Assembly: GCA_035628505.1 (NCBI GenBank)
Contig: DASPJR010000215.1
Location: forward strand, 1,808-65,807
Source: Planctomycetota bacterium
Lineage (GTDB): Bacteria; Planctomycetota; SZUA-567; H5-PLA8
Reading direction: 5' to 3'
Length of the DNA stretch: 64,000 nucleotides
Below are positions 1 through 64,000 of this stretch, piece after piece (position 1 is the first letter of the stretch; each line of letters starts with the position of its first letter). Below the pieces are notes generated by a model, which did no database searches, had not been told where the DNA came from, and worked only from the letters and a program-made list of their open reading frames with translations. A program made the translations under genes and the position numbers.

Positions 1-647
1 ATACGGGAATGGTTTCGCCGGCGGAATTCATCCCGCTGGCCGAGGAAAACGGGCTCATCGTTCCGATGACCTGGTGGGTATTGAAAGAAGCGTGCCGGCA
101 GATGCGCGACTGGAAAAACTCCGGCAAGTGCAACGGCCTGAAGTACATGAACGTTAATCTCTCCAGCAAAATGTTCATGCAGCCCAACCTGGTGGCGCGC
201 ATCAAGAGCATCCTGGACGAATTCGGCATTGAGCCGAGCACTTTAAAACTGGAGATCACTGAATCGGCGCTCATGGAGTACACGGATTCGGCGGCGGCCG
301 CGTTCGACCAGCTCAAGGCGCTGAACATCTCCCTGGTACTCGACGACTTCGGAACGGGCTATTCGTCGCTCAGTTATCTGCACCGCTTCCCGCTCGACGT
401 TCTGAAAATCGATCGTTCTTTCGTCAGCTACATGGGAACGGGAACAGGCAACACCGAAATCGTCCGCACCATTGTGACGCTCGCGCAGAACCTGAAAATG
501 GAGTCCGTCGCCGAAGGCGTGGAAACGCCGCTGCAATCCGAGCGTCTCAAAGGATTGAACTGCCGCTATGCGCAGGGCTATCTCTATTCGAAGCCCATCT
601 CCGGTGAAAAAATTACGGAACTGCTTGCCACCCAACCGCGCTGGTGA
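1..647 (+). CDS. EAL-domain protein (c-di-GMP phosphodiesterase-like), 5'-truncated by window edge
   Basis: ORF 9..647 is open to the window start. Translation has EAL-domain hallmarks (KLEITES, DDFGTGYSSLSYL, KIDRSF, QGYLYSKP). Stop at 645-647. Confidence 0.8.
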   Translation, partial: TGMVSPAEFIPLAEENGLIVPMTWWVLKEACRQMRDWKNSGKCNGLKYMNVNLSSKMFMQPNLVARIKSILDEFGIEPSTLKLEITESALMEYTDSAAAAFDQLKALNISLVLDDFGTGYSSLSYLHRFPLDVLKIDRSFVSYMGTGTGNTEIVRTIVTLAQNLKMESVAEGVETPLQSERLKGLNCRYAQGYLYSKPISGEKITELLATQPRW

Positions 648-738
648 AATCAACGGAACGACTCAGCACGAAGTTACAGAGACACCAAGACACACATCTT
701 TGTGCCTTTGAGTCTTCGTGTTGGCTGTTTAAACAGAC

Positions 739-3700
739 TTAACGCTTTATCGCATCGGGCACTTCCAGCACGCAGCGGAAGCCGCAGTGCGTGCCCAGGC
801 CCACGGCGGAGTAGTTCCAGCGGTAGGTAGAACGGCATTCGTTGTAGTCATCGATCCATCCGCCGCCACGCATCACGCGTTCATCACCCGCGTTGGCGTG
901 CGGGGGTCCTTTGGGATCCATTGTCGTCGACTGCGCATACCAGTTTTCGCTGTAGTGGTCGGAGACCCATTCGCGCGCATTGCCGTGCATGTCATAAAGC
1001 CCCCATGCATTGGGCTTTTTTCGTCCGACCGGTTGTGTCCGGCCTGATGAATTCTCTCCGATCCACGCAGCTTCCTTCAGATCCTCTTTGCTGTTGCCGT
1101 TGTTGAACACGGTCGACGTGCCGGCGCGGCATGCGTATTCCCATTCTGCTTCCGTCGGCAGGCGGAACTGTATTTTGCGCAAGCGTGAGACACGCTTGCA
1201 GTATTCCGTTACGTCGGTCCAGGTGAGCGAGATAACCGGCGAGTCGTCCCCTTGTTCAAAACCAGGAGTGCGCCAATTCAATCCTTCAACTTTCTGCCAC
1301 TGCCCGTCTTTCATCGTGTAGCTATAGCCAAGTTTTTCGGCGTGTGATTGAAACCGCGCGCCATTGGCAAACGTTTTGAACTGCGCAACGGTGGTCTCGT
1401 ATTTCGCCAGGTAAAACGGCCGGCTGATGGAAACGCGGTGCACCGGCTTCTCGTTGGCGCCGCCGGTGTCGGAGCCCATCATGAATTCGCCGGCTGGAAT
1501 CAACACGAACTCCATCTTCACGCCGTTACCCACATCGAGAGTAATCTCTTTTGCGAGTGACTCGCTTGCTTTGTAGTTTGGCGGCGGCGCGTAGTTCATC
1601 CAGAATTCAGCCGCGGGTTTTCCATTGATGGTCTTCAAGTTGGCGAGCTGTTTCAGCCCCGACAGGTCGGCGCCGCCCGCGTAGGAAAATTCGCGCAGCG
1701 TGGTGATGCCTCCAAGCGCGCTCACGTTCAACGCATCTATTTTTGGCAACGCGAGAATTTCCAGAGGAGCTGCCTTCAATGGGGAGAGGTCCGTTATTCT
1801 CGTCCCGCCTTCAATGTACAGTACTTTCAATGGCGCCTGCTGCAGCGGAGAGAGATCTGAAATGCTCGTAAAGGCGCAATGCAGAACCTGCAGCGGCATT
1901 CCGCGCAGCGGCTCCAGGCTTTGGACCGGAGTGTTGGCAAAGGCCAGCTGAACGAGGCTCATGCCTTTGAGCGCCGAAAGGTCCTGAACCAGGGTGTTGC
2001 CGATCGTGAGCACGACAAGTGGCATGCCCTTCAGCGGCGAGAGATCCGCTACGCGGCTTCGCGTAATTTCGAGGCGTTCAAGCATCAGTCCGCGAAGCGC
2101 GGACAAGTCCGTGACGTTGTTCAGCGCTTCGAGCTTTCCCTTTACCACGCCCGTGCACTTCAGAAAACGCAGATCACGCAACGCGCGCACCGGCCAGATA
2201 TTGGAAAGCGCCTCACTTTCGATTTTGAGCTCGGTCACGCGGCCGTCGATGATCTGATGTGTCTGGGCGCCGTCGTATCCCGGGTTGAGTTCACGCAGTT
2301 TCGCAACGACCGCATCGACTTGTGCGGCAGGCGGAAGTTTCTGAACAGATGCGACCCACGCATCCGATGGCTGCGGGTTCCTGTCGGCGGGATCCTGACT
2401 TTTGGCACCTGCATTTGCCGTTTTCGACGCGTCATCCGGCTGCACCGAGGCGGGCTGATTTGCAGTCGCGCTTGTCGCGGTCGCTGGATCTTTGCGGGTG
2501 AGCGCAAAAATGAAAATCAGCACGCCGGCCAGCGCAATCACGCTCGCGATCAGCATTGGCATGGAACTTTTAGCCGCTGGCGTGCGGCGATCTTCCTGGC
2601 GGCGGTCCGCCCGCGAATTTCCATCACTGCGGCGCCGGCCGCCGCTTCTGACGGCGCGCATGGCGATGCTGGATTTGCCGATCGCCAGCACGGGACTGCT
2701 CGGCATCTTACCGCTCAAAACCAGTTCGAGATCAGCGATCAGTTCGGCGCAACTGGCGTAGCGGTCGGCCGGGTCCTTGGCCATCATTTTCTGCAGCACC
2801 ACGACGACCGAATCGGGAATGCCTTCGCGCACATCTTGCGGATTGGGCAATTCTTCCGTCAGATGCTTCATCATGATCAGCGCCGGCGAACTGCCGTCGA
2901 AGGGCGTCTGTCCCGTCAGCAGATGATAGAGGGTCGCGCCTAGAGAGTAGATATCCGTGCGGCCATCGATCGTCTTCTCGCCGCGGGCCTGCTCGGGCGA
3001 GATGTAAAGCGGTGTTCCCATCGCGATGCCCGTCTGCGTCATGTAAGAATGTTCGGCCTCGGCAAGGTTCTTCGAAAGCCCCATGTCCAGGATCCTGGCG
3101 ACTCCGTTGGGGTTGCCTGAGCCAGGCGTCGCAGAAGGACTGCTGGCAATAAAAATGTTCGCGGGCTTGATGTCGCGGTGAATGATGCCGTGCTGATGCG
3201 CATGCTGCAGCCCGCGCGCGACCTGCAGCGTAAAATCAACCGCCTTCTGCCACTCAAGGGCCTGCTCGCGTTCCTGGATCTTGTCGAGCGGCTCGCCCTC
3301 GCAGTACTCCATCACGTAATAATGGTTGCCGAGTTCCTCGCCGACGGTGAAGGCGGAAACAATGTTTTCATGGTTGAGTTTGCCGGCGGCTTTGGCTTCG
3401 CGGCGGAAGCGCGAGACAAACTGCGGATCGGCGGCGTATTTGGGCGGAAGAACTTTGATCGCGACCTTGCGCTGCATGGCCGTGTCTTCGCCCAGGTACA
3501 CGGCGCCCATGCCGCCTTCGCCAAGTTTTTTCAGAAGCCTGTAATTGCCCAGCTGCTGCATGCCCGTCTGCTGGGCCTGCAGCTTTTTCTCGACGTTCTC
3601 TTTCATCGCGGGCGTGAGAATGCCCTGCTGCACGAGCACGTCGCCCAGCGAGAGCAGAACGCCTTTGCTCGCGTGTTCGGATTGAACTGCTTTGGCGGCT

Positions 3701-3774
3701 TCGAGCTGGTCTAAAGTGGCGGTGCCGATCTGGTTGAGATACTGCGCAAGGGCTTCATCGGAAATGCCAGCCAT
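739..3774 (-). CDS. Ser/Thr protein kinase - TM - leucine-rich repeat - FGE-sulfatase (SUMF1-like) domain fusion protein
   Basis: 1011-aa ORF. N-terminus has Hanks kinase motifs (GEGGMGAVY, AIK, HRDIKPANI, DMGLSK, PEQ). A hydrophobic TM segment follows (IASVIALAGVLIFIFAL). The middle has about 22-aa LRR repeats ending in DLSPL. The C-terminal about 250 aa is an FGE-sulfatase-like fold (VLIPAGEFMMGSD...NAWGLYDMHGNAREWV...RVMRGGGW...GFRCV). Confidence 0.9.
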   Translation of the reverse strand: MAGISDEALAQYLNQIGTATLDQLEAAKAVQSEHASKGVLLSLGDVLVQQGILTPAMKENVEKKLQAQQTGMQQLGNYRLLKKLGEGGMGAVYLGEDTAMQRKVAIKVLPPKYAADPQFVSRFRREAKAAGKLNHENIVSAFTVGEELGNHYYVMEYCEGEPLDKIQEREQALEWQKAVDFTLQVARGLQHAHQHGIIHRDIKPANIFIASSPSATPGSGNPNGVARILDMGLSKNLAEAEHSYMTQTGIAMGTPLYISPEQARGEKTIDGRTDIYSLGATLYHLLTGQTPFDGSSPALIMMKHLTEELPNPQDVREGIPDSVVVVLQKMMAKDPADRYASCAELIADLELVLSGKMPSSPVLAIGKSSIAMRAVRSGGRRRSDGNSRADRRQEDRRTPAAKSSMPMLIASVIALAGVLIFIFALTRKDPATATSATANQPASVQPDDASKTANAGAKSQDPADRNPQPSDAWVASVQKLPPAAQVDAVVAKLRELNPGYDGAQTHQIIDGRVTELKIESEALSNIWPVRALRDLRFLKCTGVVKGKLEALNNVTDLSALRGLMLERLEITRSRVADLSPLKGMPLVVLTIGNTLVQDLSALKGMSLVQLAFANTPVQSLEPLRGMPLQVLHCAFTSISDLSPLQQAPLKVLYIEGGTRITDLSPLKAAPLEILALPKIDALNVSALGGITTLREFSYAGGADLSGLKQLANLKTINGKPAAEFWMNYAPPPNYKASESLAKEITLDVGNGVKMEFVLIPAGEFMMGSDTGGANEKPVHRVSISRPFYLAKYETTVAQFKTFANGARFQSHAEKLGYSYTMKDGQWQKVEGLNWRTPGFEQGDDSPVISLTWTDVTEYCKRVSRLRKIQFRLPTEAEWEYACRAGTSTVFNNGNSKEDLKEAAWIGENSSGRTQPVGRKKPNAWGLYDMHGNAREWVSDHYSENWYAQSTTMDPKGPPHANAGDERVMRGGGWIDDYNECRSTYRWNYSAVGLGTHCGFRCVLEVPDAIKR

Positions 3775-3792
3775 GAGGGCGCGAACTCAAAC

Positions 3793-3880
3793 CAGGGTTC
3801 AGGGGCTAGGGTCTAGGGTTTAGGTCAGGGTTCAAACCCTGGACCCTAAACCCTGAACCCTGTTTTTCATTATTTCTTAT
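3793..3880. promoter_or_regulatory. Imperfect 25-bp-arm palindrome built from AGGGTT/AACCCT (TTAGGG-like) units, followed on the + strand by a T-tract. Hairpin or terminator-like element between carA and the kinase gene.
   Basis: cagggttcaggggctagggtctagggtttaggtcagggtt-ca-aaccctggaccctaaaccctgaaccctg, then tgtttttcattatttctt. Both flanking genes are on the minus strand. Confidence 0.5.
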
Positions 3881-5045
3881 GCTTTAAAATCAGTTCGCGG
3901 AAGCGGCCGAACAGGTAAAAGCTGTCGTGCGGTCCGGGCGAGGCTTCCGGGTGGTATTGCACCGAGAAGGCCGGCACTTCCTTGTGGCTGAGGCCCTCAA
4001 CTGTCTTGTCGTTCAGGTTCACGTGAGTGACCTTCACGGCGCCACCGAGGCTCTCGGGATCGACCGCAAAGCCGTGATTCTGGCTGGTGATCTCGACCTT
4101 GCCTTTATCGATCTCCAGCACGGGCTGATTGGCGCCGCGGTGTCCGAACTTCAGCTTGAAGGTTCGCCCACCGAACGCCAGGCCCATGAGCTGGTGGCCA
4201 AGGCAGATGCCAAAGAGCGGCGCTTTGCCGGCCACGCCGCGGATCATCTCGGGAGCCCCCGTAACGGCTGCCGGATCGCCCGGACCGTTCGAGAGGAACA
4301 CGCCATCGGGCTTGGTCGCGAGGACATCGGCGGCCGTTGCCGTTGCCGGGAGAACCGTTACGTCCGCGCCGGTTTCAACCAGGCAGCGCAGGATGTTGGT
4401 CTTCACGCCAAAATCGACGCACGTGACCTTGTAACGCGGGCCGCTTTCACGCGGCGCGTTTCGGTCGGTCGACTGATCGTGATCGAAGCCCTTTAAAAAC
4501 CCTTCTTTCCACTGATAGCTTTCTTTGCAGCTCACTTTTGACGCCAGGTTCCAGCCTTCCATCTTTGGCGAGCTGCGCGCCTTGTCGACCAGATCGGCGT
4601 CGCTCAGCTTCGCCGACGCTTCCGAGCACGCCAGGATGCCGCGCATCACGCCCGACGAGCGCAGTTTGCGCGTCAGCGCGCGCGTATCGATGTTGTCGAT
4701 GCCGGGAATGCCGGCCTTGGCCAGGTAGCCGGAGAGGTCGTCGTCCGAGCGGAAGTTGCTGCGAATCGCGCTGAGCTCACGGATGACAAAGCCTTCGACC
4801 TGCGGCTTTTGCGATTCCACGTCTGCCGTGTTCACGCCGTAATTGCCGATCAGCGGGTAGGTCATCGTCACGATCTGGCCGGTGTAGGACGGATCGGTCA
4901 GAATCTCCTGGTAGCCGGCCATTGACGTATTGAAGACCACCTCGCCGGTGCGGTCGAGTCGCGCGCCGAAACCACGGCCGGTATAGATCGTGCCGTCTTC
5001 CAGCGCAAGCCGGGCAACGGGATAGGCAGACGTGCTTGCTGGCAT
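3870..5045 (-). CDS. carA: carbamoyl-phosphate synthase small (glutamine amidotransferase) subunit
   Basis: Translation has CarA signatures (GFGARLDRTGEVVFNTSMAGYQEILTDPSYTGQIV...YPLIGNYGVN) and the GATase triad region (GICLGHQL). I chose the internal ATG at 5045 (MPASTSAYP...) because RBS aaaggaa lies just upstream. The ORF-track start at 5192 would add a non-homologous 49-aa extension. Confidence 0.9.
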   Translation of the reverse strand: MPASTSAYPVARLALEDGTIYTGRGFGARLDRTGEVVFNTSMAGYQEILTDPSYTGQIVTMTYPLIGNYGVNTADVESQKPQVEGFVIRELSAIRSNFRSDDDLSGYLAKAGIPGIDNIDTRALTRKLRSSGVMRGILACSEASAKLSDADLVDKARSSPKMEGWNLASKVSCKESYQWKEGFLKGFDHDQSTDRNAPRESGPRYKVTCVDFGVKTNILRCLVETGADVTVLPATATAADVLATKPDGVFLSNGPGDPAAVTGAPEMIRGVAGKAPLFGICLGHQLMGLAFGGRTFKLKFGHRGANQPVLEIDKGKVEITSQNHGFAVDPESLGGAVKVTHVNLNDKTVEGLSHKEVPAFSVQYHPEASPGPHDSFYLFGRFRELILKHKK

Positions 5046-5204
5046 AGTGTTCCTTTTAGGCTTTAGTCCACGCCGCAGCCGTAGCGTGTGAACAAAAAGA
5101 AGCGTCGTCGTTACAGAGTAAAAGCCGGCGGAAAGCCGGCTCTCAACACTTGTTTCAAAGGAGTTCTGTATCACACTCAGCGCAGTTGGCAAGCGATTCT
5201 AGAG

Positions 5205-5232
5205 CTGATGATGATGCATGATGCATGATACG
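5205..5232. promoter_or_regulatory. Tandem GATGCAT repeats (gatgatgatgcatgatgcatgata) in the carA / mazG-like divergent promoter region. Candidate operator.
   Basis: Direct tandem of the ATGCAT palindrome read from the sequence. Position is between the divergent starts at 5045 (-) and 5293 (+). Confidence 0.3.
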
Positions 5233-5292
5233 TAAAAAGCAGGTCGCGCAGGCCGTTTGCATCATGTATCAGCAGTCCCCCTTGGAGGCCCC

Positions 5293-5586
5293 ATGGAAAT
5301 TCGTGAATTTCAGCAGCTGATGGCAAAGACGTATCTTGAAAAAGACAAGGCGCGCGGCACGCCGGCAACTTTTATGTGGTTTATGGAGGAAGTCGGCGAA
5401 CTGGCGACGGCCTTGCGTGAACAGACTAAAGAGGAGCAGATGGGCGAGTTTGCAGACGTTTACGCCTGGTTGATGACACTGGCCAATCTCGCCGGTGTAG
5501 ATATGCAGGAAGCCCTGGCGAAATACGGTAGCGGCTGCTGTGGATGCAACACCGTTCCCTGCTCCTGCGTAGGCGAAAAACCGTAA
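5293..5586 (+). CDS. small MazG-like nucleotide pyrophosphohydrolase family protein with Cys-rich C-terminal tail
   Basis: Start MEIREFQQLM at 5293 with GGAGG 4 nt upstream. EEVGELAtA...E.aDV..w pattern is typical of the all-alpha MazG/NTP-PPase fold. C-terminus is GSGCCGCNTVPCSCVGEKP. Confidence 0.7.
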   Translation: MEIREFQQLMAKTYLEKDKARGTPATFMWFMEEVGELATALREQTKEEQMGEFADVYAWLMTLANLAGVDMQEALAKYGSGCCGCNTVPCSCVGEKP

Positions 5587-5742
5587 TTTGTGACGCGCCG
5601 GGCTTTTTGCTGTTTTGAAAAGAAGAGTTCACAACATGCGTTTTTGACAACACCTGAAACGTGGAGTCAAATTATAGCAGGCGTCGAGTTCCCGAGTGAG
5701 GGGCGTGACCTTTTAGATGGTTCTAACGATTGTGAATGACGC

Positions 5743-7731
5743 ATGGTTCCATTCAACCCCTCTCGCACACTCCGGCTCAGCCTAAAGTGCGTTGCGCTGC
5801 TCATCCTGCTCGGTGTCGGCTTTTACAGCTTCCCGCCGTTTGCCCATAAAAGTGTTTCCGCCTCCCTCAGCACGTACGTGTACTGGTTTGGCTGGCTTTC
5901 TCTTGCCGGCGCCTGGTTCTGGGACGGCTGGCTCAGCGCACTGGCGGCACGTATTAAAATGCAGTCGCGTATCCGCGCGGCCATGCCCTCATCGGGTTCC
6001 GAGCTCAATGGCTTGACCGCGGCGGCTGTGGCGATCAAGCAGCGGCAGGAAGAGCGCGCGCTTTATATCCTCGAAAATCTTTCATCCAAGTCTCCCGCGC
6101 CGGATGTGCTGAAGACGCGCCGCTGGCTGGCGGCGCTGGCTAGCGCCAGCTGGATGGAGCGCCAGCGCCCTCCCAGGCCGCTGAGTTCACACCACCGTTT
6201 CCCGCAGCTTCAGGCGCTGGTGCTCAGCCACGGATTGCAGCGCCTTCCGCTTCGCCAGCCGGCGCTGGAGCGCGAACTGACAGAGGCCACGTCGGCGGAC
6301 CTGGACGCGCTGGCGCAGGACTATATCAGCCTGGTGGATGTTCTCGTTGAATCCCTATGCGACCGGGAGCAGCCCTTTGCCGCAGAAGCTGAGGACCTGC
6401 TTGCGTTCACAACAGGCCGTGTTTTCATTCTCAACACGCGCGAGCGGTATTCGACCTGGTGGCAGGGTATTCGTCCGGTGCTGCTGCGCGGCGGCGGAGC
6501 GCTGATTGTCGGCGTACGGCTGCTGGAGCGCGAACTCTACGCCGAAGGCGCACAGCTGCTCAACAGCCTCGCGCGCGAGGGCCTGCTCTCGAAGGAAGCC
6601 GATACTATTCGCCGCGCGGCTGGATTCCTGGCCTTGCTGCCGCTCTGGCGCATGACCAGCAGCGACATTCCGCGCTACTTCAGTGAAGGCTACTACTACA
6701 TGGCGCCGGAGATGGGCGTGCTGCGCTTCCCCATGGCCGAGCTGCCCGAGGTCGAAAGCTGCTGCCGCCGCGGAAAAATTCTGCGCGACAGCAAAAAGAC
6801 GCTGATCGAAGACACACTGGAGCTCTGGGAAAGCTTTGGCGACCAGCTCGCCGCGCCACTTTCGCTGCTGCTTAAGCGGCTGCTGGAACATAAAGGGCGG
6901 CAATGCCCCGCGCGCCTGGGGTTCTGGCGCGAGCAGTGGATCAGCCGCAAGGACACCTTTGATCAGTACGTGGCGCTGTTGATGGACGGCATCGCGGCGG
7001 CCGCTTCCGGCCGCATGGGGCAGGCGCTGAAGCTGTTCCGAGACGCGGCGCGCGTCGAACCGACATCCAGCGTCGCGCTGGTCAACCAGGTTCACGTGCT
7101 CTTGATGCTCAAGCGCCACGATGAAGCGCGCCGCCTGACGGCTGAGATCTGCGATCGTTTCCCGCAGGACGGCCACGCCTTTATTTCGCTCGGCCGGTTC
7201 ATGGCGGCACAACTTGAGGACTACGACGAAGCCGAAAAACTTTTCAAGCAGGCCTACGCGCTCACCGATCCACAGACCGAAGCGCTGATCTGCCTCGGTG
7301 ACATCAAGTTCATGCAGGGCCTCTACATGGACGCGCAGGATTACTTCAGCTACGCCAAGCAGCTCGATCCAGAGCTGCCCGGGCCGAAGCTGGAACTGGC
7401 GCGCGTGTACATGGAGACGCGTCGCTTCGATCTGGCGATCGAGAATCTCGAATCCGTGGTGGAGGACGGTCCGGAAGAAGCGCGCGATCTGGCGTTCTAT
7501 CTCATGTACAGAACGTACCGCGAAATGGGACAGGACCGCCGCGCGTTTGAATGCCTCGACCGCGTTCCCGCGAAATTCTTCAAAGAGCCGGACGTGCTCG
7601 ACGACATCGCCGGCCACCTCGAGAGCGAACATCAGTACGCCAAGGCGCGCGAATTCTCCGAGCGCGCCATGCTCCTGCGCGCGAACGGCGGCAGCAACAG
7701 TGACGACTCAGACGCGCTCAGCGCGTTCTAG
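5743..7731 (+). CDS. membrane protein with C-terminal TPR repeats
   Basis: 662-aa ORF. N-terminal hydrophobic helices (LLILLGVGFYSF, WFGWLSLAGAWFW). C-terminal third has 34-aa TPR-like repeats (AxxLfkqAyaLdP...). Confidence 0.75.
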   Translation: MVPFNPSRTLRLSLKCVALLILLGVGFYSFPPFAHKSVSASLSTYVYWFGWLSLAGAWFWDGWLSALAARIKMQSRIRAAMPSSGSELNGLTAAAVAIKQRQEERALYILENLSSKSPAPDVLKTRRWLAALASASWMERQRPPRPLSSHHRFPQLQALVLSHGLQRLPLRQPALERELTEATSADLDALAQDYISLVDVLVESLCDREQPFAAEAEDLLAFTTGRVFILNTRERYSTWWQGIRPVLLRGGGALIVGVRLLERELYAEGAQLLNSLAREGLLSKEADTIRRAAGFLALLPLWRMTSSDIPRYFSEGYYYMAPEMGVLRFPMAELPEVESCCRRGKILRDSKKTLIEDTLELWESFGDQLAAPLSLLLKRLLEHKGRQCPARLGFWREQWISRKDTFDQYVALLMDGIAAAASGRMGQALKLFRDAARVEPTSSVALVNQVHVLLMLKRHDEARRLTAEICDRFPQDGHAFISLGRFMAAQLEDYDEAEKLFKQAYALTDPQTEALICLGDIKFMQGLYMDAQDYFSYAKQLDPELPGPKLELARVYMETRRFDLAIENLESVVEDGPEEARDLAFYLMYRTYREMGQDRRAFECLDRVPAKFFKEPDVLDDIAGHLESEHQYAKAREFSERAMLLRANGGSNSDDSDALSAF

Positions 7732-7795
7732 TAACCCGTGCCGGCGAGCTCTGCATTTCCTTCAATAGACAGCTGCACAACGCGATTGCACCTCG

Positions 7796-7811
7796 TTTGC
7801 ACGCGTGCAAA
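7796..7811. other. Perfect 16-bp palindrome TTTGCACGCGTGCAAA (flanked by cgattg...caatcg) in a convergent intergenic region
   Basis: Read directly from the sequence. Lies between the + strand TPR gene end (7731) and the - strand DUF1501 gene end (7974). Confidence 0.4.
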
Positions 7812-7973
7812 CAATCGAAAATGTCCGAGTTTTTCAAAACAATGCAGATAACCTCGCTTGCAAGTTTGCTGTCTAAAACAAGTTCCGCGGGAAGGTGAAA
7901 TTTTAGGAAAAAATCGGTCGCAGATGGCCCTGGCAAATCGTCTTAGTATAGTGAGGAGAGAGCGCGAAAAGCC

Positions 7974-9401
7974 TCACGTCATGATCTCGCTTACCACGTG
8001 CCCGTGAACGTCTGTTAACCGATAGTCGCGTCCGCTATAATGATAGGTCTGCTTCGTGTGATCGACGCCGAGCAGATGCAGAACCGTCGCGTGCAGGTCA
8101 TGCACCAGCAGCTTGTTCTCGACGGCCTTGTAGCCAAATTCGTCCGTTGCGCCGTAGATCGTGCCGCCTTTGATCCCCGCGCCGGCGAGCCAGATACTGA
8201 AACCGAGTTGATTGTGATCGCGGCCGTTGCTGCCCTGGCTGAAGGGCGTGCGCCCGAATTCTGTCGCGAACACGACAAGCGTATCCTTGAACAGGCCGCG
8301 CGATTTCAAATCTTTGAGCAGGCCGGCGATTGGCTGGTCGATCGCCAGCGCGTGATCCGTGTGATTTCCTTTGAGATCGCCATGCGCGTCCCAGCGTTCA
8401 TCGCCTTTCACCTTCGGCGTTGAAAGCGCAACAAAGCGCACGCCGCGTTCGACCAGGCGGCGCGCGAGCAGGCATTGCTTGGCGTAGTTGCGAGTGTGCT
8501 CAAATTTTGCATCGAAGCCATAGAGCTTTTTCGTCGCTTCGCTTTCGCCACTGAGATCCAGCAGGCTTGGAACGGAGGTCTGCAGGCGCGCGGCCAACTC
8601 ATAATTCTTGATCGCCGACTCGATGGCGTCCGCTTTGCCAAGCTGCTGCGAAAATTCATGATCCTGCGCCGCGATGAACTGAAGCTGGCGCTTCTGCTTC
8701 TCGGGGTTCGCGGGAGTGAGGTTCGAAACGGCCGGGTCCTTGCGTTCGAAAACAGATGCTGAGAATGTCGCCGGCAGAAAACCGCTCTTGTAGTTGTCGA
8801 TTCCGCCGGTCGGGAGCAGCCCTGCGTTGAGGGCGACGAAGCCGGGAAGATCGTCCGCTTCGCTGCCCAGTCCGTAATTGATCCACGATCCGATGCTTGG
8901 CCGCCCGGCAGTGCCCCAGCCGGTGTGCATCCAGTAATTGGCGTTGGCGTGCACGGCGCTCTCGTTGGTCATGGAGCGGATGACAGCCAGATCGTCGACG
9001 CACTCGGCGATGTACGGCAGCATCGAGCTGACTGGTATGCCGCTCTGACCGCGCGGTTTGAATTCCCACAGCGGCGCCATCACCGGGCCGTTCGAGTCAA
9101 ATTGAGTGGCCTCGATCTTCATCGGAAATTTCTTGCCTGCATCGGTGGTCAGGCGCGGCTTGGGATCGAACGTGTCAACGTGTGAGATGCCGCCGTCCAT
9201 GTAGAGCCAGATCACGCGCTTGGCCTTGGGCGCGTGATGCAGCCCAGTCGCCGTGGCGGACGCTGTTCGGGCAAAAAGCGAAGCCAACGCAAGGCTGCCC
9301 ACGCCCAGCGAGGCGCGCTGGAGGAATGCGCGGCGGGAATGTGGCGCGAACTTTAGTTCGGGAAACGTGTGCGGCCGCCCGCAGGAGCACTCAGTTGACA
9401 T
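7974..9401 (-). CDS. DUF1501 family protein (sulfatase-like fold) with twin-arginine signal
   Basis: 475-aa ORF. N-terminus is SRRAFLQRASLGVGSLALASLFA (Tat-like). Body matches the DUF1501 family that partners PSCyt/DUF1549/DUF1553 proteins in Planctomycetota, Verrucomicrobiota and Solibacter. Overlaps the upstream gene by 11 nt on the same strand. Confidence 0.8.
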   Translation of the reverse strand: MSTECSCGRPHTFPELKFAPHSRRAFLQRASLGVGSLALASLFARTASATATGLHHAPKAKRVIWLYMDGGISHVDTFDPKPRLTTDAGKKFPMKIEATQFDSNGPVMAPLWEFKPRGQSGIPVSSMLPYIAECVDDLAVIRSMTNESAVHANANYWMHTGWGTAGRPSIGSWINYGLGSEADDLPGFVALNAGLLPTGGIDNYKSGFLPATFSASVFERKDPAVSNLTPANPEKQKRQLQFIAAQDHEFSQQLGKADAIESAIKNYELAARLQTSVPSLLDLSGESEATKKLYGFDAKFEHTRNYAKQCLLARRLVERGVRFVALSTPKVKGDERWDAHGDLKGNHTDHALAIDQPIAGLLKDLKSRGLFKDTLVVFATEFGRTPFSQGSNGRDHNQLGFSIWLAGAGIKGGTIYGATDEFGYKAVENKLLVHDLHATVLHLLGVDHTKQTYHYSGRDYRLTDVHGHVVSEIMT

Positions 9402-12219
9402 AGATGAACTCCTTCAGGTTGAACAGCGCCAGCGCCAGGTCTTCCCAGCCTGTTTTTTCCTGTCCTACCAGCTCAAGCGCCTGCTGCGCTTCTCTCTCGC
9501 TGGGCGGACGCGAGAACGCTTCGCGGTACATGCGTTCAACACGTTGTGAACTGGAGAGCTCCAGCTTGCTGATGCGCTGGCCCCAGGCTTTCGCCTGCTC
9601 GGCGATGAACGGTTCGTTCAGCAGCGCCAGCGCCTGCGCCGGCACGTTTGAAATATCGCGCTTGCCGAACGTGTTCATGGGCGGCGGCTTATCGAATACG
9701 TCCATGAACGTGTACGGATAGTTGCGCCAGACGGTCAGGTACAGGCTGCGCCGGCGCTGGCCGTCGATGGGGCCGCTCGGCGGATCAACGCCGTTGGTCA
9801 GAGTGCCTTTGAAGCGGTGCGGCGTAAATATCGAGGGTCCGCCGATCTTTGGATCGAGGGTGCCGGCGACGGCAAAGATCGAATCGCGAATGGCCTCCGC
9901 TTCCAGCCGGCGCAGCGGGAAACGTGAGAGCAGCTTGTTATCGGCATCCGCGGCCGGCGCGCTGCCGCCGGCAAGCTGCCAGGAGCGCGAGAGGACGATT
10001 TCGCGAATCAGGCGCTTCATCGACCAGCGGTACTCGGTCACGAAGCGCGTCGCGAGGAAGTCGAGCAGCTCCGGATGCGAGGGTGCATCGCCCAGCACGC
10101 CGAAATTATCGACACTCGGCACAATGCCGCGCCCATAGAGGTAGTGCCAGACGCGGTTGACGATCACGCGCGAGGTCAGCGGGTTCTTCGTCGAGAGCAG
10201 CGATTCAGCAAGCTCCAGCCGCCCGCTGCCTGATTTGGGCGTGCTTCCGCCGCCGCACACATCCAGATACTTGCGTGGCACAGTGCCCTCGCGCGGCTTG
10301 CGTGCGTCGCCACGCGCGTAAATCGGCACGTCGGAGCCATTGATGTCCGCAAGCGCAAGGTAGCGTTCCGGCGCAGGAATCTGTTTTTCGATCGCCGCGA
10401 TCTCAGCAGCGATTTCCGGCGGAGGCGCCAGGCGCGGCATGCCGCTTTCACAGACGCCCGGCGGCGCAGGCGGGACCTTGCCGTTGTTCAGAATGACGGC
10501 GCGAATGCCGAACTGGTTGTGTGGGGAGTCGTTGGTCTTGAACAGGCGCAGCTGGTCGTCGACGGTGCCGGTGAATATTTCAACGTGCGCGGTCAGGCCT
10601 TTCCAGCGACCGATCGAGAAGCGGTGCCAGCGCATGCCCATGTTGCCACTGCCAACGCGATGCTTGAGCCCGCCATAGATCGGCTCGCGGATGGTCTGGT
10701 GATTGGCAATGATGACCTGGACCATCGCGTCCTGCCCGCCGACAAGCACGTGAAGATGCTCGTCTTCAATAACAAAGGACGGTGAGCGCAGCGAGGCCGG
10801 CAGCTTCCGAGACAGTGTTCCGCTCCAGAGCCCGTGAGGCAGCCCGCGCGAGGCGGCATTCTTTTCATCGATGACTTCGGCATGGCCCGTGAGCATCCAG
10901 CCTTCGGGAATGCCCTTCGAAAAATCGGCCATAAGCTTGGAGCCGTCGAGCTCAAGAGGGGGGACAGGGAAGGCCATCCCGGCACGCTCTGGCTGCAGCG
11001 CGGCGTCGGCCTTGTCGCGTAGCGCACGTAAGCGCGCGGCGCTCTGCTCAAACTGCACCTCATTGGACCAGGCGCGGCGCACGCGAGATGACTTCATCAT
11101 GCCAAACAGGCCGTAGTATTCGCGCGCGGATATGGGATCGAACTTGTGGTCGTGGCAGCGCGCGCAGCCGATTGTGAGCGCGTTAAAGGTCTTGCCGAAG
11201 ACCTCGATCTGGTTATCCAGAAGATCGGATTCTTCAACCGCCACATCCAGCGGCGAGAAGCCTGTTTCGCCGAAGTTCCACCACGCCGTCGCGAGTACCG
11301 CTTCATTGCGGCCGCTGGCGGGATCCAGCCGAGCCGGCAGCAGGTCGCCGGCGATGTGCTCGCGCAGGAAGCGGTCGTAGGGCAGATCGGCGTTCAAGGC
11401 GCGGATGACGTAATCGCGGTACTGCCAGGCTCCCTCGATTTCGTAGTCGTTCTCATGTCCTTTGCTATCGGCGTAGCGCACCACGTCCATCCAGTGCCGG
11501 GCCCAGCGTTCACCAAACGCGGGCGAAGCCAGAAGCTTTTCTGTCAGCTGCTGCGTGGCACTCTCGCGGTTCTGCGCATACGCCTGCAGAAAAGCATCGA
11601 GTTCCTCAGGCTTTGGCGGCAGGCCGGTCAGGAGCAGATACATGCGCCGGGCCAGCACGTGCGGCGCAGCATCGCCGCCGGGCGCGAGGCCAGCCGCTTC
11701 CATTCGCGCCTGGAGGAAACGGTCGATGTCCGTGCGCGCCCACTTCGCGTCGCGTACTGCCGGGACGGGCTGGGGCTTGACGGGCTGGAACGCCCAGTGC
11801 GTCTCGGCTGGATTTTTCTTCACCGCAGACAATCTGGCGGGATAGGCGGCACCTTCACGGATCCAGCGCTCGATGTCCTGAATGGCGCCTTCCGGCATCG
11901 GAGGCTTCTTGGGCGGCATCGACAAGTCTGGATCGGTGCGACGGATGGCCTTGACGATCAGGCTCGCCTCAGGCTTGCCGGGCTCGATGGCAGGGCCAGT
12001 ATTGCCGCCGGCGAGCAGCGCTTCGCGCGAATCCATCCGCAACCCGCCTTTGTCTTTTCCTGCGGATAGAGAATGACAGGAAAAGCAATGCTCGGAAAAG
12101 ATTGGCCGGACGCGTTTTTCGAAGAATTCTTCGCTATTTCCGTCGGCGTGGACAGAACGTGAAAGCGTCAGGCAGAGCAGACTCAGCACGAAGGCAGTTT
12201 TCGATGCCAGGATGTGCAT
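9391..12219 (-). CDS. PSCyt1 (planctomycete cytochrome-c-like) / DUF1549 / DUF1553 three-domain protein
   Basis: 942-aa ORF with signal peptide MHILASKTAFVLSLLCLTLSRSVHA. PSCyt1-type N-domain (FFEKRVRPIFSEHCFSCHS...GGLRMDS). DUF1553-type C-terminus (RVIVNRVWHYLYGRGIV...DNFG). Confidence 0.8.
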   Translation of the reverse strand: MHILASKTAFVLSLLCLTLSRSVHADGNSEEFFEKRVRPIFSEHCFSCHSLSAGKDKGGLRMDSREALLAGGNTGPAIEPGKPEASLIVKAIRRTDPDLSMPPKKPPMPEGAIQDIERWIREGAAYPARLSAVKKNPAETHWAFQPVKPQPVPAVRDAKWARTDIDRFLQARMEAAGLAPGGDAAPHVLARRMYLLLTGLPPKPEELDAFLQAYAQNRESATQQLTEKLLASPAFGERWARHWMDVVRYADSKGHENDYEIEGAWQYRDYVIRALNADLPYDRFLREHIAGDLLPARLDPASGRNEAVLATAWWNFGETGFSPLDVAVEESDLLDNQIEVFGKTFNALTIGCARCHDHKFDPISAREYYGLFGMMKSSRVRRAWSNEVQFEQSAARLRALRDKADAALQPERAGMAFPVPPLELDGSKLMADFSKGIPEGWMLTGHAEVIDEKNAASRGLPHGLWSGTLSRKLPASLRSPSFVIEDEHLHVLVGGQDAMVQVIIANHQTIREPIYGGLKHRVGSGNMGMRWHRFSIGRWKGLTAHVEIFTGTVDDQLRLFKTNDSPHNQFGIRAVILNNGKVPPAPPGVCESGMPRLAPPPEIAAEIAAIEKQIPAPERYLALADINGSDVPIYARGDARKPREGTVPRKYLDVCGGGSTPKSGSGRLELAESLLSTKNPLTSRVIVNRVWHYLYGRGIVPSVDNFGVLGDAPSHPELLDFLATRFVTEYRWSMKRLIREIVLSRSWQLAGGSAPAADADNKLLSRFPLRRLEAEAIRDSIFAVAGTLDPKIGGPSIFTPHRFKGTLTNGVDPPSGPIDGQRRRSLYLTVWRNYPYTFMDVFDKPPPMNTFGKRDISNVPAQALALLNEPFIAEQAKAWGQRISKLELSSSQRVERMYREAFSRPPSEREAQQALELVGQEKTGWEDLALALFNLKEFIYVN

Positions 12220-12344
12220 AATGCCGACCTCTAAACGCCACTTGGCAAGCCAGCTCTTTATACCTGCTAAGCGGGCTCTGCGTTACAAGGATTTCGGCTT
12301 TCTTTCAGTTCATTTTTCCTGATGAGGTTGTTCAAAAAATTGAA

Positions 12345-13298
12345 TCACTTCTGTGGAACGATCCAGATGTTTCGGAACCGTACCGGGTTTCCGTGCCCCT
12401 GCAGGTAGATCGGCCCTTCAGACAACTCAGGCTTTGTGCCGCCCGCTCCGGTTCCTTTGGCAAGCTCGACGTTATCCTGAATCTTGACTCCATTGTGAAC
12501 AACGGTGATGCGGGCGTTTGCCACCTTCTTCTCACCCTCGAACTTCGGCGCGGTGAAGTCAATGTCGTAGGTTTGCCAGGCCAATGGCGGGTAGGCCATA
12601 TTCAAATCTGGCGTCTTAAAGTGATACAGCGAGCCGCACCACTGCGTGCGATCGGAACTCGCAGCCGCGCCGAGATCCCTCTGGAACGCTTCTTTCCAGT
12701 TAGCCTTGTGCGTATTAGGGAAGTAATGAATTCCGAACGAATCGAGCACCTGAACTTCGTAACGATCGAAAATGTAAACGCCACTGTTCCCGCGGCCCTG
12801 GCCGCCGAGCGGCGCATCGGGTTTGTAGGGCAGGCGGAATTCGATGTGCAGTTTGAAGCTCTGGAATTTCTGCTTCGTCCGCGTGCCCTCGCAAAGCAGG
12901 CCGCTCTCCAGCTTCGCGCCTTCCCACTGTTCGTTTGCGTTTCCATCGAAGAGGACGACTGCGCCCGCAGGAGCCTTTTCGCCCAGGGTGGGACTCTGGC
13001 GCTGCACACGCTTGTAGCCTTCAATGACGGTCTTTACGTCGGCGGAGGTTGCTGTCGAAACGGCGACAGTTTTTTCGTCCCAGCCCTGTCCTGGCAGTCC
13101 GCCGCTGAGCTTCGAGAGCAGAAATTTTCCCGGGCTGAGCGTGGCGATTTGCAGACCTTCGCCGGGCTTATCGTATTCGCCTTGGATCAGAAAATCCGGA
13201 TCGGCGGCCGCGGTGTCTGGATTTGTGTGCGTCTGCCCAGCAAAACCGGACCAGGCGGCACAAAGGAGAACTGTCAGGCACAAATGCTTTATCGTCAT
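12345..13298 (-). CDS. DUF1080 (3-keto-disaccharide hydrolase / LamG-like) domain secreted protein
   Basis: Signal peptide MTIKHLCLTVLLCAAWSGFA. C-terminus (GNSGVYIFDRYEVQVLDS...GPIYLQGHGNPVRFRNIWIV) is the canonical DUF1080 ending. I chose the start at 13298, 4 nt after the upstream stop. Alternative overlapping start at 13358. Confidence 0.75.
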   Translation of the reverse strand: MTIKHLCLTVLLCAAWSGFAGQTHTNPDTAAADPDFLIQGEYDKPGEGLQIATLSPGKFLLSKLSGGLPGQGWDEKTVAVSTATSADVKTVIEGYKRVQRQSPTLGEKAPAGAVVLFDGNANEQWEGAKLESGLLCEGTRTKQKFQSFKLHIEFRLPYKPDAPLGGQGRGNSGVYIFDRYEVQVLDSFGIHYFPNTHKANWKEAFQRDLGAAASSDRTQWCGSLYHFKTPDLNMAYPPLAWQTYDIDFTAPKFEGEKKVANARITVVHNGVKIQDNVELAKGTGAGGTKPELSEGPIYLQGHGNPVRFRNIWIVPQK

Positions 13299-13302
13299 TA
13301 AT

Positions 13303-15660
13303 TTATTTTCCCGGAACGACGTTGATGGTGTTGTAAATTTCGTGAGCGATCGTCGCACCGTCGGCGGATTTGATGCGGTACTTAATCATCATCTGCATCA
13401 CGGGCTTCATCTCGCCCAGTTCCAGGAAGACACTCTTGCCGTCCGCCGACAACTTCGCCAATTTAACTTCGACCGTGTCACGGCCTTTCTTCTTTGGATC
13501 TGAGACGCTGAATTCCGGTGAACCGTACGCCGATGAGTAATTGTAATTCCACTGCTCAACGCTGTAGGCGGTGGCGTCTCCGGCATCGGCAGAACTGAGC
13601 GCCACCGGAAAACCGATTTCAATGCCAGTGGGTTTGACGCGCAGGGACGACGGATAGAACGCCGGCTTTCCGGTGTAGCGCACACGGTTGAGACAGCCAT
13701 CTTTGGCGCCGGACGTCTGCCAGCCGCGCGAGCCGACCACATACAGTTGGCCATCTGCCGGGTTGAAGCGGGCACGCATGACGCCGGATGCGAACTGAAG
13801 CGGAATTTTCACCACGCCGCCCTGCATCGTGCCATTAATCTCTTCGGTGCAGCAGAGGAACAGAGATGCTTTGCCGTACGAAAGATGGATCATCTGGCCT
13901 TTGTACGGCCCCCAGCGTTCGTCTGGGACCCAGGCCTGCCCGCCGCTGGAATTGTCGGCGGTCATCGGCAGCCAGAAGATGGGCGGATCGTAACTGGTGA
14001 TCGCGTTGGCGTTGACTAGATGCGACTTGTAGCCGTAGAAACCACCCTGCTTCACGCGGGTGACTTTGCTCGAGGGCGTGTAATTTCCCTGGTTATCGCT
14101 GTAAGTCAGAACGTCGCCAGGACCCATGCCGAAGCCGTTGGGACTGCGCAGCCCGGTGGCGTACTCCTCCAGCTTGCTTCCATCCTTCGAAACCCGGATC
14201 ACGCATGCGTGGTTCGGCAGCCCCGGCTTGACGCGGTGTCCGCACACGCCGTAATAAAAATTTCCCGCGGCGTCGGTCTGAAGATCGAACGCATAGGCGT
14301 GATAATTGGGCGAGACAACGCGATCGTTGTTGAAGTTCTCGTAGTAGTCGGCCTCGCCGTCGCTATTGAGATCATGCAGCCGCGTGATCTGATCGCGTCC
14401 CAGTACATAAATTTTGCCATCGACGACTTTCAGCCCGAGCGGCTCGAACATTCCGGTGGCAAACCGCCGCCACGTCAGCGTCTCAAGCTTCGGTGTGATG
14501 GGCGAGCTGATCCAGACGTCTCCGCTGATCTCGCAGATGGCAACGCCGCCATCTGGAAGAAAATCGAACCCCGAAGAGCGCACCCAGGCCTTCCAGGGAT
14601 TGTCGACCGGCAGCGTCAGCGTATCGACCGTGTACGGTCCGTTATCCGCGCCCATTTCGCAGCGCACGTCGATCTGCTTATCCCAGCGGCGCGGTCCGCC
14701 TTTGCAGAGCGCCGGAAGATCGCTGACTTTTGCCGCTGCGGCCTTTGCCGCTGCTTCAAACTCTGCGCCGCCTTTTGCGCCCGACCAGATGCAGAGCTTG
14801 AAGGTCGCTGGTGCCGTGAGCGCCGGAAGTTTCAACGACAGCATGCCGCCTGCATTGGTCAAGGCCGCTCCTTTAGGAGTCCCCGCGACTGCGACGCCGA
14901 TGCAGGAATCCTTCTCAAGCATGGCGCTCAGCAGTCCCTCAGCATCTCGCGGAGCCGGGCCGCTGGCGCCCTCAGTGTCGGCGATGAACACCGTCAGCGG
15001 CGCCGGGGATTTATCGATGTGAATCGTGCGCGTGAAAACAAAACTGGAACCGGAACCCTCGCTGCCAAACATTTCAAGGACTTGGGCGCCGCCAACCGTA
15101 TAGGAGAAAACGACGTTGTTACCGTTCAGATAAAGCCCTTTGTAATGTGCCGCTGATTTCGGAAGCGGACCGTACGGCTGCGCGCGAGGATCTTTTCGGT
15201 CGTCGTTGATCGCCCACCCCGGCAGCGTTTTCGTGCTGAACTTGATTGTGCCGGCGATGGACGGATTGACTGTTCCGCGCAGCATGCCCAGCATCGTATT
15301 GTCGAGCTTGAGGTAATCGCCGGTCCAGCCGAATGCGACACGCATTAGATCTGTGTCGAAGCACATGGTAGCCGGCGCAGATCCGCTCAGGCGAACGGCG
15401 ATGCCTTTGTAGGCAAAATTCAGATTGCCTTTTGAGTTTGGCCACGAGTCGGTTGCAAAACTCGCGACGCCATCGCTGATCGACGCGGTGACAAACGGCC
15501 CGTGGTCCATGTGAAAGCCGGGCGAGTCCACCTTCTTCTTCGACGGCGGCTGCTTCGCTTCAACGTCGTCGTCTTCGCCGCAGAAAACGGGAACTGCAGC
15601 GGCGCTCGCGAGCAGGATCGCCAGGCATACTTTCAAACGAACATTCATGCGCTGCTCCAA
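13303..15660 (-). CDS. secreted beta-propeller protein with putative membrane-bound-dehydrogenase (TIGR02604-like) domain, no heme motif
   Basis: 785-aa ORF with signal peptide MNVRLKVCLAILLASAAAVPVF. Middle resembles the Pirellula/Verrucomicrobium dehydrogenase domain (DGKIYVLGRDQITRLHDLNSDGEADYYENF...GNFYYG). No CxxCH. Confidence 0.6.
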   Translation of the reverse strand: MEQRMNVRLKVCLAILLASAAAVPVFCGEDDDVEAKQPPSKKKVDSPGFHMDHGPFVTASISDGVASFATDSWPNSKGNLNFAYKGIAVRLSGSAPATMCFDTDLMRVAFGWTGDYLKLDNTMLGMLRGTVNPSIAGTIKFSTKTLPGWAINDDRKDPRAQPYGPLPKSAAHYKGLYLNGNNVVFSYTVGGAQVLEMFGSEGSGSSFVFTRTIHIDKSPAPLTVFIADTEGASGPAPRDAEGLLSAMLEKDSCIGVAVAGTPKGAALTNAGGMLSLKLPALTAPATFKLCIWSGAKGGAEFEAAAKAAAAKVSDLPALCKGGPRRWDKQIDVRCEMGADNGPYTVDTLTLPVDNPWKAWVRSSGFDFLPDGGVAICEISGDVWISSPITPKLETLTWRRFATGMFEPLGLKVVDGKIYVLGRDQITRLHDLNSDGEADYYENFNNDRVVSPNYHAYAFDLQTDAAGNFYYGVCGHRVKPGLPNHACVIRVSKDGSKLEEYATGLRSPNGFGMGPGDVLTYSDNQGNYTPSSKVTRVKQGGFYGYKSHLVNANAITSYDPPIFWLPMTADNSSGGQAWVPDERWGPYKGQMIHLSYGKASLFLCCTEEINGTMQGGVVKIPLQFASGVMRARFNPADGQLYVVGSRGWQTSGAKDGCLNRVRYTGKPAFYPSSLRVKPTGIEIGFPVALSSADAGDATAYSVEQWNYNYSSAYGSPEFSVSDPKKKGRDTVEVKLAKLSADGKSVFLELGEMKPVMQMMIKYRIKSADGATIAHEIYNTINVVPGK

Positions 15661-16008
15661 AAGTTTGTCCTCTCACCTGAGCCGAGTTTGGCAATGGCAG
15701 GGGTCTTTATACGACTACACCCGCGAGCACGGTTTTGCACCTTGTCCCTGCGCTGCAGATGCACGGCACATCCGCTGCATTCCATAGCCGCGCTGGTGAA
15801 AGGCTTTCATTGCGCACGACTGCCTGCGTGAAGACCTCTTTCGAATGAGTAACTCTGAACTGCAGTCGGCGCCTTTTATCTTTAAACACAAGAGAAATTT
15901 TCTTTCAATTTCGCAGGACATCCCCGTTCGACTCCTGGCAATCTTTTCCAAGTGGCACGATGCCTGCGCTTATCCAATCGCATATCAAGCTGCGCCAGGG
16001 CAACTCAC

Positions 16009-16641
16009 ATGAAACAGAAGACTGCATTCTTTGAAGTGAAACTCCAGTCAGGATTAGGCGATGCCGAAGCACGCTATTTCCCGTCACCCGAGGCTACGCG
16101 AGGCGTGGTGTTTGTCCCAGGGGCGATTGGCGGCTGGCATTCGCCGGCGCATAATTTGTATGGACGTTTGGTTGAGCAACTGAACGATGCCGGCATCGCC
16201 GCGCTGCAGATAAAATTTCGTGATCCTCATGCTCTGGAGGAGGCCACGCGAGACGTACTCGCCGGCCTTGCGTTCTTTGAGGACGAAGGCATTAAGCGAG
16301 CCGGCGTTGTCGGGCACTCGTTTGGCGGCGCGGTCGTCATCGCCGCGGCGGCACGAAGCAAACTGGTTCGCACTGTCGTGGCACTTTCGACACAGAGCTA
16401 CGGCGCCATTCCGGCAATTTATGCATTGGGCCGGCGCTGCTCAATCCTGCTGGCACACGGTGCGGACGACGAAATCCTGCCGCCGGAGTGCTCGCAGTAT
16501 GTCTACAACGAGACGCGCGGCCGCAGAAAGCTTCTGCTCCTGCCCCATACTCGCCACGGTCTGGACGAAGCTGCGAACCAACTTCTTGATGAAGTACGCG
16601 CGTGGCTGCTGAAGGAACTGGGCCCAGTGCGAAGCTCCTGA
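16009..16641 (+). CDS. alpha/beta-hydrolase (dienelactone-hydrolase-like)
   Basis: Nucleophile elbow GHSFGG, later D and H (LLPHTRHGLDE). I took the start at ATG 16009 (MKQKTAFF). ORF-track start is 15952. Confidence 0.75.
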   Translation: MKQKTAFFEVKLQSGLGDAEARYFPSPEATRGVVFVPGAIGGWHSPAHNLYGRLVEQLNDAGIAALQIKFRDPHALEEATRDVLAGLAFFEDEGIKRAGVVGHSFGGAVVIAAAARSKLVRTVVALSTQSYGAIPAIYALGRRCSILLAHGADDEILPPECSQYVYNETRGRRKLLLLPHTRHGLDEAANQLLDEVRAWLLKELGPVRSS

Positions 16642-16750
16642 CGAACTTTCCGAACACTGTGTTCAAGTCTCCTGATTCTTCACTCGCGTCAGCGTGGCAG
16701 GGGGTATACAGCCTCAGTCCCTGCCTGACCCGGCGTGAAGGAGGCGTGTC

Positions 16751-19240
16751 ATGAAACGCGTGCTGCCCATGTTAGTCGCTCTGGCGATATTGCGGGGATG
16801 GGCCGCAGAGCCAGCCGGCGCTGCTGTCACGCTCGCTGCGGACGGCAAGGCGCAACTGCCGATCGTCACAGCGAAAGCTGCAACCGCGCGTGTTCAGAAG
16901 AGTGCGGCCACGCTCGCGAGCTACCTGCAGAAGATCAGCGGTGCCGCTTTTGAATTAGTTACGGGTGACGGAGCCAGCGGAATTGCTGTCGGTACTATCT
17001 CGGATTTTCCGGAACTGCAGCTCGCTCAGCCGTGGGATCCGGCCAATCCAGCTCAGCGCGAAGACTATCTCATCCATACTCACGCTCGCGGGATTCTCCT
17101 GATCGGCGCAAGCGAACTCGCGGTTGAGCATGCCGTGTGGGATATGCTTTACCGCCTCGGGTACCGTCAATTTTTTCCGGGGCCGACGTGGGAAGTCATT
17201 CCCGAAAGCCGCACGTTGACGATCAATTTTCAGGTCCGAGAGCACCCCGCTTACAACGCCAGGCGCATCTGGTACGCCAACGGAATGGGCGATTGGTCGA
17301 AGCCGCTTTACGCCGATTGGTGTGCGCGCAACCGCGCTGTCAGCGGCATCGAAGTGAATAGCGGGCATGCTTACGATGGCATCATCAAGCGCAACCAGGC
17401 GGAATTCGACAAGCACCCGGAGTACCTCGGCCTGGTGGATGGCAAGCGAACGTCGAGCAAGTTCTGCATATCCAACCCGGGTTTGCGCGAGCTGGTCAAA
17501 CAGGACGCCTTGCGGCAGATTGAGAAAAACCCGGCGCTGCAGAGCGTCTCCATCGATCCAAGCGACGGCGGCGGCTGGTGCGAGTGCGAAAACTGCAGAA
17601 AGCTGGGGAGCATCTCCGACCATGCCGTCATGCTCGCCAATGAGCTGGCGGAGACACTCACCGCAAAATACCCGGACAAATTCGTGGGCATGTACGCCTA
17701 CAATCATCATTCCCCGCCGCCAACCATACGCGTTCACCCGCGCGTGGTGATCAACGTTGCGACGGCTTTCATCAAGGGTGACTACACTGTCGAGGCGCTG
17801 CTGGAGGGCTGGCAGAAGCAGGGCGCGACAACCGGCATTCGCGAATACTACAGCGTTCACGCGTGGGACCGCGACCTGCCTGGTCGCGCGCGCGGCGCGA
17901 ACCCGGAGTACCTGCGCAAAACGATTCCGCACTTCCACGAACGCGGAGCGCGCTTCATGTCCGCTGAATCCAGCGATAACTGGGGCTGCAACGGCCTCGG
18001 CTATTACCTGGCTGCCCGAATGCTCTGGGATGTGCGCGAGGGCGCCCGCGTCGAGCAGCTCAAGGTCGACTTCTTTGAAAAGGCTTTCGGCCCGGCAAAG
18101 GAAACGATGTCGCGCTTTTATGCGCTCATCGATGCCTCGAGCAAGCCGCTGCTGTCGGATGATCTGATCGGCCGCATGTACCGCCTGCTCGCCGAAGCAC
18201 GCTCGCAGAGCACCGTTCCAGCCATTCGCAGGCGCTGCGAGGATCTGATTCTTTATACGCGTTACGTTGAACTCTGGTCGGACTACACGCTGTCTGAAAA
18301 CTCCAAACGGCAGGACGCCTTTGAGGCGCTCGCGCGTTTTGCTTACCGCATTCGCACAACGGGGATGGTTCATACCAGCGGGCTCATACGTGACCTGCCC
18401 AAGCGCGACAAGACCATTCGGGTTCCGAAGGAAGCCGAACGCAATGTTCCGCCCGGAAAAAACATCTGGATGAGCAGCGAACCGTTCACGGCCGAGGAAA
18501 TCGACAAATTGCTGGCAGCTGGAATCGAGCGCCGCAAGCCCTTCGACTTCCAGCCGGTATCTTTCGAAGACAACCTCGTACCGGCAACGCCGCTCAATCT
18601 TCCCTCAGTCGCGACGGGTAGCTTTGGAGGTCTCAGCCGCGGTTCGCGTGTGTATCACACCTGGCTGAGCGCGGCGCCCGGCACGGTGCGGCTGACCGCG
18701 ACAGCTGGCCTCGTCTACGACAGCCGAGGCGCAGCGAAGCTCGGACTCTTTCCTCAGGCAGAAGCCGAAGGCAACTCAGTCGCCGACGCTGACGTCGAGC
18801 CTGACAAGCAGCCGCACGAGGTTCAGCTCTCCTCGACTTATCCCGGCCATCATCGCGTGGAGATCAGCGACCGCATGGCGGGTACGGAAGTCTCGTGGAC
18901 CGAGGGTACGCCCATGTGTGTGCAGTCGAGCCCGGATGTTCCGGCCACGTTCTGGCGCCCGTGGACGCTCTATTTTTACGTGCCGAGAGGCACGCAGATC
19001 ATTGGCGGCTTCGCGTCAGGCAAAGGCACGCTGCGTGATCCATCGGGAAAAGCCGCGTTTGTATTCAAAAAAGAGCCGCAGTATTTCAGCGTGCCCGTGC
19101 CGCCGGGTAGCGATGGCGGGCTCTGGAAGTTCGAAAACTGCGAGGGGCAGCGCCTTCTCATGACGGTGCCGCCTTATCTTGCACGCAATGAGAAAGAGCT
19201 GCTGCTCCCGGCGAGCGTGGTTGCGCGCGATCGCAAATGA
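16751..19240 (+). CDS. large secreted hypothetical protein (possible glycoside-hydrolase-like / DUF4838-like). Contains WCECENC Cys cluster.
   Basis: 829-aa ORF. RBS gaaggagg lies 6 nt before ATG. Signal peptide MKRVLPMLVALAILRGWAA. Family assignment is tentative. Confidence 0.6.
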   Translation: MKRVLPMLVALAILRGWAAEPAGAAVTLAADGKAQLPIVTAKAATARVQKSAATLASYLQKISGAAFELVTGDGASGIAVGTISDFPELQLAQPWDPANPAQREDYLIHTHARGILLIGASELAVEHAVWDMLYRLGYRQFFPGPTWEVIPESRTLTINFQVREHPAYNARRIWYANGMGDWSKPLYADWCARNRAVSGIEVNSGHAYDGIIKRNQAEFDKHPEYLGLVDGKRTSSKFCISNPGLRELVKQDALRQIEKNPALQSVSIDPSDGGGWCECENCRKLGSISDHAVMLANELAETLTAKYPDKFVGMYAYNHHSPPPTIRVHPRVVINVATAFIKGDYTVEALLEGWQKQGATTGIREYYSVHAWDRDLPGRARGANPEYLRKTIPHFHERGARFMSAESSDNWGCNGLGYYLAARMLWDVREGARVEQLKVDFFEKAFGPAKETMSRFYALIDASSKPLLSDDLIGRMYRLLAEARSQSTVPAIRRRCEDLILYTRYVELWSDYTLSENSKRQDAFEALARFAYRIRTTGMVHTSGLIRDLPKRDKTIRVPKEAERNVPPGKNIWMSSEPFTAEEIDKLLAAGIERRKPFDFQPVSFEDNLVPATPLNLPSVATGSFGGLSRGSRVYHTWLSAAPGTVRLTATAGLVYDSRGAAKLGLFPQAEAEGNSVADADVEPDKQPHEVQLSSTYPGHHRVEISDRMAGTEVSWTEGTPMCVQSSPDVPATFWRPWTLYFYVPRGTQIIGGFASGKGTLRDPSGKAAFVFKKEPQYFSVPVPPGSDGGLWKFENCEGQRLLMTVPPYLARNEKELLLPASVVARDRK

Positions 19241-19247
19241 GCGGGCG

Positions 19248-20267
19248 CTATTTCTTTGCGGCGGGGAATTCCTCTTTAGCGTATTTCTCGAACGCGGCTG
19301 CGATACCCGCAGCTTTCTCATCGCCTTTGTGGAAAATAATCCGGTGGCGCAGGACGATGCGTTCGCCGGGGGGAATTGTGATTTTTCCGTCCTCGGCATT
19401 CCTGTCCAGGCTTCGAACACCAAACGGATTGGCGGTGAACAGGCCGTAGGTGCGAACGTGCCACGGAGTGGGATAACGGAAGCTTGAGGGGTGGTTGAGG
19501 ATGGCGATGCCGAGCGTTTCGCCGTCCACCGGTCCGTAATAGTCGCACCACTTTGCGCGCTTGCCCCAGGCAGCCGCGTCGGTGTGGCCTTCGCTGTTGA
19601 TAATGCGGCCGCCCAGTTTGGTATCCACGGCCATCGACGTGGGCACGCGCACGCTGAAGCCGGCGTCTTTACGGTCGTCAAACGTCAGCGGCCCATCGGT
19701 GGCGATGAAGTCGATGTCGTAATCGATAATGCGCGCCTCGCCGTCAACCCGGAACGTCAGTCGCCGCAGATCCTCAAACGATTTCTTCCCGTCGAAACCC
19801 ATGTACGCGTTGCTTGCGACGATAACGGCCTTGTCCGTGGTCGCACTCACTTCTTTGAATTCCAGATGCTTGATTGCACCAAGCTTCGCCAATCTGTGCG
19901 TCAGCTTTGGGTTTTCGAGAAAGGTTGTTTTCTCGTGCCACGTATCAGAGCCATTGGCGACTTCGTGTCCGAAATAAATGGAACGATGATGGGGATGATC
20001 ATGCTGCTCGCCGTCGATTTTCTTCACGGGGTAAGCGCGCGTCATGGCTTTTCCGGTCGGACCAATTACCGGCCAGAGGTACGGCTTGTTCTCCTCACCG
20101 ATCAGGTAATCCGTGAAGAGCTCGCCATTGAGCTTCACCGTGACGCCGCGTTCGGTTTTTTCGACCGAGAATCCTTCGCCCGCACAGGCAGTAAACGCGG
20201 CAAAGGCGAACACACAGAGAATGTACTTATGAGTAGTCACTGCTTCCCTCCGGGCATTTCGGACCAC
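19248..20267 (-). CDS. PmoA-family (DUF6807) secreted protein
   Basis: GTG start. Signal peptide (KYILCVFAFAAFTACA). Conserved EQHDHPHHRSIYFGHE block typical of the PmoA/DUF6807 family. Confidence 0.7.
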   Translation of the reverse strand: MVRNARREAVTTHKYILCVFAFAAFTACAGEGFSVEKTERGVTVKLNGELFTDYLIGEENKPYLWPVIGPTGKAMTRAYPVKKIDGEQHDHPHHRSIYFGHEVANGSDTWHEKTTFLENPKLTHRLAKLGAIKHLEFKEVSATTDKAVIVASNAYMGFDGKKSFEDLRRLTFRVDGEARIIDYDIDFIATDGPLTFDDRKDAGFSVRVPTSMAVDTKLGGRIINSEGHTDAAAWGKRAKWCDYYGPVDGETLGIAILNHPSSFRYPTPWHVRTYGLFTANPFGVRSLDRNAEDGKITIPPGERIVLRHRIIFHKGDEKAAGIAAAFEKYAKEEFPAAKK

Positions 20268-20430
20268 TTTCAGGTCACCAGTGTCACTCCAGCATACGCC
20301 GATGCTGGCAAAAGTGTCGAAACCGCCCGCGTTTATCTTCGATCAACATCCGGCGTCGTCAGTTCTATGGCGACACGCGGCTCCGCTGCCGCAAGTGGCA
20401 GAGCGAGCAACGTAAGGAGCACGGCTGCTA

Positions 20431-21891
20431 TTACTTTTTCTTGTCCCCGACAGGGACCTGCGGTTTGGCTTCCGGATGAGTAGCCAGCAGCGCGGTAAGT
20501 TTCGCGACGACCTCCGGCTGTTCGGCAGCGAGGTTTTTCGTCTCGCCCGGATCAGCCTGATAATCGTAAAGCTCAAACACGGCCGTGCTGGCCGGCGCAC
20601 CCGGCTTCTTCCATTCGACCAGGCGGTATCGCTCGGTGCGGATTGCGCGTCCCAGCATCCCGCCGCCGCGCGGATAAACGTGAATGATGTGGTCGCGTGC
20701 CGCAGCCGCTGGATCACGCACGACTTTTGCGAAACTTCTGCCGTCGATTCCTGTCGGTACAGGCACGCCGGCGAGTTCAGCAAGCGTCGGATAAACGTCG
20801 ACCGTCTCGATCAGCGCCTGCGTGCGCGCGCCTTTCGCCCCCGGCAGCGCGAGGATGAACGGGATGCGCGCGGCTTCCTCATAATTCGTATGCTTGCACC
20901 ACATTCCGTGGTCGCCGAGATGAAAGCCATGATCGCCCCACAGCATGACAATCGTGTTCTTGCTTAAGCCTGTTTCGTCCAGCGCATCCAGCACGCGACC
21001 GATCTGCGCATCGGCGTAGCTGGTCGCGGCATAGTAGCCGTGGATCAGCTGGCGCGAAAGATCCGGCCCCATTGGGCCGTCCTGTGGAATTGCGGCGTAC
21101 TGCCGCAGCTCGCCGCCAAACTGCGGAGCGAACTTTGGCGCGCCGTCCGGCGGAGTCAACCGTGCGGCCTGCGGAAGCTTCTGCGGATCGTAAAGGTCCC
21201 AGTACTTTTTCGGCGCAACAAAAGGCAGGTGCGGGCGGATGAATCCGACAGCCATGAAGAAAGGCTCGTCCTTATCTTTCGCCGCCTGGAGACGCCGCAC
21301 GGCCTCGGCCGCAATTTTTCCATCCGCGTACGTGTCATCCGATACATCCGCGCACTCCAGCGCCTTGCCGCGCGGCAGGTTCTCCGGCTTAGACTTGTCG
21401 GCGTTCGGGTCCGCCGGCGGCGCGTTGTTCTCCTTTAGTGCGTATTGCGGTGCGCGCGGTGAGAAGTGCGGCACGCTCCAGGAGGCCGCGTCTTCACGAT
21501 TGCCGTGTCCAGTATGAAAGATTTTCCCCATCGCTTCCGTACGATAGCCACTCTTCTGAAAATGCTGCGCTATCGTTAGGGCATCCGGCACGGCCTTGCG
21601 GAAATTTGTTGCCAGATCGTAAATCCCCAGCGTCTGCGGACGCAGGCCGAGCATCAATGCGTTGCGCGAAGGCGAGCAGACCGCCTGGTTGCAGTACGCG
21701 CGTTCAAAGAGCACGCCGCGGCTGGCGAGCTTGTCCATGCTGGGCGTTCTGGCGAATGTTTCGCCGTAGCAGCCGAGCAGCGGTTTGAGATCGTCAACGC
21801 AGATGAACAGGACGTTCGGTTTGACCGGCTCGCCGGCACAAAGCGTCAGCGACGCCAGCGCGCAAGCAATCAATAGCGCAAAAACGTGCAC
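20431..21891 (-). CDS. Cys-type sulfatase (iduronate-2-sulfatase-like)
   Basis: Signal peptide, then LFICVDDLKP...CSPSRNALMLG (the C-x-P-x-R formylglycine motif). Also GDHG and metal-ligand regions. Confidence 0.9.
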   Translation of the reverse strand: MHVFALLIACALASLTLCAGEPVKPNVLFICVDDLKPLLGCYGETFARTPSMDKLASRGVLFERAYCNQAVCSPSRNALMLGLRPQTLGIYDLATNFRKAVPDALTIAQHFQKSGYRTEAMGKIFHTGHGNREDAASWSVPHFSPRAPQYALKENNAPPADPNADKSKPENLPRGKALECADVSDDTYADGKIAAEAVRRLQAAKDKDEPFFMAVGFIRPHLPFVAPKKYWDLYDPQKLPQAARLTPPDGAPKFAPQFGGELRQYAAIPQDGPMGPDLSRQLIHGYYAATSYADAQIGRVLDALDETGLSKNTIVMLWGDHGFHLGDHGMWCKHTNYEEAARIPFILALPGAKGARTQALIETVDVYPTLAELAGVPVPTGIDGRSFAKVVRDPAAAARDHIIHVYPRGGGMLGRAIRTERYRLVEWKKPGAPASTAVFELYDYQADPGETKNLAAEQPEVVAKLTALLATHPEAKPQVPVGDKKK

Positions 21892-21918
21892 GTTTTCTCC
21901 TTCGTGGTTACAGCGCGC

Positions 21919-22869
21919 TCAGCGCTTCTGGCGCAGCGAAAGCTGGTACTCGGACGGCGACAACCCCGTTGCGCGGCGGAAAACCTTGGCGAAGTAATTT
22001 CCGTTGGCAAAACCGGTTTGCCGCGCGATCTCCTTCATGGATACCCCGCCGCGCACCAAAAAGTCTTTTGCACGCTGAATGCGAATCTGCGCCAGCATTT
22101 CAAAGAGGGCGATACCGTATTCCTGCGAAAAGCCGCGGCAGAGATGGAACGGGCTGACATCAAAATGTAGCGCGAGACCCTCGAGTCCGATGGGTTCGGC
22201 GCAATGCTGGACAAGGTAGTCATGGACGCGGCGCATCAGATCGTTGCGCTTGCGCCGGGCCAGGGCACGGCGTGCTTCCGGATCGGGCGAATAGCGGTGG
22301 TGCGCGTAACGCAGAAGCGCGAGCAGGATTTCAAGCAGCGTCACACGCATCCGCTGCGGCGCGCCTGCGCTCTCGCCGCGGTACTCGTCCTCAAGTTCCT
22401 TAAGCATCATCTGCAGGTGCATGCGCGCGCTTTCATTTTTAAACGGCACGCCTGCTCCGAGCTCCCGCAGGCTTTTTTCAAGGCCTGGCGCGCGGAAAAA
22501 GACATAGAGCGCGCGATAGTCCTCGCCTTTGGCACGAATGTCCTTGTGCGGCGTGCCTTGAGGAATAATGAAGACGTCACCCGGGCCGACGTCGAACGTC
22601 CGCTTGCGCAGCTCGATGCGAGCATGTCCCTGCCGGACCTGGATCAATTCATGCGTGGGCGTGGCATGGAAGCGCTCTGCCCACTGGTCACCGACAGAGA
22701 CCTCATCGAGCTCATAAAGCACCGGGAGCGCCGAAAGGCCGCGTTCAAGTGCGCGTGTCCAGGCATCCTCTGGCGGTTTCTGCAGGAGGCACGCGGCCCG
22801 ATCCCACGTCTGCTCCGGGCTGGCTTTCGGCATACACGCGACGGTACAAAAATTTACCCTTCTTTGCAA
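21919..22869 (-). CDS. AraC-family transcriptional regulator (cupin sensor + HTH)
   Basis: C-terminal AraC HTH (IARQTGFANGNYFAKVFRRATGLSPSEYQ). N-terminal cupin-like region. Start ambiguous (22869 or internal MPKASPEQ at 22833). Confidence 0.85.
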   Translation of the reverse strand: MQRRVNFCTVACMPKASPEQTWDRAACLLQKPPEDAWTRALERGLSALPVLYELDEVSVGDQWAERFHATPTHELIQVRQGHARIELRKRTFDVGPGDVFIIPQGTPHKDIRAKGEDYRALYVFFRAPGLEKSLRELGAGVPFKNESARMHLQMMLKELEDEYRGESAGAPQRMRVTLLEILLALLRYAHHRYSPDPEARRALARRKRNDLMRRVHDYLVQHCAEPIGLEGLALHFDVSPFHLCRGFSQEYGIALFEMLAQIRIQRAKDFLVRGGVSMKEIARQTGFANGNYFAKVFRRATGLSPSEYQLSLRQKR

Positions 22870-22902
22870 GACGAGGAAGCCGCGTGCGCTGGAGGCAACT
22901 GT

Positions 22903-25900
22903 ATGTATAAACAGTGGATTGCCACCCGGAGAACGCGTATGCGCTTTAGCATTCCTTTGTCTTTTCTGTTCTGCGTGCTGACCTGGACGTGCGTGTCTGG
23001 TGAAAACGCCTTTCGAGCAGGCATCGCGAGTGTCGACATCTCACCGCAGAAATTTCCGGTGCGCGTCAACGGTGGCTTCACTTCGCGCGAAGCGGGCAAA
23101 CTTCTCGATACATTGGAAGCCAAAGCGCTGGCGCTCGACGATGGCAAAATGCGCATCGTGATTGTCCTCGTCGATTCCTGCATGCTCCCGCGCACGCTGA
23201 TAGACGAAGCCAAGGAACTCGCCGCGAAGACTACAAAAATCCCGACCGAGAACATGCTCGTGGCTGCCACGCACACGCATTCGGCGCCGTCCGCGATGGG
23301 CTGTTTAGGCACGCCCCCTGATGACGTTTACCCGCAGCTGCTTCCCGGCAAAATTTCGCAGGTTATCGAGAACGCCGTCGCGGCGTTGCAGCCCGCGAAG
23401 GTAGGGTGGGGCTCCGTGCAGGCGCCGGAGTACACCAACTGCCGGCGCTGGATCCGCCGCTTCGACAAGTTGCTCACTGACCCGTTCGGTGAAAAGAACG
23501 TTAAGGCGAACATGCATCCGGGCTACCTCAGTCCCGATGCGATCGGCCCGAGCGGGCCCGTCGATTCGGAACTGGGGATTCTGTCGGTGCAGACGGCAGA
23601 CGGCAAGCCGCTGGCTTTGCTCGCCAACTATTCGATGCACTACTTCGGTGCGGGCATGCTCTCGTCGGACTACTTCGGGCGCTTCGCGAAGGAGGTCGCC
23701 CGCCGCATTGCTCCGCAGCAGGATGCGAATTCGTTTCTAGTCATCATGTCGCAGGGCACCAGCGGCGATCTATACTGGGCCGATTACAGCAAGCCGGCGA
23801 AAAGTCTCGGCATGGATGAATACGCCGCAGCAATGGCGGCCAAGGCCCAGGCCGTCTACGAAAAAATCAAGCATCAGGATTCACTGACGCTCGCCATGCG
23901 CGAGGCGAAGCTGACTCTTGGCTTCAGGCTCGCCGATGAAAAACGGATGGCGTGGGCGAAATCCGTTGTCGCGGGACTCAACGGACGTCTGCCGAAAACG
24001 ATTCCCGAAGTTTACGCGCATGAACAGATCTTTCTGGCCGAGCGGCCCACGGCGGAGCTCAAGCTGCAGGCTGTTCGCATCGGGGACATGGCTTTCACAG
24101 CGATTCCCAACGAGGTGTATTCGATCACCGGCCTCAAGCTGAAGGCGCAGAGCCCCCTGAAGCCCACCTTTAATATTGAGCTCGCCAACGGCTCTGAAGG
24201 CTACATTCCTCCGCCCGAGCAGCACACGCTAGGCGGTTACACAACATGGCCCGCGCGCACCGCCGGACTTGAGGTTCAGGCCGAGCCACGCATAGTCGAA
24301 GCGCTGCTCAAGCTGCTGGAGGACGTTTCGGGTAAGCCGCGCCAGAAGCTCATCGACACGCACGGCGCGTACGCTGAAAATGTGCTCAAGGCCAAGCCGC
24401 TTGCGTATTACCGCTTGAACGAGATCAGCCTGCCGCAGGCGCTCGACGCGAGCGGCAATGGCCGCCACGCGCAGTACGAAGAGAAGATCGCGCTCTATCT
24501 CAGCGGCCCCGACTCAGCAGCGTTCTCCGGCGAAGCAGTCAACCGTGCGCCGCATTTCGCGGGCGGCCGCCTGCGCGCGCCGGCAAAGCCAGGTGGCAAA
24601 TACTCGGTCTCGTTCTGGCTCTGGAATGGCTTGCCCAAAGACGTACGCGACGTTGCCGGCTACGCCTTCTCCTATGGCGCCGATAAGGCCGCGCAAGCGC
24701 CAGGAGATCATTTGGCCATCGGCGGCAAAGCCATTGCCGGAGGCAAGGTTCTCTTTTTTAACGGCGACACGCTCAATCAGGTTCTTGAAGGCAAGACTGA
24801 AATACCGCTCAAGACGTGGGTACATGTCGCTCTCGTGCGCGATGGCAAAAACGTCATCGTTTATCTGAACGGCAAACCTGAAATCACCGGCGAGGCAGCC
24901 AGCAGCGTTCCGGCCGAAGGCGCCGAGTTCTTCTTTGGCGGACGCAACGATCATTTGTTTGATTGGGAAGGCAAACTCGACGAAGCGGCGATTTTCGATC
25001 GCGTGTTGAGCGCCGACGAAGTCGCGGCTCAGTTTGCGGCGTCTGGCATGCCTGGCATCGCCGCTGCGCCCGAAGCGGCTCCCAAGACCCCGGCACAGAA
25101 TCTGAAAGCGCCCACGCCGCAGGAAGCACTCGCGGCGCTTCGCGTCAAAGACGGCTTTGAGGTTCAGCTCGTTGCGGCCGAACCGCTCACGCTCGATCCG
25201 GTCGCCTTCGACTGGGGGCCTGATGGACGCCTCTGGGTTGCCGAAATGGCCGATTATCCGCTTGGTATGGATGGAAAAATGAAGCCGGGCGGTCGCATCC
25301 GCGTACTGGAAGATACGAATGGCGACGGCGTGTACGACAAGTCGACACTGTTCATGGACGACGTGCGCATGCCCACTGGCATCATGGTCTGGCGCGGCGG
25401 CGTTTTAGTCAGCGCGGCGCCTGAAATCATTTTTGCGTCGGACACAAATGGCGACGGCAAGGCCGACGAAAGGAAGGTGCTCTACAGCGGTTTCAAGGAA
25501 GGCAATCCGCAGCTGCGCGTCAACGCCCTGCGCTGGGGGCTCGATGGCTGGGTTTACTGCGCCAACGGCTGGAGCAACGGCACGGTCAAATCCGCAGCGA
25601 CCGGCGAGAGCGTCGATATCAGCGGGCGCGATCTGCGCATTCAGCCCGACACGGGGCGGATGGAAACGATCTCCGGCGTGACGCAGTTCGGCCGCGAGCG
25701 CGACGACTTTGACCACTGGTTCGGCGTGAACAATAGCTTTCCCGTGTGGCATTACGTGCTGAACGAACGGTACGCCAAGCGCAATCCGCACGTCCCGGCG
25801 CTCGATCCGATCAAGCAGCTTGTTCTGCCGCGCAACCCCAAGATCTTCCCGATCGCACCTCCCGAAAAACGCTATCACAGCTTCAACGAAGCCGGCCGCT

Positions 25901-27936
25901 TCACTTCCGCGTGCTCGACGATGATCTACCGGGATGAGTTCCTGTTTCCGGCGTCGGCCGACATGCATGCTTTCACCTGCGAGCCCTTTCACAGCCTGAT
26001 GCATCACGAAATCCTGCGTCATGACGGCGTGAGCTTCAGTGCGCAGCGGCCGGATGATGAAAAGGAGAGCGAATTCCTCGCTTCGTCCAGCCGCTGGTTC
26101 AAGCCCGTCATGGTCCGCATGGGCCCGGATGGAGCGCTGTGGGTCGCCGACATGTGCCGCCTGATGATCGAGCATCCCGAATGGCTGCCGGCCGAAGGCA
26201 AAGCTGAGATGGCGCCGATCTACCGCGCCGGAGAAGATACCGGTCGCATCTTCCGCATCGTGCCGAAAAACGCCGCGCGGCGCGCGATCCCGAATCTTTC
26301 CGCGCTCACGCCCGCGCAGCTCACGGCGCGCCTTAGCAGCGCAAATGGATTTGAGCGTGACCTCGTCCAGCGCATGCTCCTCTGGCGCGCTGACAAAATG
26401 GTTGAGCCGGAACTTGCGAAAATCGCACGCAGCGGCGAGCGGCCTGCGTCGCGCGCCCAAGCGCTGTGGACACTGCACTGCCTTGGCGAGACACCGGCGG
26501 ACGTTCTTATCGCTGCCCTGAGCGATGCCTCGCCTGCTGTTCGTGAGCAGGCTGTGCGTATCGCCGAATTTCACGGCGAAAAAGCCGATGTACGCGGCGC
26601 GGCGCTTAAGCTGGCCGGCGACCCCGATGCCAAAGTCCGCCTGCAGCTGGCTTGGACAGCGGGTACGTGGAAGGAAGCCGAAGCGGGCAAGGCGCTGGCC
26701 TCGATTGCCCTGCGTGATGTGAGCGACAAATACATCACGGCGGCTGTACTCAGTTCGGCGGTGCCGCACTGCGCGGCTCTTTCCAGTGAACTCCTCGCCG
26801 CTGGGCCAGCCGGGCAGGCCTACTTCGAGCCGCTGCTGAACACTGCTTTGGCCACGCAGCAGCGCGAGGCGCTTGCGGTGCTGCTGCGCGGCGCGCTCGC
26901 GGCTCCTGAAAAAAGTGCCCAGATGAATGCGCTGTCGGTGCTGCTCGAAGCAATCCGCAGGCGGGGCGCCTCGCTTGAAAAACTACGCTCATCGGCCGCG
27001 GACGCGCTGACGACGGAACTCGAAAAAATTTCGGCCATTCGCGAGAATGCGCGCACGCTTGCGGCGGCATCTGATACCGAAGCATCTCTGCGTGCCGCAG
27101 CAGTCCGGTTGCTCGGTTATGACAATGAACAGCGCGAGAGCGCAGCGGAGATTCTCAAGCCGCTGCTCGCGCCGCAGACGCCCACCGACCTGCAGCTTGC
27201 GGCGGTAAAGTCGCTGGCGCGGCTTGGCGGTGAGCGCGTCCCGGAAAACCTGCTCGGCGGCTGGAATACGTATGGGCCCTCACTGCGCTCGGCGATTGCC
27301 GATGAGCTGCTCAGCCGCGACGAATGGGCGCTGGCGCTGCTGAAAAGCATTGAAGCGAAGAAGGTCGCTGCAATGGAACTTGACGCGCAGCGCCGCGAGC
27401 GGCTGCTCAAGCACAAGACGGCGGCGATCAAGGACCAGGCGAAAAAGCTCTTCGCGGCGACGGTCAACGAAGACCGGCAGAAAGTCGTCGATGCTTTCAC
27501 GCCGGCGCTGAAGCTCACGCCTAACCGCGACAATGGCGTGAAAATTTTCGCGCGTGCCTGCATTGCCTGTCACAAGCTCGATGGCGTCGGGCAGGAGATC
27601 GGGCCTGATCTGCGCTCGGTCGCCGCACATGCGCCGGAGAAACTGCTCGCGTCGATTCTCGATCCGAGCCGCGCGATCGAGCCCGGCTACATGGCGTTTG
27701 CCTGCGTGCTCAACTCGGGCGAGCAGGTTTACGGCCTCATTACCGCCGAGAGCGGCGCGAGCATCTCGATGAAACTGGCCGACAACACGATGCGTTCGAT
27801 CCTGCGCAGCGAGATCAAGGTTCTGCGCGGCACGAATGTCTCCCTGATGCCTGAAGGTCTTGAAGCCGGGCTCAGCCAGCAGGACATCGCCGACCTGATC
27901 CATTATCTCAGGACACCAACCACGACCAAGAATTGA
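22903..27936 (+). CDS. giant secreted multidomain protein: neutral-ceramidase-like N-domain + LamG-like lectin domain + TIGR02604-like dehydrogenase beta-propeller + HEAT repeats + TIGR02603-type CxxCH heme-binding domain
   Basis: I chose start MYKQWIATRRTRMRFSIPLSFLFCVLTWTCVSG. The ORF-track start at 22204 overlaps the AraC gene. VAATHTHSAPS ceramidase-like motif. LamG-like segment (WVHVALVRDGKNVIVYLNGKPE). FDWGPDGRLWVAEMADYP propeller. HEAT region (AVREQAVRIAEF). CIACHKLDGVGQEIGPDL...SLMPEGLE heme domain. Confidence 0.85.
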   Translation: MYKQWIATRRTRMRFSIPLSFLFCVLTWTCVSGENAFRAGIASVDISPQKFPVRVNGGFTSREAGKLLDTLEAKALALDDGKMRIVIVLVDSCMLPRTLIDEAKELAAKTTKIPTENMLVAATHTHSAPSAMGCLGTPPDDVYPQLLPGKISQVIENAVAALQPAKVGWGSVQAPEYTNCRRWIRRFDKLLTDPFGEKNVKANMHPGYLSPDAIGPSGPVDSELGILSVQTADGKPLALLANYSMHYFGAGMLSSDYFGRFAKEVARRIAPQQDANSFLVIMSQGTSGDLYWADYSKPAKSLGMDEYAAAMAAKAQAVYEKIKHQDSLTLAMREAKLTLGFRLADEKRMAWAKSVVAGLNGRLPKTIPEVYAHEQIFLAERPTAELKLQAVRIGDMAFTAIPNEVYSITGLKLKAQSPLKPTFNIELANGSEGYIPPPEQHTLGGYTTWPARTAGLEVQAEPRIVEALLKLLEDVSGKPRQKLIDTHGAYAENVLKAKPLAYYRLNEISLPQALDASGNGRHAQYEEKIALYLSGPDSAAFSGEAVNRAPHFAGGRLRAPAKPGGKYSVSFWLWNGLPKDVRDVAGYAFSYGADKAAQAPGDHLAIGGKAIAGGKVLFFNGDTLNQVLEGKTEIPLKTWVHVALVRDGKNVIVYLNGKPEITGEAASSVPAEGAEFFFGGRNDHLFDWEGKLDEAAIFDRVLSADEVAAQFAASGMPGIAAAPEAAPKTPAQNLKAPTPQEALAALRVKDGFEVQLVAAEPLTLDPVAFDWGPDGRLWVAEMADYPLGMDGKMKPGGRIRVLEDTNGDGVYDKSTLFMDDVRMPTGIMVWRGGVLVSAAPEIIFASDTNGDGKADERKVLYSGFKEGNPQLRVNALRWGLDGWVYCANGWSNGTVKSAATGESVDISGRDLRIQPDTGRMETISGVTQFGRERDDFDHWFGVNNSFPVWHYVLNERYAKRNPHVPALDPIKQLVLPRNPKIFPIAPPEKRYHSFNEAGRFTSACSTMIYRDEFLFPASADMHAFTCEPFHSLMHHEILRHDGVSFSAQRPDDEKESEFLASSSRWFKPVMVRMGPDGALWVADMCRLMIEHPEWLPAEGKAEMAPIYRAGEDTGRIFRIVPKNAARRAIPNLSALTPAQLTARLSSANGFERDLVQRMLLWRADKMVEPELAKIARSGERPASRAQALWTLHCLGETPADVLIAALSDASPAVREQAVRIAEFHGEKADVRGAALKLAGDPDAKVRLQLAWTAGTWKEAEAGKALASIALRDVSDKYITAAVLSSAVPHCAALSSELLAAGPAGQAYFEPLLNTALATQQREALAVLLRGALAAPEKSAQMNALSVLLEAIRRRGASLEKLRSSAADALTTELEKISAIRENARTLAAASDTEASLRAAAVRLLGYDNEQRESAAEILKPLLAPQTPTDLQLAAVKSLARLGGERVPENLLGGWNTYGPSLRSAIADELLSRDEWALALLKSIEAKKVAAMELDAQRRERLLKHKTAAIKDQAKKLFAATVNEDRQKVVDAFTPALKLTPNRDNGVKIFARACIACHKLDGVGQEIGPDLRSVAAHAPEKLLASILDPSRAIEPGYMAFACVLNSGEQVYGLITAESGASISMKLADNTMRSILRSEIKVLRGTNVSLMPEGLEAGLSQQDIADLIHYLRTPTTTKN

Positions 27937-28060
27937 ACGCTCCGAATGCCCTTAGCTGCTAAAGAGCCCGGAAAATCCGCGACGTCTCCTTATAATGCGC
28001 CACGCTGAATGCGCTCGCGCGCTCAAACGTCCCGTTTGTTGCATACATGGAGATCCGCCG

Positions 28061-28948
28061 ATGAAGCCGGCAACGCTCGCTTTTGCCTGTCTGTTTTCTC
28101 TTTCGCTGCTCTCGCTCCGCGCCGAAACCCCCGCGGAGAAACTTAAGGCGCTTGGCGCGAAGGTCACCGAAGCCGGCGGCGTGGTGACGCAGGTGCAGGT
28201 CGACGCGGCCAAGTTCACCGCAGACGATTACAAGACGCTCAACGCCTGCACGCAGATAAAAAAGCTCACCATCAACGGTAAGACACTCAACGATGCCGCG
28301 CTGGCTTCGCTTTCGGGCCTTGAACAGCTTGAAGAGCTCAGCACCAACGAAACGCAGCTCAGTGACGAGGGCTACAAAGGCTTCCAGGCATTTAAAAAAT
28401 TGCGCTCGCTGGCGCTTTATCATCCCTCGTGGGATCTAAAGACGTTCACCGGCACGGGCCTGGCGCATCTCAAAGGCTGCCCCAATCTAACGCGGCTCAC
28501 GTTTGCAGGCTCCACCGTCGGCGACACGGGGCTCGAAGCCATCGGGCAAATCTCGCAGCTCAAGGAGTTTCTGATCTGGCACACAATGCAGACTCAGGCC
28601 GGCAATAAGCATCTGCTCAATCTCAGCCTTACGTTCCTGAAAATCGGGCAGCGCCTGCCGAGGTGGGGAACGACGCCTGCGCCGAGTTTCGATGCCAGCA
28701 CGATTCCGCTGATTGCGCAGATGAAATCGCTCGAGCGCCTGGAGCTTTTCGAAGCGCGCCTCACCGCTGAAAATCTTCAGCCGCTGAAGGAACTGCCGAA
28801 GTTGAAGCTGCTGTCGATCCACACCTGCGACATCTCAGCGGCGGATATCGATGCCGTTAAAGCCGCGCTGCCGCAGGTGAAAGTCGACTTCAAGCCCATC
28901 ACTGATGCCGACAAGGAAGCGACGCTGGTTAAGAAGCTTAAGCTTTGA
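28061..28948 (+). CDS. secreted leucine-rich-repeat protein
   Basis: ATG 28061 (MKPATLAFACLFSLSLLSLRA) with GGAGA RBS. LRR-like L-rich periodic repeats throughout. Confidence 0.75.
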   Translation: MKPATLAFACLFSLSLLSLRAETPAEKLKALGAKVTEAGGVVTQVQVDAAKFTADDYKTLNACTQIKKLTINGKTLNDAALASLSGLEQLEELSTNETQLSDEGYKGFQAFKKLRSLALYHPSWDLKTFTGTGLAHLKGCPNLTRLTFAGSTVGDTGLEAIGQISQLKEFLIWHTMQTQAGNKHLLNLSLTFLKIGQRLPRWGTTPAPSFDASTIPLIAQMKSLERLELFEARLTAENLQPLKELPKLKLLSIHTCDISAADIDAVKAALPQVKVDFKPITDADKEATLVKKLKL

Positions 28949-28979
28949 GAAATTGGTGTCAGTGCTTTGCTTTTGTTTT

Positions 28980-29013
28980 CCCCTCCCCTTGCGCGAGGGG
29001 TTGGGGGGAGGGG
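28980..29013 (+). terminator. GC-rich hairpin (cccctcccc...ggggagggg) downstream of the LRR gene
   Basis: Inverted repeat read directly from the sequence. Weak T-tract. Confidence 0.35.
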
Positions 29014-29152
29014 TTAGCCGCCGATGGCAGAACGAACCTCGACAACAGTTGAAACAGACGTTTTCGTTTCACAGTTTCAGTTTTCATTGGTCATTTAGCA
29101 GCGTCTGCAAAGCAGCGCCGTGCAAAATGAGTATGAGAATGGCGCTATGAAT

Positions 29153-29192
29153 AAAAAAAGCGGGCTCGAGTGTCGCGAACACTCGAGCCCGC
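29153..29192 (-). terminator. Rho-independent terminator of groEL
   Basis: Perfect 13-bp stem gcgggctcgagtg-tcgcgaa-cactcgagcccgc. On the minus strand it is followed by the T7 run (A-run 29153-29159 on plus). Confidence 0.8.
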
Positions 29193-29343
29193 ACGGTTCC
29201 ATGCCCCCTTTCGCTCTCCCCAAGAGGCGGGAGTGAAAGACTGCCGGGGTCCAGCTAGGTGAAAAACACTTCTTCTGGCAAATTGCGAAGCGGACCTGTC
29301 GTTTGATCCGCCCCGCGTTATTTCAGGAACTTATCGGCAGCTA

Positions 29344-30966
<1,623 letters not shown>

Positions 30967-31037
30967 GTGTGTCGGTCTCCTTAAGTTTTAGAAATCCGGA
31001 ATCTGGTTTAAACACGGGCAAAGAGCCCGCGGCGACA

Positions 31038-31334
31038 TTAGCTCTTTACGATGGCCAGGACATCTTCTTCCGGCATCAGCAAAAGTTCTTCGCCGTCGAT
31101 CTTCACTTCGGTGCCGGCATAGGAGGCGAACAGAATGCGGTCGCCCTTCTTGACCTGGAAACCGCCGCGCGAACCGTCGTCGAGCAGTTTGCCGGAACCC
31201 AGGGCGATGACCTTGCCTTCCTTCGGTTTCTCTTTAGCGGCGTCCGGAAGAACGATACCACCGGCGGTCTTCTCTTCAGCCTCCAGGCGGCGGACCAAAA
31301 TCTTGTCTCCCAAAGGATTGACGTTCGTGGCCAT
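31038..31334 (-). CDS. groS: co-chaperonin GroES (Cpn10)
   Basis: MATNVNPLGDKILVRRLEAEEKTAGGIVLPD...98 aa. RBS taaggaga. Lies 71 nt upstream of groEL. Confidence 0.97.
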   Translation of the reverse strand: MATNVNPLGDKILVRRLEAEEKTAGGIVLPDAAKEKPKEGKVIALGSGKLLDDGSRGGFQVKKGDRILFASYAGTEVKIDGEELLLMPEEDVLAIVKS

Positions 31335-31389
31335 GTCTGTGCAGTCTCCTTACTGAAACACTGAATCGTTTATTCGTTGAACGGTCAAC

Positions 31390-31405
31390 GCGCGCGAAGT
31401 TTAGC
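31390..31405. promoter_or_regulatory. CGTTGA-N4-TCAACG inverted repeat in the groES upstream region. Candidate operator. No canonical CIRCE found.
   Basis: cgttgaacggtcaacg lies about 60 nt upstream of the groES ATG. I looked for TTAGCACTC-N9-GAGTGCTAA in 31335-31560 and found only a weak resemblance. Confidence 0.3.
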
Positions 31406-31669
31406 AACCTGAAGGCCACACCCGAAAGCTGTTCTAAGTCCATAATCGACAATTGGTTATCATGCTTGAGAGGGCCTAAGAGATAAAATATTCGCCAAAA
31501 TCACGTCAGACTGACCCGCTCAGCCAAGGTCTCAACCGTCAGAGTGGCTCAGAAGTGGGTCCGGAGTCTAATTGTCGGGAGTCTGGAGTCCAGGAGGTCC
31601 CGACTGCCGACTCAAGACTCCTAGACTCCCGACTCAAGACTCGCTACAACGGTGTGCGGAGGAGGGGTT

Positions 31670-32473
31670 ATGCGAGAACTTTCGTGGGCCGCGTTGGCGG
31701 CGTGTGCGCTTGTGTCTGGATATCTCTGCGCGGAAGAGCCGGCAGACATCCAGATCGAGCCCAACGGTGTGAGACTGATTGCGGAAGACAAAAGCCCCGA
31801 CAAAGTGCTGCGCGCATTCAACGGCGAACCGGGTGCGACGATATCCCTCCTGATTTCAGCGCCCGCCGGCGGCCTGGTCCACATCGACAACAAGAACAGT
31901 ACGATCTCGAAGTTCACCGACGACAAAGGCAACGATCTGCTTACGCGCAAGGATCCGTCCAGCCCCGCGCAGAGCGGCTTCAGCATGTTCCGTATCGCCC
32001 GCGACGGCAAGAACGGCGCCGTTGAAGTGAACGGTCCCAACGCGCCCGCAGCCGGCACGACAAAACTGCGGCTTGAAGGATTGCTGACCGTGCTGTGCGC
32101 GAAGAACACGATCGAACACGTGGTCAAAGACGTGGCGCTGAAGAATGGATCCAAGATCACCGGGCCCAACCTGGAACTGACGGTGGATCTGGTCGGCAAG
32201 CCCGAGGTCGGCACGGAACCGCTGGGACTGATTCTACGGGCGTATCGCGAACTGGACGAAGTCGCCGACGTGCGCTTTCTCAAGGCCGACGGAAGTGAGA
32301 TCAAAGCCACACGCGTGAGCACCGCAAAAATGGGCATTCTCGGGAATCTGACCGTCGAATGGAGCTACAATCTCGCCGAAAAGGTCGACGCCGCGACGGT
32401 GAAGCTGCTGCTCTGGAGCGACCTGCAGAAAAAGCGCGTGCCCTTCAAGCTCGACGTCGACGTGGGATTGTGA
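31670..32473 (+). CDS. secreted hypothetical protein
   Basis: ATG 31670 follows ggaggagggg. Signal peptide MRELSWAALAACALVSGYLCA. No recognisable domain. Confidence 0.65.
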   Translation: MRELSWAALAACALVSGYLCAEEPADIQIEPNGVRLIAEDKSPDKVLRAFNGEPGATISLLISAPAGGLVHIDNKNSTISKFTDDKGNDLLTRKDPSSPAQSGFSMFRIARDGKNGAVEVNGPNAPAAGTTKLRLEGLLTVLCAKNTIEHVVKDVALKNGSKITGPNLELTVDLVGKPEVGTEPLGLILRAYRELDEVADVRFLKADGSEIKATRVSTAKMGILGNLTVEWSYNLAEKVDAATVKLLLWSDLQKKRVPFKLDVDVGL

Positions 32474-32848
32474 GCGCGCTTTGACATATTCGCCAAGGAC
32501 GCCAAGGCGCCAAGAACGCCAAGAAGTTTTGATTCATTAAATCCAAAATTACCAGCAAAAGCCGGCGCCAACCCCGACAGGACTGTCGGGGCCACCAGCA
32601 TGAGTAAGTAATCTTCGGCAGCTTGCCGTCACACTCCCGTCTTTATTCTTCGTGTCTTTGTGTCTTCGTGTTGAGCCGTTCCATTCAAGAGCCAAGAGCC
32701 GCCAACAGCCCCCGACAAACCCTAACGTCCCCTCTCCATTATGCCGATAACAGCCTATCTCGGATGGACTGTCGCAACGGGCAGCCTGCGAGCTTGTTTG
32801 AACTCTGCCGTATTCCCTTGGGGGGGAAGAAGTGGAGGGGATGTCAAA

Positions 32849-35821
32849 ATGGAGGGAGTAATGACGAGCGACAACGCCCGGGAAACACGCGCCATTGTCA
32901 CCGGCATGGGGCTGGTCTGCTTCGCGCTTTTTGCCGGAGTCAGCCTTTACACCCATTCACCCTACGACGTGATGGACTACAGCGCGGCGCAGTCCCATGA
33001 AATCGAAAACAAGGCCGGACTCATCGGCGCCTGGCTCGCGCATCACGCCTTCTGTGTCTATGGCGTCGGCGCATGGGTCATCGCCGTTCTACTGCTCGTC
33101 TTTGGCGGCGTGATGTGCTCGCTGCGTTCCATGGAAGGCGCCTTCAGCAAGTCCATCGGCGCGGTGCTGCTCACGCTGCTGGTCTGCGCCTGGGCGGGAG
33201 CAATGGACGTAAAAGGCGCCGTTTCCGAGTCCTTCCCAGCAGGCCCCGGCGGATTGCTCGGTGGAACGGTGCTCGCGCCGCCGCTGGTGAGTTACTTCGG
33301 AAAAGTCGGCGTGTTCCTGATTCTCTCGGCCGCCAGCACGCTCTGCTGCCTGCTGATTGCTCCGAGCCTCACTGAATCGCTGCTGTCGATGGTTGGACGC
33401 GGCGTGGTTCAGGGGCTGCATGCGGGAGTTGATTATCTGCTGGGCAAGCACGCGACGCCGGCGACGGCTCCGTTCACGCCGGCTGAACCGGCCCTGGCGG
33501 GTGCGTCGAGTTCGGGCGTCAGCGCACGGCGGCAGGCGATCCGTGACGAAAACGTTCAAGATATCGGTTCGGAAGTTTCGCGCGTCAACATGCTGCCCGC
33601 ACCCGACACGCGCAAGATCCGCATCCCCTTTGGCGATCTGCCGGAGAAGGGCGAGAAATCAGCCGAGAAAATCGAAAAGGCCGAGAAGGGTGGGGGAGAG
33701 GTCACGCCGGCCAAGCGCGCTAAGGTGGCCGAAGCGCTGGACGAGATTGCCGCCGAGAAGCTGGCCAAGTCGCGCATTGATGTCGAAGAAGAGAAGCCGA
33801 AGGCCGAGAAGAAATCGAAGGCGGAGCTCGACGCGATCAGTGAAGCCGACGAAGCCGAGCGCCGCAAGCAGGAAGCCGTGCGCCAGGCGGAGGCCGCCGA
33901 AGCCGAACGCCTGGAGCGCGAGAAACAGGCCAAAGAGCAGTTCCTCAAAGAGCAGAAAGAGGCCAAGGCTTTTGAGAAGCTCGAGAAGGAGCGCGCCGAA
34001 AAAGAAGCCAAGCTCGCCAAGCAGCAGGAGAAATTCCAGCAGGCGATGGCCGATGCCGCTGCTGCCGCAGCGAAAGCTAACGGTACCGCCGAGAAGACCG
34101 AAGAGGGCGAAGCCGAACCCGAAAAGCCGAAGCCGCAGCTTCCCGTCAACTATGATCTGCCGAAGTTTGAACTGCTCTTTGAGAAAGATGAAGCACCGCC
34201 GCCTGACAGCCTGGGTTTGAAAGAACGCGGCGCGACGCTGATCCAGACGCTCTGGGATTTCAAGCTCGGCGCCAAGCTCGTTGGCATCCAGACCGGCCCG
34301 ACGGTGAGCATGTACGAACTCGAGCTCGATCCGGGCATCAAGGTTCAGCGCGTGCTCAGCCTGCAGGATAATCTGGCGATGGCGATGAAAGCTGAGCACG
34401 GCGTGCGCATCATCGCGCCGATTCCGGGCAAGGCGACGATCGGGATTGAAATCCCCAACAGCGAGAAGCACAAGATCTGCATGCGGCCGATCCTGGAATC
34501 ACCGCAGTTCCGCGCCAAGGCCGGCACGCTGCCGCTCATTCTCGGCCGCGACGCCGTCGGAAATCCGCTCTTCCCCGACCTGGCGACGATGCCGCATCTG
34601 CTCATCGCCGGTACGACCGGTTCCGGAAAGTCGGTCTGCTTGAACTCGATCATCTTGAGCCTGATGATTCTCAAGAAGCCGCATGAAGTGAAGATGATCC
34701 TGGTCGATCCCAAGCAGGTTGAAATGACCGACTTCAAGGGCATTCCGCATCTGCTCTGTCCCGTTGTCACCGACATGAAGCTCGCGTCGGGCGTGCTCAC
34801 CTGGGCCGTGCAGAAGATGGAACAGCGCTACGAACGTATGAGCCGCGTGGCCGTCCGCAACATCGCGACGTTCAACAAGATGACCAGCGAAGAGCGCCTT
34901 GCGCGTTTGCCGGCCGACGTTCCGCCCGACGACTACATCGACCAGATGCCGTACATCGTGATCATCGTCGACGAATTCGCCGACCTGATGATGACGGCCG
35001 GCAAGGAAATCGAGCAGGCCATCGCGCGTCTGGCGCAGAAAGCGCGCGCCGCCGGCATTCACGTCATTCTCGCCACGCAGCGCCCGAGCGCCGATGTGGT
35101 CACCGGCCTGATCAAGACCAATTTGCCCTGCCGCATCTGCTTCCAGGTGAAGAGCAAGATCGACAGCCGCATCGTTCTCGATACCGGCGGCGCCGAGAAG
35201 CTCGCGGGCCACGGCGACATGCTCTATATCGGACCCGGCAACTCGAACCTGGTTCGCGCCAAGGGCGTCTTCACGGACGACAAAGAAATCAAGCCGATCG
35301 TGCAGTTCTGCAAAGACCAGGCCGAGCCCATCTACAGCGACGAGATCGAGAAAGTGGTCGCGCAGGCGGCGCAGGGCGAAGACGGCGAGCCCATCGAAGA
35401 GAACAACCGCCAGGCTATCGAGCTCGACGAGAAGTTCGACGAAGCCGTCGAAGTGTTCCTGGCCTGCGGACGCGCCTCCACGTCGCTGCTGCAGCGCCGC
35501 ATGGGCCTGGGCTACACGCGCGCGGCGAAGCTGTGCGACCAGATGGAAGCGCGCGGCATCGTCGGTCCCGATCGCGGCGCGAAGGGCCGCGAGCTGCTTA
35601 TCAGCCAGGAAGGCTGGGACAGCTTCAAGCGCGTGCGCGCGAATAACAATGGATCAGCCTGGGGCCCGAAGGGCAGCAAAGACAACCCCGGCGCTCAGCC
35701 CGCTCCCGCGCCAGCCGCTGCAGCTGTCATGGAAGAGGAAGCCCCGAAGCCCGCGAACATCGTCGATCCGGAGCTGCTCAAGCAACTGCCCGACGAGAAC
35801 ACGCCGCGCGACGAGATCTGA
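32849..35821 (+). CDS. ftsK: DNA translocase FtsK/SpoIIIE
   Basis: N-terminal TM helices. Long K/E/A-rich linker. Walker A GTTGSGKS. Walker B region (IVIIVDEFADLM). Gamma/winged-helix C-terminus (STSLLQRRMGLGYTRAAKLCDQMEARGIV). Start MEGVMTS at 32849 with GGAGGGG RBS. ORF-track start is 32741. Confidence 0.93.
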   Translation: MEGVMTSDNARETRAIVTGMGLVCFALFAGVSLYTHSPYDVMDYSAAQSHEIENKAGLIGAWLAHHAFCVYGVGAWVIAVLLLVFGGVMCSLRSMEGAFSKSIGAVLLTLLVCAWAGAMDVKGAVSESFPAGPGGLLGGTVLAPPLVSYFGKVGVFLILSAASTLCCLLIAPSLTESLLSMVGRGVVQGLHAGVDYLLGKHATPATAPFTPAEPALAGASSSGVSARRQAIRDENVQDIGSEVSRVNMLPAPDTRKIRIPFGDLPEKGEKSAEKIEKAEKGGGEVTPAKRAKVAEALDEIAAEKLAKSRIDVEEEKPKAEKKSKAELDAISEADEAERRKQEAVRQAEAAEAERLEREKQAKEQFLKEQKEAKAFEKLEKERAEKEAKLAKQQEKFQQAMADAAAAAAKANGTAEKTEEGEAEPEKPKPQLPVNYDLPKFELLFEKDEAPPPDSLGLKERGATLIQTLWDFKLGAKLVGIQTGPTVSMYELELDPGIKVQRVLSLQDNLAMAMKAEHGVRIIAPIPGKATIGIEIPNSEKHKICMRPILESPQFRAKAGTLPLILGRDAVGNPLFPDLATMPHLLIAGTTGSGKSVCLNSIILSLMILKKPHEVKMILVDPKQVEMTDFKGIPHLLCPVVTDMKLASGVLTWAVQKMEQRYERMSRVAVRNIATFNKMTSEERLARLPADVPPDDYIDQMPYIVIIVDEFADLMMTAGKEIEQAIARLAQKARAAGIHVILATQRPSADVVTGLIKTNLPCRICFQVKSKIDSRIVLDTGGAEKLAGHGDMLYIGPGNSNLVRAKGVFTDDKEIKPIVQFCKDQAEPIYSDEIEKVVAQAAQGEDGEPIEENNRQAIELDEKFDEAVEVFLACGRASTSLLQRRMGLGYTRAAKLCDQMEARGIVGPDRGAKGRELLISQEGWDSFKRVRANNNGSAWGPKGSKDNPGAQPAPAPAAAAVMEEEAPKPANIVDPELLKQLPDENTPRDEI

Positions 35822-35850
35822 ACTCGCACCACAAGACTCAGTCTTTCAAT

Positions 35851-35886
35851 CGCCCCCCATTCGTAATGGGGGGCGTTCGTTTTCAA
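35851..35886 (+). terminator. Rho-independent terminator of ftsK
   Basis: Perfect 9-bp stem cgcccccca-ttcgtaa-tggggggcg, followed by ttcgttttc. Confidence 0.8.
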
Positions 35887-35895
35887 TCCACCATT

Positions 35896-36425
35896 GCTGA
35901 GCTTGCCTGTTGTCTCATCCACTTTTCCTCGCCTTACACTAGAGGGTAGATTTGTTGCATAACAGTTTGACTAAGTCGTGGCAGCCACAGGAGTAAAAAA
36001 ATTGAAATGTTGCGCTTCGTGTTGCGCAACACACAAACCAAGGCGTGAAAACACGTTGCAACTTCGAACTTTCAATATTTAGACAAGTAGCTGAAATGTT
36101 ATATCCAGAGCGAACGGCACGCGTCACGCAAAGCTGCGAACGGATGGTTCCTAGTTCCCGGTGCTGTAGTCTAATATCTGGATGACCATCTGGGTTACTA
36201 GTTTCTGGCTCTGCATTTTGGTTTTGGCGAGACGGAGCACCGCCTGCGGTTTTGGGTTTCGGTACCGTCAGGCTGAAAGCCTGGGATATGAAAGCCCAGG
36301 GCAAAGCGAGCCGCGCGAGCGCCGCCCTGGGTCAGCGCACCTTTCGAGATCCTGAGCCCTGACAGGGCGAAATAAAGAGTAGTCTCTGATTCAAAAGTTG
36401 AGTAAGATGTCCCCGGAACTTCCCA
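35896..36425. repeat. about 520-bp direct repeat, copy 1 (left boundary of AT-rich island)
   Basis: 35899-36130 is about 95% identical to 39479-39710 (gagcttgcctgttgtctcatccacttttcctcgcc...). The middle diverges and is GGTTTT-rich. The 3' about 150 nt is again near-identical (caggctgaaagcctg...gccctggg...gagtagtctctgattcaaaagttgagtaag). Confidence 0.85.
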
Positions 36426-36707
36426 GAAGTAGGTCACTGTCCCTAGTTTCCGCCTCCCTGGTTTGAGTTAAATGATCCCTTCGACAACTCGGAGACAATC
36501 GCCTTTTCAATGCATAGAGATAGCCGCTCCGCGTCTATCCGGGCCACCCGCCCTTTTCAGAGAGTGCCACCCGCGATAAACGTTTTGTGGATGTCTAAAC
36601 CCACGCTCAGCCCATTGAAACGCGCGCGAAGTGAATTAATCTTCTTCATTGTTCCCTCCTCCTCTTGACCTTCGGACATGTGATTGCAGTCACTGAGCCC
36701 GTTATCG

Positions 36708-37196
36708 TCAATGGGGAGGGAACCTATTCACAACATCACTAAGCTCGATATGCTTCAAATTTTCTACGAATTCTGTAAATGAGGCAAAAGGTAGTGGGAC
36801 CTTATCAGGCGTATCTTCCACGGCGCCATACGGGTACCATAAACCAATAGCATACTTTTGTGGTTCCTTCATACTCATAATGACCTCCCAATCATCAAGG
36901 GTCACTGCGATACTCAGAAAATCCCTGAAACTGGGCACGTCGCTGACGATATTTTCATTTGCTAGAACTATCGAATAGATCGGCAATTTCGTTGAATCTG
37001 AAACACGGAGCCATTGCCTAATTTCCTGGCCAGTAGTCTTCAGTCTACATCGTTTTGACCAAGCACCATTATGCACAAGCAAAAATTGCTTGTAATCGTC
37101 AGGAAGGACAACGCCAAGTCGCCCTTCCACAGCACGCAGGTCGGCAGAGGTAATTTTTGGCCCACGCTCCTCAAATATGATATCGTTAGCTTTCAT
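36708..37196 (-). CDS. SMI1/KNR4 (SUKH-1) family protein. Immunity-protein-like, orphan.
   Basis: 162-aa ORF. AT-rich codon usage. GRLGVVLPDDYKQFLLVHNGAW is the SMI1/KNR4 signature. No toxin gene upstream on the same strand. Confidence 0.7.
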   Translation of the reverse strand: MKANDIIFEERGPKITSADLRAVEGRLGVVLPDDYKQFLLVHNGAWSKRCRLKTTGQEIRQWLRVSDSTKLPIYSIVLANENIVSDVPSFRDFLSIAVTLDDWEVIMSMKEPQKYAIGLWYPYGAVEDTPDKVPLPFASFTEFVENLKHIELSDVVNRFPPH

Positions 37197-37307
37197 CGAA
37201 CGTTCTCGTTAGTAAATATTCCATTTTGTTGAAGAAAGTCTAGAACCGCCCTTTCGCCAGACTACCCCATCGCGTCCCGAACAAGAATCATCTTGATCTC
37301 TCCTCTT

Positions 37308-37480
37308 GCGCGGGTGGGCACAGATACGACCGGATGGCACAGACGCGCAGCGGCGATCTGTGTCCCGCGGGCGGGTGGCATCCTTCTAGCGCTCCACATC
37401 AGCTTGCTTCCAATTCCGGAGTGGCGGGTGGCATTTGCTTGCACTCCGATCGCGGCTTGCGTCCGTTCAAGGGTGCCACT
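37308..37480. repeat. REP-like palindromic cluster (GCGGGTGGCA units)
   Basis: Four GGGTGGCA/TGCCACCC units. The 57-nt unit 37424-37480 is about 88% identical to 38621-38676. Further copies at 36541-36576, 37733-37762, 39395-39475 and 40020-40036. Confidence 0.7.
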
Positions 37481-37870
37481 GAGCTGCGGAGCAGATCAGT
37501 GCGATCGGCGGACGGATGCTTCCAAGCGCTACCGTGCTGGATCGTCCACTAACCTTTCATCGAGTCGTCAACGCTCAACGATTGATTGTCGCGCTTGCCG
37601 AGCACCAGTCACGCGAAATTGGACCAGCGCCAGTCGGCTGCGGACTTCACCAACCGCCGCTTCACTAGATTGTTGTGACAGTACTCCGCTTTCTCAATCG
37701 CCTTTTTCATCGACCAGATGTTGAGGTCGTGCGCGGCTGGTGGCACTTTGTGCCACCCGCGGGTCCGTTTTACGTTCCCTTATCGGGTGAAATGTCAAAT
37801 GACGATGCTAAGATCGCAAGACAGAATGCAGAGAAACTTCAGAGTATTAGACATTTGAGGGTGATGAAGC

Positions 37871-38602
37871 ATGTGGATATTCTTGGTAGTAGCAATCATT
37901 CTTTTTTCGAATGCAAATGCTCAGGATATTTTTAGCGGAGAGATGTCTGCAATAGGAAATGAGGCGATTCATTACGAACTGCTAAAGAAAAGGGTAGATC
38001 TTTGGCGCGGGGCCCCATTGTATCAAAGAATCGCTGCCGCCCAAGAAGCTGCTTCGTATTTGACTGATCTCAAAAGGATTCGCGAAACCGGAAACTTTCG
38101 AGGTAGAAGTGAACATGACCTTGAAATTGTCGCAGGTCGCGCAGCGCTTGTGATAACCGGACTAATCGGATTGACTTTGCCTTCAATAACTCGGGAATCT
38201 ACCCAGGATGAAGTGAAAGCATTTCCTGGAATTGCTGCAGCGTACTGCGATGGACTAATCAGGGGACTTGTTGAAACACGGCAAATGTTCGGCGCTGTTC
38301 TTTCAAGTGAGGTGAAAAAAAGGGTGTTAGAATTGAAGGAGGGGTATAATGCTGCGCGACATAAGGATGCTTCTGAGGATGAACTAATCAAGGCTGTCGA
38401 CTCGGCGTTGGGCTTTCTGGCTCTTCAGAATCCAATCGGATGTACTAAGGAAGAGATCGAAGCTTTTTTTGGACCACTTTCGGCAATCGACAAAGATAAT
38501 TATAAGGTAAATGTTTTAACCAGGCTAGGTGGGATTTCTCTTTGTTTTACCATCAAAGGTGATGTAGTGACAAAAGTATTACTTCAGAGCTCGGGAAAAT
38601 GA
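37871..38602 (+). CDS. hypothetical secreted protein (AT-rich island cargo)
   Basis: 243-aa ORF. Signal peptide MWIFLVVAIILFSNANA. About 43% GC. No recognisable domain. Confidence 0.6.
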   Translation: MWIFLVVAIILFSNANAQDIFSGEMSAIGNEAIHYELLKKRVDLWRGAPLYQRIAAAQEAASYLTDLKRIRETGNFRGRSEHDLEIVAGRAALVITGLIGLTLPSITRESTQDEVKAFPGIAAAYCDGLIRGLVETRQMFGAVLSSEVKKRVLELKEGYNAARHKDASEDELIKAVDSALGFLALQNPIGCTKEEIEAFFGPLSAIDKDNYKVNVLTRLGGISLCFTIKGDVVTKVLLQSSGK

Positions 38603-38620
38603 CGAAAAACTAGGGCAGTC

Positions 38621-38795
38621 AGGCGGGTGGCATTTGCTTGCGTTCCGATCACGGCTTGCCTCCGTTCAGGGGTGCCATGTCTGAATAGGTTCCCGGGTCA
38701 AGGCGGGTGGCATCTTTCTGCCGCTCTTGCATCAGCTTGCTCCCGATTTTGGGTGCCACCCGTCTCGCCGTTGAGACGGGTGCGGGTTGGGTGTA
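38621..38795. repeat. REP-like palindromic cluster, including the left inverted repeat of the RAYT unit
   Basis: ggcgggtggcat twice and gggtgccacccgtctcgccgttgagacgggtgcggg at 38751-38786. The latter is the reverse complement of 39389-39424 with one compensatory stem change. Confidence 0.7.
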
Positions 38796-38810
38796 GCATC
38801 CTCAAGCGCT

Positions 38811-39381
38811 ATGGATCAACCCGTTCCGCATCGCAAGCGCAACAAGAAATACAATATCCCGGGGCACGCTCATTTTCTGACTTTTTCATGTTACCGCCGC
38901 ATGGCGTTTCTCACCAACGACACGTTCCGCCGGTAGCTGGCAGACTCCATCCGCGCAAAGTGTGACGAGTTTTACTACGCGTTGTGGGCGTATGTGTTCA
39001 TGCCTGAGCACGTTCATCTGTTGCTCAAGCCGCGCCGTGAGATGTACGAATCTGGCCAAATTCGAGCAGAGCTTTAAACTTTCTTTTTCGCGTAAGCTGA
39101 TTGTTCAATTGTCGCGAGTGAATTCGCCCCTGCTGCAGTCGCTGCGCGTCAAGAACGGGTACCGCGTCTGGCAGGAGGGCGGTGGACACGATCTGAACAT
39201 CTGGTCGATGAAGAAGGCGATTGAAAAAGCAGAGTACTGTCACGGAAATCCGGTGAAGCGGCGGCTGGTGAAATCAGCGGAGGAATGGCGCTGGTCGAGT
39301 TTCTGCTGGCTGGTGCAGGGGAAGCGCGAGGATGCGCCGCTACGCGTTGATGTATGGGACGAAACTCTTCTGGAAGGCTGA
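38811..39381 (+). pseudogene. REP-associated tyrosine transposase (RAYT, IS200-like Y1 transposase), decayed
   Basis: MDQPVPHRKRNKKYNIPGHAHFLTFSCYRR...FRR, then in-frame TAG at 38934, then LADSIRAKCDEFYYALWAYVFMPEHVHLLLKPRR (the HVHLL Y1-transposase motif), then a frameshift near 39075 into the ORF-track frame (...YRVWQEGGGHDLNIWSMKK...HGNPVKRRLVKSAEEWRWSS). Confidence 0.75.
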
Positions 39382-39477
39382 GCGCCAACCCGCACCCGTC
39401 CCAACGGCGGGACGGGTGGCACCCGAAATTAACGAGCGCAAGCTGATGTGGGAGGTGGTAGAAAGATGCCACCCGCC

Positions 39478-39995
39478 TGAGCTTGCCTGTTGTCTCATCC
39501 ACTTTTCCTCGCCTTACACTAGAGGGTAGATTTGTTGCATAACAGTTTGACTAAGTCGTGGTAGCCACAGGAGTAAAAAAATTGAAATGTTGCGCTTCGT
39601 GTTGCGCAACACGCAAACCGAGGGGTGAAAATACGTTGCAACTTCGAACTTTCAATATTTAGACAAGTAGCTGAAATGTTATATCCAGTGCGAACGGCAC
39701 GCGTCACGCAAAGCCGCGAAGACGCAAAGAACGGCGCCGACGCGTCCTTGGTTTCTCGTTTTTGTTTTTGGTTTCTAGTTCCGGTTTCGGTTTTGGTTTT
39801 TGGTGAGACGGAGCACCGCCGGGGGTTTTGGGTTTCGCTGCCCTTCAGGCTGAAAGCCTGAAATACGAAAGCCCAGGGCAAAGCGAGCCGCGCGAGCGCC
39901 GCCCTGGGTCAGCGCCCCTTTCGAGATCCTGAGCCCTGACAGGGCGAAATAAAGAGTAGTCTCTGATTCAAAAGTTGAGTAAGGTGACCCCTGCA
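39478..39995. repeat. about 520-bp direct repeat, copy 2 (right boundary of island)
   Basis: See copy 1. Confidence 0.85.
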
Positions 39996-40105
39996 TGGGC
40001 GCAAGCCGCGAGTAGAGTGCAAGCTGATGCCACCCGCCAAGGAACTCGGAAAAATGCCGCTCTTCGGAGCGGCTTTTTTGCCGGTCCAGCGTATACTTGT
40101 GCGGC

Positions 40106-41335
40106 GTGAAAACGAGAGCGTCTATAACAGGAACTGCACGGCGGATTCTCTGCGCCGTCTTCGTGCTGACTTCATGTGCGCTCAGCGCCGGCGAGATGCC
40201 GCAGATCAAAGAGCCGGATTGGGAGGCATGGAAAAACGCTGATCCTGCGGCAAAGAAGCGCGCGGCAGATGACCTCGCTGTTGTGCTGGCCAGCCGGCCG
40301 CAGGCGTCAGCCACGCAGGCTGAAAAAGAGCAGGTTGCAAAGAAACTGAATGAGGCCTATGCGTCTCTTCAGAAAAATGCCGACGCGTCATACGCGGTCG
40401 CCGCGGAATTGCTGCGCAAAACCACCGACGATTGGGAGCGGCTGACGCTGGGGCTCTTGCTGGCCCCGGCCGCAAATGGTTCGACGTATCTGCACTGGGC
40501 GATGGCGAAATCGACAAGCCTTCCACCCAGTCTGTTTGAGCAGTTTTATTACATCGCCCGTGGCCTGGCCAGGGAGCGCAAGCCTGAAGTTCTGCCTGCC
40601 ATCACTCTGATGATGAAGGCCAGCGAGGGGCGACTCCGGCTGCCGTTTCTTTCGTGGCATATACCCTTCGAGGACTGTCTTTTTTACGTATTCGGCACAT
40701 ACGGTAAAGACGCTGTTCCTTACCTGCGGACGCTCCTGAACGATCCCTATCCGGTTGTGCGCCGTAACGCGGCCATTCTGCTCGGCTATTTCTTCGATCG
40801 CGAATCGGTTGCGATACTTCGCTTTGCGCTGAAGTCGGATGATCTGATTGCAGGCGGAGCTGCGTTCGCGCTGGGCGAGATGGGAATCCAGGACGCAGCA
40901 AAGGACATGGTACCTTTACTGAAGCACCCCGATGCCCGCACGCGTTTCTTCGCGGCGTACGGTATTTATGAACTGAAGTATAAGGAGGCGCTGCCTGATT
41001 TAGTCGAAGCATCGCACGACGAGTCGGATACGGAGACCTTCCAGGAGATCACGGAGACGATTAATTACTTAACTGAAAATCCTAAACCCGAGCCGGTGGT
41101 GAAAAAGCTTTCGCGTGAGGAACTTGATGCGGCGCTGGACGCTGCCGAGCGCTCCCGGGGAATGACGTTCGACGCCGATGTGCTGGTTGTGTCGTGCGAA
41201 GAGCGCGATATGCCCCGCATTGAGAAGCTGCTGCTTCTGCCGACGGAAATGCCTTCAGATAAAGCGCATAAGAAGTTCAGGCAGTTGCGTGAACTCTATA
41301 AGAAGCTGCATCGCCGGCTGAGTGGTAAGCCTTAA
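40106..41335 (+). CDS. secreted HEAT/PBS-lyase-like repeat protein
   Basis: GTG 40106 (VKTRASITGTARRILCAVFVLTSCALSA signal). HEAT-like repeats (PVVRRNAAILLGYF...DLIAGGAAFALGEMG...ARTRFFAAYGI). Confidence 0.7.
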   Translation: MKTRASITGTARRILCAVFVLTSCALSAGEMPQIKEPDWEAWKNADPAAKKRAADDLAVVLASRPQASATQAEKEQVAKKLNEAYASLQKNADASYAVAAELLRKTTDDWERLTLGLLLAPAANGSTYLHWAMAKSTSLPPSLFEQFYYIARGLARERKPEVLPAITLMMKASEGRLRLPFLSWHIPFEDCLFYVFGTYGKDAVPYLRTLLNDPYPVVRRNAAILLGYFFDRESVAILRFALKSDDLIAGGAAFALGEMGIQDAAKDMVPLLKHPDARTRFFAAYGIYELKYKEALPDLVEASHDESDTETFQEITETINYLTENPKPEPVVKKLSREELDAALDAAERSRGMTFDADVLVVSCEERDMPRIEKLLLLPTEMPSDKAHKKFRQLRELYKKLHRRLSGKP

Positions 41336-41459
41336 GCGCCAGCTGCCAGACATATTTGCGCCACGCCCGCCATCAGGCGGGCTTTTCTTTTTAAGCAACT
41401 CCACGGTCCGATCGTTGCTTCCTTGTTGAAGCGGTGAGTTGATTGAGAGGAAAAGAACT

Positions 41460-41864
41460 ATGGCTGAGCGACCGGAAGACGACGAAAAGAAACACGAGGC
41501 GCCCATCGCAGAGCACACGTCCAACCAGCGTCACGAAATGGACTACGTGCATGAAGACGACGAGGATGATGACGCCGATATTCATGCCCAACTTGGCGCC
41601 GATCACCACGATGACGACACAATGGACTGGCTGCTTGAAGATCTGCCAGACGGCGTCAAAGAGTATGCCGAAAAGTTCAAAGAGTTTGCGCTGAAAAAAG
41701 TCGAAGAGAATCCGATGCAGGCGCTGGCCATGGCCGCAGGCGCGGGCGCGCTGATCGCGGTGGCGCTGGGCGGAACGCGCGGAGGACGCAAAGGCATTCG
41801 CAAGATTGTCAAAGCGCTGCCGAAGTCCATTCGCAAGCCGCTGCGCAAGGCCGTGAACGTTTAG
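41460..41864 (+). CDS. ElaB/YqjD/DUF883-like small membrane-anchored protein with acidic His/Asp-rich N-region
   Basis: MAERPEDDEKKHE...HEDDEDDDADIH..HHDDD. C-terminus ENPMQALAMAAGAGALIAVALGG resembles the DUF883 C-terminal anchor. RBS gagagga. Confidence 0.55.
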   Translation: MAERPEDDEKKHEAPIAEHTSNQRHEMDYVHEDDEDDDADIHAQLGADHHDDDTMDWLLEDLPDGVKEYAEKFKEFALKKVEENPMQALAMAAGAGALIAVALGGTRGGRKGIRKIVKALPKSIRKPLRKAVNV

Positions 41865-41934
41865 ATAGCTCTGGGGTGGCTCGGACGGCGGGTTGCCGAT
41901 CAGTTGAAGAAAACGCTCGTCCCGGAGGCTGCTC

Positions 41935-42384
41935 GTGTCCGAGCTGCTCATCGACGTCGCGAGTCTCGAGACGCTTATAAAGAACCGCCTGAACGCGGCG
42001 GTACGCTGCGTTCCGAAGCCGCAGGGTCTCGTCATCGAATTGCAGAAGGCGACGGGAATGCGCGTTCCCGGGCTGCGCACGCTGAAAGCCAGCATTGCGC
42101 TGGCCTCGCCGCGCCTGCGAGGAAGCGATCTGACGCTGCGTTACCGCGTTTTGAAAGTCGCGGGATTGAATCTGGGCAATCGGACGGTGCTCGCACTGGC
42201 TTCGCTGCTGGGACTGACCACGAAAGCACAACACCTGGTTTCACTGGACCGCAGCCGCATTCGTGTGCATCTCGACGCACTGCGCAAGGAGAACCCGTGG
42301 GCGCAGGCGCTGAAGATAAGATCCGTGGCTCTGCCCGAGCCGGAGCGCCGCGTTCTGAAGATCTCGTTCAACGTGGAGCCGTGA
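41935..42384 (+). CDS. hypothetical protein
   Basis: GTG start 7 nt after GGAGG. 149 aa. No recognised domain. Confidence 0.5.
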   Translation: MSELLIDVASLETLIKNRLNAAVRCVPKPQGLVIELQKATGMRVPGLRTLKASIALASPRLRGSDLTLRYRVLKVAGLNLGNRTVLALASLLGLTTKAQHLVSLDRSRIRVHLDALRKENPWAQALKIRSVALPEPERRVLKISFNVEP

Positions 42385-42386
42385 GA

Positions 42387-42623
42387 ATGGCTACTTTATT
42401 TTTAGACCTGCCGTCCCTGCAGAATCTGCTGCGCCGCTACGGCGTGGAGCTCTCGCCTGCAGGCGACGGGGAATTGAATTTAAGGCAGCGGCAGATGGGC
42501 CTGGCGCTATTTATAAAATCGTTGAATCTTTCCGGCGATGTGAAGCTGAACGGAATGACGGTAAACATCAAAGACATCGAGCTCCAGCCAGACGGTGCTC
42601 ATGTTCACTTCGCCATACGTTGA
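42387..42623 (+). CDS. hypothetical small protein
   Basis: ATG 42387 is 2 nt after the upstream stop. 78 aa (MATLFLDLPSLQNLLRRYGVELS...). Forms the 3' end of a chimeric 239-aa ORF-track entry. Confidence 0.45.
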   Translation: MATLFLDLPSLQNLLRRYGVELSPAGDGELNLRQRQMGLALFIKSLNLSGDVKLNGMTVNIKDIELQPDGAHVHFAIR

Positions 42624-42640
42624 GCGGGCTTGGCGGCCGT

Positions 42641-44332
42641 TCAACTTCCGGCGTGTAGTGGCAGTGCGAAAGTAAAACGAGCGCCCTTTCCGGGGCCGTC
42701 GCTGTACGCCGCCACTTTTCCGCCGTGCAGTTCGACCATGCCTTTGACCAGCGCCAGACCGAGCCCCAATCCCCCAAAGCTGCGGTCCAGAGATTGCTCA
42801 CCCTGGACGAACGGCTGAAACATCCTGTCGAGCAGCTGCGGACTGATTCCCCGCCCGTTGTCGGCGACCAGCACAACGGCATGGCCATTGTTGCGCGAGA
42901 GCTCCACCCGCACGTGCCCGCCGGATGGAGTAAACTTGCGGGCGTTGTGCAGCAGGTTGCTCAGCGCCTGGGCGATGCGTGTGGCATCCACCTCCGCTCG
43001 CAGCGGCACGGGCGAAAGGGCAAGTTCGAGCGATAAACCGCTGGCCTGAAGCGTCGAGCGGTAATCGGCAACAGTCAGCTCAACGAGGTTTACGAGGTCG
43101 ACGGTGTCTTTTCGCAACAGGACCTGCCCGCGTGATATACGAGAAACATCCAGAAGGTCGTCGATCAGCCGCGACATGTGAGCGACCTGGCGCAGGATGA
43201 TGTCGCCCAGCTGCCGCAGCTTTGAATCGGGGCTTGATTGAAGATTCAGCGCGTATGCCGCCGTGCGGATCGGTGCCATGGGGTTGCGCAACTCATGAGC
43301 GAGCGTCGCCAGGAACTCGTCTTTCTGCCGATTGCCTTCGCGTAAGGTTTCTTCAATCCGCTTGCGTTCGGTAATGTCGGTTGAGACTCCGCATATTGCG
43401 TAAACCTGCCCGCTGTCGTCCCGCAGCGGAGACTTCAGGGAGATGTAGGTGTGCGGACCGTCCCTGAGCGTGAGGCTCTCCTCGTAGCGGCTCGGTTCTC
43501 CGGATTGCATTACCTTGCGATCGTTGTCAGTCACAATCGCTGCCATCGAGCTCTCAAAAAGCACGGAGTCGGTATTTCCGATTGCTTTTTCGCGCGCAAT
43601 ACCCAGCGAATCGATGAAATGCTGGTTAACCAGCTGGTAGCGCCCCTCGCGGTCTTTCACGTACACCAGCGCGCTGACGTTGTCGATGATCGCCTGCAGC
43701 CGCGCCTCGGATGCTTTGCGCCTGTTAATTTCCTGCTGCGCCTGTTCAAACAGACGGGAGCGTTCCAGCGCTTGCGCACACTGCTCGGCGATGGAGAGCA
43801 GGAAAGAGCATTCATCGGGAGCGAAGTCCTTTGAATCCGGAAAGCAGAACGCGATGCATCCGGCGACCCGTTCACGAATGATCAGCGGAAGCGCCGTGAC
43901 TGCCCCGCCGTGCTCCGCGCCGTGTGCCTCGGCCAGAGCGGGAAAGCGCGTGTTTCTTTCCTGGCGCGTGCGGACGAACACCGGCAATCCGGTACGGATT
44001 GCTTCCGCCACCGGCACCGGGGATTCGAGAGGATACGTGCGCCAGGCATCCTGCAGTTCAACGGGAACGCCCGTGAACGCAACGTTGATGATTGTTTTGC
44101 CATCATCATGCAGCAGCGCTACGACGCCGACTTCAGCGCCAAGCGCCGGCGAGGCCTGCCCAATGATTACTTCGGCGACTTCGGAAGGCGTGACGACTTT
44201 GGACAACGCAGACGTAATCGCCTGAAGCCGCGTAAGCCTCTCGACGATAACCTGGGCATCCGCGCTGACAGCGTGCGTGGACGCGTGGCGCAGAACCGAA
44301 GGCTGCTCAGCCGTGTGTTCGTTGCGATTCAC
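42641..44332 (-). CDS. sensor histidine kinase (GAF - PAS - HisKA - HATPase), cytoplasmic
   Basis: H-box LAHELRNPMAPI. N/G boxes (LHNARKFTPSGG, DNGRGI, GGLGLGLALV). PAS-like (LVYVKDREGRY). No TM segment. Confidence 0.9.
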   Translation of the reverse strand: MNRNEHTAEQPSVLRHASTHAVSADAQVIVERLTRLQAITSALSKVVTPSEVAEVIIGQASPALGAEVGVVALLHDDGKTIINVAFTGVPVELQDAWRTYPLESPVPVAEAIRTGLPVFVRTRQERNTRFPALAEAHGAEHGGAVTALPLIIRERVAGCIAFCFPDSKDFAPDECSFLLSIAEQCAQALERSRLFEQAQQEINRRKASEARLQAIIDNVSALVYVKDREGRYQLVNQHFIDSLGIAREKAIGNTDSVLFESSMAAIVTDNDRKVMQSGEPSRYEESLTLRDGPHTYISLKSPLRDDSGQVYAICGVSTDITERKRIEETLREGNRQKDEFLATLAHELRNPMAPIRTAAYALNLQSSPDSKLRQLGDIILRQVAHMSRLIDDLLDVSRISRGQVLLRKDTVDLVNLVELTVADYRSTLQASGLSLELALSPVPLRAEVDATRIAQALSNLLHNARKFTPSGGHVRVELSRNNGHAVVLVADNGRGISPQLLDRMFQPFVQGEQSLDRSFGGLGLGLALVKGMVELHGGKVAAYSDGPGKGARFTFALPLHAGS

Positions 44333-44401
44333 GGGTGCGACTCTCCGCTACGCGATTCTCCTGTCTCGCATCCGGATTTACCAGTTGTGCTGCAGGGATT
44401 T

Positions 44402-46168
44402 TTACAACCGCGGCGCGGGAGGCTGGACCGGCGCTTTGAACTGCAGCACCCCTTTCGCTTTCGTCTTGCGGCGGTAGACCTTGTCGTGGCACATCGCGTA
44501 GAGGTACTCCATATTCGGCCCGCCGAAGCAGATGTTGGCCAGCCACTTGTTCTGCGGCTTGTTGATGATTCCCACCACGCGGCCGGCCTGGTCGAACATC
44601 TGAATGCCCGCGTGGCTGGTGACGTAGAGATTGCCATTCGTGTCCACGGTCATTCCGTCGGCGCCGCAGGTGGATTTGCCTTCAGGAACGAAGGGCGAGA
44701 AGTACGGCTGCTTATGGCCGAGCGTCCCATCGGCTTCGACGCGGTAGGCCCAGACGTGCGCGCCATTCATCTCGGCGACCATGAGCTGGCCCTGGTCGGG
44801 TGTGAGGATGATTCCGTTCGGGAAGTTGAGGCCTTTATCAACTTCCTTGCGTTCCTTCTCCGCGTTGACGAACCAGACTGTCTTCTTGTTGGGGTCGGTG
44901 AAATAGATTTCGCCCTTCGCATTCACGATCAGATCATTGCTCTCAACGTCGCTGGTGATCACCGTCTCGTTGCCATTTGAAACGTCGTAGGCAACGATCT
45001 GCTTTTTGCCGCCGGCACAGGCGTAGAGCTTGCCGTCAGGCCCGAACTTCAGACCGTTCGCATTTCCTGTGTTCTCCTTAAAGAGAGTGATCTTGCCTTC
45101 AGCATCGATCTTGAAGATCTTGCTGTTGGGCAGATCGGTGAAGTACACGTTGCCCTGCTCGTCGGTCGCGCTACCTTCGGTGAAGTTGTAGCCTTCGCCC
45201 AGCAAATGCCAGTCTTCGCCGGGGATCAGCACTTTCATCAGCGGCAGATGCGCGCGCGACCACCAGACTTTGTCGTCGACAGGTTTCGGCGCGGGCGTGG
45301 CGACTGGCTGCGGGTAATCGCGCCAGAGCCAGCGGATGGCGTCCGGGAAAATCGCGCCGCCCTGCTTGCCGTCATGGCCGCCGGTGCCTTCCACGAATTT
45401 GTAATCGTAGCCGGCATACTTCAGCGCCGCGGCCATATCAAGATTCGACACCCACCAGCTTCCGGCGTAAATGTCCAGGTCGTTGCTGCCGTCCTGCAGG
45501 AAGACGCGGATGGGCTTGGGTTCGTTCTTGCGGATCAGGCTCGGCAGATCGTGCGCGCGGCGCAGATTCGTGAAGCTGCCGATCGTGCTGAGCACGCGGC
45601 GGAAGGCGTCCGGACGGTGCCAGGCTGCGCTGAAGGCGCAGATGCCGCCGGAACTCGCGCCGCAGATCGCGCGGTCGTTTGGATTACTGCTCAGGTTGTA
45701 GGTCTTGCCGACTTCCGGAAGAATCTCCTCGAGCAGGAAACGCGCGTACTGGTCTGTCGGATTGTCGTACTCGTAGCTGCGGTTGAATCGTGGGAGCTGC
45801 TTCTCTCCGGCAGCGGCAAGCACACCGGGATTGATGAAAATGCCGATAGTAACCGGCATTTCCTTTTTATGGATAAGATTGTCGAACACAACCGGCACGC
45901 GCCAGTTGCCTTTGACGTCCTGGTAACCGCCGCCGTCCTGGAAAATCATGACGCAAGCCGGTTTCTCCTTCTGGGCCGGCACATAGACCCAGTAATCGCG
46001 CGTGGTGCCGGAAAAAATCTTGCTCGTCCAGCTGTGCTTGGTGACAACGCCTTTCGGAACGCCCTCCTGATAACTGGAATCGGGCCCATGCTTGTACTCT
46101 TCGCCCGCGCAGAGCAGTCCCGAGGCGAGAGCCACTATAAAGAGGGATGAGTAGAGCTGTTTGTTCAT
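44402..46168 (-). CDS. secreted esterase (alpha/beta, Esterase_D-like) fused to SMP-30/gluconolactonase/LRE-like beta-propeller
   Basis: Signal peptide. GxSxG (ICGASSGGICAF). C-terminal half has SGL-like repeats (GNVYFTD, GKLYAC, GEIYFTD, GNLYVT). Confidence 0.75.
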   Translation of the reverse strand: MNKQLYSSLFIVALASGLLCAGEEYKHGPDSSYQEGVPKGVVTKHSWTSKIFSGTTRDYWVYVPAQKEKPACVMIFQDGGGYQDVKGNWRVPVVFDNLIHKKEMPVTIGIFINPGVLAAAGEKQLPRFNRSYEYDNPTDQYARFLLEEILPEVGKTYNLSSNPNDRAICGASSGGICAFSAAWHRPDAFRRVLSTIGSFTNLRRAHDLPSLIRKNEPKPIRVFLQDGSNDLDIYAGSWWVSNLDMAAALKYAGYDYKFVEGTGGHDGKQGGAIFPDAIRWLWRDYPQPVATPAPKPVDDKVWWSRAHLPLMKVLIPGEDWHLLGEGYNFTEGSATDEQGNVYFTDLPNSKIFKIDAEGKITLFKENTGNANGLKFGPDGKLYACAGGKKQIVAYDVSNGNETVITSDVESNDLIVNAKGEIYFTDPNKKTVWFVNAEKERKEVDKGLNFPNGIILTPDQGQLMVAEMNGAHVWAYRVEADGTLGHKQPYFSPFVPEGKSTCGADGMTVDTNGNLYVTSHAGIQMFDQAGRVVGIINKPQNKWLANICFGGPNMEYLYAMCHDKVYRRKTKAKGVLQFKAPVQPPAPRL

Positions 46169-46348
46169 GCACGATTCCTTAAATGGGCGCTGATTGACTC
46201 CAACGATTACACTGAAACGACGGTGATGTTTAAGGAAAAGTACGTGTGCACATCAACATGCGGTGCGCGATACAATCTGGGAGTTCCGCAGGCACACAGA
46301 TGAATATATTGTTATGGAGCGCACATCTAATCCAGGGAAGGATGTGGT

Positions 46349-47143
46349 ATGATGGCTTTCATGAAAATGCTGCATGTGCCGGCTTTAATCGTTCTCACCG
46401 CTTCTGCACTCCTTGTGTGCGCCTTGCTGTTGCGGGGACGGACGGCGGATGCCGGCGACACATCTGGAGCAACACCTATGGGCAAGCCTAAGATCGATTC
46501 AACGCTGCCGCCAAAGCTTGAGACCGCCACGTTCGCGCTAGGGTGATTCTGGACCCCGGACTCCCAGTTTGGGAGCCTTCCTGGAATCTACCGCACACGC
46601 GTGGGCTACGCTGGCGGTAAGAAGCTAAATCCGACCTACCACGACCTCGGCGACCACACCGAGGCGTTCCAGATCGACTACGATCCGGCGGTGATCAGCT
46701 ACGAAAAACTGCTGAGCCTGTTCTGGAACAACCGTGCGTCGTGCCGCGCCGCGTGGAGCCGCCAGTACATGTCGGCGATCTTTTATCACAATGACGAGCA
46801 GAAGAAGCTCGCGCTGGAAACGAAGAAAGCGGTCGCTGCAACGGGCAAGGAAGTGCACGCCGAGATCCTTCCCGTCGGCACCTTCACGCTGGCCGAGGAC
46901 TATCATCAGAAATACATGCTGCGCAACGACCGCGTACTGATGCGCGAATTCAAAGCGATGTACCCGAACGACGCCGATTTCGTGAACTCCACCGCCGCCG
47001 CGCGCGTCAACGGCTATCTCGGCGGCGGGCGGCGCAAGATCACTGAAGCCGAACTGCGCAGTCTCGGGCTCTCTCCTGACGGCGAAAAATACCTGCGCAA
47101 GCAGGTTGAAGTCGTCGAGCCCGCCGCGGCCGTGGCGGAGTAA
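46349..47143 (+). CDS. msrA: peptide-methionine (S)-S-oxide reductase MsrA, selenocysteine form (in-frame TGA at 46544), N-terminal membrane anchor
   Basis: RBS gggaagga. MMAFMKMLHVPALIVLTASALLVCALLL...ETATFALG-TGA-FWTPDSQFGSLPGIYRTRVGYAGGKKLNPTYHDLGDHTEAFQIDYDP... TGA sits where MsrA has the catalytic Cys of GCFWG. The ORF track splits this gene into 46349..46546 and 46601..47143 in the same frame. Confidence 0.75.
46553..46582 (+). promoter_or_regulatory. SECIS-like hairpin downstream of the UGA in msrA copy 1
   Basis: ccggaCTCCCAgttTGGGAGcc begins 14 nt after the TGA. 6-bp stem, GUU loop. Confidence 0.55.
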
Positions 47144-47148
47144 CGTTC

Positions 47149-47892
47149 ATGCGGGGGCGGGTGCGGCTGACAGTGAGCGCTGCCGCCTGCGTGTGTGCCG
47201 GGCTGCTGCTCTATGCGCTCACGTCACATTCGCGCGCGAGCCGTCCGGTGCCGCCCATCGATAAAATTGCAGCAATTACGACCGAGACAGCAACATTTGC
47301 AGCGGGGTGATTCTGGGCCGCGGACTCCCAGTTTGGGAGTATCCCGGGAGTGCTGCGCACGCGCGCGGGATATGCGGGCGGTACGCTGGCGAATCCCACG
47401 TACGAGCGTTCCGGCGATCACGCGGAAGCCATTCAGATCGACTTCGACCCGGCGCAGGTTTCGTACGCTCGCCTGCTTGAAACGTTCTTCTCCAGCCGCC
47501 ACGTCTGCCGCAGCCAGACCTGGCAGCGCATCCGCTCGGTTGTGTTCGTTCACAGCGATTCACAGAAGAAGATCGCAAACGAAGCACTCGCGGCACGGCG
47601 CGCAGAAAACAAGGAAGTCCACGCCGAGATTCGCGAAGCAGGGACATTCCATATTGCCGAAGACAAGAACCAGAAGTACATGCTGCGCGCCGAGCCGGAA
47701 CTCTGGCGCGAGTTCACGGCAATGTATCCAGACGAGCGCGACATTGTGAATTCAACGGCCGCTGCGCGCATCAACGGGCTCATCGGCTTAAGCCGCCGAG
47801 CCGTGAGCGAGGAGGAGATGCGCAGTTTCGGGCTTTCCCCACAGGCTGCCGCTTTCCTGCGGCGGCAGCTTGACTTCGTTCCGGCCAAATAA
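47149..47892 (+). CDS. msrA: MsrA paralog, selenocysteine form (in-frame TGA at 47308), N-terminal membrane anchor
   Basis: ATG 47149 is 5 nt after the copy-1 stop. MRGRVRLTVSAAACVCAGLLLYAL...ETATFAAG-TGA-FWAADSQFGSIPGVLRTRAGYAGGTLANPTYERSGDHAEAIQIDFDP... Same frame as ORF 47350..47892. Confidence 0.75.
47317..47346 (+). promoter_or_regulatory. SECIS-like hairpin downstream of the UGA in msrA copy 2
   Basis: cgcggaCTCCCAgttTGGGAGtat. The stem-loop is identical to copy 1. Confidence 0.55.
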
Positions 47893-47902
47893 CGGACACT
47901 GG

Positions 47903-49012
47903 TCATGCTGCGCGCGGCGGCTCGTAGACGTCCGCGGGGAGCGGATGATCGACGGTTCCGAGCAGCTTGTACTTCTTTTCGGCCGGCAGTTTTTCGTTAA
48001 ACGCCGAAAACGCCTGGCGAGGCGTGCCGTCCGGGAAAACCGTCGGCTCGGGCTCGTCTCCAGCTACTTCTTCTTCTTCTCCTTTATCGCTGTGTGAATA
48101 GGGTTCAATTTTGCTCTGCATATCCTTCACGCGCAGCTTGTCATGGATGATCACGAGCTCGGCGTCGCTATGCAGGCGCTTGCCTTCGAGGAATTTTTCA
48201 CGCAATGTTTCATCAAGCTGCTCGAGCGCCTCAAGCGTTTGCTGCTCGTGCGTCATCTCGATCGCCTCTTCAGTCACCTCACCACCGTTGAGCCTGGCGA
48301 CGCGCCGCACTTCGTCCTTTGTCGGTCCGCCTCGCGCGTTGCGCCAGTCGCGTTCATACGCCCAGGCGCTCTCGAAGCACTCCGTGAACTTTTCAGCCGG
48401 CGTCGCTTCGACTTCGCCTTTGGGGCGCTGAGAAATCAGCAGATTGAACAGATCGCATGTGCCGAGGTCCGAGCGTTTAACGCTGATGCAGTCTGGGGGC
48501 ATGTCCATAAGCCCGATCTGCGGGTTGGAACTGTTCGTGTAGCTGATGCGGTGCAACTTGTCGCCCTCACGCACGCGCGAGACCAGGTCGATCCACACGC
48601 CCACGGGTTTAACTTCATAAATGACGCCATAGACGGCCTGTGCTGCGTGAGTGAATGCAGACATCTTCACCATGGGCATGGGATCAATTTCGAAGTCTGA
48701 GATCTTGTTGAAGCCGAGGCTGGTAAGTTCGCGCGCGAATTTTTCCACGGCCGCTTTATCTTCCCACTGCGTTTGGTCAATCTGGCTGAGCTTGATGCGG
48801 CGCGGCGTCATTGATGCGGACATTGAGCCGAGGCTGTCGGCGAGCTTTTTGAAGAACATCTTCAGCATTACCAGGCCGAGGACGATAGCCGCGATGAAGA
48901 GCACGAAAGCGATGCCCAGTGCCTGCAGAAACGCTGCGACTCCGTGCATGACCAGGATGTAACCGAGCACGCCAGAGCCGATCAAAAAGATGAAGAAGAT
49001 GAAGCGCAGCAT
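47903..49012 (-). CDS. hypothetical membrane protein (2 N-terminal TM helices + cytoplasmic domain)
   Basis: 369-aa ORF. Hydrophobic N-terminus (FIFFIFLIGSGVLGYILV, AFVLFIAAIVLGLVML). No recognised domain. Confidence 0.6.
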   Translation of the reverse strand: MLRFIFFIFLIGSGVLGYILVMHGVAAFLQALGIAFVLFIAAIVLGLVMLKMFFKKLADSLGSMSASMTPRRIKLSQIDQTQWEDKAAVEKFARELTSLGFNKISDFEIDPMPMVKMSAFTHAAQAVYGVIYEVKPVGVWIDLVSRVREGDKLHRISYTNSSNPQIGLMDMPPDCISVKRSDLGTCDLFNLLISQRPKGEVEATPAEKFTECFESAWAYERDWRNARGGPTKDEVRRVARLNGGEVTEEAIEMTHEQQTLEALEQLDETLREKFLEGKRLHSDAELVIIHDKLRVKDMQSKIEPYSHSDKGEEEEVAGDEPEPTVFPDGTPRQAFSAFNEKLPAEKKYKLLGTVDHPLPADVYEPPRAA

Positions 49013-49183
49013 ACGAACTCTCCATCAAAAATGCGGGGGGCTTTTCAGTGGAGTTTAGCTCAGATTAAGTTTTGTAAAGACCTTAGTCCGCTCGTTCCCG
49101 AACGTAAATGCTGGCGAACTGGACCGAGTTTTTTCCACGCCCATACAAGAAAGTCCATTGATCAGTCCGCAGCTTATGGAAAG

Positions 49184-50326
49184 ATGCCCTATCGCTCGCT
49201 GATAACACATTTCATCCGGAGAGTTCGAGTGACGGTTGCAAACGTAGGCTCCATCCTGTTTGGTCTGGCACTTCTTGTGGTGGGCGCGCAGTTTCTGGTG
49301 CGTAATGCGTCGAAGCTGGCGCTGACCCTCGGTATTTCACCGCTGGTCGTGGGGCTGACCATCGTGGCTTTCGGCACCAGCGCGCCCGAGCTGGCGGTCA
49401 GCATTCAATCCTGCCTTTCAAACAATACCAATATCGTCCTCGGCAACGTGGTGGGCAGCAACATCTACAACGTACTGTTTATCCTTGGCCTCTGCGCGGC
49501 AATCTCGCCGCTGACCGTGGCTCCGCAGCTGATCCGCATGGATGTGCCGCTGATGATCTGCGCCTCGGCGCTGCTTTACGGACTGGCATTCGACGGCAGG
49601 CTCAGCCGGCTCGACGCAGCCGTGCTCGCCTGTGCTATCGTCGCGTACACGATTTTTGTAATCGTGCAGAGCAAGAAGGAAGAGAAAGGCGTGGAAGCCG
49701 AGTATGAAAAAGATCTGAAGGAGTCGCTCGAGCAGCCTGAAACGCGTAAGTGGCTGCTCGTCCTGCTGATCGTTGTCGGGCTTGTTCTGCTCTCGTATGG
49801 TTCGGACCTGCTGGTCGGCGGAGCAGTCGGGATCGCGAAAGCCCTGGGTTTAAGCGACCTGATCATCGGCATGACGATCGTCACGATCGGGACGACCGCG
49901 CCGGAAATTTCCGCGTGTCTGGTGGCGAGCTTTCGCGGCGAGGGAGACATTGCCGTCGGCAACATTGTGGGCAGCAACCTGTTCAATATCCTCGGCGTAC
50001 TCGGCGTTGGGGGGCTTGTGGCGAAAGACGGCATTGCAGTCGATCCGGGTATGCTCGGCTTCGCCATTCCTGTGATGGTCGCCGTCGCATTCTCATGCCT
50101 TCCGATCTTCTTTGCCGGACATCGCATCGCCCGCTGGGAAGGACTGCTGTTTCTGGCGTACTTTGCCTTCTATATGCTGCATCTGATTCTTGAGGCAATG
50201 AATGATACGCGTCTGCAGGCGCTCCGTTCCCTAGTGCTCTGGTATGTTGTGCCGCTGACGGTGATCACGTTGATTGTTTCCGTGTGGCGGCAAGTTAAAT
50301 CCGGCCGGACGGCTGCTTCCGCTTAA
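49184..50326 (+). CDS. Ca2+/Na+ (K+-dependent) antiporter, CaCA / YrbG family
   Basis: Two Na_Ca_ex alpha-repeat regions (GTSAPELAVSIQS and GTTAPEISACLVAS). About 10 TM segments. Start ATG 49184 or GTG 49229. ORF-track start 48944 overlaps the previous gene. Confidence 0.85.
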   Translation: MPYRSLITHFIRRVRVTVANVGSILFGLALLVVGAQFLVRNASKLALTLGISPLVVGLTIVAFGTSAPELAVSIQSCLSNNTNIVLGNVVGSNIYNVLFILGLCAAISPLTVAPQLIRMDVPLMICASALLYGLAFDGRLSRLDAAVLACAIVAYTIFVIVQSKKEEKGVEAEYEKDLKESLEQPETRKWLLVLLIVVGLVLLSYGSDLLVGGAVGIAKALGLSDLIIGMTIVTIGTTAPEISACLVASFRGEGDIAVGNIVGSNLFNILGVLGVGGLVAKDGIAVDPGMLGFAIPVMVAVAFSCLPIFFAGHRIARWEGLLFLAYFAFYMLHLILEAMNDTRLQALRSLVLWYVVPLTVITLIVSVWRQVKSGRTAASA

Positions 50327-50747
50327 GTTCCGCAAGCAGGTTCCGCACGCAGCGCTCGACGGCGTCCAATGCTTCGTCAGCCTGTGCGCAGTCCAGATCG
50401 TGGCAGTGCCAGTACTCGATGCGCTGTTCCCAAGCAGGAAAGCGCTCGCGGGCCATCGGACGGTGTTCGGCCTCTTTCACAGCGATGATGCGTTTTGCGC
50501 GCTCAAAATCGGCGACAGTGACTTCCAGCGGGTCGCGGTGATTGGCAATCACGAGATTGCGTTCCTTGAGCGCGCGAAGCGTATACACTGAAATGGGGCC
50601 GACGTTGCGGCTGGCCGGATCAGGCGCCAGTCCGCGGGACTCGGCCTGCCAGGCAAGGCCGTCAATTGGTGCCAGGTGATTAAAAAGGTGTTCGGCGAAT
50701 CGGCTGCGAAAGTAGTTGCCCGTACACAGAAACAGCACTGTTTTCAT
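50295..50747 (-). CDS. low-molecular-weight protein-tyrosine-phosphatase / ArsC-like (LMWPc) family protein
   Basis: N-terminal P-loop VLFLCTGNYFRS (C-X5-R). About 150 aa. Overlaps the antiporter 3' end by 32 nt (convergent). Confidence 0.75.
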   Translation of the reverse strand: MKTVLFLCTGNYFRSRFAEHLFNHLAPIDGLAWQAESRGLAPDPASRNVGPISVYTLRALKERNLVIANHRDPLEVTVADFERAKRIIAVKEAEHRPMARERFPAWEQRIEYWHCHDLDCAQADEALDAVERCVRNLLAELKRKQPSGRI

Positions 50748-50945
50748 GAAAACTCCTGCCCTTTAAGAGTATTTAATCATAATGCAAGAGTTTGCTTTGC
50801 AAGTACTTGCAAGCTTCAGCGGCAGCGCTGGTGCCCATGTGCAAGTTAACTGTTGCGTCCGTCTGCAGCGGCGGCATAGTTAAAAGCGGTTGTTTTCCAA
50901 CAAGCACAAAGAATTGCCACCCCTTTCTTAAGGAGGACAGTCAAG

Positions 50946-51896
50946 ATGGCTATGTCTGAACTGGAAGCGACAGCAAGTCTTCGCATCATGATCCTGGTTG
51001 CGAAAGCAGACGGCACCCTGCACGAGGACGAACGGGCCTCGCTGAGCTTTGCTTTGCAGGGCATCCCGCTGCCCAAAGGCGCGTCGTTGCAGAATTTGCT
51101 CGACGAAGAGAGTAATCTCGATGCGCAGCTGAAGCTAATCACCTCTTCCGAAGGACAGGAAACCTGCTACACATCCGCCTACGCGATTGCCAACGCCGAC
51201 GGAGACTGCACGCCTGAAGAGAAGAAAATTCTCGAGCATATCAAGACGACCTACAAGCTTTCCGAAGAGAAGACCACGCTGGTCGGAAGACTTTTCGCCG
51301 AGGCCAAAGACACGGTCCTGCCTTCGAATATCAAGGCCATCAACGATCCGAAGAAGCGCGCCGAGGAGATCAAAGAAGATACGCTCAAGTACGCGGTCAT
51401 GTGCAGCGTACTCGGCGCGTTCCCGATTCCTGGTCTTGCGATCCTGACCGATCTGGCGGCGGTGGGTCTGCAGGTGAAACTCGTGCGCGATATCGGGCAA
51501 TACTTCGGGCATCAGATCGATAAGCCCGCTGCCAAGTCACTGCTGCTGGGGGTTGGAATCGGCACGGGAGCTCGGATCGCGGTTACGAATCTGTGCAAGT
51601 TCGTGCCTATGTTTGGCAGTGCCGTCGGCGCGGCTGCATCTTTTGCTGCTACCTATGCAGTGGGCAAGATGGCCGTGGCCTATTTCGAGAACGGCTGCAA
51701 GGCTGACATGGAGACGCTCAAGAAAGCGTTCAGGGATGCAGAGAAGGAAGGCAAGGAGCAGTACGCGAAGAACAAAGATGTCATCGCGACCAAGCAGAAA
51801 GAGCAGCAGAAAAAGATTGAGCAGCTCGCGAGCGATCGCAAGGCGGGTAAAATCACCGAAGCCGAGTACGAAAAGAAGATCGCCGAGCTGGTCTGA
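50946..51896 (+). CDS. TerB-like N-terminal domain fused to DUF697-like membrane-associated domain
   Basis: N-terminus ASLRIMILVAKADGTLHEDE...IANADGDCTPEEKKILEHI (TerB-type paired helices). Middle is a G/A-rich amphipathic region (VLGAFPIPGLAILTDLAAVGLQVKLVRDIGQYFG...GSAVGAAASFAATYAVG). C-terminal K/E-rich coil. Assignment is tentative. Confidence 0.5.
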   Translation: MAMSELEATASLRIMILVAKADGTLHEDERASLSFALQGIPLPKGASLQNLLDEESNLDAQLKLITSSEGQETCYTSAYAIANADGDCTPEEKKILEHIKTTYKLSEEKTTLVGRLFAEAKDTVLPSNIKAINDPKKRAEEIKEDTLKYAVMCSVLGAFPIPGLAILTDLAAVGLQVKLVRDIGQYFGHQIDKPAAKSLLLGVGIGTGARIAVTNLCKFVPMFGSAVGAAASFAATYAVGKMAVAYFENGCKADMETLKKAFRDAEKEGKEQYAKNKDVIATKQKEQQKKIEQLASDRKAGKITEAEYEKKIAELV

Positions 51897-52267
51897 TAAA
51901 CGCCCGTTATACAAAAGAAAACGGCCTTCTCCTCTGGACGACAGGGGAGAAGGCTTTTTTATGCCCGAGGTGCACAAGATGCCCGAACCCTTTATCTCTG
52001 CAGAAGCAACCAGTAACAAGAGAGCACGCTGGGCGTCAAATATATAAGCTGCTTGCACAAGAAGGTAAACGGTTGCACGGAAAACAGCACCAACCCTATA
52101 AAGAAGAGCGTGCGTGGGACGTGCGCTATTTATGTTTTTTCGCGTTGTCAGGATCGCGAGCTTGCGACATAATGGCAGGGATAACCTTTTCAGGGTTTTC
52201 CTTTTTTGAGGAAAAGTGGCTCATATGATCGGCCTCAAACCGGTCATCTGAGTTGGAGGACATCTGT

Positions 52268-55200
52268 ATGCGTCAACGGTTGGCCCTTAGGTCCGTGTTA
52301 GCGTTTTGCATCGCGCTTGGACTCGGACGCGTGTTGTTCGCGCCCAGTTCCGCGCCCAACGCTAAGCTCGCTGCTACTCCGGTTTCTACGACTCCCGCGC
52401 CCGCGGTAGCCGTATCAACGGCAGCGACGCAGACGGCTGCGCCGCAACAGACTCCGCTGCCATTCCGCAGCGTTGATCGCCAGTTCAAGAAAGTGGCCGG
52501 CGGCGTGCAGAACGAAAATGCGCGCATGACCCACTTCCTGGCCACCGACGTTCTGGAAGGTGTGCTGCATACCGCCCCGGGTCACAAGGATGCTTTTGTG
52601 CGCTGGGTTCCGCAGACTCAGGAATTGCGCCGCGGACAGTCGACGGTTGCGCTGCTGGGCAAAACCCGATCGTCAAAAGCGCAGATTGAAGACGTTGGGG
52701 GTCTCAGCCGCGTCAGCTACGCCGGGACTTATCCGGACACCGATGAACGCATGTACATCCGCCCGGACGGCGGAATGGAACACGACTTCCTGCTGAGCAC
52801 GCCGCCGCTGGGCATCGATGGCAGCTATACGCTCGCGTACACCGGCCGTCTGTCCATGAGCAGTGATCTGACGCTGTGGGACGGCAGGCAGCAGATCACC
52901 AAATCACACACCACGCGCGGAGAGATCCGCTTCAAGAACCGCCAGGGCAATACAGTTTTCTGCCTGCGCAAGCCACTGGCCTACGACGCGTCGGTCACTG
53001 CCGCTGACGGTACGCTCGATGCCGAAAAGCAGAGCAGCGAAGCGAATATCCGCTGCGCGACCGGTCTGTCTTATCACATCGATTTCGATGACTCCGGCGT
53101 CACCCTCGCGATTCTTACGCCCGGCAGCTGGCTGGCTGCGCCTGAACGCGCCTACCCCGTCGTTATCGATCCGAACTTCGGCCCCTTTGGTCTGGCCGAC
53201 GGCGATCCGCCGATCTACACCGGCGTCTCAGGTTCCGATACGCTGATCCCGGCCGACACGGGCGGCGTTCCGCTGGTGATTGTTGATACCTGCCCCAACA
53301 AGCCGGACAACGGCTACGGCATTATTCCCATGCCTTTTGCGTTCAACTACTACAACACAAACCATCCGGTCGGCTCGCCGCTTTACGTTCACATCGACGG
53401 CTTCGCTGGCTGGGAGCAGCCGCGGCCGTTCCCGCAGAATCCCAATCCGTGTCAGGACACCGACAACACGCAGATTCCATCGGCCGGCTATCCTGACAAT
53501 GCGTTCTTTGCGTACTGGGACGACCTGCGCTTCTCCACGACGCCCGGCAGCGGCATCTACTATTTCATCGACGGCGTAGCTCCGACGCGGCGCCTGGTGA
53601 TCGAATGGTTCAAGATGGGCTACTCGCGCGCCAACAACAACGAAGTGATCAGCTTCAATCTGGTGCTGTACGAGTGCGAAGACAAAATTCAGATCATTAT
53701 CGGTCAGACCAACGAAACCGAACGCGGTCTGGCAACGGTTGGAATCGAAGATCCGACAGGCGCCATTGGCATCCAGTATGAATTCAATTCCGCCCTCGGC
53801 GGCGCGCTGCTGGGAAATAATCAGGGCGGCCAGTTCAATCCGTTCCTCGGCGGCGGCTTCGGTGGATTCGGTGGATTCGGCGGCTTTGGCGGCGGTGGTT
53901 TTGGTGGCGGAGGCCTGGGCTTTGGAGGCTTCGGCGGATTTGGCGGCGGCGGATTTGGCGGCGGCTTCGGCGGCGGCGCTGGCGGCGCGGTACCGAACAA
54001 CAACACGCCGAACGTCGGCAACACCAGTCAGCCGATTACGCCCGGCACGTCGCTGGTCTTTCAGCGCTCAGCGCTGGGACTGCTGACCGTGACGTCTACG
54101 CCGCGCACCGGCTGTATCCCGCATACTGTCTGCTTTGAGTCGACGATCACCATTCCCGTTTCGTCCTGTACGACAGCCGGGCAGACCACGACTACGACCA
54201 CGACCGGCGGCGGCGGGTTGGCTGGCGGGATCGGCGGTGGAGGCGGCGGTACCGGAACCGGCACAGGCGGCGGCGGACCCAACAACAAGTCTTTCGGCTT
54301 TAACTGGGTGTTCGGTGATAATGCCGAAGGCTTCACTCCCAATGTCTGCCACACCTGGGTGACGCCAGGCGTTTACCGTGCACAGCTCACGATTACCGAC
54401 GAGTTCGGCGTGCCGCTGACCCTGGACTTCCTGATCCAGATCTGCGACGTGCCGGACGTAGTGATCTCGGCAACCCCGCAGGGCGGCGTGGCCCCGCTGA
54501 TCGTGGATCTTGACGCCTTTGCGGCGTCAGCCAGCGTGACCATCACCGGCAACCCGCTGTGGGTCGTCGACCGCTTGACGGCCAAGGCTGAGGCCGGAAT
54601 TTTTACGACCATCGGCACCACGCAAGGCACCCCGGTGCAGGCGCATCTGGATACGCCTGGCATCTACCGCGTGACAGTCACCTTCACGGGAACGGATACG
54701 ACCAGCGGCCTGCCGACGACGGGAACGGGCACGGTCTACATCTTCGTCGCGGCTCCGACTGATGTGATTGAGGATTCGCTGGTCATTACCGAATCGCGCG
54801 TGGTCGTCGACTGGGCTGGAAAGCGCGACGGCCCGGATCCGGACGGCTTGTCCACCAGCCCTGGCGGCGCCGGCAACACAACTCCGGGCCAGGGCTTTCC
54901 CGACAATCCCGAAAACGATACGCTGTTCGTTCGCGGCTTCCTGAGCCTGCCTGGAATCGGCGAGTCGGCTCTGCTCGGCCGCCGTGTACAGGTGACCCTC
55001 AACGGCGTGGAAGCGATCTTCGACGGCATCCTAGATGCCGCCGGCACCGCAACCATGAATGATCCTGTGACCGGTCGCAGTGGTGTATTCAACATTTCGC
55101 TTCCATCAGGTGCCTTCTACTGCAACGTCAAGCGCAGCCTCTACACGCTGCTCGGTGTTTCAGACACGACCGAAGTGCGGCTGCTGCCGGCATTCATCGG

Positions 55201-55873
55201 GCTGAGCGTTGAAAACCTGTATCCGCCGCCGACCAGCCCGCAGGGGTCCCTGATCACCTACGATTGGCGCTCCAAGGAATTCAATCCCGGTCCGCCGGTC
55301 ACCGGATCGGGCATCGGCAATTACCGCTTCGGTGCGCACACGCTGGATGGATTCGTCAGCGGTGTTCAGAATGGCGGCCGGCCGGGCGGCACCACCTCGC
55401 TAATCTCTGGCGCATTCATGGTTCTGAACGCCAAGCTGAAGCTCGAAGGCAGGAATGTGTACGCCGATATCAAGGGCAAACTGTCGCGCTACGGCGGAGA
55501 TGGCCTGCGGCCGGCCGACAACAGCGATGTGGTTGTCTCCATCGGCGGCTATTCGGAGACGCTCAATTTCACCAGCACCACCGGCTTCAAGGCCACGGGC
55601 AAGGCTCCGAATCTGCGCTTCAGCTTCAAGCGCAGCAAGACGCTGGGCAAGACTGGCATCGCGCAACTGCAGTGGTCCAACCGAGCGGGCGATTTCCGGG
55701 TGAAGACCAATGCCATTCCCAATGAACTGGTGGGGCTCAACCCGGCCGTCGGTGTGCAGGTACTGGTACTCGGCCTCACCATTACTCCGGAGAACGGCCA
55801 GATCTTCAGCGGCGCGTCACGGTTTGAGCTGACCAAGAAGTCACCGACGGATTTTGTGCGAAACTCGAAATAA
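52268..55873 (+). CDS. large secreted protein with Gly-rich (GGFGG)n repeat and PKD-like domain(s)
   Basis: ATG 52268 follows GGAGGA. Signal peptide MRQRLALRSVLAFCIALGLG. GGFGGFGGFGGFGGGGFGGGG... at aa 525-575. PKD-like FGDNAEGFTPNVCHTWVTPGVYRAQLTITDEFG. Confidence 0.8.
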   Translation: MRQRLALRSVLAFCIALGLGRVLFAPSSAPNAKLAATPVSTTPAPAVAVSTAATQTAAPQQTPLPFRSVDRQFKKVAGGVQNENARMTHFLATDVLEGVLHTAPGHKDAFVRWVPQTQELRRGQSTVALLGKTRSSKAQIEDVGGLSRVSYAGTYPDTDERMYIRPDGGMEHDFLLSTPPLGIDGSYTLAYTGRLSMSSDLTLWDGRQQITKSHTTRGEIRFKNRQGNTVFCLRKPLAYDASVTAADGTLDAEKQSSEANIRCATGLSYHIDFDDSGVTLAILTPGSWLAAPERAYPVVIDPNFGPFGLADGDPPIYTGVSGSDTLIPADTGGVPLVIVDTCPNKPDNGYGIIPMPFAFNYYNTNHPVGSPLYVHIDGFAGWEQPRPFPQNPNPCQDTDNTQIPSAGYPDNAFFAYWDDLRFSTTPGSGIYYFIDGVAPTRRLVIEWFKMGYSRANNNEVISFNLVLYECEDKIQIIIGQTNETERGLATVGIEDPTGAIGIQYEFNSALGGALLGNNQGGQFNPFLGGGFGGFGGFGGFGGGGFGGGGLGFGGFGGFGGGGFGGGFGGGAGGAVPNNNTPNVGNTSQPITPGTSLVFQRSALGLLTVTSTPRTGCIPHTVCFESTITIPVSSCTTAGQTTTTTTTGGGGLAGGIGGGGGGTGTGTGGGGPNNKSFGFNWVFGDNAEGFTPNVCHTWVTPGVYRAQLTITDEFGVPLTLDFLIQICDVPDVVISATPQGGVAPLIVDLDAFAASASVTITGNPLWVVDRLTAKAEAGIFTTIGTTQGTPVQAHLDTPGIYRVTVTFTGTDTTSGLPTTGTGTVYIFVAAPTDVIEDSLVITESRVVVDWAGKRDGPDPDGLSTSPGGAGNTTPGQGFPDNPENDTLFVRGFLSLPGIGESALLGRRVQVTLNGVEAIFDGILDAAGTATMNDPVTGRSGVFNISLPSGAFYCNVKRSLYTLLGVSDTTEVRLLPAFIGLSVENLYPPPTSPQGSLITYDWRSKEFNPGPPVTGSGIGNYRFGAHTLDGFVSGVQNGGRPGGTTSLISGAFMVLNAKLKLEGRNVYADIKGKLSRYGGDGLRPADNSDVVVSIGGYSETLNFTSTTGFKATGKAPNLRFSFKRSKTLGKTGIAQLQWSNRAGDFRVKTNAIPNELVGLNPAVGVQVLVLGLTITPENGQIFSGASRFELTKKSPTDFVRNSK
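53836..53990 (+). repeat. tandem GGC-TTC-GGY nucleotide repeat encoding the (GGFGG)n tract (coding)
   Basis: ggcggcttcggtggattcggtggattcggcggctttggcggc... Read from the sequence inside the CDS. Confidence 0.8.
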
Positions 55874-55927
55874 AGACTGTGCGCCGGCGCCACGCCGGTT
55901 GAGAGATCAGGGCGAAGGGGAAAAATA

Positions 55928-58495
55928 ATGTCGCACGTCTGCTCATTAGGAACGGCTGGCCGCAGATACCTCAACGCAGTACTCTGCCTGGCGCTGCTGG
56001 CAGTGACTGCCGCCCACGCGGCCACACCCGGAAATATTTTTACGGCAGTGGGCACGGGAACCTTCGGGTTTTCCGGCGACAACGGCCCGGGCACGCAGGC
56101 ACGGTTGAATTCGCCTGAAGGTCTTGCAGCCGGAAACAACGGCAACATCTACATTGCCGACCGCGACAATCACTGCATTCGCAAGTATGACGTGACCACC
56201 GGAATCGTCACTACCGTCGCCGGCCAGGGCGGCCAGGGTGGATTTGCTGGAGACAACGGCCTGGCGACGAATGCTCGACTGGCGTTTCCCGAAAGCGTGG
56301 CGATCGACAATAAAGACAATCTCTACATTGCCGACACCGGCAATAATCGTATTCGCCGGGTCGATGGCGCAACCGGTATTATTACGACGCTCGCCGGAAC
56401 AGGCGCGGCCGGTTACGGCGGAGATGGCGGCCCGTCTACACTGGCGCTTCTGAACACTCCGACTTGCGTGAGCCTCGATTACACCGCGACACTCCTTTAC
56501 ATTATCGATCGCGGAAACAACGTCTGCCGCCGCATCGATCTGGGCAGCAATACCATATCGCTCTTTGCCGGCGTTCCCGGCGCGGCTCAGGCGTACGCCG
56601 GAGACGGCGGCCCGGCCCTGTTTGCCTCCTTCAGCTTTGACATCGGCGGAAACTTCGTTGCCGTGGATCCTGCCGGGAACGTGTTCTTCTCCGACGAAAA
56701 CAACAACCGCGTCCGCGCTGTGAACGTAGAGAATGGCATTATCGACACAGTTGCAGGCAATGGAGCCGACGCCTTCGCCGGCGACGGCGGACTGGCCATT
56801 CAGGCAAGCCTCGACGATCCCACCAGCATTGCGCTCGATGGTGCTGGAAACCTGTGGATCATGGACGAACTCAATGAGCGCATTCGTCTGGTCAGCGTTC
56901 TCGATGCCAAGATCTCAACGGTTTGCGGAAACGGCGTTGCGGGTTTCTCCGGTGACGGCGGCCCGGCGGTGAATGCGCAGGTCTCGCTCACTTCGGCAGG
57001 ACCCGGAATTATCGTCAACAACCGCGGCGACGTGTTCTTCTCGGACATTCTCAACGAGCGCGTCCGTTTCATCAGCCAGATTACCTCGCCAACGCCTGTG
57101 CCCGGCTCGCCTGAAGCGCTGCAGAAAGTGCAGCAGACACTGGCGGGAGGCGGCACTACGGGCCAGGGCGTGTTCGGCACGAACGGCACGGGAATTTTCA
57201 CCTACTCGCTCGATTGCCCCGGCCGCGTAAGCATTGGTCTGGCCAACGCCAGCACCGCCAAGCCTAATCAGGGCAACATCCCCATTCCGTGTTTCACCAA
57301 GAACCAGAATGGTGGCTCGTTCGCCGCACCGGTAACTGTCAACCCGGCCTGCAGCTACCTGCCCGTGTCTACGAATCCCGATGAAGAATACCTGTACCTG
57401 GCCATCTGGGATTTCGGCGATGGCACACCGCCGGTCGTTGTTCCGGGAAGCCCCACGGCCGATCCCTCCATTGCGCTCTCTTCGGTGACCAAGACCTACT
57501 GCGGAAACCAGAAGTATACGATTACGCTGCGGCTGGATGTTACGGTACGAAATATCGGCAGCGGCAACATGCGCGAGGGCGCGTCGGCGTTCATCACGGG
57601 CGAAGCACAGACCACGAACTTCAATCTGCCGCCGCAGCCTGTTATTCTGCAGGAAGGTTCAGCCAACACGGGAGTTCTTCCGGTCGAAGTTGTAATCAAT
57701 CCGAACGCGAGCCAGGATCCGGACGGTTGGATCATCTGGGCCGCAATCGACTGGGGTGATGGCAGCCGCGAATTGATTTCGCCGCTTCCCCCGCAGACCC
57801 CGCCTGTGATCCTGCGCCATACCTACACGAACCAGGGCATCTACCAAGTGACGCTCTCTGTGATTGACAACGGCCGAATGCAGCCGGGAACCGTGCTCGA
57901 CCAGACTCCCGCCGCTGATGATCCAAATGCCGCGCTGACGTACATCACGAATTTCCAGAGCACGCTTGGAACACTGCCGGTGCAGTTTAAGGACGCGAAG
58001 TTCAATCCGATGCTCAAGCAGGACTTCCTGCTGGTGCAGGTCTCCGGAAGCATGTTTGCGACCAAGGGAACGTTCAATGTCTCGTTCGCCAACCCGAACA
58101 GCGACAAACTCGATGTCACGCTGACGTCGAACGTGTTTGCCGACACGCTGTCGAACGCTTCGGTGCAGCTCACGATTGGATCGGGCCCCACGGCCTTGAA
58201 GCTTCCGGCGTTCAAGACGGACGTCCGCGGCCGTTACAGGGATCAGGCGCTCGGCCTGAAATTCGATTTCAACGGCCGCAAGAGGCTGCTGCGCTTGACG
58301 CTGACACGTGCCGCGCTCGTCAGTGCCCTGAAGCTCACCAGCAATACCGTTGTGAACGGCAATGTCGATGTGCCTATCAGCATTGTCGTGAACGGAAACA
58401 CGCCGCTGACCACCGTTGTGCGCTTTGTTTACAACGCGTCGGCTGGCGAGAAGGGCATGGGCCGCAAGGGACTCTCCTTCCCCAGCGGGTTCTAA
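55928..58495 (+). CDS. secreted NHL-repeat beta-propeller + PKD-domain protein
   Basis: Signal peptide (LNAVLCLALLAVTAAHA). At least six NHL-type repeats (GDNGPGTQARLNSPEGLA...GNIYIADRDNHCIRKYD, repeated). PKD-like blocks (DFGDGTPPVV..., IDWGDGSREL...YQVTLSVIDNG). Confidence 0.85.
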   Translation: MSHVCSLGTAGRRYLNAVLCLALLAVTAAHAATPGNIFTAVGTGTFGFSGDNGPGTQARLNSPEGLAAGNNGNIYIADRDNHCIRKYDVTTGIVTTVAGQGGQGGFAGDNGLATNARLAFPESVAIDNKDNLYIADTGNNRIRRVDGATGIITTLAGTGAAGYGGDGGPSTLALLNTPTCVSLDYTATLLYIIDRGNNVCRRIDLGSNTISLFAGVPGAAQAYAGDGGPALFASFSFDIGGNFVAVDPAGNVFFSDENNNRVRAVNVENGIIDTVAGNGADAFAGDGGLAIQASLDDPTSIALDGAGNLWIMDELNERIRLVSVLDAKISTVCGNGVAGFSGDGGPAVNAQVSLTSAGPGIIVNNRGDVFFSDILNERVRFISQITSPTPVPGSPEALQKVQQTLAGGGTTGQGVFGTNGTGIFTYSLDCPGRVSIGLANASTAKPNQGNIPIPCFTKNQNGGSFAAPVTVNPACSYLPVSTNPDEEYLYLAIWDFGDGTPPVVVPGSPTADPSIALSSVTKTYCGNQKYTITLRLDVTVRNIGSGNMREGASAFITGEAQTTNFNLPPQPVILQEGSANTGVLPVEVVINPNASQDPDGWIIWAAIDWGDGSRELISPLPPQTPPVILRHTYTNQGIYQVTLSVIDNGRMQPGTVLDQTPAADDPNAALTYITNFQSTLGTLPVQFKDAKFNPMLKQDFLLVQVSGSMFATKGTFNVSFANPNSDKLDVTLTSNVFADTLSNASVQLTIGSGPTALKLPAFKTDVRGRYRDQALGLKFDFNGRKRLLRLTLTRAALVSALKLTSNTVVNGNVDVPISIVVNGNTPLTTVVRFVYNASAGEKGMGRKGLSFPSGF

Positions 58496-58707
58496 ATCTT
58501 GCGGCTGCGAGCGGTGGAAATCCGCCGCTCGGTGCTCACAGGATTCCCGCGTCGAGCACGTTGCTGCACCGGATGAGAGCATGTGTTCGGTGCGTCAATA
58601 GAATTCAATTGACAGAACTGTGCTCATCGCGCAAAGTTTAACAGACTTCAGAAAAGCAGGCGTGGGTTGCCCATGCCAAACGTTCACTCTTCTCCTGCGA
58701 GGCGCGT

Positions 58708-59781
58708 ATGTCGGAGGCGGATGACCTAAAGTCGATCTCCGAATCCAAGCACTACTACATGGTGCGCCTGCTGGCCGAAGGCGGTATGGGTGCCGTCTAC
58801 GAAGCTCAGCAGTACGGCGCAGAAGGCTTCCAGAAAACAGTTGCGATTAAAACGATTCTGGAAAGCTTTTCGGAAAATCCCGAGTTCGTCCGCCTCTTTA
58901 TCGGCGAAGCAAAGCTCGTCGCCGACCTCGTTCACGAGAATATCGTGCAGGTCTATCACCTGGGCAAAACGGGGAAGATTTACTACATCGCCCTTGAGTT
59001 TGTCGAAGGCATTAACCTCGAACACTTCATTGATTACCACATCGACCGCGGGCTTGAGTTCCCCATCGAGCTCGGCGCTTTCATTATCAGCCGTGTCTGC
59101 CGGGGTCTCGAATACGCGCACAACAAACGCGGCCGCGACGGACAGCATTTGGGCATCGTTCACCGTGATGTTTCACCCAAGAACATCATGATCAACTACG
59201 AAGGCGTCGTGAAGCTCACGGACTTTGGCATCGCCAAGGCGCGGCAGCTGATGGAACAGGAGGAAGGCGAAGTCCTGATGGGCAAGGTCGAGTACATGTC
59301 GCCCGAACAGGCCCGCTACGAACACACCGACAAGCGCTCAGATCTCTTCTCACTCGGCATCGTCATGTACGAACTCCTCACCGGTCATCACATTTTCGAG
59401 ACCGATGACATCTACGAGACGATGGAGAACGTCAAGGACAAGCCGATCCCCGATCCGAAAAAATTCCGGCCGGACATGCCCGACATGCTGCGCGACGTTT
59501 TGATGAAGTCGCTCGAGCGCGATTTGACCAAGCGCTACCAGACTGCCGGCGAGATGGGCGTGGCGCTGGAGTATTACATGTACCACAACCGCTACGGCCC
59601 CACGAATGTGACGCTGGGCAATTACCTCAAGCACCACTTCCTGGGACAAGGCTCGGACGCGATGGATTCCAGGCGGCTGCCGAACCCTGTCGTGCAGCAC
59701 CGCGCCGATACGCTCTTCGGCGACGTGCTTTCGCGAGCAAAGACTGAGACGTTGCCGCCGCACCCCAAGCAGCAGGGCTGA
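58708..59781 (+). CDS. Ser/Thr protein kinase, soluble (kinase domain only)
   Basis: GGMGAVYEA, VAIK, HRDVSPKNIMI, DFGIAKA and SPEQ motifs. 357 aa. No TM segment. Confidence 0.9.
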   Translation: MSEADDLKSISESKHYYMVRLLAEGGMGAVYEAQQYGAEGFQKTVAIKTILESFSENPEFVRLFIGEAKLVADLVHENIVQVYHLGKTGKIYYIALEFVEGINLEHFIDYHIDRGLEFPIELGAFIISRVCRGLEYAHNKRGRDGQHLGIVHRDVSPKNIMINYEGVVKLTDFGIAKARQLMEQEEGEVLMGKVEYMSPEQARYEHTDKRSDLFSLGIVMYELLTGHHIFETDDIYETMENVKDKPIPDPKKFRPDMPDMLRDVLMKSLERDLTKRYQTAGEMGVALEYYMYHNRYGPTNVTLGNYLKHHFLGQGSDAMDSRRLPNPVVQHRADTLFGDVLSRAKTETLPPHPKQQG

Positions 59782-59783
59782 TC

Positions 59784-60662
59784 TCAGTCCATTGTTTCCA
59801 GAGTCGTGGGAACGTCTTCAAGCTTAACCATGTCAATCTGTGCCCACGACCATTCCGTGTCGGCGGGCCCGTGTTCGGTCGCAATCTGCTGAGCCCACTT
59901 CTGCTTGAACTTCAGCCCGTTTTTCACGGTCAGATATGGATAATTGAGCGCGCCCGTGCGGCCGGTGGTTACGTTCTCGAAATGATAGAGCTCGACTCCC
60001 GGTTCGTAACGGCAGAGATAGCCGGCCTGGCGAATGCGGTAGCAGTAATCGATATCTTCAAACTGTACGGGGGAAAAACGCTCGTCCAGTTCTCCCACTT
60101 TACGCGCAACATCCGCCCGCATCATCCAGCAGGCACTGATCAGTGTCTGGCAATCCCGCGCGGTGTTGAAGCGCGGATCAAGCCGGCCGTGACCGCGGCC
60201 GCTGAAGATCACCCGACCGCCTGTCGTTACCGCGCAGCCGGCGCATTGGATATCATGCGGAGGGAGCGCGTACACGAGCTTGGGCCCGGCAGCGCCAATT
60301 CGTTCATCGCTCAGCAGTGTCGCACGAAGCTTTTCCAGCCATGAACGCGTGCGGATGACGATGTCGTTGTCCAGGAATACCCAGTACTTTCCTGTCATCC
60401 GTTCCATGCCGCGATTGCGTCCCACGATCGCTCCGAGATTTTCGTCAAGGCGCAGCCGCGTGACGGCTATGCGTTCAGAGGCGGCGCGTGCTTCAAAAGC
60501 ATCCAGCACCGCCGGCGTGTCGTCGGACGAACCATTGTCGACAAGCACGACATGAAACGGTCGCAGCGTGCTGACGAAAAGCGAGTCCAGGCAACGGCGC
60601 GTGTAAGCCGATTTGTTGTGCGCCAGGATAAGGATGCTGATGTCACAGGAGCTTGCGTCCAT
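59784..60662 (-). CDS. family-2 glycosyltransferase
   Basis: ISILILAHNKSAYTRRCLDSL...VVLVDNGSSDDT (GT-A DxD region), later DNDIV. I chose the start at MDASS (60662). ORF-track start is 60722. Confidence 0.8.
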   Translation of the reverse strand: MDASSCDISILILAHNKSAYTRRCLDSLFVSTLRPFHVVLVDNGSSDDTPAVLDAFEARAASERIAVTRLRLDENLGAIVGRNRGMERMTGKYWVFLDNDIVIRTRSWLEKLRATLLSDERIGAAGPKLVYALPPHDIQCAGCAVTTGGRVIFSGRGHGRLDPRFNTARDCQTLISACWMMRADVARKVGELDERFSPVQFEDIDYCYRIRQAGYLCRYEPGVELYHFENVTTGRTGALNYPYLTVKNGLKFKQKWAQQIATEHGPADTEWSWAQIDMVKLEDVPTTLETMD

Positions 60663-60784
60663 GCCAGCGTTGTCGCCGACGCACGCGGCGCAGTCAAGTC
60701 GCAGCACAATCCGGCCCGGCAAAAGAGAACTCCGGGGCAGATGCTTGCCCCGGAGTTTTTGAAAATCGACGGCGACTGATGCTT

Positions 60785-62137
60785 TTAAACGCTGTATTGG
60801 TTCGGCGATGGCGGCGCCTGCGGCTGCGGTGCCTGAGGGGCGGGTACCGACGACTGCGGCATGACCGGGGGCTGTGCCGGAACCGGCGGCGGCGGATCGA
60901 ACAGCGGCGCGGAATTGCCGTGAATCGCACGCGGCTGCTGTGGCGGCATGGGTTCATTCGCCTCGTTCTCAGCGAACATGCGATCTTTGCCGAGACCTTC
61001 CGAGCGCAGACGGTTGTAGATCGTCTTGCGGCTGATGCCCAGGATCTGCGCGGCGCGCGTCACATTGCCGTTGCAGACTTCCAGAGTCTTCTGCATGATC
61101 TGCACGACCATGGAGTCCAGTCCCATTTCAAGCGAAAGCTGGATCTGAGCGCCGTTGAGACGCTGTGTTCGGCCTTTGTCGTCGATGCGCGGCTGAACCG
61201 GCTGCGCAATCGCCGGCTGCGGCGCATCGATCACGATGCTCTCGCTCTCACGCATCTTTCGCGCGGCTGAGATCTTGTCGGGCAGATGCGACGAATCGAT
61301 CAGCCCGGTGGCGCTGAGGATCACCGCCTGGGAAACGGCATTGCGCAGCTCGCGCACGTTTCCAGGCCAGTCGTAGCTGCACAGGTCATGCAGCGCCTGG
61401 GCCGTAAAGCCCTTCATTTCGCGGCCGTCTTCGCTTGCCACTTTTTCGGCAAAATACGCGGCGAGCGCGGGAATGTCTTCCTTGCGCTGGCGAAGCGGCG
61501 GAACGGGAATCACGAACGATTCGAGGCGATAATACAGGTCTTCGCGGAAGCTGCCGGCCTTCACTTCGTTGACCAGGTTGCAGTTCGTGGCGGCGACGAT
61601 GCGGACGTTCACGGGAATTTCGCGGCTCGAACCGACGGGCTGGATCACGCGCTGCTCAAGAGCGCGCAGCAGGCCGATCTGCGTACGTGCGTCCATGGTG
61701 CCGAGTTCGTCGAGGAAGAGCGTTCCGCCGTCGGCCTCAACGAAGCGGCCGTCGCGGTCTTTCAACGCACCTGTAAACGAGCCTTTCACGTGGCCAAACA
61801 GCTCGCTGGCGACCAGCTCGCGCGGGATTGCACCGGTGTTCACCGCAACAAACCGCTGATGGCTGCGCTTGCTTTCCTGGTGAATGGCATTGGCGACCAG
61901 TTCCTTGCCCGAGCCCGTTTCGCCGATGATCAGCACCGAAAGTTCACTCGTGGCAGCGGATCGAATGCGGTCCTGCAGCTTGCGAAGCGCTTCACTGACG
62001 CCGACCATCCCCCACACCGTTGCGCCACGCCGAAGGCTTGAGAGCGGCACGTAATTTCCTTCGACCGCAGCAGGCATGACCAGTGCAGCAGGCTGACTTG
62101 CGTTCTCGACGACATTGTTAACTAGCGTTGTGGACAC
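60785..62137 (-). CDS. sigma-54-dependent transcriptional activator (AAA+ + Fis-type HTH) lacking an N-terminal regulatory domain, with Pro-rich C-terminal tail
   Basis: Walker A GETGSGKE. GSFTGA sigma-54 contact motif. ESELFGH. C-terminal HTH (AAQILGISRKTIYNRL), then about 70 aa rich in P and Q. Only about 45 aa precede the AAA+ core. Confidence 0.85.
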   Translation of the reverse strand: MSTTLVNNVVENASQPAALVMPAAVEGNYVPLSSLRRGATVWGMVGVSEALRKLQDRIRSAATSELSVLIIGETGSGKELVANAIHQESKRSHQRFVAVNTGAIPRELVASELFGHVKGSFTGALKDRDGRFVEADGGTLFLDELGTMDARTQIGLLRALEQRVIQPVGSSREIPVNVRIVAATNCNLVNEVKAGSFREDLYYRLESFVIPVPPLRQRKEDIPALAAYFAEKVASEDGREMKGFTAQALHDLCSYDWPGNVRELRNAVSQAVILSATGLIDSSHLPDKISAARKMRESESIVIDAPQPAIAQPVQPRIDDKGRTQRLNGAQIQLSLEMGLDSMVVQIMQKTLEVCNGNVTRAAQILGISRKTIYNRLRSEGLGKDRMFAENEANEPMPPQQPRAIHGNSAPLFDPPPPVPAQPPVMPQSSVPAPQAPQPQAPPSPNQYSV

Positions 62138-62419
62138 AATAACCTCCTCGGCTTCAGTGCGTGAAAATCCCGTCCAGCTTGACTGCCCCCTATTCGCAAG
62201 AGTGATGCCACGACAGGCGAATCGCTAAGTGCTGTGGCAGACTCATGTTTGAATTTGAAGAGCTCGCCAAAACGCCGTGCGATTTCGTTATAGGCAAAAT
62301 TGCATATTTTCCTTTACGCAAGCGTTGCCATTTGGAGAATTCCATCAGGCTGGTAGTAGTTGAAATTTTCACCGTGAAAAATAGGAATGCGCAGCATCGG
62401 CGCGTGAAAGAAAAACTGA

Positions 62420-63949
62420 ATGCAGGCAGGCTCTTTCGTCGAAAAAAGCAGCGCGCTTTCCTGCATTTCGCTCCAAAAATCGTTTGGTCGAAATCCAGCA
62501 CTTCGTGATGCGACGCTTGAAGTAAGCGCCGGATGCATTCATGCGCTCGTTGGCGAAAATGGTGCAGGAAAATCGACACTGATCAACATAGTGTCGGGCC
62601 GGCTTGCTCCAGATCGTGGCACGATCGCCCTCGCTGGTGAAACTGTTCACTTTCGCTCACCGCTCGATGCCGCTCGTGCAGGACTCGGCGTGGTGCACCA
62701 GCATTTTCTCCTCGCCGAAGCCATGACTGTTGCGGAAAACGTCGCGCTCGGAATGCGCACGAGCCCGCTTGGCTGGCGCTTCGATCAGGCAAGAATCTTT
62801 GCAGAAACCGAGCGCTTGGCCAGTCAGACGGGATTGCACATCGATCCGCGCGCGCGTGTGTGTGATTTGTCTGTCGGCTTGCGGCAGCGTGTCGAAATTA
62901 TTAAGGCGCTTTCGCGTGGTGCAAAAATTCTGCTGCTGGATGAGCCTACTGCCGTGCTCGCCCCGCCCGAAGTTGAATCGCTTTTTCAGACTCTACGTGC
63001 ACTCCGCGATTCAGGTCGCACGATCATGATCGTTACGCATAAACTCGATGAAGTTTTCGCCCTGGCCAGCTCGGTGACTGTGTTACGTTCAGGGGAAACC
63101 GTTTTTTCCGGTGCGTTGAATACGTTAACGCCCCCGGCGCTCGCGGAAAAAATGATCGGTCGTTCACTGCCGCAGCTTCCTATAACTCCACTGCGCGAGG
63201 TGAATGACGCTACCGCACTGGTGCTTAGCCGTGTGAGAATTCCTGGCACTCTCGAAATCGATCGCTTAGCCGTGAAATGCGGTGAAATCGTCGGAGTAGC
63301 GGGTGTAGAGGGCAACGGGCAACAGGAACTCGCCGCCGTCATTGCTGGAACCTTTGATGTTGTACCGGACGGCATGGAGTTATCCCTGAACGGCAGATCT
63401 ATTTCACGTGCAACGGTGGCAGAACGCACGCACGCGGGACTCGCCTTAATCCCAGCCGACCGGCAGCGCGAAGCTCTGGTCCTCGAAATGACGCTGAACG
63501 AGAATCTTCACCTGCGCGAGCCTTTGACGCGCCGGCGTGCGGGAGTGGCATTCCTGGATCATGCCGCCATGTCACAGCGATCGCGACAGGTGCTGCAGGA
63601 TTATTCCGTGTCTCCGCCTGACGAAAACCTTGCTGCACATGCGCTAAGCGGAGGCAACCAGCAGAAGGTTGTGATCGCCCGCGAACTGAGTCCCAAGCCG
63701 CGGCTCATCGTTGCGCTGAACCCAACGCGCGGGCTCGACGTGGGAGCTGCTTCCGAGGTTCACACACGCCTCCTGAAAGCGGCACGTGAGAGTGAAGCTG
63801 GCGTGCTGCTCATCTCGTCAGACCTCGATGAGGTGCTCACGCTTTCTGACCGTGTAGCCGTTCTTTTCCGGGGACGCATGACTGAGCTTGGATTGCGCGG
63901 TGTTTCTAAACACGAGGTGGGTAAAGCCATGGTCGGAGCCCAATCGTGA
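62420..63949 (+). CDS. ABC transporter ATP-binding protein with duplicated NBD (sugar/ribose-type importer ATPase)
   Basis: First Walker A GENGAGKST. LSGG-like signatures. Second NBD (LSGGNQQKVVIAREL). 509 aa, typical of RbsA/MglA-like ATPases. Confidence 0.85.
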   Translation: MQAGSFVEKSSALSCISLQKSFGRNPALRDATLEVSAGCIHALVGENGAGKSTLINIVSGRLAPDRGTIALAGETVHFRSPLDAARAGLGVVHQHFLLAEAMTVAENVALGMRTSPLGWRFDQARIFAETERLASQTGLHIDPRARVCDLSVGLRQRVEIIKALSRGAKILLLDEPTAVLAPPEVESLFQTLRALRDSGRTIMIVTHKLDEVFALASSVTVLRSGETVFSGALNTLTPPALAEKMIGRSLPQLPITPLREVNDATALVLSRVRIPGTLEIDRLAVKCGEIVGVAGVEGNGQQELAAVIAGTFDVVPDGMELSLNGRSISRATVAERTHAGLALIPADRQREALVLEMTLNENLHLREPLTRRRAGVAFLDHAAMSQRSRQVLQDYSVSPPDENLAAHALSGGNQQKVVIARELSPKPRLIVALNPTRGLDVGAASEVHTRLLKAARESEAGVLLISSDLDEVLTLSDRVAVLFRGRMTELGLRGVSKHEVGKAMVGAQS

Positions 63950-64000
63950 GCACGCCTTCCGCCACTTCGGATTCTGCCGGGCGCATTCGTGCAGCTCACG
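63946..64000 (+). CDS. start of downstream gene (probably ABC permease), 3'-truncated by window edge
   Basis: GTG overlaps the TGA stop of the ATPase (ATCGTGA). Only 18 codons are visible. Confidence 0.3.
   Translation, partial: MSTPSATSDSAGRIRAAH

Follow-up and report, generated by a model that had tools for sequence, protein, structure and literature searches.

This locus raises the question of whether a ceramidase-like hydrolase, a LamG domain, and a propeller-heme "dehydrogenase" pair can be joined in one secreted polypeptide and, if so, what such a protein would act on and how it is tied to the AraC-family regulator encoded divergently beside it. In the window, which is the whole 64-kb stretch of DNA analyzed, the gene and its parts are as follows.

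22939 to 27936, plus strand: fusion gene, 1665 aa plus stop, a continuous open reading frame whose product is 100% identical to NCBI protein P0001
22939 to 23001, plus strand: Sec-type signal peptide (MRFSIPLSFLFCVLTWTCVSG), read from the translation by eye
23008 to 24522, plus strand: neutral-ceramidase-fold domain (AF2, Foldseek, hhalign, conserved residues)
24595 to 25026, plus strand: LamG/concanavalin-A-like jelly-roll (Pfam Laminin_G_3, 7.6e-17, residues 565-708)
25117 to 26271, plus strand: DUF7133/TIGR02604 beta-propeller, the "PVC-type" domain (PF23500, 4e-150; TIGR02604, 3e-79)
26311 to 27522, plus strand: HEAT/ARM-like alpha-solenoid (Pfam HEAT_2), connecting the propeller to the cytochrome domain
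27529 to 27915, plus strand: class-I-like mono-heme cytochrome c domain (TIGR02603, 6e-33; Pfam Cytochrom_C)

The translated frame is open without a stop from either 22903 or 22939 to 27936. ATG 22939 is the probable start, favored over the alternative ATG 22903 (which gives 1677 aa) by the NCBI call for P0001, named "PVC-type heme-binding CxxCH protein," and by the spacing to a conserved upstream element. The reading-frame start listed at 22204 is, as the earlier note had supposed, an artifact of antisense read-through over the AraC gene. The closest homolog, P0002 (1673 aa), shares 58% identity over 99% of the query, and because homologs align end to end, neither a frameshift nor a two-gene artifact, the case raised in that note against its own proposal of one secreted fusion, is present; a single intact polypeptide with a signal peptide and a five-domain design is encoded. 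The motifs VAATHTHSAPS and CIACH lie at residues 120-130 and 1553-1557 (1677-aa numbering). Attachment of c-type heme takes place outside the cytoplasm and requires export, and the fusion protein is predicted to be exported, either to the periplasm or to the surface, from the signal peptide and the c-type heme site; AF2 pLDDT in the signal-peptide region was below 50 at residues 11-20 and had a mean of ~48 over residues 1-20.

The LamG domain, the TIGR02604/TIGR02603 propeller-heme pair, and the HEAT region were all recovered by Pfam and NCBIfam domain scans, in agreement with the initial reading of the sequence. The proposed ceramidase-like N-domain was borne out by fold, profile, and residues but not by Pfam score: the cutoff for the ceramidase family (PF04734), 32.1 bits, was reached by neither the whole protein (26.2 bits) nor the isolated domain (31.2 bits), and the match was partial, covering profile positions 3-101 only, so that the identity of the domain rests on fold and profile evidence. 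The AF2 model of the domain (pLDDT 93.4, pTM 0.92) had neutral ceramidases as its top four Foldseek matches (E 1e-24, probability 1.0), including 2zws, 2zxc, and 4wgk, and hhalign against the verified 4wgk sequence gave a probability of 95-97% (E 2.9e-8 to 1.7e-10). Conserved residues H124, H126, R185, H246, E404, Y434, and Y446 (1677-aa numbering) align with human H194, H196, R257, H303, E540, Y579, and Y591, of which we take H194, H303, E540, and Y579 to be zinc ligands; D289 is conserved as well. In the hhalign alignment, HTHS is paired with H194/H196, NYSMH with H303, GD with the GD of NLGDVSPN, PNE with E540, and GYI with Y579, whereas Y446 was matched to Y591 via intermediate homologs. 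His196, Arg257, Tyr579, and Tyr591 have been named as catalytic in human neutral ceramidase (PMC6952831). Across sets of 120 and of 71 homologs, the residues aligned with the active site vary little or not at all, so the proposed check on the catalytic HxH, His, Glu, and Tyr found them kept; the position of human Ser354 is occupied by Tyr in the window protein and by Met in the family consensus (hhalign). The N-domain thus carries the neutral-ceramidase catalytic fold with active-site-aligned residues, and it would presumably act as a Zn-dependent N-deacylase.

The fusion protein shares with the neutral ceramidases (Pseudomonas aeruginosa PaCD, 2ZWS/2ZXC; human ASAH2, 4WGK) the fold of the catalytic domain, the HxH, His, Glu, Tyr(x12)Tyr, and GD motifs, and secretion, but it has LamG where ceramidases have a C-terminal Ig-like domain, is joined to a propeller-cytochrome module, and probably acts on a substrate other than ceramide. 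A genuine ceramidase, scavenging eukaryotic or bacterial (glyco)sphingolipids with LamG binding the head-group glycan while the propeller-cytochrome module oxidizes the released sphingoid base, would account for the neutral ceramidases being the closest solved structures, for the conserved active site, and for the ganglioside-binding LamG-like domains of clostridial neurotoxins among the structural matches. It nonetheless appears improbable: structural alignments give just 13% identity to ceramidases and the hhalign columns ~24%, the Pfam gathering score was missed, and the protein has neither the disulfide-rich insert of ~110 residues nor the C-terminal Ig-like domain that ceramidases possess. 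Moreover, cytoplasmic paralogs under orthologous AraC regulators have a DegT-type sugar aminotransferase as their partner, a pairing more suggestive of amino sugars than of lipids. The LamG domain itself, which also matched AbnA domain 4 and a trans-sialidase lectin domain in structure, is a probable glycan-binding module.

The C-terminal 950 residues constitute a full member of the PVC-type heme-binding CxxCH proteins (TIGR02604 plus TIGR02603; DUF7133), scoring above the curated cutoffs (TIGR02604, 267 bits versus 122; TIGR02603, 113.6 bits versus 68; NCBIfam), with DUF7133 matched over residues 739-1123 at 500 bits (Pfam); the fusion protein differs in its extra 700-residue N-terminal ceramidase-like and LamG module. 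In the AF2 model of this part (pLDDT 90.8), the solenoid is all-helical and matches importin-alpha and alphaRep proteins in structure. Among solved propellers, the closest in structure are luciferin-regenerating enzyme (TMt 0.60) and the PQQ-dependent sugar dehydrogenase sGDH of Acinetobacter (1C9U; TMt 0.47), which has a similar six-bladed topology and the same first-blade motif, PxAxxWxPDxxxWxxE. The likeness to sGDH is only generic, and the non-redox luciferin-regenerating enzyme scores better. There was no significant sequence or profile relationship to sGDH (no PQQ or GSDH Pfam match to the propeller even at E<10; 1.7% probability by hhalign), the residues that bind PQQ and Ca could not be located in the propeller, and neither a cofactor nor catalytic residues were assignable to this putative dehydrogenase. 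In quinohemoproteins, as in the fusion protein, a cytochrome domain is carried on the same chain, suggesting a similar logic in which substrate oxidation is coupled to heme reduction; the long HEAT solenoid between propeller and cytochrome sets the fusion protein apart from quinohemoprotein-type dehydrogenases. CIACH (27559-27573) is the sole CxxCH of the fusion protein, the candidate axial ligand is Met1649 (SLMPEG) at 27847-27849, and the C, C, H, and M of the heme site are invariant in 71 homologs. The domain matches the Kuenenia diheme cytochrome Kustd1711 (7zs0) both by sequence (2.9e-10) and by fold (9e-7), and these invariant ligands, together with the likeness to a characterized electron-transfer cytochrome, argue for a redox role.

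The only characterized relative of this C-terminal part is Lac161_ORF7 (GenBank AGW45552), a protein of TIGR02604, HEAT, and cytochrome c without the N-terminal module, which was reported as a beta-galactosidase; the purified protein released glucose from lactose with a Km of 1.8 mM (PMC5342196). The fusion protein could likewise be a glycan-degrading enzyme without substrate redox, its N-domain deacetylating an amino sugar, its propeller cleaving glycosidic bonds, and its cytochrome serving redox sensing, regulation, or stability. The hydrolase-type six-bladed propellers among the best structural neighbors, such as luciferin-regenerating enzyme, are consistent with that proposal, and the LamG domain and the neighboring sulfatase and 3-keto-disaccharide-hydrolase-family genes suit glycan breakdown. 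We consider it unlikely, as the invariant heme ligands and the cytochrome that always accompanied the propeller in the proteins examined are hard to explain without electron transfer. In addition, the readout for Lac161_ORF7 was glucose release only, and formation of 3-keto-lactose followed by elimination would look alike; such an oxidation-then-elimination mechanism on glycosides has been described (bioRxiv 10.1101/2024.03.25.586180). No follow-up of the beta-galactosidase report was found in the literature searched.

The fusion had been described as an unusual combination, but NCBI already contains an identical protein, and of the 120 best database clusters at 90% identity, ~86 have the whole architecture, LamG included; at 50% identity, ~38 of the 150 top representatives are 1550-2100 aa long. 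The design is common in Planctomycetes and Verrucomicrobia and is neither unique nor rare. The ceramidase-like and propeller-cytochrome modules each occur alone as well and are joined in at least three arrangements, namely, with LamG as in the window protein, without LamG (P0327, P0361), and permuted (P0344), with DUF7133-HEAT-cytochrome c preceding the ceramidase-like domain. Joining in several arrangements counts in favor of functional coupling of the two modules. PVC genomes are rich in paralogs of such large proteins, several of which can lie within one window. This abundance, and the lack of a demonstrated activity for any protein of this architecture, would fit a noncatalytic periplasmic or surface binding or scaffold protein with inactive enzyme-like domains. 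Such a role is very improbable, since the ceramidase-aligned residues and heme ligands are strictly kept in proteins just 45-60% identical overall, pointing to selection on catalysis and heme binding.

Upstream of the fusion gene, the window contains the following regulatory features.

21919 to 22833, minus strand: AraC-family regulator gene, 304 aa (Pfam HTH_18, 2e-22; AraC_binding, 3e-13)
22834 to 22938, no strand assigned: divergent intergenic region, 105 bp (start 22939) or 69 bp (start 22903), by direct reading
22840 to 22871, minus strand: promoter/operator-like element TC-TTGCAAAGAAGGGTAAATTTTTGTACCGTC, conserved among araC-orthologue loci

The Pfam domains (cupin/AraC_binding, residues 54-155; HTH_18, residues 220-297) and the minus-strand position agree with the AraC-family identity and divergent orientation first proposed. 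The product matches NCBI protein P0388 (304 aa) at 100% identity, and orthologs at 73-75% identity are 304-305 aa long, which places the start at ATG 22833. TTG 22869 was rejected as a start and is the first triplet of the conserved noncoding element. With the start at 22833, the intergenic gap comes to 105 bp if the large gene begins at ATG 22939 and to 69 bp if it begins at ATG 22903, so the 33 bp given earlier is too short. The regulator shares the cupin/AraC_binding domain and double HTH with AraC/XylS-family members such as AraC and RhaS/RhaR, along with a divergent arrangement relative to the regulated gene and a direct-repeat element beside the promoters, but it scores far below all NCBIfam equivalog cutoffs and is therefore not an ortholog of any named regulator; its apparently leaderless transcript is a further difference.

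The connection between regulator and fusion gene goes beyond the adjacency first noticed. P0002 also has a divergent AraC gene, and AraC orthologs at 73-75% identity adjoin DMFA2_C plus DUF7133-HEAT-cytochrome c genes. Orthologs at 48-54% identity lie divergent to DegT, and wherever the contig extends far enough, as in L011, L012, and L127, ceramidase-like genes come next; in L013 and L015/L053, where the contigs end early, DegT alone is visible. The DegT neighbor is most similar to nucleotide-sugar aminotransferases. No AraC neighbor was present in more distant family members (P0025, P0072, P0071, L006, and L007).

The conserved element, which starts 36 nt ahead of the araC ATG, includes direct TTGC/TTGT repeats set 20 bp apart and fits a -35 TTGCAA/17 bp/TAnnnT layout that would start transcription at the ATG, so that the araC transcript is probably leaderless. 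It occurs once in the window, where 0 chance matches are expected, and was carried by all 8 loci compared (7 independent); in L009, L011, L012, L013, L015/L053, and L127 it precedes the araC start by 35-38 nt. The spacing does not hold to a constant multiple of three among loci, which indicates that the element is noncoding. The earlier note had suggested looking for an AraC box at 22870-22902, but the conserved element is located at 22840-22871 instead, ~70 nt upstream of the fusion-gene start codon, and it may be a plain araC promoter rather than a site controlling the enzyme gene. On the plus strand, the intergenic region contains TATGTA/TATAAA at 22902-22911 and a GGAGA Shine-Dalgarno sequence at 22928-22932 before ATG 22939; every locus compared has GGAG shortly before the start of the target gene. 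The region yielded no match to a sigma-70 consensus promoter.

The reading that we tentatively prefer, with slightly less than even confidence, is that of a periplasmic enzyme under AraC control, which removes the acyl group from an N-acylated, amino-sugar-like substrate and then oxidizes the product, with heme c receiving the electrons. The N-domain would deacylate an N-acylated amine with neighboring hydroxyls; an amino-sugar or glycan bearing an N-acyl or N-acetyl group, bound with the help of LamG, is a more plausible substrate than ceramide itself. The propeller would oxidize the amine or adjacent hydroxyl of the released product to a carbonyl, and the heme c domain would relay the electrons to the respiratory chain. 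In the periplasm, the fusion may thereby correspond to the cytoplasmic pair of ceramidase-like amidase and DegT sugar aminotransferase found beside orthologs of the same regulator. The AraC-family protein, its cupin domain sensing substrate or product, would control expression, probably via the element at 22840-22871 that overlaps its own promoter. A sugar effector, as suggested in the earlier note, is hypothetical, and the substrate is wholly an inference.

Counting against this AraC-controlled deacylase-oxidase are the loss of Ser354 and the Ig-like domain, the missing AraC in distant relatives, the failure to assign a cofactor or catalytic residues to the propeller, and the fact that the sole DUF7133-HEAT-cytochrome c protein with published biochemistry was reported to hydrolyze lactose, not to oxidize it (PMC5342196). 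In its favor is a keto-sugar theme, comprising the DegT neighbor, the fusion of ThuA to DUF7133 in L002 and L003, and P0254, in which a xylose-isomerase-like TIM barrel is fused to a ceramidase-like domain plus LamG. We know of no amidase step in the 3-keto-glycoside pathway, and the proposed oxidant here is a propeller with a heme c acceptor, whereas that pathway uses a Gfo/Idh/MocA oxidoreductase, which is lacking here. Extracytoplasmic oxidative handling of glycosides is nevertheless common to the fusion protein and to this pathway (Gfo/Idh/MocA, TIM-barrel lyase, and DUF1080 lyase/hydratase) with ThuA/ThuB, and the pathway lyases are such TIM barrels and DUF1080 proteins (bioRxiv 10.1101/2024.03.25.586180). 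Its partner domains recur around the fusion family, as ThuA-DUF7133, as TIM barrel-ceramidase-like-LamG, and as a PF06439 gene in the window.

The feature is one intact gene whose frame runs uninterrupted on the forward strand to 27936 in a translation of the window. It can begin at either of two ATG codons, and its product combines the following parts (residue numbers refer to the longer product).

ATG 22903, + strand: first possible start, 1677 aa, with GGAGG 7 nt upstream
ATG 22939, + strand: second possible start, 1665 aa, with GGAGA 6 nt upstream
Residues 565-708: Laminin_G_3 (Pfam)
Residues 739-1123: DUF7133 (PF23500), 500.8 bits against a cutoff of 27
TIGR02604 propeller (NCBIfam), 267 bits against a cutoff of 122.2
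From residue 1200: HEAT_2 (Pfam)
Residues 1543-1671: Cytochrom_C/TIGR02603, 113.6 bits for TIGR02603 against a cutoff of 68.15

The identical NCBI protein (P0001), named [quoted passage not shown] starts at 22939, and the N terminus read from there, MRFSIPLSFLFCVLTWTCVSG, is a predicted Sec signal peptide. A frameshift or an artificial joining of two genes was rejected on the basis of the continuous frame and of homologues that align from end to end. The multidomain polypeptide described in the earlier note is real and was for the most part correctly described. The ORF-track start at 22204 is, as stated there, an artifact of antisense read-through over the AraC gene on the minus strand.

The ceramidase-like character of the N-terminal region, proposed from sequence motifs, was borne out by structure and profile comparison, although the Pfam score alone falls below the cutoff. 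Ceramidase_alk (PF04734) scored 26.2 bits with the whole protein and 31.2 bits with the isolated domain, not reaching the gathering cutoff of 32.1, and its match in the Pfam scan of the fusion protein was partial, covering profile positions 3-101 only. This profile is known to give truncated matches in divergent homologues (PMC4443539), and in a common search three relatives scored above the cutoff (P0378, 59 bits; P0241, 71.7 bits; P0256, 42.9 bits). An AF2 model of residues 13-730 built from 120 homologues had a pLDDT of 93.4 and a pTM of 0.92, and its four best PDB matches were the neutral ceramidases of Pseudomonas aeruginosa (PaCD) and human (2zws, 4wgk, and 2zxc; E values of 1e-24 to 3e-23, probability 1.0). 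The sequence of 4wgk (human ASAH2) was checked against the PDB and then aligned to the family profile with hhalign, which gave 95% probability in local mode and 97% in global mode (E value of 1.7e-10, 380 columns). This alignment pairs window residues H124, H126, R185, H246, E404, and Y434 with human H194, H196, R257, H303, E540, and Y579, respectively, and places G288-D289 opposite the GD of human NLGDVSPN. The second tyrosine was mis-gapped in the forced global alignment; Y446 is assigned to the Y591 position because cytoplasmic homologues from two other loci (L011 and L012) align without gaps to both sides, that is, to the window domain and, in three out of the four local alignments made pairwise across Y..(12)..YE, to PaCD or the human enzyme. 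A phmmer search of the PDB with the C-terminal portion of this domain returned no match, and this part was instead mapped by hhalign and the intermediate homologues.

The zinc ligands of neutral ceramidase are presumably H194, H303, E540, and Y579. Residues H196, R257, Y579, and Y591 are catalytic in the human enzyme (PMC6952831). Conservation of the catalytic residues, which the earlier note had left to be checked, extends to the HxH pair, the further His, the Glu, and both Tyr, all of which are aligned with the active site and are invariant or nearly so in both family alignments (120 and 71 homologues); R185, aligned with R257, lies within a conserved RRWIRR cluster. The human Ser354 position, by contrast, is replaced in the window protein and not conserved in its family. 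Neutral ceramidases also carry a disulfide-rich insert and a C-terminal Ig-like domain, whereas the window domain has neither: the Pfam scan of the fusion protein found no match to Ceramidase_alk_C (PF17048), and LamG stands in its place. Weighing the modeled fold and the aligned, conserved residues against the differences at Ser354, the insert, and the Ig-like domain, we regard the N-terminal domain as a divergent member of the ceramidase-fold superfamily, ceramidase-like rather than a proven ceramidase, and probably catalytically competent.

The domain scan recovered the LamG, propeller, HEAT, and heme domains that had been noticed earlier. With both propeller and heme domains above curated cutoffs, the fusion protein classifies as a PVC-type heme-binding CxxCH protein. 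Its sole CxxCH motif, CIACH (residues 1553-1557), is followed by a conserved SLMPEG methionine, M1649, and the two Cys, the His, and the distal Met are invariant among 71 homologues. In the AF2 model of residues 726-1677 (pLDDT of 90.8, pTM of 0.89), the cytochrome domain is similar to Kustd1711, a diheme cytochrome of Kuenenia, and the HEAT solenoid to importin-alpha and alphaRep proteins, while the nearest solved structures to the propeller are luciferin-regenerating enzyme (TMt of 0.60) and the PQQ-dependent soluble glucose dehydrogenase, sGDH (TMt of 0.47), both with E values of about 1e-4. Membership of the propeller in the PQQ-sGDH family was considered and found unsupported: no GSDH (PF07995) or PQQ Pfam match to the fusion protein appeared even at E<10, and hhalign against the verified 1c9u (sGDH) sequence gave 1.7% probability, with no more than 22 residues of a first-blade motif aligned. 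The name "dehydrogenase" has thus been inherited and is not a result; of the "membrane-bound dehydrogenase" propeller described earlier, the domains with their HEAT and CxxCH partners stand, and dehydrogenase activity does not find support in these searches. The real argument for redox chemistry is the invariant heme site. The main rival reading is that of a non-redox, glycan-cleaving enzyme, and the sole experiment on the family in the literature searched bears on it: Lac161_ORF7, a TIGR02604-HEAT-cytochrome c protein, reportedly hydrolyzed lactose, read out as glucose release, and was reported as a beta-galactosidase (PMC5342196). If keto-sugar chemistry applies, the reported activity could be oxidation followed by elimination.

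The earlier note considered the fusion unusual, but about 86 of the 120 best 90%-identity clusters, drawn from Verrucomicrobiota and Planctomycetota, are 1650-2170 aa long and cover 94% or more of the query with about 50% identity, and the remainder have extra LamG inserts. A search of the 50%-identity library with the N-terminal module gave 749 representatives at E<1e-30, of which about 38 of the best 150 were 1550-2100 aa long. The literature searched on the family names, on ceramidases in PVC bacteria, and on ceramidase-like domains yielded no description of this architecture. The window protein belongs to an abundant, catalogued, functionally uncharacterized family, so its novelty is modest.

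The modules also occur in other arrangements. Stand-alone proteins consisting of the N-terminal module and LamG (about 720 aa, 57-62% identity) are very common, and the propeller-HEAT-cytochrome module stands alone at three loci (L008, L009, and L010) and in Lac161_ORF7. In two further proteins (P0327 and P0361), which lack LamG, the ceramidase-like domain is joined to DUF7133-HEAT-cytochrome c, and in a permuted fusion (P0344, 1592 aa) DUF7133-HEAT-cytochrome c precedes a C-terminal ceramidase-like domain. Two loci (L002 and L003) combine LamG and DUF7133 with ThuA, and a protein of 993 aa (P0254) carries a xylose-isomerase-like TIM barrel, a ceramidase-like domain, and LamG, in that order. 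Such fusions in differing arrangements are good evidence for joint action of the amidase-like and heme-propeller modules. A stand-alone ceramidase-like and LamG gene (P0136) had no DUF7133 neighbor, and the evidence for coupling therefore comes from the fusions and the AraC loci.

The AraC gene (21919-22833, minus strand) encodes 304 aa, as in the NCBI call P0388, with HTH_18 (79.7 bits), AraC_binding (50.1 bits), and Cupin_2 (32.1 bits) all above their cutoffs, which assigns its predicted product, with a C-terminal double helix-turn-helix and an N-terminal cupin, to the AraC/XylS family. A divergent AraC gene accompanies the closest fusion homologue (P0002, 58% identical); several distant family members have no AraC neighbor, and a genome-contig search with the fusion protein alone returned two loci, neither with AraC. 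At two loci whose AraC orthologues share 73-75% identity with the window regulator, a Tat-exported DMFA2_C (N,N-dimethylformamidase-beta-like) protein and a stand-alone DUF7133-HEAT-cytochrome c gene follow.

L009, 1181-5744: DMFA2_C and DUF7133-HEAT-cytochrome c gene pair adjoining an AraC orthologue
L010, 7924-12522: the same gene pair adjoining an AraC orthologue

Besides the ceramidase-like domain, the propeller-cytochrome module thus has DMFA2_C as another type of amidase-like partner. Where the AraC orthologue has 48-54% identity (L011, L012, L127, L013, and L015/L053), it stands divergent to a gene for a DegT/DnrJ/EryC1 sugar aminotransferase, which is followed by one or two cytoplasmic ceramidase-like genes wherever the contig is long enough (L011, L012, and L127); the L013 and L015/L053 contigs stop short of that position. 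The catalytic motifs are retained in these cytoplasmic genes, which share 23-26% identity over the whole window domain (E values of 1e-27 to 8e-33).

The AraC loci have a DNA element in common, TC-TTGC[GAC]AAGA[CA]GGGTAA[AT]TT[CT]TTG, with the window copy at 22840-22871 on the minus strand. At each of the eight loci (window, L009, L011, L012, L013, L015, L053, and L127), of which seven are independent, a distance of 35-38 nt separates its beginning from the araC start codon downstream, and it is noncoding because this distance is no constant multiple of three. The 64-kb window contains the element once against zero expected chance matches, a figure that is not fully independent as the consensus was built partly from the window copy. 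An araC start at TTG 22869, which would have left the 33-bp gap to the fusion gene described in the earlier note, is ruled out by the 304-aa NCBI call and by the element, of which this TTG is the first triplet. The element fits a layout of a -35 TTGCAA, a 17-bp spacer, and TAnnnT (in five of the eight loci). With a transcription start predicted at the ATG, the araC mRNA would appear to be leaderless. In the orthologues the -35-like TTGC(A/G)A keeps a constant spacing of 35-38 nt to the start codon, and there is no Shine-Dalgarno sequence. A conserved spacer and TTGC/TTGT repeats spaced by 20 bp suggest that the element is also a putative operator. At the other loci it lies 79-97 nt upstream of the start codon of the divergent target; the window copy precedes ATG 22939 by 69 nt and ATG 22903 by only 33 nt, and ATG 22939 is favored because its spacing is nearer to that of the other loci. 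Scans for sigma-70 promoters and intrinsic terminators found nothing around the intergenic region or after the fusion gene.

A metagenome scan for the element returned at least 120 stretches, of which 115 had no AraC, DegT, or ceramidase-like match among the matches listed and look like chance matches; another (L098) had a distant AraC-like HTH only, and the informative ones among those listed were L015, L053, L127, and L044, the window's own sequence. The last of these (JGI Ga0196964_10022373, 2607 bp) is 100% identical at the protein level to roughly 22050-23825 of the window. It takes in the whole of AraC, the intergenic region, and the fusion protein up to residue 295, so that the JGI metagenome must have sampled the same organism.

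An intact gene, real domains, conserved heme ligands and active-site-aligned residues, a recurrent fusion, and a regulator and element connecting the component families are established. A periplasmic two-step enzyme is a function to which we give slightly less than even weight: the N-terminal domain would deacylate an N-acylated amino-sugar-like substrate that LamG may help to bind, and the deacylated product would then be oxidized, with electrons passing to heme c. Its parallel would be the cytoplasmic amidase and aminotransferase route under the orthologous AraC. The DegT, ThuA, and xylose-isomerase-like TIM barrel partners and nearby PF06439 genes point to keto-sugar chemistry, for which a 3-keto-glycoside pathway has been described (bioRxiv 10.1101/2024.03.25.586180). 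A broader reading, which we think unlikely, is that DUF7133-HEAT-cytochrome c proteins form a large, PVC-specific, unrecognized class of periplasmic oxidoreductases that receive products directly from amide hydrolases of the ceramidase-like, DMFA2_C-like, or ThuA-like kind, either fused or adjacent, and pass electrons to the respiratory chain. The window protein would then be a self-contained "deacylate-then-oxidize" machine for N-acylated amino sugars or amines, doing outside the cytoplasm what the AraC-linked amidase and DegT pair does inside.

Planctomycetes and Verrucomicrobia of soil and water have DUF7133/TIGR02604 proteins and ceramidase-like proteins with LamG in great abundance, and there are thousands of clusters of the N-terminal module alone. 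The value of this locus is a testable functional link between amide hydrolase and propeller, which rests on the repeated and once permuted fusion, the conserved aligned residues, and a single AraC subfamily that, with its operator-like element, joins ceramidase-like genes, DegT aminotransferases, and DUF7133 cytochromes. Should this link prove true, a large "dark" protein family would gain a role in PVC carbon and nitrogen turnover; if it is not, the locus is one more member of a catalogued family.

On the minus strand (19248-21891), a sulfatase with SGSH_C starts 27 nt after the AraC stop and is followed on the same strand by a DUF6807 (PF14100) gene; the putative Lac161 operon likewise has a PF14100 gene, together with the DUF7133 protein for which beta-galactosidase activity was reported (PMC5342196). 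The fusion gene is followed at 58 nt by a leucine-rich-repeat gene (27995-28948, plus strand); no terminator-like hairpin separates the two, which may be cotranscribed. The region 7974-15660 encodes a DUF1501 protein with a PSCyt1/PSCyt2/PSD1 cytochrome protein, a 3-keto-disaccharide hydrolase (DUF1080) family protein, and a DUF6797 protein, which are typical Planctomycete gene families, and many of its products are uncharacterized exported proteins related to heme or glycans. Antisense ORFs of up to 454 aa within the fusion gene (e.g., 25405-26769, minus strand) have no independent support and look like the usual by-product of coding sequence with about 60-64% G+C.

Follow-up and report, generated by a model that had tools for sequence, protein, structure and literature searches.

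The 64-kb window analysed here, which is the whole stretch of DNA under study, comes from a metagenome-assembled genome (MAG): the protein of its HEAT-repeat gene is 100% identical to P0001, which is annotated 'MAG TPA Planctomycetota bacterium'. Between ftsK and this gene lies a region of about 4.1 kb in which two 520-nt direct repeats bracket an orphan SUKH gene, an ORFan and REP/RAYT sequences. How did such a region arise? A sequence-only reading had preferred an undescribed mobile or defence-related module that entered as a single discrete unit, and had named duplication among its alternatives.

Anatomy and composition of the ftsK-HEAT interval

The features of the interval and its native neighbours are listed in Table 1. 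In the identical ftsK gene of L003/L106, Pfam FtsK_4TM, FtsK_alpha, FtsK_SpoIIIE and FtsK_gamma were all matched, and the exact FtsK sequence was present on one contig only. The nearest homologues of the HEAT protein in a database search were only about 40% identical, and none was found beside ftsK. Neither a close relative nor an alternative haplotype was found in the databases, which counts against the duplication that we favour below. The first repeat, DR1, starts 11-12 nt past the ftsK terminator, where the sequence-only reading had placed the left edge. The right edge, placed at 39995, has to be moved: REPs run on past the second repeat, DR2, to 40039, and thus the right boundary of the unusual region lies at about 40040-40080. 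As had been claimed, an integrase or recombinase is absent: an ORF check of the interval found no recombinase, nor is there a tRNA.

Table 1. Positions of features in the window
Feature	Position	Strand	Remarks
ftsK, native left neighbour	32741..35821	+	ORF; gene callers' start 32849 (990 aa)
ftsK intrinsic terminator	35851..35885	+	11-bp stem, then T-run
DR1, non-coding repeat copy	35897..36414	.	left block 35897-36140 (GC 45%), variable centre 36141-36264, right block 36265-36414 (GC 57%)
Terminator-like hairpin in DR1	36007..36032	-	GTGTTGCGC-loop-GCGCAACAT, then TTCAATTTTTTT
Three-hairpin Acido-Lenti-1-type module in DR1	36263..36382	.	hp2 loop expanded to 21 nt
~20-nt motif, two copies (GAGTAAGATGTCCCCGGAA, GTAGGTCACTGTCCCTAGTTT)	36401..36456	+	straddling, then beyond, the right end of DR1
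REP cluster 1	36518..36575	-	REP-c type hairpin and second REP core
30-aa ORF (MKKINSLRARFNGLSVGLDIHKTFIAGGTL)	36557..36649	-	gene called in L003; cut by REP
SUKH-1 (SMI1/KNR4) gene	36708..37196	-	162 aa, AT-rich, without toxin partner
REP cluster 2	37309..37478	+	tandem REP-c, partial REP-a, REP-b
RAYT1 remnant	37520..37735	-	C-terminal third of RAYT only, with stop codon
REP cluster 3	37735..37767	.	palindromic REP pair
ORF243, AT-rich ORFan	37871..38602	+	predicted Sec-type signal peptide
REP-b	38622..38677	+	inverted partner REP-b' at 39987-40039
IS200-like RAYT unit	38702..39477	+	REP-a (38702-38790), RAYT2 pseudogene (38811-39381), REP-a' (39385-39477)
DR2, second repeat copy	39477..39991	.	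exactly between outer end of REP-a' and REP-b'
REP-b' (REP cluster 6)	39987..40039	-	inverted matches 83% and 77%; beyond the island as first delimited
Terminator-like hairpin, bidirectional	40056..40080	.	immediately upstream of HEAT gene
HEAT-repeat gene, native right neighbour	40097..41335	+	Pfam HEAT_2; NCBI start 40163

The abrupt shift in GC content described earlier is real, from 64% at the 3' end of ftsK to an island mean of 50.9% (59.4% in the rest of the window), but it is not uniform. GC varies as a mosaic: it is 44.6% in the SUKH gene, 44.0% in ORF243 and 45% in the left blocks of the repeats, whereas the REP/RAYT segments are host-like at 57-61%. Likewise, GC3 is host-like (0.72) in the N-terminal part of the RAYT and reaches 0.78 in ftsK. 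The island consists of several compositional parts and is not one unit. Because GC3 is 0.43 in the SUKH gene and 0.37 in ORF243, compared with a host mean of 0.71±0.05, a foreign origin of these two genes is supported, and they were probably acquired horizontally.

The SUKH protein matches Pfam SMI1_KNR4 (PF09346; 43.2 bits, E = 7e-11). The SUKH superfamily includes orphan immunity genes of polymorphic-toxin systems. Like such genes, ours encodes a small SMI1/KNR4-domain protein, is foreign in composition and has no adjacent toxin. Unlike them, it does not stand in an immunity-gene array, no toxin domain was found in the large ORFs of the window that were scanned (which agrees with the lack of a cognate toxin noted before), and its closest homologues, among 59 representative ones of which the best is 63% identical, stand alone beside housekeeping genes (RNase H, AP endonuclease, chondroitinase). 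As array and toxin are missing and the homologues are solitary, an immunity role would be a family-level guess. PADLOC gave one weak match only.

The N-terminus of ORF243, MWIFLVVAIILFSNANA/QD, is predicted to be a Sec signal peptide. The protein has no family in Pfam, NCBIfam, PHROG or PADLOC, and the earlier description of a domain-less signal-peptide protein stands. ORF243 matches itself alone among 5.8 billion protein clusters, and its AlphaFold2 single-sequence model (pLDDT 55) was unusable. The 30-aa ORF may bear an unsupported resemblance to the N-terminus of an IS110-family transposase; searches of Pfam, PHROGs and PDB and a tblastn against plasmids gave no match.

REP hairpins, RAYT genes and a second nest

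The REP motif GCGGGTGGCA occurs exactly eight times, compared with 0.26 expected. With up to one mismatch to GGCGGGTGGCA, 12 sites were found, and the six clusters that they form, all at 36542-40038 with none in the other 60 kb, bear out the earlier count of at least six palindrome clusters. REP-b and REP-b' are an inverted pair (52 nt, 77% complementary).

REP-a and REP-a' are the left and right inverted ends of the RAYT unit. Its gene, RAYT2, contains one in-frame stop and one frameshift; when repaired, it scores 83.4 bits with NCBIfam REP_Tyr_transpos (cut-off 80) and 28.6 bits with Pfam Y1_Tnp, and it is flanked by inverted arms of 45 nt (93%) and 22 nt (95%). A decayed RAYT with inverted hairpin repeats had been recognized from the start. 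A stretch of 730 bp (38702-39425) is found again in L103/L104 at 86% identity, and the outer end of REP-a is precisely the point where this homology begins. The RAYT unit is a discrete repeated unit. Other relatives are an intact RAYT that is 91% identical (P0091) and a 71% identical one (L105), which is a plain gene with an inverted hairpin on either side and housekeeping genes around it. RAYT1, a second and truncated remnant that the sequence-only reading had missed, matches RAYT2 in inverted orientation (37568-37731 vs 39187-39350, 164 nt, 79%).

The design of a nest plus orphans recurs at a second locus of the same metagenome. L103 is a REP/RAYT nest, to which its REPs are confined, with AT-rich orphans at its edges: orf79 (GC3 0.44) and a SUKH-like gene of 186 aa (GC3 0.43; SMI1_KNR4 E = 1.4e-3). 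The SUKH-like gene is unrelated to our SUKH gene at the BLASTP level (E = 0.06). Downstream of it are four copies of the ~20-nt motif from the end of DR1, and a 35-39-nt piece spanning that end stands contiguous in L103. No copy of the 520-nt repeat is present in L103 or L104.

These loci bear on the proposal that REP-bounded segments (the SUKH gene between inverted REP-c, ORF243 and DR2) are cassettes that an intact RAYT picked up or mobilised in trans, an idea close to the one favoured by the sequence-only reading. Every AT-rich segment lies between REP clusters, the inverted REP cores flanking the SUKH gene have the same configuration as those around the RAYT gene, the design recurs in L103, an intact enzyme exists, and the RAYT family is multi-copy here, whereas single-copy RAYTs are reported to be the norm (PMC5581495). 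However, no cargo segment was found twice, ORF243 has no match but itself, the two SUKH genes are unrelated, DR1 lacks REP flanks, and REP orientation is inconsistent, being inverted round the SUKH gene and direct round orf137 of L103. In addition, RAYTs are not known to mobilise cargo. We find this account very unlikely.

Origin of the direct repeats

DR1 and DR2 are about 518 nt long, 88.5% identical overall and separated by a period of 3580 nt. As had been described, they are long imperfect repeats with a diverged centre: identity is 97% between the left blocks (35897-36140 vs 39477-39720, 244 nt) and 95% between the right blocks (36265-36414 vs 39842-39991, 150 nt), while in the centre 64 nt align at 80% identity and about 50-60 nt are unalignable. 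The centre is built from tandem 6-nt and 20-nt units, seen in DR2 as a TTTTGG microsatellite with 20-nt units, and is slippage-prone. A manual count from the alignment placed the seven left-block substitutions 3:3:1 over the codon positions, so there is no coding signal. The terminator-like hairpin of DR1, which contains a perfect 14-nt palindrome (GTGTTGCGCAACAC) and is identical in DR2 (39587-39612), would on the minus strand stop read-through transcription from the SUKH gene.

Only a 65-100-nt three-hairpin module of the repeat has relatives, and cross-genome homology is confined to repeat positions 372-438. The DR1 module scores 33.2 bits with Rfam RF01687 (minus strand, 36269-36331; gathering score 37) and 67.6 bits with our own covariance model, R1; for the DR2 module (39840-39959) the scores are 34.6 and 68.8 bits. 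Homologues were found in 91 loci of other genomes, with multiple copies in Gemmataceae, Marinilabilia and others.

Could the 520-nt repeat itself be a small non-autonomous element, MITE-like and perhaps directed at REPs, of which two independent insertions took place, one behind the ftsK terminator and one within a REP doublet? Its homology ends sharply on both sides between unrelated flanks, DR2 occupies precisely the space between two REP units, the inner module behaves as a dispersed and often inverted-paired repeat in other genomes, and element families typically show conserved ends and a variable centre. Nevertheless, we consider this unlikely. The ends show neither terminal inverted repeats nor the target-site duplication that had been suggested as a check, and the module is the only part with homology in other genomes. 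The two copies are the only ones in the 64 kb, and neither repeat nor island was found in plasmid and phage records, IMG/VR, or pattern scans of GTDB species genomes and JGI metagenomes; as the host genome was covered by these 64 kb and one other contig, it may hold further copies. Moreover, the last 25 nt of DR1 and 13 nt of its flank are contiguous in L103, where the rest of the repeat is absent, which argues against the right end of DR1 being an element terminus.

The repeat-X-repeat layout also recalls Campbell-type integration of a 3.58-kb circle, carrying a diverged repeat, the SUKH gene, ORF243 and RAYT/REP sequences, into a resident repeat downstream of ftsK. AT-rich cargo genes fit this idea, as do highly identical edges around a diverged centre, if two alleles recombined in their conserved parts; with no recombinase present, host RecA would be needed. 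We consider it quite unlikely. The supposed insert is mixed in composition, as its REP/RAYT part looks like host DNA and has homology to a further locus of the host; the inverted pair REP-b (38622) and REP-b' (39987) spans the supposed junction; no other genome, plasmid or phage searched contained a homologue of repeat or insert; and the circle would have no replication or transfer function.

It is most improbable that the duplication was created by the assembly of the MAG, through collapse or wrong joining of a repeat. Short-read assemblies do break at repeats and within RAYT2. However, the copies differ by 3-5% and in a rearranged centre, and in an independent ENA assembly, which probably shares its reads with that of the window, unique sequence joins each copy in a separate contig: L003 runs ftsK-DR1-SUKH-ORF243 and L001 runs DR2-HEAT. 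Both contigs end inside RAYT2, consistent with the join.

In sum, the region is a patchwork that includes degraded selfish DNA in the form of REP hairpins and broken RAYT genes, and nothing shows a new mobile or defence element. Against a module inserted as one 4.1-kb unit stand the host-like REP/RAYT parts, the repeat ends with unrelated flanks and with neither terminal inverted repeats nor target-site duplication, the lack of other copies in the collections searched, the contiguous DR1 end in L103, the stand-alone SUKH homologues and the single weak PADLOC match. The evidence favours the alternative in which the bracketing repeats arose by duplication. On balance, we believe that the region is a recombination-prone REP/RAYT nest with accreted orphan genes, in which a non-coding segment of 0.5 kb gained a second copy at a distance of 3.58 kb.

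We propose the following model. The ftsK-HEAT interval hosts a nest made of a host-adapted IS200-like RAYT unit with hairpin-rich inverted ends of about 90 nt, a fragment of another RAYT and REP hairpins in six local clusters. REP dimers are reported to block replication forks and destabilise DNA, and insertions between dimer partners have also been reported (PMC3733652). The nest may have become a recombination-prone dumping ground, where two AT-rich genes of foreign composition, the orphan SUKH gene and the secreted ORFan, settled between REP clusters. The 520-nt repeats would be two copies of one non-coding segment and not the ends of an inserted element; this segment comprises an AT-rich block with a minus-strand terminator, the slippage-prone T/G-rich centre and the Acido-Lenti-1-type module. 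We infer that a single duplication event without transposition produced one copy from the other, perhaps by replication template switching, or by unequal exchange followed by deletion, at REP hairpins, and that the new copy was inserted exactly between two REP units. We count in favour of this that DR2 takes up the whole interval from REP-a' to REP-b', the latter pairing inverted with REP-b. The copies would later have drifted by 3-5%, while slippage of 6-nt and 20-nt units remodelled the centre. Against the model count the junction microhomologies (TGAGCT beside REP ends, TG.CCCC at the right end), which are short and statistically not significant, and the further copies of the repeat that the host genome may contain. 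Alternatively, the unalignable centre could mean that DR1 and DR2 are different alleles of a repeat family.

Comparison with known systems

As in islands bounded by integrase att duplications and in composite transposons, direct repeats here bracket atypical genes beside a conserved gene. Unlike those systems, the region lacks an integrase, a tRNA/tmRNA target and terminal IS copies, and the repeats are 520 nt long, imperfect and without target-site duplication.

The module within the repeats resembles Acido-Lenti-1 (RF01687; Weinberg et al. 2010, PMC2864571) in two hairpins, their spacer and loop pattern, and relatives with the same stems and shorter loops attain the gathering score. The DR modules differ in their 21-nt hp2 loop, in scores just under that threshold (33-35 bits) and in having a third hairpin, which covaries. 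In Planctomycetota, Verrucomicrobiota, Bacteroidota and other groups, the family found here lies between genes in multiple copies that often form inverted pairs; its appearance is that of a REPIN/MITE-type repeat more than of a lone sRNA gene.

The RAYT unit is similar to IS200/IS605 elements in that 776 bp (38702-39477) place a Y1 transposase between structured ends and recur at 86% identity. However, its ends are ~90-nt inverted repeats of REP units instead of distinct left-end and right-end hairpins, it has no tnpB, and this copy is dead.

Also among the closest known systems are REP/RAYT systems (REPtrons, REPINs), specifically the sub-type with long terminal inverted repeats round the RAYT (Di Nocera et al. 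2013, PMC3733652). In both, a RAYT-class HUH/Y1 transposase (NCBIfam NF047646) lies between inverted hairpin repeats that share their core with nearby short palindromes, and REPs occur in doublets and clusters. Our system is different in that the RAYT is a pseudogene, that its family has at least four copies or fragments in two loci plus the intact 91%-identical paralogue, that REPs were observed in the nests alone, with none in the 60 kb around, instead of being dispersed, and that the nests contain AT-rich orphan genes.

The direct repeats between ftsK and the HEAT-repeat gene

The window belongs to a Planctomycetota genome that was assembled from a metagenome. The sequence-only reading had described long imperfect direct repeats bracketing the region between the ftsK terminator and a HEAT-repeat gene, and these are real (DR1 and DR2, the two copies of a 520-nt repeat; see the table). 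Identity between the two copies is 97% over the left 244 nt and 95% over the right 150 nt, and the diverged centre consists of 64 nt at 80% identity and ~50-60 nt that cannot be aligned. TTTTGG-type hexamers and a pair of 20-nt units (TGGTTnCTAGTTnCnGG) make up the centre, and the spacing of the 20-nt units differs between DR1 and DR2. This composition explains much of the fast divergence of the centre.

It is conceivable that the repeat pair is an assembly artefact, as all of the assemblies probably share one read set. Each copy, however, is joined to unique DNA in its own ENA contig: one contig (L003) carries ftsK, DR1, SUKH and ORF243, and a separate one (L001) carries DR2 and the HEAT-repeat gene. 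A simple collapse artefact is therefore unlikely, and we regard any artefactual origin of the pair as very improbable.

The 520-nt repeat looks non-coding. Its ORFs gave no match in a Pfam search, and the seven left-block substitutions between DR1 and DR2 are distributed 3:3:1 across codon positions, showing no codon-position bias. On the minus strand, the left block contains a terminator-like hairpin followed by a T-run (36007-36032 in DR1, 39587-39612 in DR2); downstream of SUKH, no such signal comes earlier. The global RNA fold of the repeat was no stabler than shuffles (z = -0.84 and -2.39 for the minus strand, +0.08 for the plus strand). The left block also contains a candidate small ORF encoding MKCCASCCATHKPRRENTLQLRTFNI, at 36002-36082 (+) and 39582-39662 (+). 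It has a TTG start with GGAG 8 nt upstream, overlaps the minus-strand terminator hairpin, and differs between DR1 and DR2 by two synonymous and two non-synonymous changes.

Both copies have sharp ends and unrelated flanks, and the repeat could be a MITE-like element that inserted on two separate occasions. Its terminal inverted-repeat score was no better than that of shuffles, target-site duplications of at least 5 nt are lacking at DR1 and DR2, and the only two copies found are those in the window. The further copies for which the sequence-only reading had suggested a search did not appear: there were no relatives in a pseudo-ORF back-translation search of GTDB species genomes and JGI metagenomes, and the conserved-core pattern matched nothing in JGI metagenomes or IMG/VR. 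Thus, the repeat lacks the hallmarks of a composite transposon or MITE, and two MITE-like insertions seem unlikely. Alternatively, a 3.58-kb circle may have been integrated by Campbell-type homologous recombination, which would agree with the repeat-insert-repeat layout. The repeat had no blastn match among plasmids or phages, and we consider this route rather unlikely too.

The ends of the repeats differ in their surroundings. DR2 starts exactly where REP-a', an inverted copy of the REP hairpin REP-a, has its outer end, and it stops at REP-b', which forms an inverted pair with REP-b at 38622. Such a position would suit a RAYT that captures cargo in trans into REP-bounded slots. DR2 lies inside the REP field and DR1 lies outside it, and we find capture in trans quite improbable. 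A contiguous piece of 35-39 nt, made up of the last ~25 nt of DR1 and 13 nt of its right flank, recurs at ~80% identity in L103, where it lies downstream of a SUKH-like gene and the rest of the 520-nt repeat is absent. Because the piece is contiguous with its flank in L103, the right end of DR1 appears to be local sequence of an ordinary kind and not the terminus of an element, which also argues that DR1 keeps its original context. The idea that the L103 spacer is homologous to the 520-nt repeat but diverged was rejected, since the two have in common only this piece and motifs of ~20 nt. At both loci, these motifs (TAAGGTGaCTGTCCCyAGT, approximate consensus) are arranged as direct repeats on the downstream side of the SUKH-type gene, twice at 36401-36456 in the window and four times in L103 (13030-13140 and 13360-13380). 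They could be an array of putative protein-binding sites.

Features of the ftsK-HEAT region and of the second nest (window coordinates unless a contig is named)
Feature	Position	Remarks
ftsK terminator	35851-35885	
Direct repeats DR1 and DR2	35897-36414 and 39477-39991	between ftsK terminator and HEAT-repeat gene
Acido-Lenti-1-type module copies	36263-36382 and 39840-39959	
SUKH	36708-37196 (-)	162 aa
RAYT1 remnant	~37520-37735 (-)	C-terminal third only
ORF243	37871-38602 (+)	243 aa, signal peptide
IS200-like unit	38702-39477	REP-a (38702-38790), RAYT2 pseudogene, inverted REP-a' (39385-39477)
HEAT-repeat gene	40097-41335	Pfam
Second REP/RAYT nest	L103:9300-13450 = L104:1800-5950	same locus; between MgtC gene and Laminin_G gene

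A REP/RAYT nest with orphan genes

The contents listed in the sequence-only reading were confirmed: a SUKH gene, a signal-peptide ORF, REP clusters and a RAYT pseudogene with inverted arms, and no recombinase. The REP core GGCGGGTGGCA forms six clusters with 12 sites at no more than one mismatch, all within 36542-40038 and none in the other 60 kb of the window; the exact REP 10-mer occurs 8 times, against 0.26 expected. The region does not end at 39995, as had been thought, because REPs continue past DR2 to 40039.

When one stop codon and one frameshift were bridged, the reconstructed RAYT2 scored 83.4 bits on NCBIfam REP_Tyr_transpos (NF047646, cut-off 80) and 28.6 bits on Pfam Y1_Tnp (cut-off 23), and its translation shows HUH (PEHVHLL) and Y (AEYCHGNPV) motifs. 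It is flanked by inverted arms (I3, 45 nt, 93%; I6, 22 nt, 95%), and a similar arrangement is found in L105, where a RAYT 71% identical is a lone gene between two inverted hairpins with housekeeping neighbours and no island. The RAYT1 remnant is 79% identical to RAYT2 over 164 nt. RAYT2 has more than 1000 homologues. One of these (P0091) is an intact 189-aa RAYT, 91% identical to reconstructed RAYT2, on a 68.7-kb contig labelled 'MAG TPA Planctomycetota bacterium', so the host genome or a sister genome probably encodes a functional transposase of the family.

The same design occurs at a second locus, found on an 18-kb contig of the window's ENA sample (L103) and in a JGI sample (L104). In both, 730 bp of the IS200-like unit recur at 86% identity, and the outer end of REP-a is exactly where the homology begins. 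L103 contains a 126-aa RAYT fragment and a 202-aa RAYT gene, with REP cores only around these two. At the edges of the nest lie two AT-rich orphan ORFs, one of 79 aa (GC3 0.44) and one of 186 aa (GC3 0.43) that weakly matches SMI1_KNR4 (E = 1.4e-3, under the gathering score). The genes to either side of the nest are native, with GC3 of 0.76-0.80. The SUKH-like protein of L103 and SUKH of the window are not close paralogues (BLASTP E = 0.06). A nest with foreign-looking orphan genes is thus a recurring pattern in the population, not a unique cassette. The RAYT is also not single-copy, with two copies or fragments in the window, two in L103 and the intact paralogue P0091. Within the 64-kb window and L103, REPs were found only in the nests and not dispersed.

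The sequence-only reading saw the whole region as an AT-rich island. This is correct for SUKH (44.6% GC), ORF243 (44.0%), the regions upstream of both genes and the left blocks of the repeat (45%), but the REP/RAYT segments (57-61%) are host-like. They and the right blocks of the repeat (57%) are similar to the rest of the window (59.4%), so that the region is a mosaic. Codon usage supports the proposed foreign origin of the two genes: GC3 is 0.43 in SUKH and 0.37 in ORF243, compared with 0.71±0.05 (minimum 0.56) in 26 long ORFs of the host. The N-terminal part of RAYT2 is host-like (0.72).

SUKH belongs to the SMI1/KNR4 (SUKH-1) family (PF09346, 43.2 bits, cut-off 25.4). A search at E <= 1e-3 gave 59 representative homologues, of which the top two share 63% and 48% identity with it; these two are solitary, with an RNase H, an AP endonuclease and a chondroitinase-like gene as neighbours rather than toxins. 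A scan of the island and of large ORFs in the window found no toxin domains (RHS, CdiA, MafB etc.) and thus no cognate toxin, there is no tandem array of immunity genes, and an immunity role for SUKH is inferred at the level of the family only. ORF243 has no family in any of four libraries. It is an ORFan that matches only itself among 5.8 billion protein clusters, with no homologues for an alignment, and its single-sequence model is unreliable (pLDDT 55). An ORF at 36557-36649, which we took to resemble an IS110-family transposase, was dropped as a remnant of this family because it had no match in Pfam, PHROGs, PDB or a plasmid tblastn search.

Other classes of element were also rejected. An integrase-mediated genomic island or prophage does not fit, as there is no recombinase in the ORF inventory or Pfam results, no tRNA or tmRNA, and no phage match, and the repeats are 520 nt long and imperfect. 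An integron cassette array does not fit either, since there is no integrase ORF, the repeats are REPs of the RAYT family, and genes lie in both orientations. The misfit to both classes had been recognized from sequence. For a defence system, PADLOC gave only a weak candidate-family match of the SUKH protein (PDC-M40A). With this match alone, and no terminal inverted repeats, target-site duplication or other copies in the collections searched, the reading as an undescribed mobile or defence-related module is not supported. Cumulative GC skew has its minimum at ~37-38 kb, but DnaA boxes are not clustered there and a replication origin was rejected.

No close relative was present in the collections searched. 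The exact FtsK, HEAT and SUKH sequences occur in the same sample only, with exact FtsK on a single contig. No HEAT homologue exceeds 43% identity or adjoins ftsK; the homologues on three other Planctomycetota contigs (~40% identity) have entirely different neighbourhoods. Thus, the ftsK-HEAT adjacency is lineage-specific. Two further repeats in the window lie apart from the nest. At 46520-47777, two pairs of ~170-nt segments with 764-nt spacing (46520-46690 / 47284-47454 and 46846-47013 / 47610-47777; 71-72% identity) are probably tandem paralogous genes. At 53852-53989, GGC/GGA/TTT-rich tandem units of 15-18 nt encode a Gly/Phe-rich low-complexity stretch of a 1201-aa PKD-domain ORF.

An Acido-Lenti-1-type module in the right block

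The right block of the 520-nt repeat contains a three-hairpin module (hp1-hp3) that matches Acido-Lenti-1 (RF01687) at 34.6 and 33.2 bits in the two copies, under the gathering score of 37; no Rfam family reached its gathering score in the window. Related copies elsewhere do reach it (L069, 38.2 bits; L021 and L038, 37 bits). Homology of other genomes to the 520-nt repeat is confined to repeat positions 372-438, and a covariance model of the module matched only the DR1 and DR2 copies in a scan of the window.

When GTDB species genomes were searched with a pattern based on the two stems, 91 stretches matched; the loci retrieved and the window together gave 103 module copies. The pattern fixes hp1 and hp2, which cannot vary by design, and hp3 shows both-side changes in 5/5 pairs, a score reached by 0/500 shuffles. 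Hosts include Gemmataceae (Fimbriiglobus, Frigoriglobus), Marinilabilia salmonicolor, Verrucomicrobiota, Victivallales, Chlamydiales, Bacteroidales and one Pseudomonadota MAG. This taxonomic range far exceeds that given by Rfam. The copies are intergenic and frequently form convergent inverted pairs ~100 nt apart; examples among loci L008-L098 are L064:1634-1694+ / 1792-1849- and L023:6604-6648+ / 6750-6794-. In Fimbriiglobus, the repeated unit is ~320 nt long. No RAYT genes of the window's family were found near modules in other genomes.

The Acido-Lenti-1 motif therefore appears to be a widespread, multi-copy and often inverted-paired intergenic repeat of the PVC superphylum and Bacteroidota. 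It behaves more as a REPIN or MITE than as an sRNA gene, which would change the interpretation of the Rfam family.

A model for the region and its relation to known REP/RAYT systems

Based on the host sequence in view, the 64-kb window and one other contig, we somewhat favour a single, non-transpositional duplication of the repeat within a REP/RAYT nest that accreted foreign orphan genes. We propose that the gap of a REP doublet may have received a copy of a ~515-nt segment that lies 3.58 kb upstream. Copying could have occurred by template switching, or by unequal exchange followed by deletion, at REPs that form hairpins. Afterwards, the two copies would have drifted by 3-5% and their centre would have undergone slippage. 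The sequence-only reading had offered duplication as an alternative, and this now gains support; the mechanism and the direction are our inference, and the junction microhomologies are too short for significance.

Two further readings are improbable even when taken together. In one, the nest would be a RAYT-dependent platform for gene capture and shuffling, whose REP-bounded slots would repeatedly take foreign AT-rich orphans (SUKH-type at two loci) and non-coding segments such as the 520-nt repeat. In the other, the 520-nt repeat would be a lineage-specific family of structured RNA genes, with an Acido-Lenti-1 module as their basis and a centre that varies.

Taken as a whole, the region is best described as a REP/RAYT nest to which foreign orphan genes have been added. 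Its main worth is a caution: an 'island' between long direct repeats can stem from local repeat-driven rearrangement and need not be a new mobile element.

In the textbook picture, a single-copy RAYT is accompanied by dispersed REPINs. The family described here differs in being multi-copy and IS-like, with ends of ~90 nt built from REPs, and its REPs are grouped in nests, alongside foreign orphan genes. Di Nocera et al. (PMC3733652) describe RAYT genes whose flanks are long inverted repeats in place of simple REPs, and report that REP dimers stall replication and that inserted DNA often separates the two partners of a dimer. Within the known REP/RAYT theme, what sets this region apart is the nest-only clustering of REPs seen in the window and L103, a multi-copy RAYT with long REP-built ends, and the orphan genes that these nests contain.

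Follow-up and report, generated by a model that had tools for sequence, protein, structure and literature searches.

A probable relic of a REP/RAYT element with inverted, pairing-constrained hairpins in a Planctomycetota genome

A 776-bp unit at positions 38702-39477 of the DNA analyzed here, a 64-kb stretch of a Planctomycetota genome that we refer to as the window, is very probably the relic of a REP/RAYT element (a "REPtron") that is now non-autonomous, with hairpins that are the predicted recognition structures, on single-stranded DNA, of an HUH/Tyr nuclease. The unit consists of a RAYT gene between two ~90-nt inverted terminal repeats, each of which carries the motif GGCGGGTGGCA at its outward end and a 36-nt REP hairpin at its inward end. 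The initial annotation of this DNA had recognized a REP-RAYT-REP arrangement, and that reading is supported by the match of the repaired gene product to a family of REP-associated transposases (NF047646, 83.3 bits), by the predicted fold of a close paralog (best match, 4ER8), and by the covariation of the hairpins that flank related genes. Inverted cognate REP hairpins lie at both flanks of the gene (38751-38786 on the plus strand and 39389-39424 on the minus strand), and the same layout is found in relatives. The parts of the unit are as follows.

38702-38750, plus strand: outer part of the 5' terminal inverted repeat, made up of the head GGCGGGTGGCAT, a spacer of low conservation, and the box CATCAGCTTGC, which is conserved; inverted match to 39425-39477.
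38751-38786, plus strand: 5' REP hairpin, with foot GGGTGC, a 10-bp stem (CACCCGTCTC/GAGACGGGTG) with T:A at stem position 9, loop GCCGTT, and tail CGGG.
38811-39381, plus strand: RAYT (TnpA_REP-type HUH/Y1) pseudogene, with TAG for TGG at 38934-38936, an extra A at 39049/39050, and a stop codon TAA at 39075-39077.
39389-39424, minus strand: 3' REP hairpin, an inverted copy in which stem position 9 is C:G (CACCCGTCCC/GGGACGGGTG).
39425-39477, minus strand: outer part of the 3' terminal inverted repeat, with a spacer, the GCAAGCTGATG box, and the head ATGCCACCCGCC.

The left repeat, GGGTGCCACCCGTCTCGCCGTTGAGACGGGTGCGGG, spans 36 nt (38751-38786), and the right repeat (39389-39424) is its reverse complement with exactly two mismatches; shuffled sequences gave an expectation of 0 such matches. 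Both mismatches fall on the two partners of pair 9 in the 10-bp stem (T:A in the left repeat, C:G in the right one), just as the initial annotation had described in pointing to inverted 36-bp hairpins with a compensatory stem pair. The stem of both repeats reads CACCCGTC[T/C]C / G[A/G]GACGGGTG, with the loop GCCGTT, and both fold into the same hairpin, at -11.9 (left) and -12.9 (right) kcal/mol (z ~ -2.8). By hand calculation, the chance that two random changes in 36 nt would strike one pair and keep it paired is ~0.005 to 0.016. The hairpins are present as first described, but the inverted repeat is actually ~90 nt long rather than 36: nested inverted matches extend the symmetry to ~38701-38790 versus 39385-39478. 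Three blocks are conserved in this ~90-nt terminal repeat, namely, the outer head GGCGGGTGGCA, the box CATCAGCTTGC, and the hairpin. By definition, REPs carry the tetranucleotide GT[AG]G (or CGTC), conserved at the foot of the stem (PMC6006769, PMC3733652). The 36-nt hairpins have the size and shape of a REP, a stem-loop of 20 to 40 nt with pairing kept by covariation, but their foot is GGGTGC-CAC, i.e., GTGC, rather than the canonical tetranucleotide. No short-spaced inverted REP doublet of the REPIN type occurs in the 64-kb window, where the sole inverted REP pair encloses the 594-nt gene region, and a search of the window with Rfam at gathering thresholds returned zero matches.

Evidence that the pairing itself is constrained comes from related loci. 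A protein-guided scan of GTDB genomes recovered 80 RAYT loci, almost all from Planctomycetota, with 58% identity for the best RAYT match among GTDB representatives. Most of these loci have inverted flanking repeats, each with a GGGTGGC/GGTGCC foot followed by a hairpin, the stem sequence of which varies by lineage among the 80 loci. In the nearer clade the REP takes the form GGTGCCAC-stem-loop-stem-GTGC, with stems that include CCGTCTC, TGATCTC, TGGTCTC, TGGTCTGC, TGGCTGC, TGACCTG, GGAGCAG, and GGATG... Covariation was assessed in 13 distinct flanking REPs of related RAYTs, which were anchored at foot and tail, pairing not being used in the selection. In these REPs 96.2% of stem cells were paired, versus 28 to 37% when the 3' partner was slid; all seven variable pairs (31 cells) had changed on both sides, and none of 500 shuffles reached the observed covariation score. 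At another locus (L208) we found a second compensated difference between the flanks of one gene, C:G versus A:T. Between paralogs with a synonymous divergence of ~0.47, block identity was 0.92 to 1.0 for the outer head, 0.89 to 0.97 for the hairpin, 0.54 to 0.80 for the spacer (0.54 to 0.61 for the 5' spacer against L210 and L206), and 0.05 to 0.15 for sequence outside the head. The pairing, the foot, and the outer head of the repeat are under constraint, while the spacer drifts. The earlier argument that the compensatory pair reveals selection on the hairpin thus gains the support of the family covariation (seven of seven), but the pair itself is one old, inherited event and not a local one.

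Metagenomes provided a further sample of the hairpin. A pattern scan in which the inner 14 nt were left free returned at least 122 matches in at least 119 stretches, with ~100 matches to unrelated coding sequences, and yielded at least 24 family copies, two of which were found only by a slightly looser pattern. The inner stem was perfectly paired in all of the at least 24 family copies listed. Variation among them was confined to the loop (GCCGTT, GCTGTT, or GCTTTT) or to the compensated C:G, and none carried a half-step stem variant; the inner part of the 5' REP hairpin was identical in at least 17 metagenome matches. Within the window the hairpin is present in two copies, both at the RAYT flanks only, and three other contigs, assigned to the same MAG or sample, carry ~6 more. 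Other metagenomes contain at least 20 copies, and 17 of the 20 loci listed have no RAYT on the contig. Identical hairpins there are singletons, as seen especially in metagenome Ga0163144, and ~11 of 18 copies among the matches listed lie between long ORFs. A REP pair is spaced ~90 nt apart on one metagenome contig (L120), and in the 20-kb loci of some relatives cognate REPs are found 4 to 9 kb from the gene. The hairpin family can be dispersed. The motif, whose restriction to this one place would have spoken against the initial annotation, belongs to a family present at other loci and in other metagenomes. The accompanying suggestion of past activity in this genome is in keeping with the copies on other contigs, but within the 64-kb window the family is confined to a 4-kb island.

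The island is low in GC, rich in repeats, and adjoins ftsK. The motif GCGGGTGGCA occurs eight times in the 64-kb window, versus 0.26 expected, and all eight occurrences lie within 36565-40037. It forms the outer end of every terminal repeat, at a distance of ~50 nt from the foot of the hairpin, and it also heads units of 53 to 56 nt that have no hairpin. The positions that had been listed initially for scattered REP-related units were about right, but the units are not hairpin copies; they represent the outer terminal motif without the hairpin. The GGCGGGTGGCA units of 53 to 56 nt were considered as hairpins in their own right and rejected, as they fold no better than shuffled sequences (z = +0.9 to +1.3). 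The other pieces of the island are the following.

36542-36574, minus strand: two tandem head motifs, GCGGGTGGCC and GCGGGTGGCA.
37308-37369, plus strand: decayed relic of a third REP type, GGGTGGCA-CAGATAG...CTATCTG-TGTCCCGCG.
37371-37502, plus strand: end of a second, truncated element, made up of a 53-nt unit, a 56-nt unit, and then the second REP type.
37472-37502, plus strand: second REP type, GGTGCCAC-TGAGCTGC-GGA-GCAGATCA-GTGC, with the same foot and tail and a different stem.
37567-37737, minus strand: 3' fragment (residues ~124 to 180) of a second RAYT copy, with 72% identity to protein P0001 by tblastn.
37736-37767, minus strand: head palindrome GGTGGCAC-TTT-GTGCCACC together with GCGGGTGGCA, where the RAYT fragment breaks off; hairpin of -14.1 kcal/mol, z = -3.1.
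38622-38677, plus strand: hairpin-less 56-nt unit GGCGGGTGGCA-N37-GGGTGCCA, immediately external to the 5' end; it shares 91% identity with 37423-37478 and lies in inverted orientation to 39987-40038.
39987-40038, minus strand: inverted copy of the 56-nt hairpin-less unit, closing the island beside a HEAT-repeat gene.

The second RAYT fragment, which the second REP type adjoins, gives a 164-nt inverted match, 79% complementary, to 39187-39350 within the main pseudogene. The third REP type is intact twice in L206, beside a RAYT-like gene that is 31% identical to the window RAYT. In relatives with altered stems (L209, L003, L203, and L004) the head is unchanged, and the head is therefore not the pairing partner of the stem. 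We also rejected a scheme in which the hairpin foot and the outer head would form a guide/cleavage pair like that of IS608: in L209 and L003 the stems changed and the head did not follow, leaving 2 to 3 mismatches. The head/foot complement is an exact 9-mer (CGGGTGGCA / TGCCACCCG) in the window, and supported complementarity is limited to the 6-nt TGCCAC/GTGGCA. In distant relatives GGGTGG stands directly at the hairpin foot, which is thus of the GTGG type within the canonical GT[AG]G pattern that Quentin et al. described (PMC6006769), whereas in the clade of the window the foot is GTGC and a GTGG-containing motif is found at the outer tip.

The RAYT copy in the window lacks an intact reading frame: a 189-aa protein is spread over frame 3 (38811-38936 and beyond) and frame 1 (ending at 39381). 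The amber codon reported previously at 38934 is confirmed (TAG, 38934-38936), and homologs have Trp (TGG) at that position in an invariant context. The reported frameshift is likewise real but had been placed at ~39075, the position of the resulting stop (TAA, 39075-39077) that ends the shifted frame; the lesion itself is a single surplus A within TAC-GAA (39048-39050), which in intact copies reads TACGATCTGG. With 83.3 bits, the repaired ORF passed the cut-off of 80 set for the NCBIfam model NF047646, "REP-associated tyrosine transposase"; it scored 30.4 against Pfam Y1_Tnp (PF01797 superfamily; cut-off, 23), while its score against the IS200 model NF033573, 29.7, fell below the cut-off of 55. 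Loss of the Y1 catalytic residues had been named at the outset as a finding that would weigh against this assignment, but the gene keeps both the codons for HVH (39009-39017) and that for the catalytic Tyr of EYCHGNPV (39235-39237; the YCHGNP tyrosine), and H67, H69, Y143, N147, and P148 are invariant in the homolog alignment. Database searches gave 2,750 homolog matches, the best of which is 91% identical and intact; the pseudogene protein is 90 to 91% identical to the intact P0001. With dN/dS at 0.09 to 0.10 versus two intact paralogs (dS, ~0.47) and 32 of 40 window-specific substitutions at third codon positions, the gene must have spent most of its history under purifying selection, and its inactivation is recent. 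The window copy also has unique replacements at conserved sites, e.g., W39F.

Structure prediction agrees with this family assignment. The AlphaFold model of P0001 (91% identical; pLDDT, 91.5) had as its best PDB match 4ER8 TnpA_REP (E = 2e-9; TM, 0.68/0.77), which is the E. coli TnpA_REP with a bound REP hairpin and the only PDB match by sequence; the IS608 and ISDra2 transposases ranked below it (ranks 2 to 30). The predicted fold, judged on this paralog and not on the pseudogene, is thus that of TnpA_REP.

The sister copies of the element show that the difference between its two hairpins was inherited. The proteins of the window are HYG78095-78099, from a 69,057-nt contig of a TPA Planctomycetota MAG, and the same accession block contains HYG73930 (P0001, intact), HYG73809 (P0122, intact, and encoded identically by L172), and HYG75699 (P0003, frameshifted), the loci of which are L210, L172, and L206, respectively. 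The three paralog contigs come from the same ENA assembly as L001, a contig that is 99.8% identical to the window and starts inside the RAYT gene. In L210 the gene is intact, the 5' REP has T:A and the 3' REP has C:G at pair 9, the outer head ends at 860, and an internally deleted mini-copy of ~280 bp with both ends kept lies ~1.4 kb further on, at 2200-2480. The same C:G variant is found at the 3' end in L172, while L206 has a frameshifted gene, decayed REPs, and a half-step TCCC...GAGA at the 3' end. Distant relatives (L137, L202, and L203) have T:A-type stems on both sides. Protein identity within the paralog group is 78 to 92%, with dS between copies of 0.28 to 0.48. Since the 5' T:A and 3' C:G are common to the paralogs, the asymmetry is ancestral to the group, copied with the whole unit rather than arisen at the window locus, and counts as one old event. 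Stem position 4 is mismatched in each REP of the intact L210, whereas pairing is complete in both REPs of the dead window copy; perfect pairing is therefore no simple marker of activity. A single MAG thus appears to contain, besides two paralogs that are intact, a frameshifted copy and a mini-copy with an internal deletion. This assignment to one genome is based on the accession block and the shared sample, and a MAG can mix strains. The intact paralog with HVHLL and the catalytic Tyr for which a search had been proposed is therefore to be found in HYG73930 and HYG73809, apparently within the same MAG.

TnpA_REP cleaves and rejoins REPs (PMC3479197; PMC6006769), and a mechanism for the window element can be proposed by analogy. 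By this model, the HUH/Tyr nuclease would bind the folded hairpin on single-stranded DNA, as E. coli TnpA_REP does, would read the conserved foot GGTGC|CAC...GTG|C, and would cut and rejoin the DNA via a 5'-phosphotyrosine link. The two hairpins of the window could now be processed only in trans, by intact paralogs with nearly identical hairpins. Family membership, the lesions, the constraint on pairing, foot, and head, and the presence of multiple copies are directly supported by the observations above. We infer binding, cleavage, the strand used, and action in trans from E. coli TnpA_REP, with which the window protein shares only ~21% identity.

Several other readings of the locus were weighed. 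It is unlikely, though a possibility to be taken seriously, that the unit is a self-mobilizing, IS-like transposon, active now or recently, in which the ~90-nt ends are ordinary terminal inverted repeats kept alike by descent or gene conversion and the compensated pair came from template switching in a quasi-palindrome. This reading overlaps in part with the REP/RAYT reading. Consistent with an IS-like transposon, there are four to five copies in unrelated contexts, with homology stopping exactly at the outer heads: homology with L210 and L206 begins at the 5' head, similarity among the window, L210, L172, and L137 stops exactly after ...CCACCCGCC at the 3' end, and that of L143 likewise ends at the head. 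The asymmetry of the 5' and 3' hairpins was copied along with the unit, the compensated pair is a single event, and no target duplication was seen at the flanks when the junctions were read, an absence that is expected for HUH enzymes. However, the copies are old (dS, 0.28 to 0.48), unlike recently transposed IS copies, the hairpins also occur as extragenic singletons without a gene, and template switching at a single locus does not account for the covariation of stems in many lineages with an unchanging foot and head. A related conjecture, that the 776-bp head-to-head unit belongs to a RAYT still copying itself whole, with differentiated left (T:A) and right (C:G) hairpins and with its real ends or cleavage sites located at the outer GGCGGGTGGCA heads, some 50 nt away from the hairpins, seems to us doubtful, about one chance among several. 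If true, it would place the element between IS200/IS605 insertion sequences and domesticated single-copy RAYTs and would conflict with the view that transposition of the whole unit does not occur in REPtrons (PMC6006769).

There is little reason to favor the view that the hairpins are mainly expression signals, a promoter or operator on the 5' side and an mRNA-stabilizing or terminating stem on the 3' side, and not transposase substrates. A promoter-like TTGAGA-17-TAGCAT (38771-38799) does overlap the 5' hairpin, with its -35 element in the 3' arm; paralogs conserve the TAGCATCC stretch, and the change from T:A to C:G makes TTGAGA into TTGGGA on the 3' copy. But the promoter scan relied on the sigma-70 consensus, which may not be that of Planctomycetota, and returned 5 sites versus 2.7 expected; the same hairpin also stands, in either orientation, between unrelated genes that are remote from any RAYT, and no T-run of the kind expected for a terminator follows either hairpin (38751-38786 and 39389-39424). 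Least probable of all, and very improbable in our judgment, is that the RAYT is intact in the organism and both lesions are assembly or consensus errors of the MAG. The source is indeed a MAG, the lesions are known from the assembled sequence alone, and the remainder of the gene looks selected (dN/dS, 0.1). Against such an error, the extra A lies outside any homopolymer run, and both an NCBI 114-aa ORF (P0121) and a 129-aa product of a JGI contig (P0125) read ...RCTNLAKFEQ across the shifted junction, which is possible only with the insertion; the replacements at conserved sites that are peculiar to the window copy, W39F among them, and the independent frameshift in the L206 copy point the same way.

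The relic of a REP/RAYT element remains our preferred reading, and all its essentials fit the REPtron/RAYT concept, which was reportedly developed by Nunvar in 2010, Bertels and Rainey in 2011, Messing in 2012, Di Nocera in 2013, Bertels in 2017, and Quentin in 2018. To our knowledge, Planctomycetota have hardly been sampled in REP work, and the locus contributes a well-documented REP/RAYT clade from this phylum. Real and well formed, the finding is nonetheless an ordinary one, and the host genome apparently still has intact sister copies. As a matter of annotation, the element explains the low-GC, repeat-rich island by ftsK and the contig breaks that occur there in other assemblies (L001). 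The features in which it differs from the published concept are the Planctomycetota clade, the GTGC foot, the ~90-nt composite ends with a conserved outer head, the use of one REP type for several paralogs, and copying at the level of the unit. With its shared hairpin type, separable head, box, and hairpin blocks, inherited left/right difference, and noncanonical foot, the locus is a compact natural experiment, and these features would help define how RAYTs read their substrates and whether some RAYT units still move whole.

Among known systems, the closest is the E. coli TnpA_REP/REPtron (RAYT Group 2; subclass 2.2 of Quentin et al. 2018; 4ER8), which has in common with the window element an HUH/Y1 nuclease of ~165 to 190 aa with a Y-x-x-x-N-P motif, the best structural match, a gene between inverted REP hairpins, and a recognition element made up of hairpin and conserved foot. 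The two differ in protein sequence (~21% identity) and in the foot, GGGTGC(CAC) in the window and GTAG in E. coli; the window element also has ~90-nt repeats in which a further conserved block, the outer head, lies at ~50 nt from the hairpin, one REP type common to several diverged gene copies, and a gene that is dead. Pseudomonas Group 3 RAYTs and their REPINs likewise comprise several diverged paralogs per genome, a situation already known for that group (PMC5581495), with duplication and loss of genes and REP stems that coevolve with the gene. There, however, each paralog has its own REPIN family of hundreds of copies, whereas here three or four paralogs share one hairpin and the 64-kb window has no REPIN doublets.

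With the IS200/IS605 family (IS608 and ISDra2 TnpA) the element shares its catalytic fold, subterminal hairpins, the absence of target duplication, and distinguishable left and right hairpins. Membership in that family is not indicated: the IS200 model scored below its cut-off, the hairpins of IS608 lie on one strand whereas those of the window are inverted, the window copies are old and diverged, and no tnpB is present with the RAYT among the ORFs of the window. The TIRYTs, RAYT-like genes with long terminal inverted repeats at their flanks (Di Nocera et al. 2013, PMC3733652), resemble the window unit in that the gene lies between ~90-nt inverted repeats and the homology of copies ends at the repeat tips. 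Unlike in TIRYTs, the inner third of each repeat in the window is a bona fide REP hairpin that is also found alone elsewhere, and for this reason the element appears to combine the REP-flanked and the TIR-flanked layouts in a single unit.

The low-GC island that carries the dead RAYT (REP-associated tyrosine transposase) element spans positions 35897 to 40040 of the window, with a GC content of 50-52% compared to approximately 60%. Its features and borders are as follows.

Ending at 35821: FtsK-like gene, island border
35897-36414: first copy of a direct repeat of ~515 nt (95-97% identity between its two copies, which bracket the island)
36269-36331, minus strand: near-threshold match to Rfam RF01687 (Acido-Lenti-1 sRNA), in the first repeat copy
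36708-37196, minus strand: SMI1/KNR4 (SUKH) gene, within the island
37871-38602: 243-aa ORF without a family match, within the island
39477-39991: second copy of the direct repeat
39846-39908, minus strand: near-threshold RF01687 match, in the second repeat copy
40097: HEAT-repeat gene, island border

The outer head of the RAYT element, the conserved motif at the outermost tip of its terminal inverted repeat, ends at the exact start of the second direct-repeat copy, in which the palindrome CGTGTTGCGCAACACG is present and no convincing ORF was found. The RF01687 matches scored 33.2 and 34.6 bits (E of ~3e-5 to 7e-5), below the gathering score of 37. Other assemblies break at the island; L001, a nearly identical contig, begins at 39329, within the RAYT gene. 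Elsewhere in the window, a 33-nt inverted repeat of GGGTT/CCCTAA-like units (3789-3866; arms 12 nt apart and 88% complementary) sits between two convergent long ORFs, and a 1206-aa ORF includes Gly-Gly-Phe repeats whose coding sequence (53852-53989) is a degenerate array of tandem GGC/TTC-rich units.

Examination of a related Planctomycetota MAG (L011:114-1005) likewise revealed a RAYT directly downstream of, and convergent with, ftsK. The ftsK 3' end is 84% identical at the DNA level; the RAYT there, with 51% identity, is accompanied by a REP of its own. The position downstream of ftsK may be a recurrent site for RAYT elements. At three loci of relatives (L202, L203, and L206), RAYT copies adjoin small genes of unknown function (DUF4256, DUF4304, and one unannotated small ORF), and the window copy is close to the SUKH immunity-type gene. 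RAYT copies may be tied to variable small-gene cassettes.

In the dead window copy both REPs are perfect, whereas those beside the intact RAYTs of L210 (136-167 and 775-806) and L203 (1541-1572) carry one mismatch at stem position 4, where the conserved CAC/GTG foot meets the variable stem. L206 contains two copies (10421-10520 and 11160-11260) of a distinct REP type, GCGGGTGGCA-CAGATAG-loop-CTATCTG-TGTCCCGCG, one abutting a type-1 REP, the hairpin type of the window RAYT, and the other adjoining a RAYT-like gene 31% identical to the window RAYT; a decayed copy lies in the window at 37308-37369.

L210 also contains an internally deleted copy of the RAYT element (2200-2480, ~280 bp), in which both REPs remain, the 3' one together with its spacer, as do ~55 nt from the start of the gene and ~80 nt from its end; this copy looks like a MITE-like derivative.
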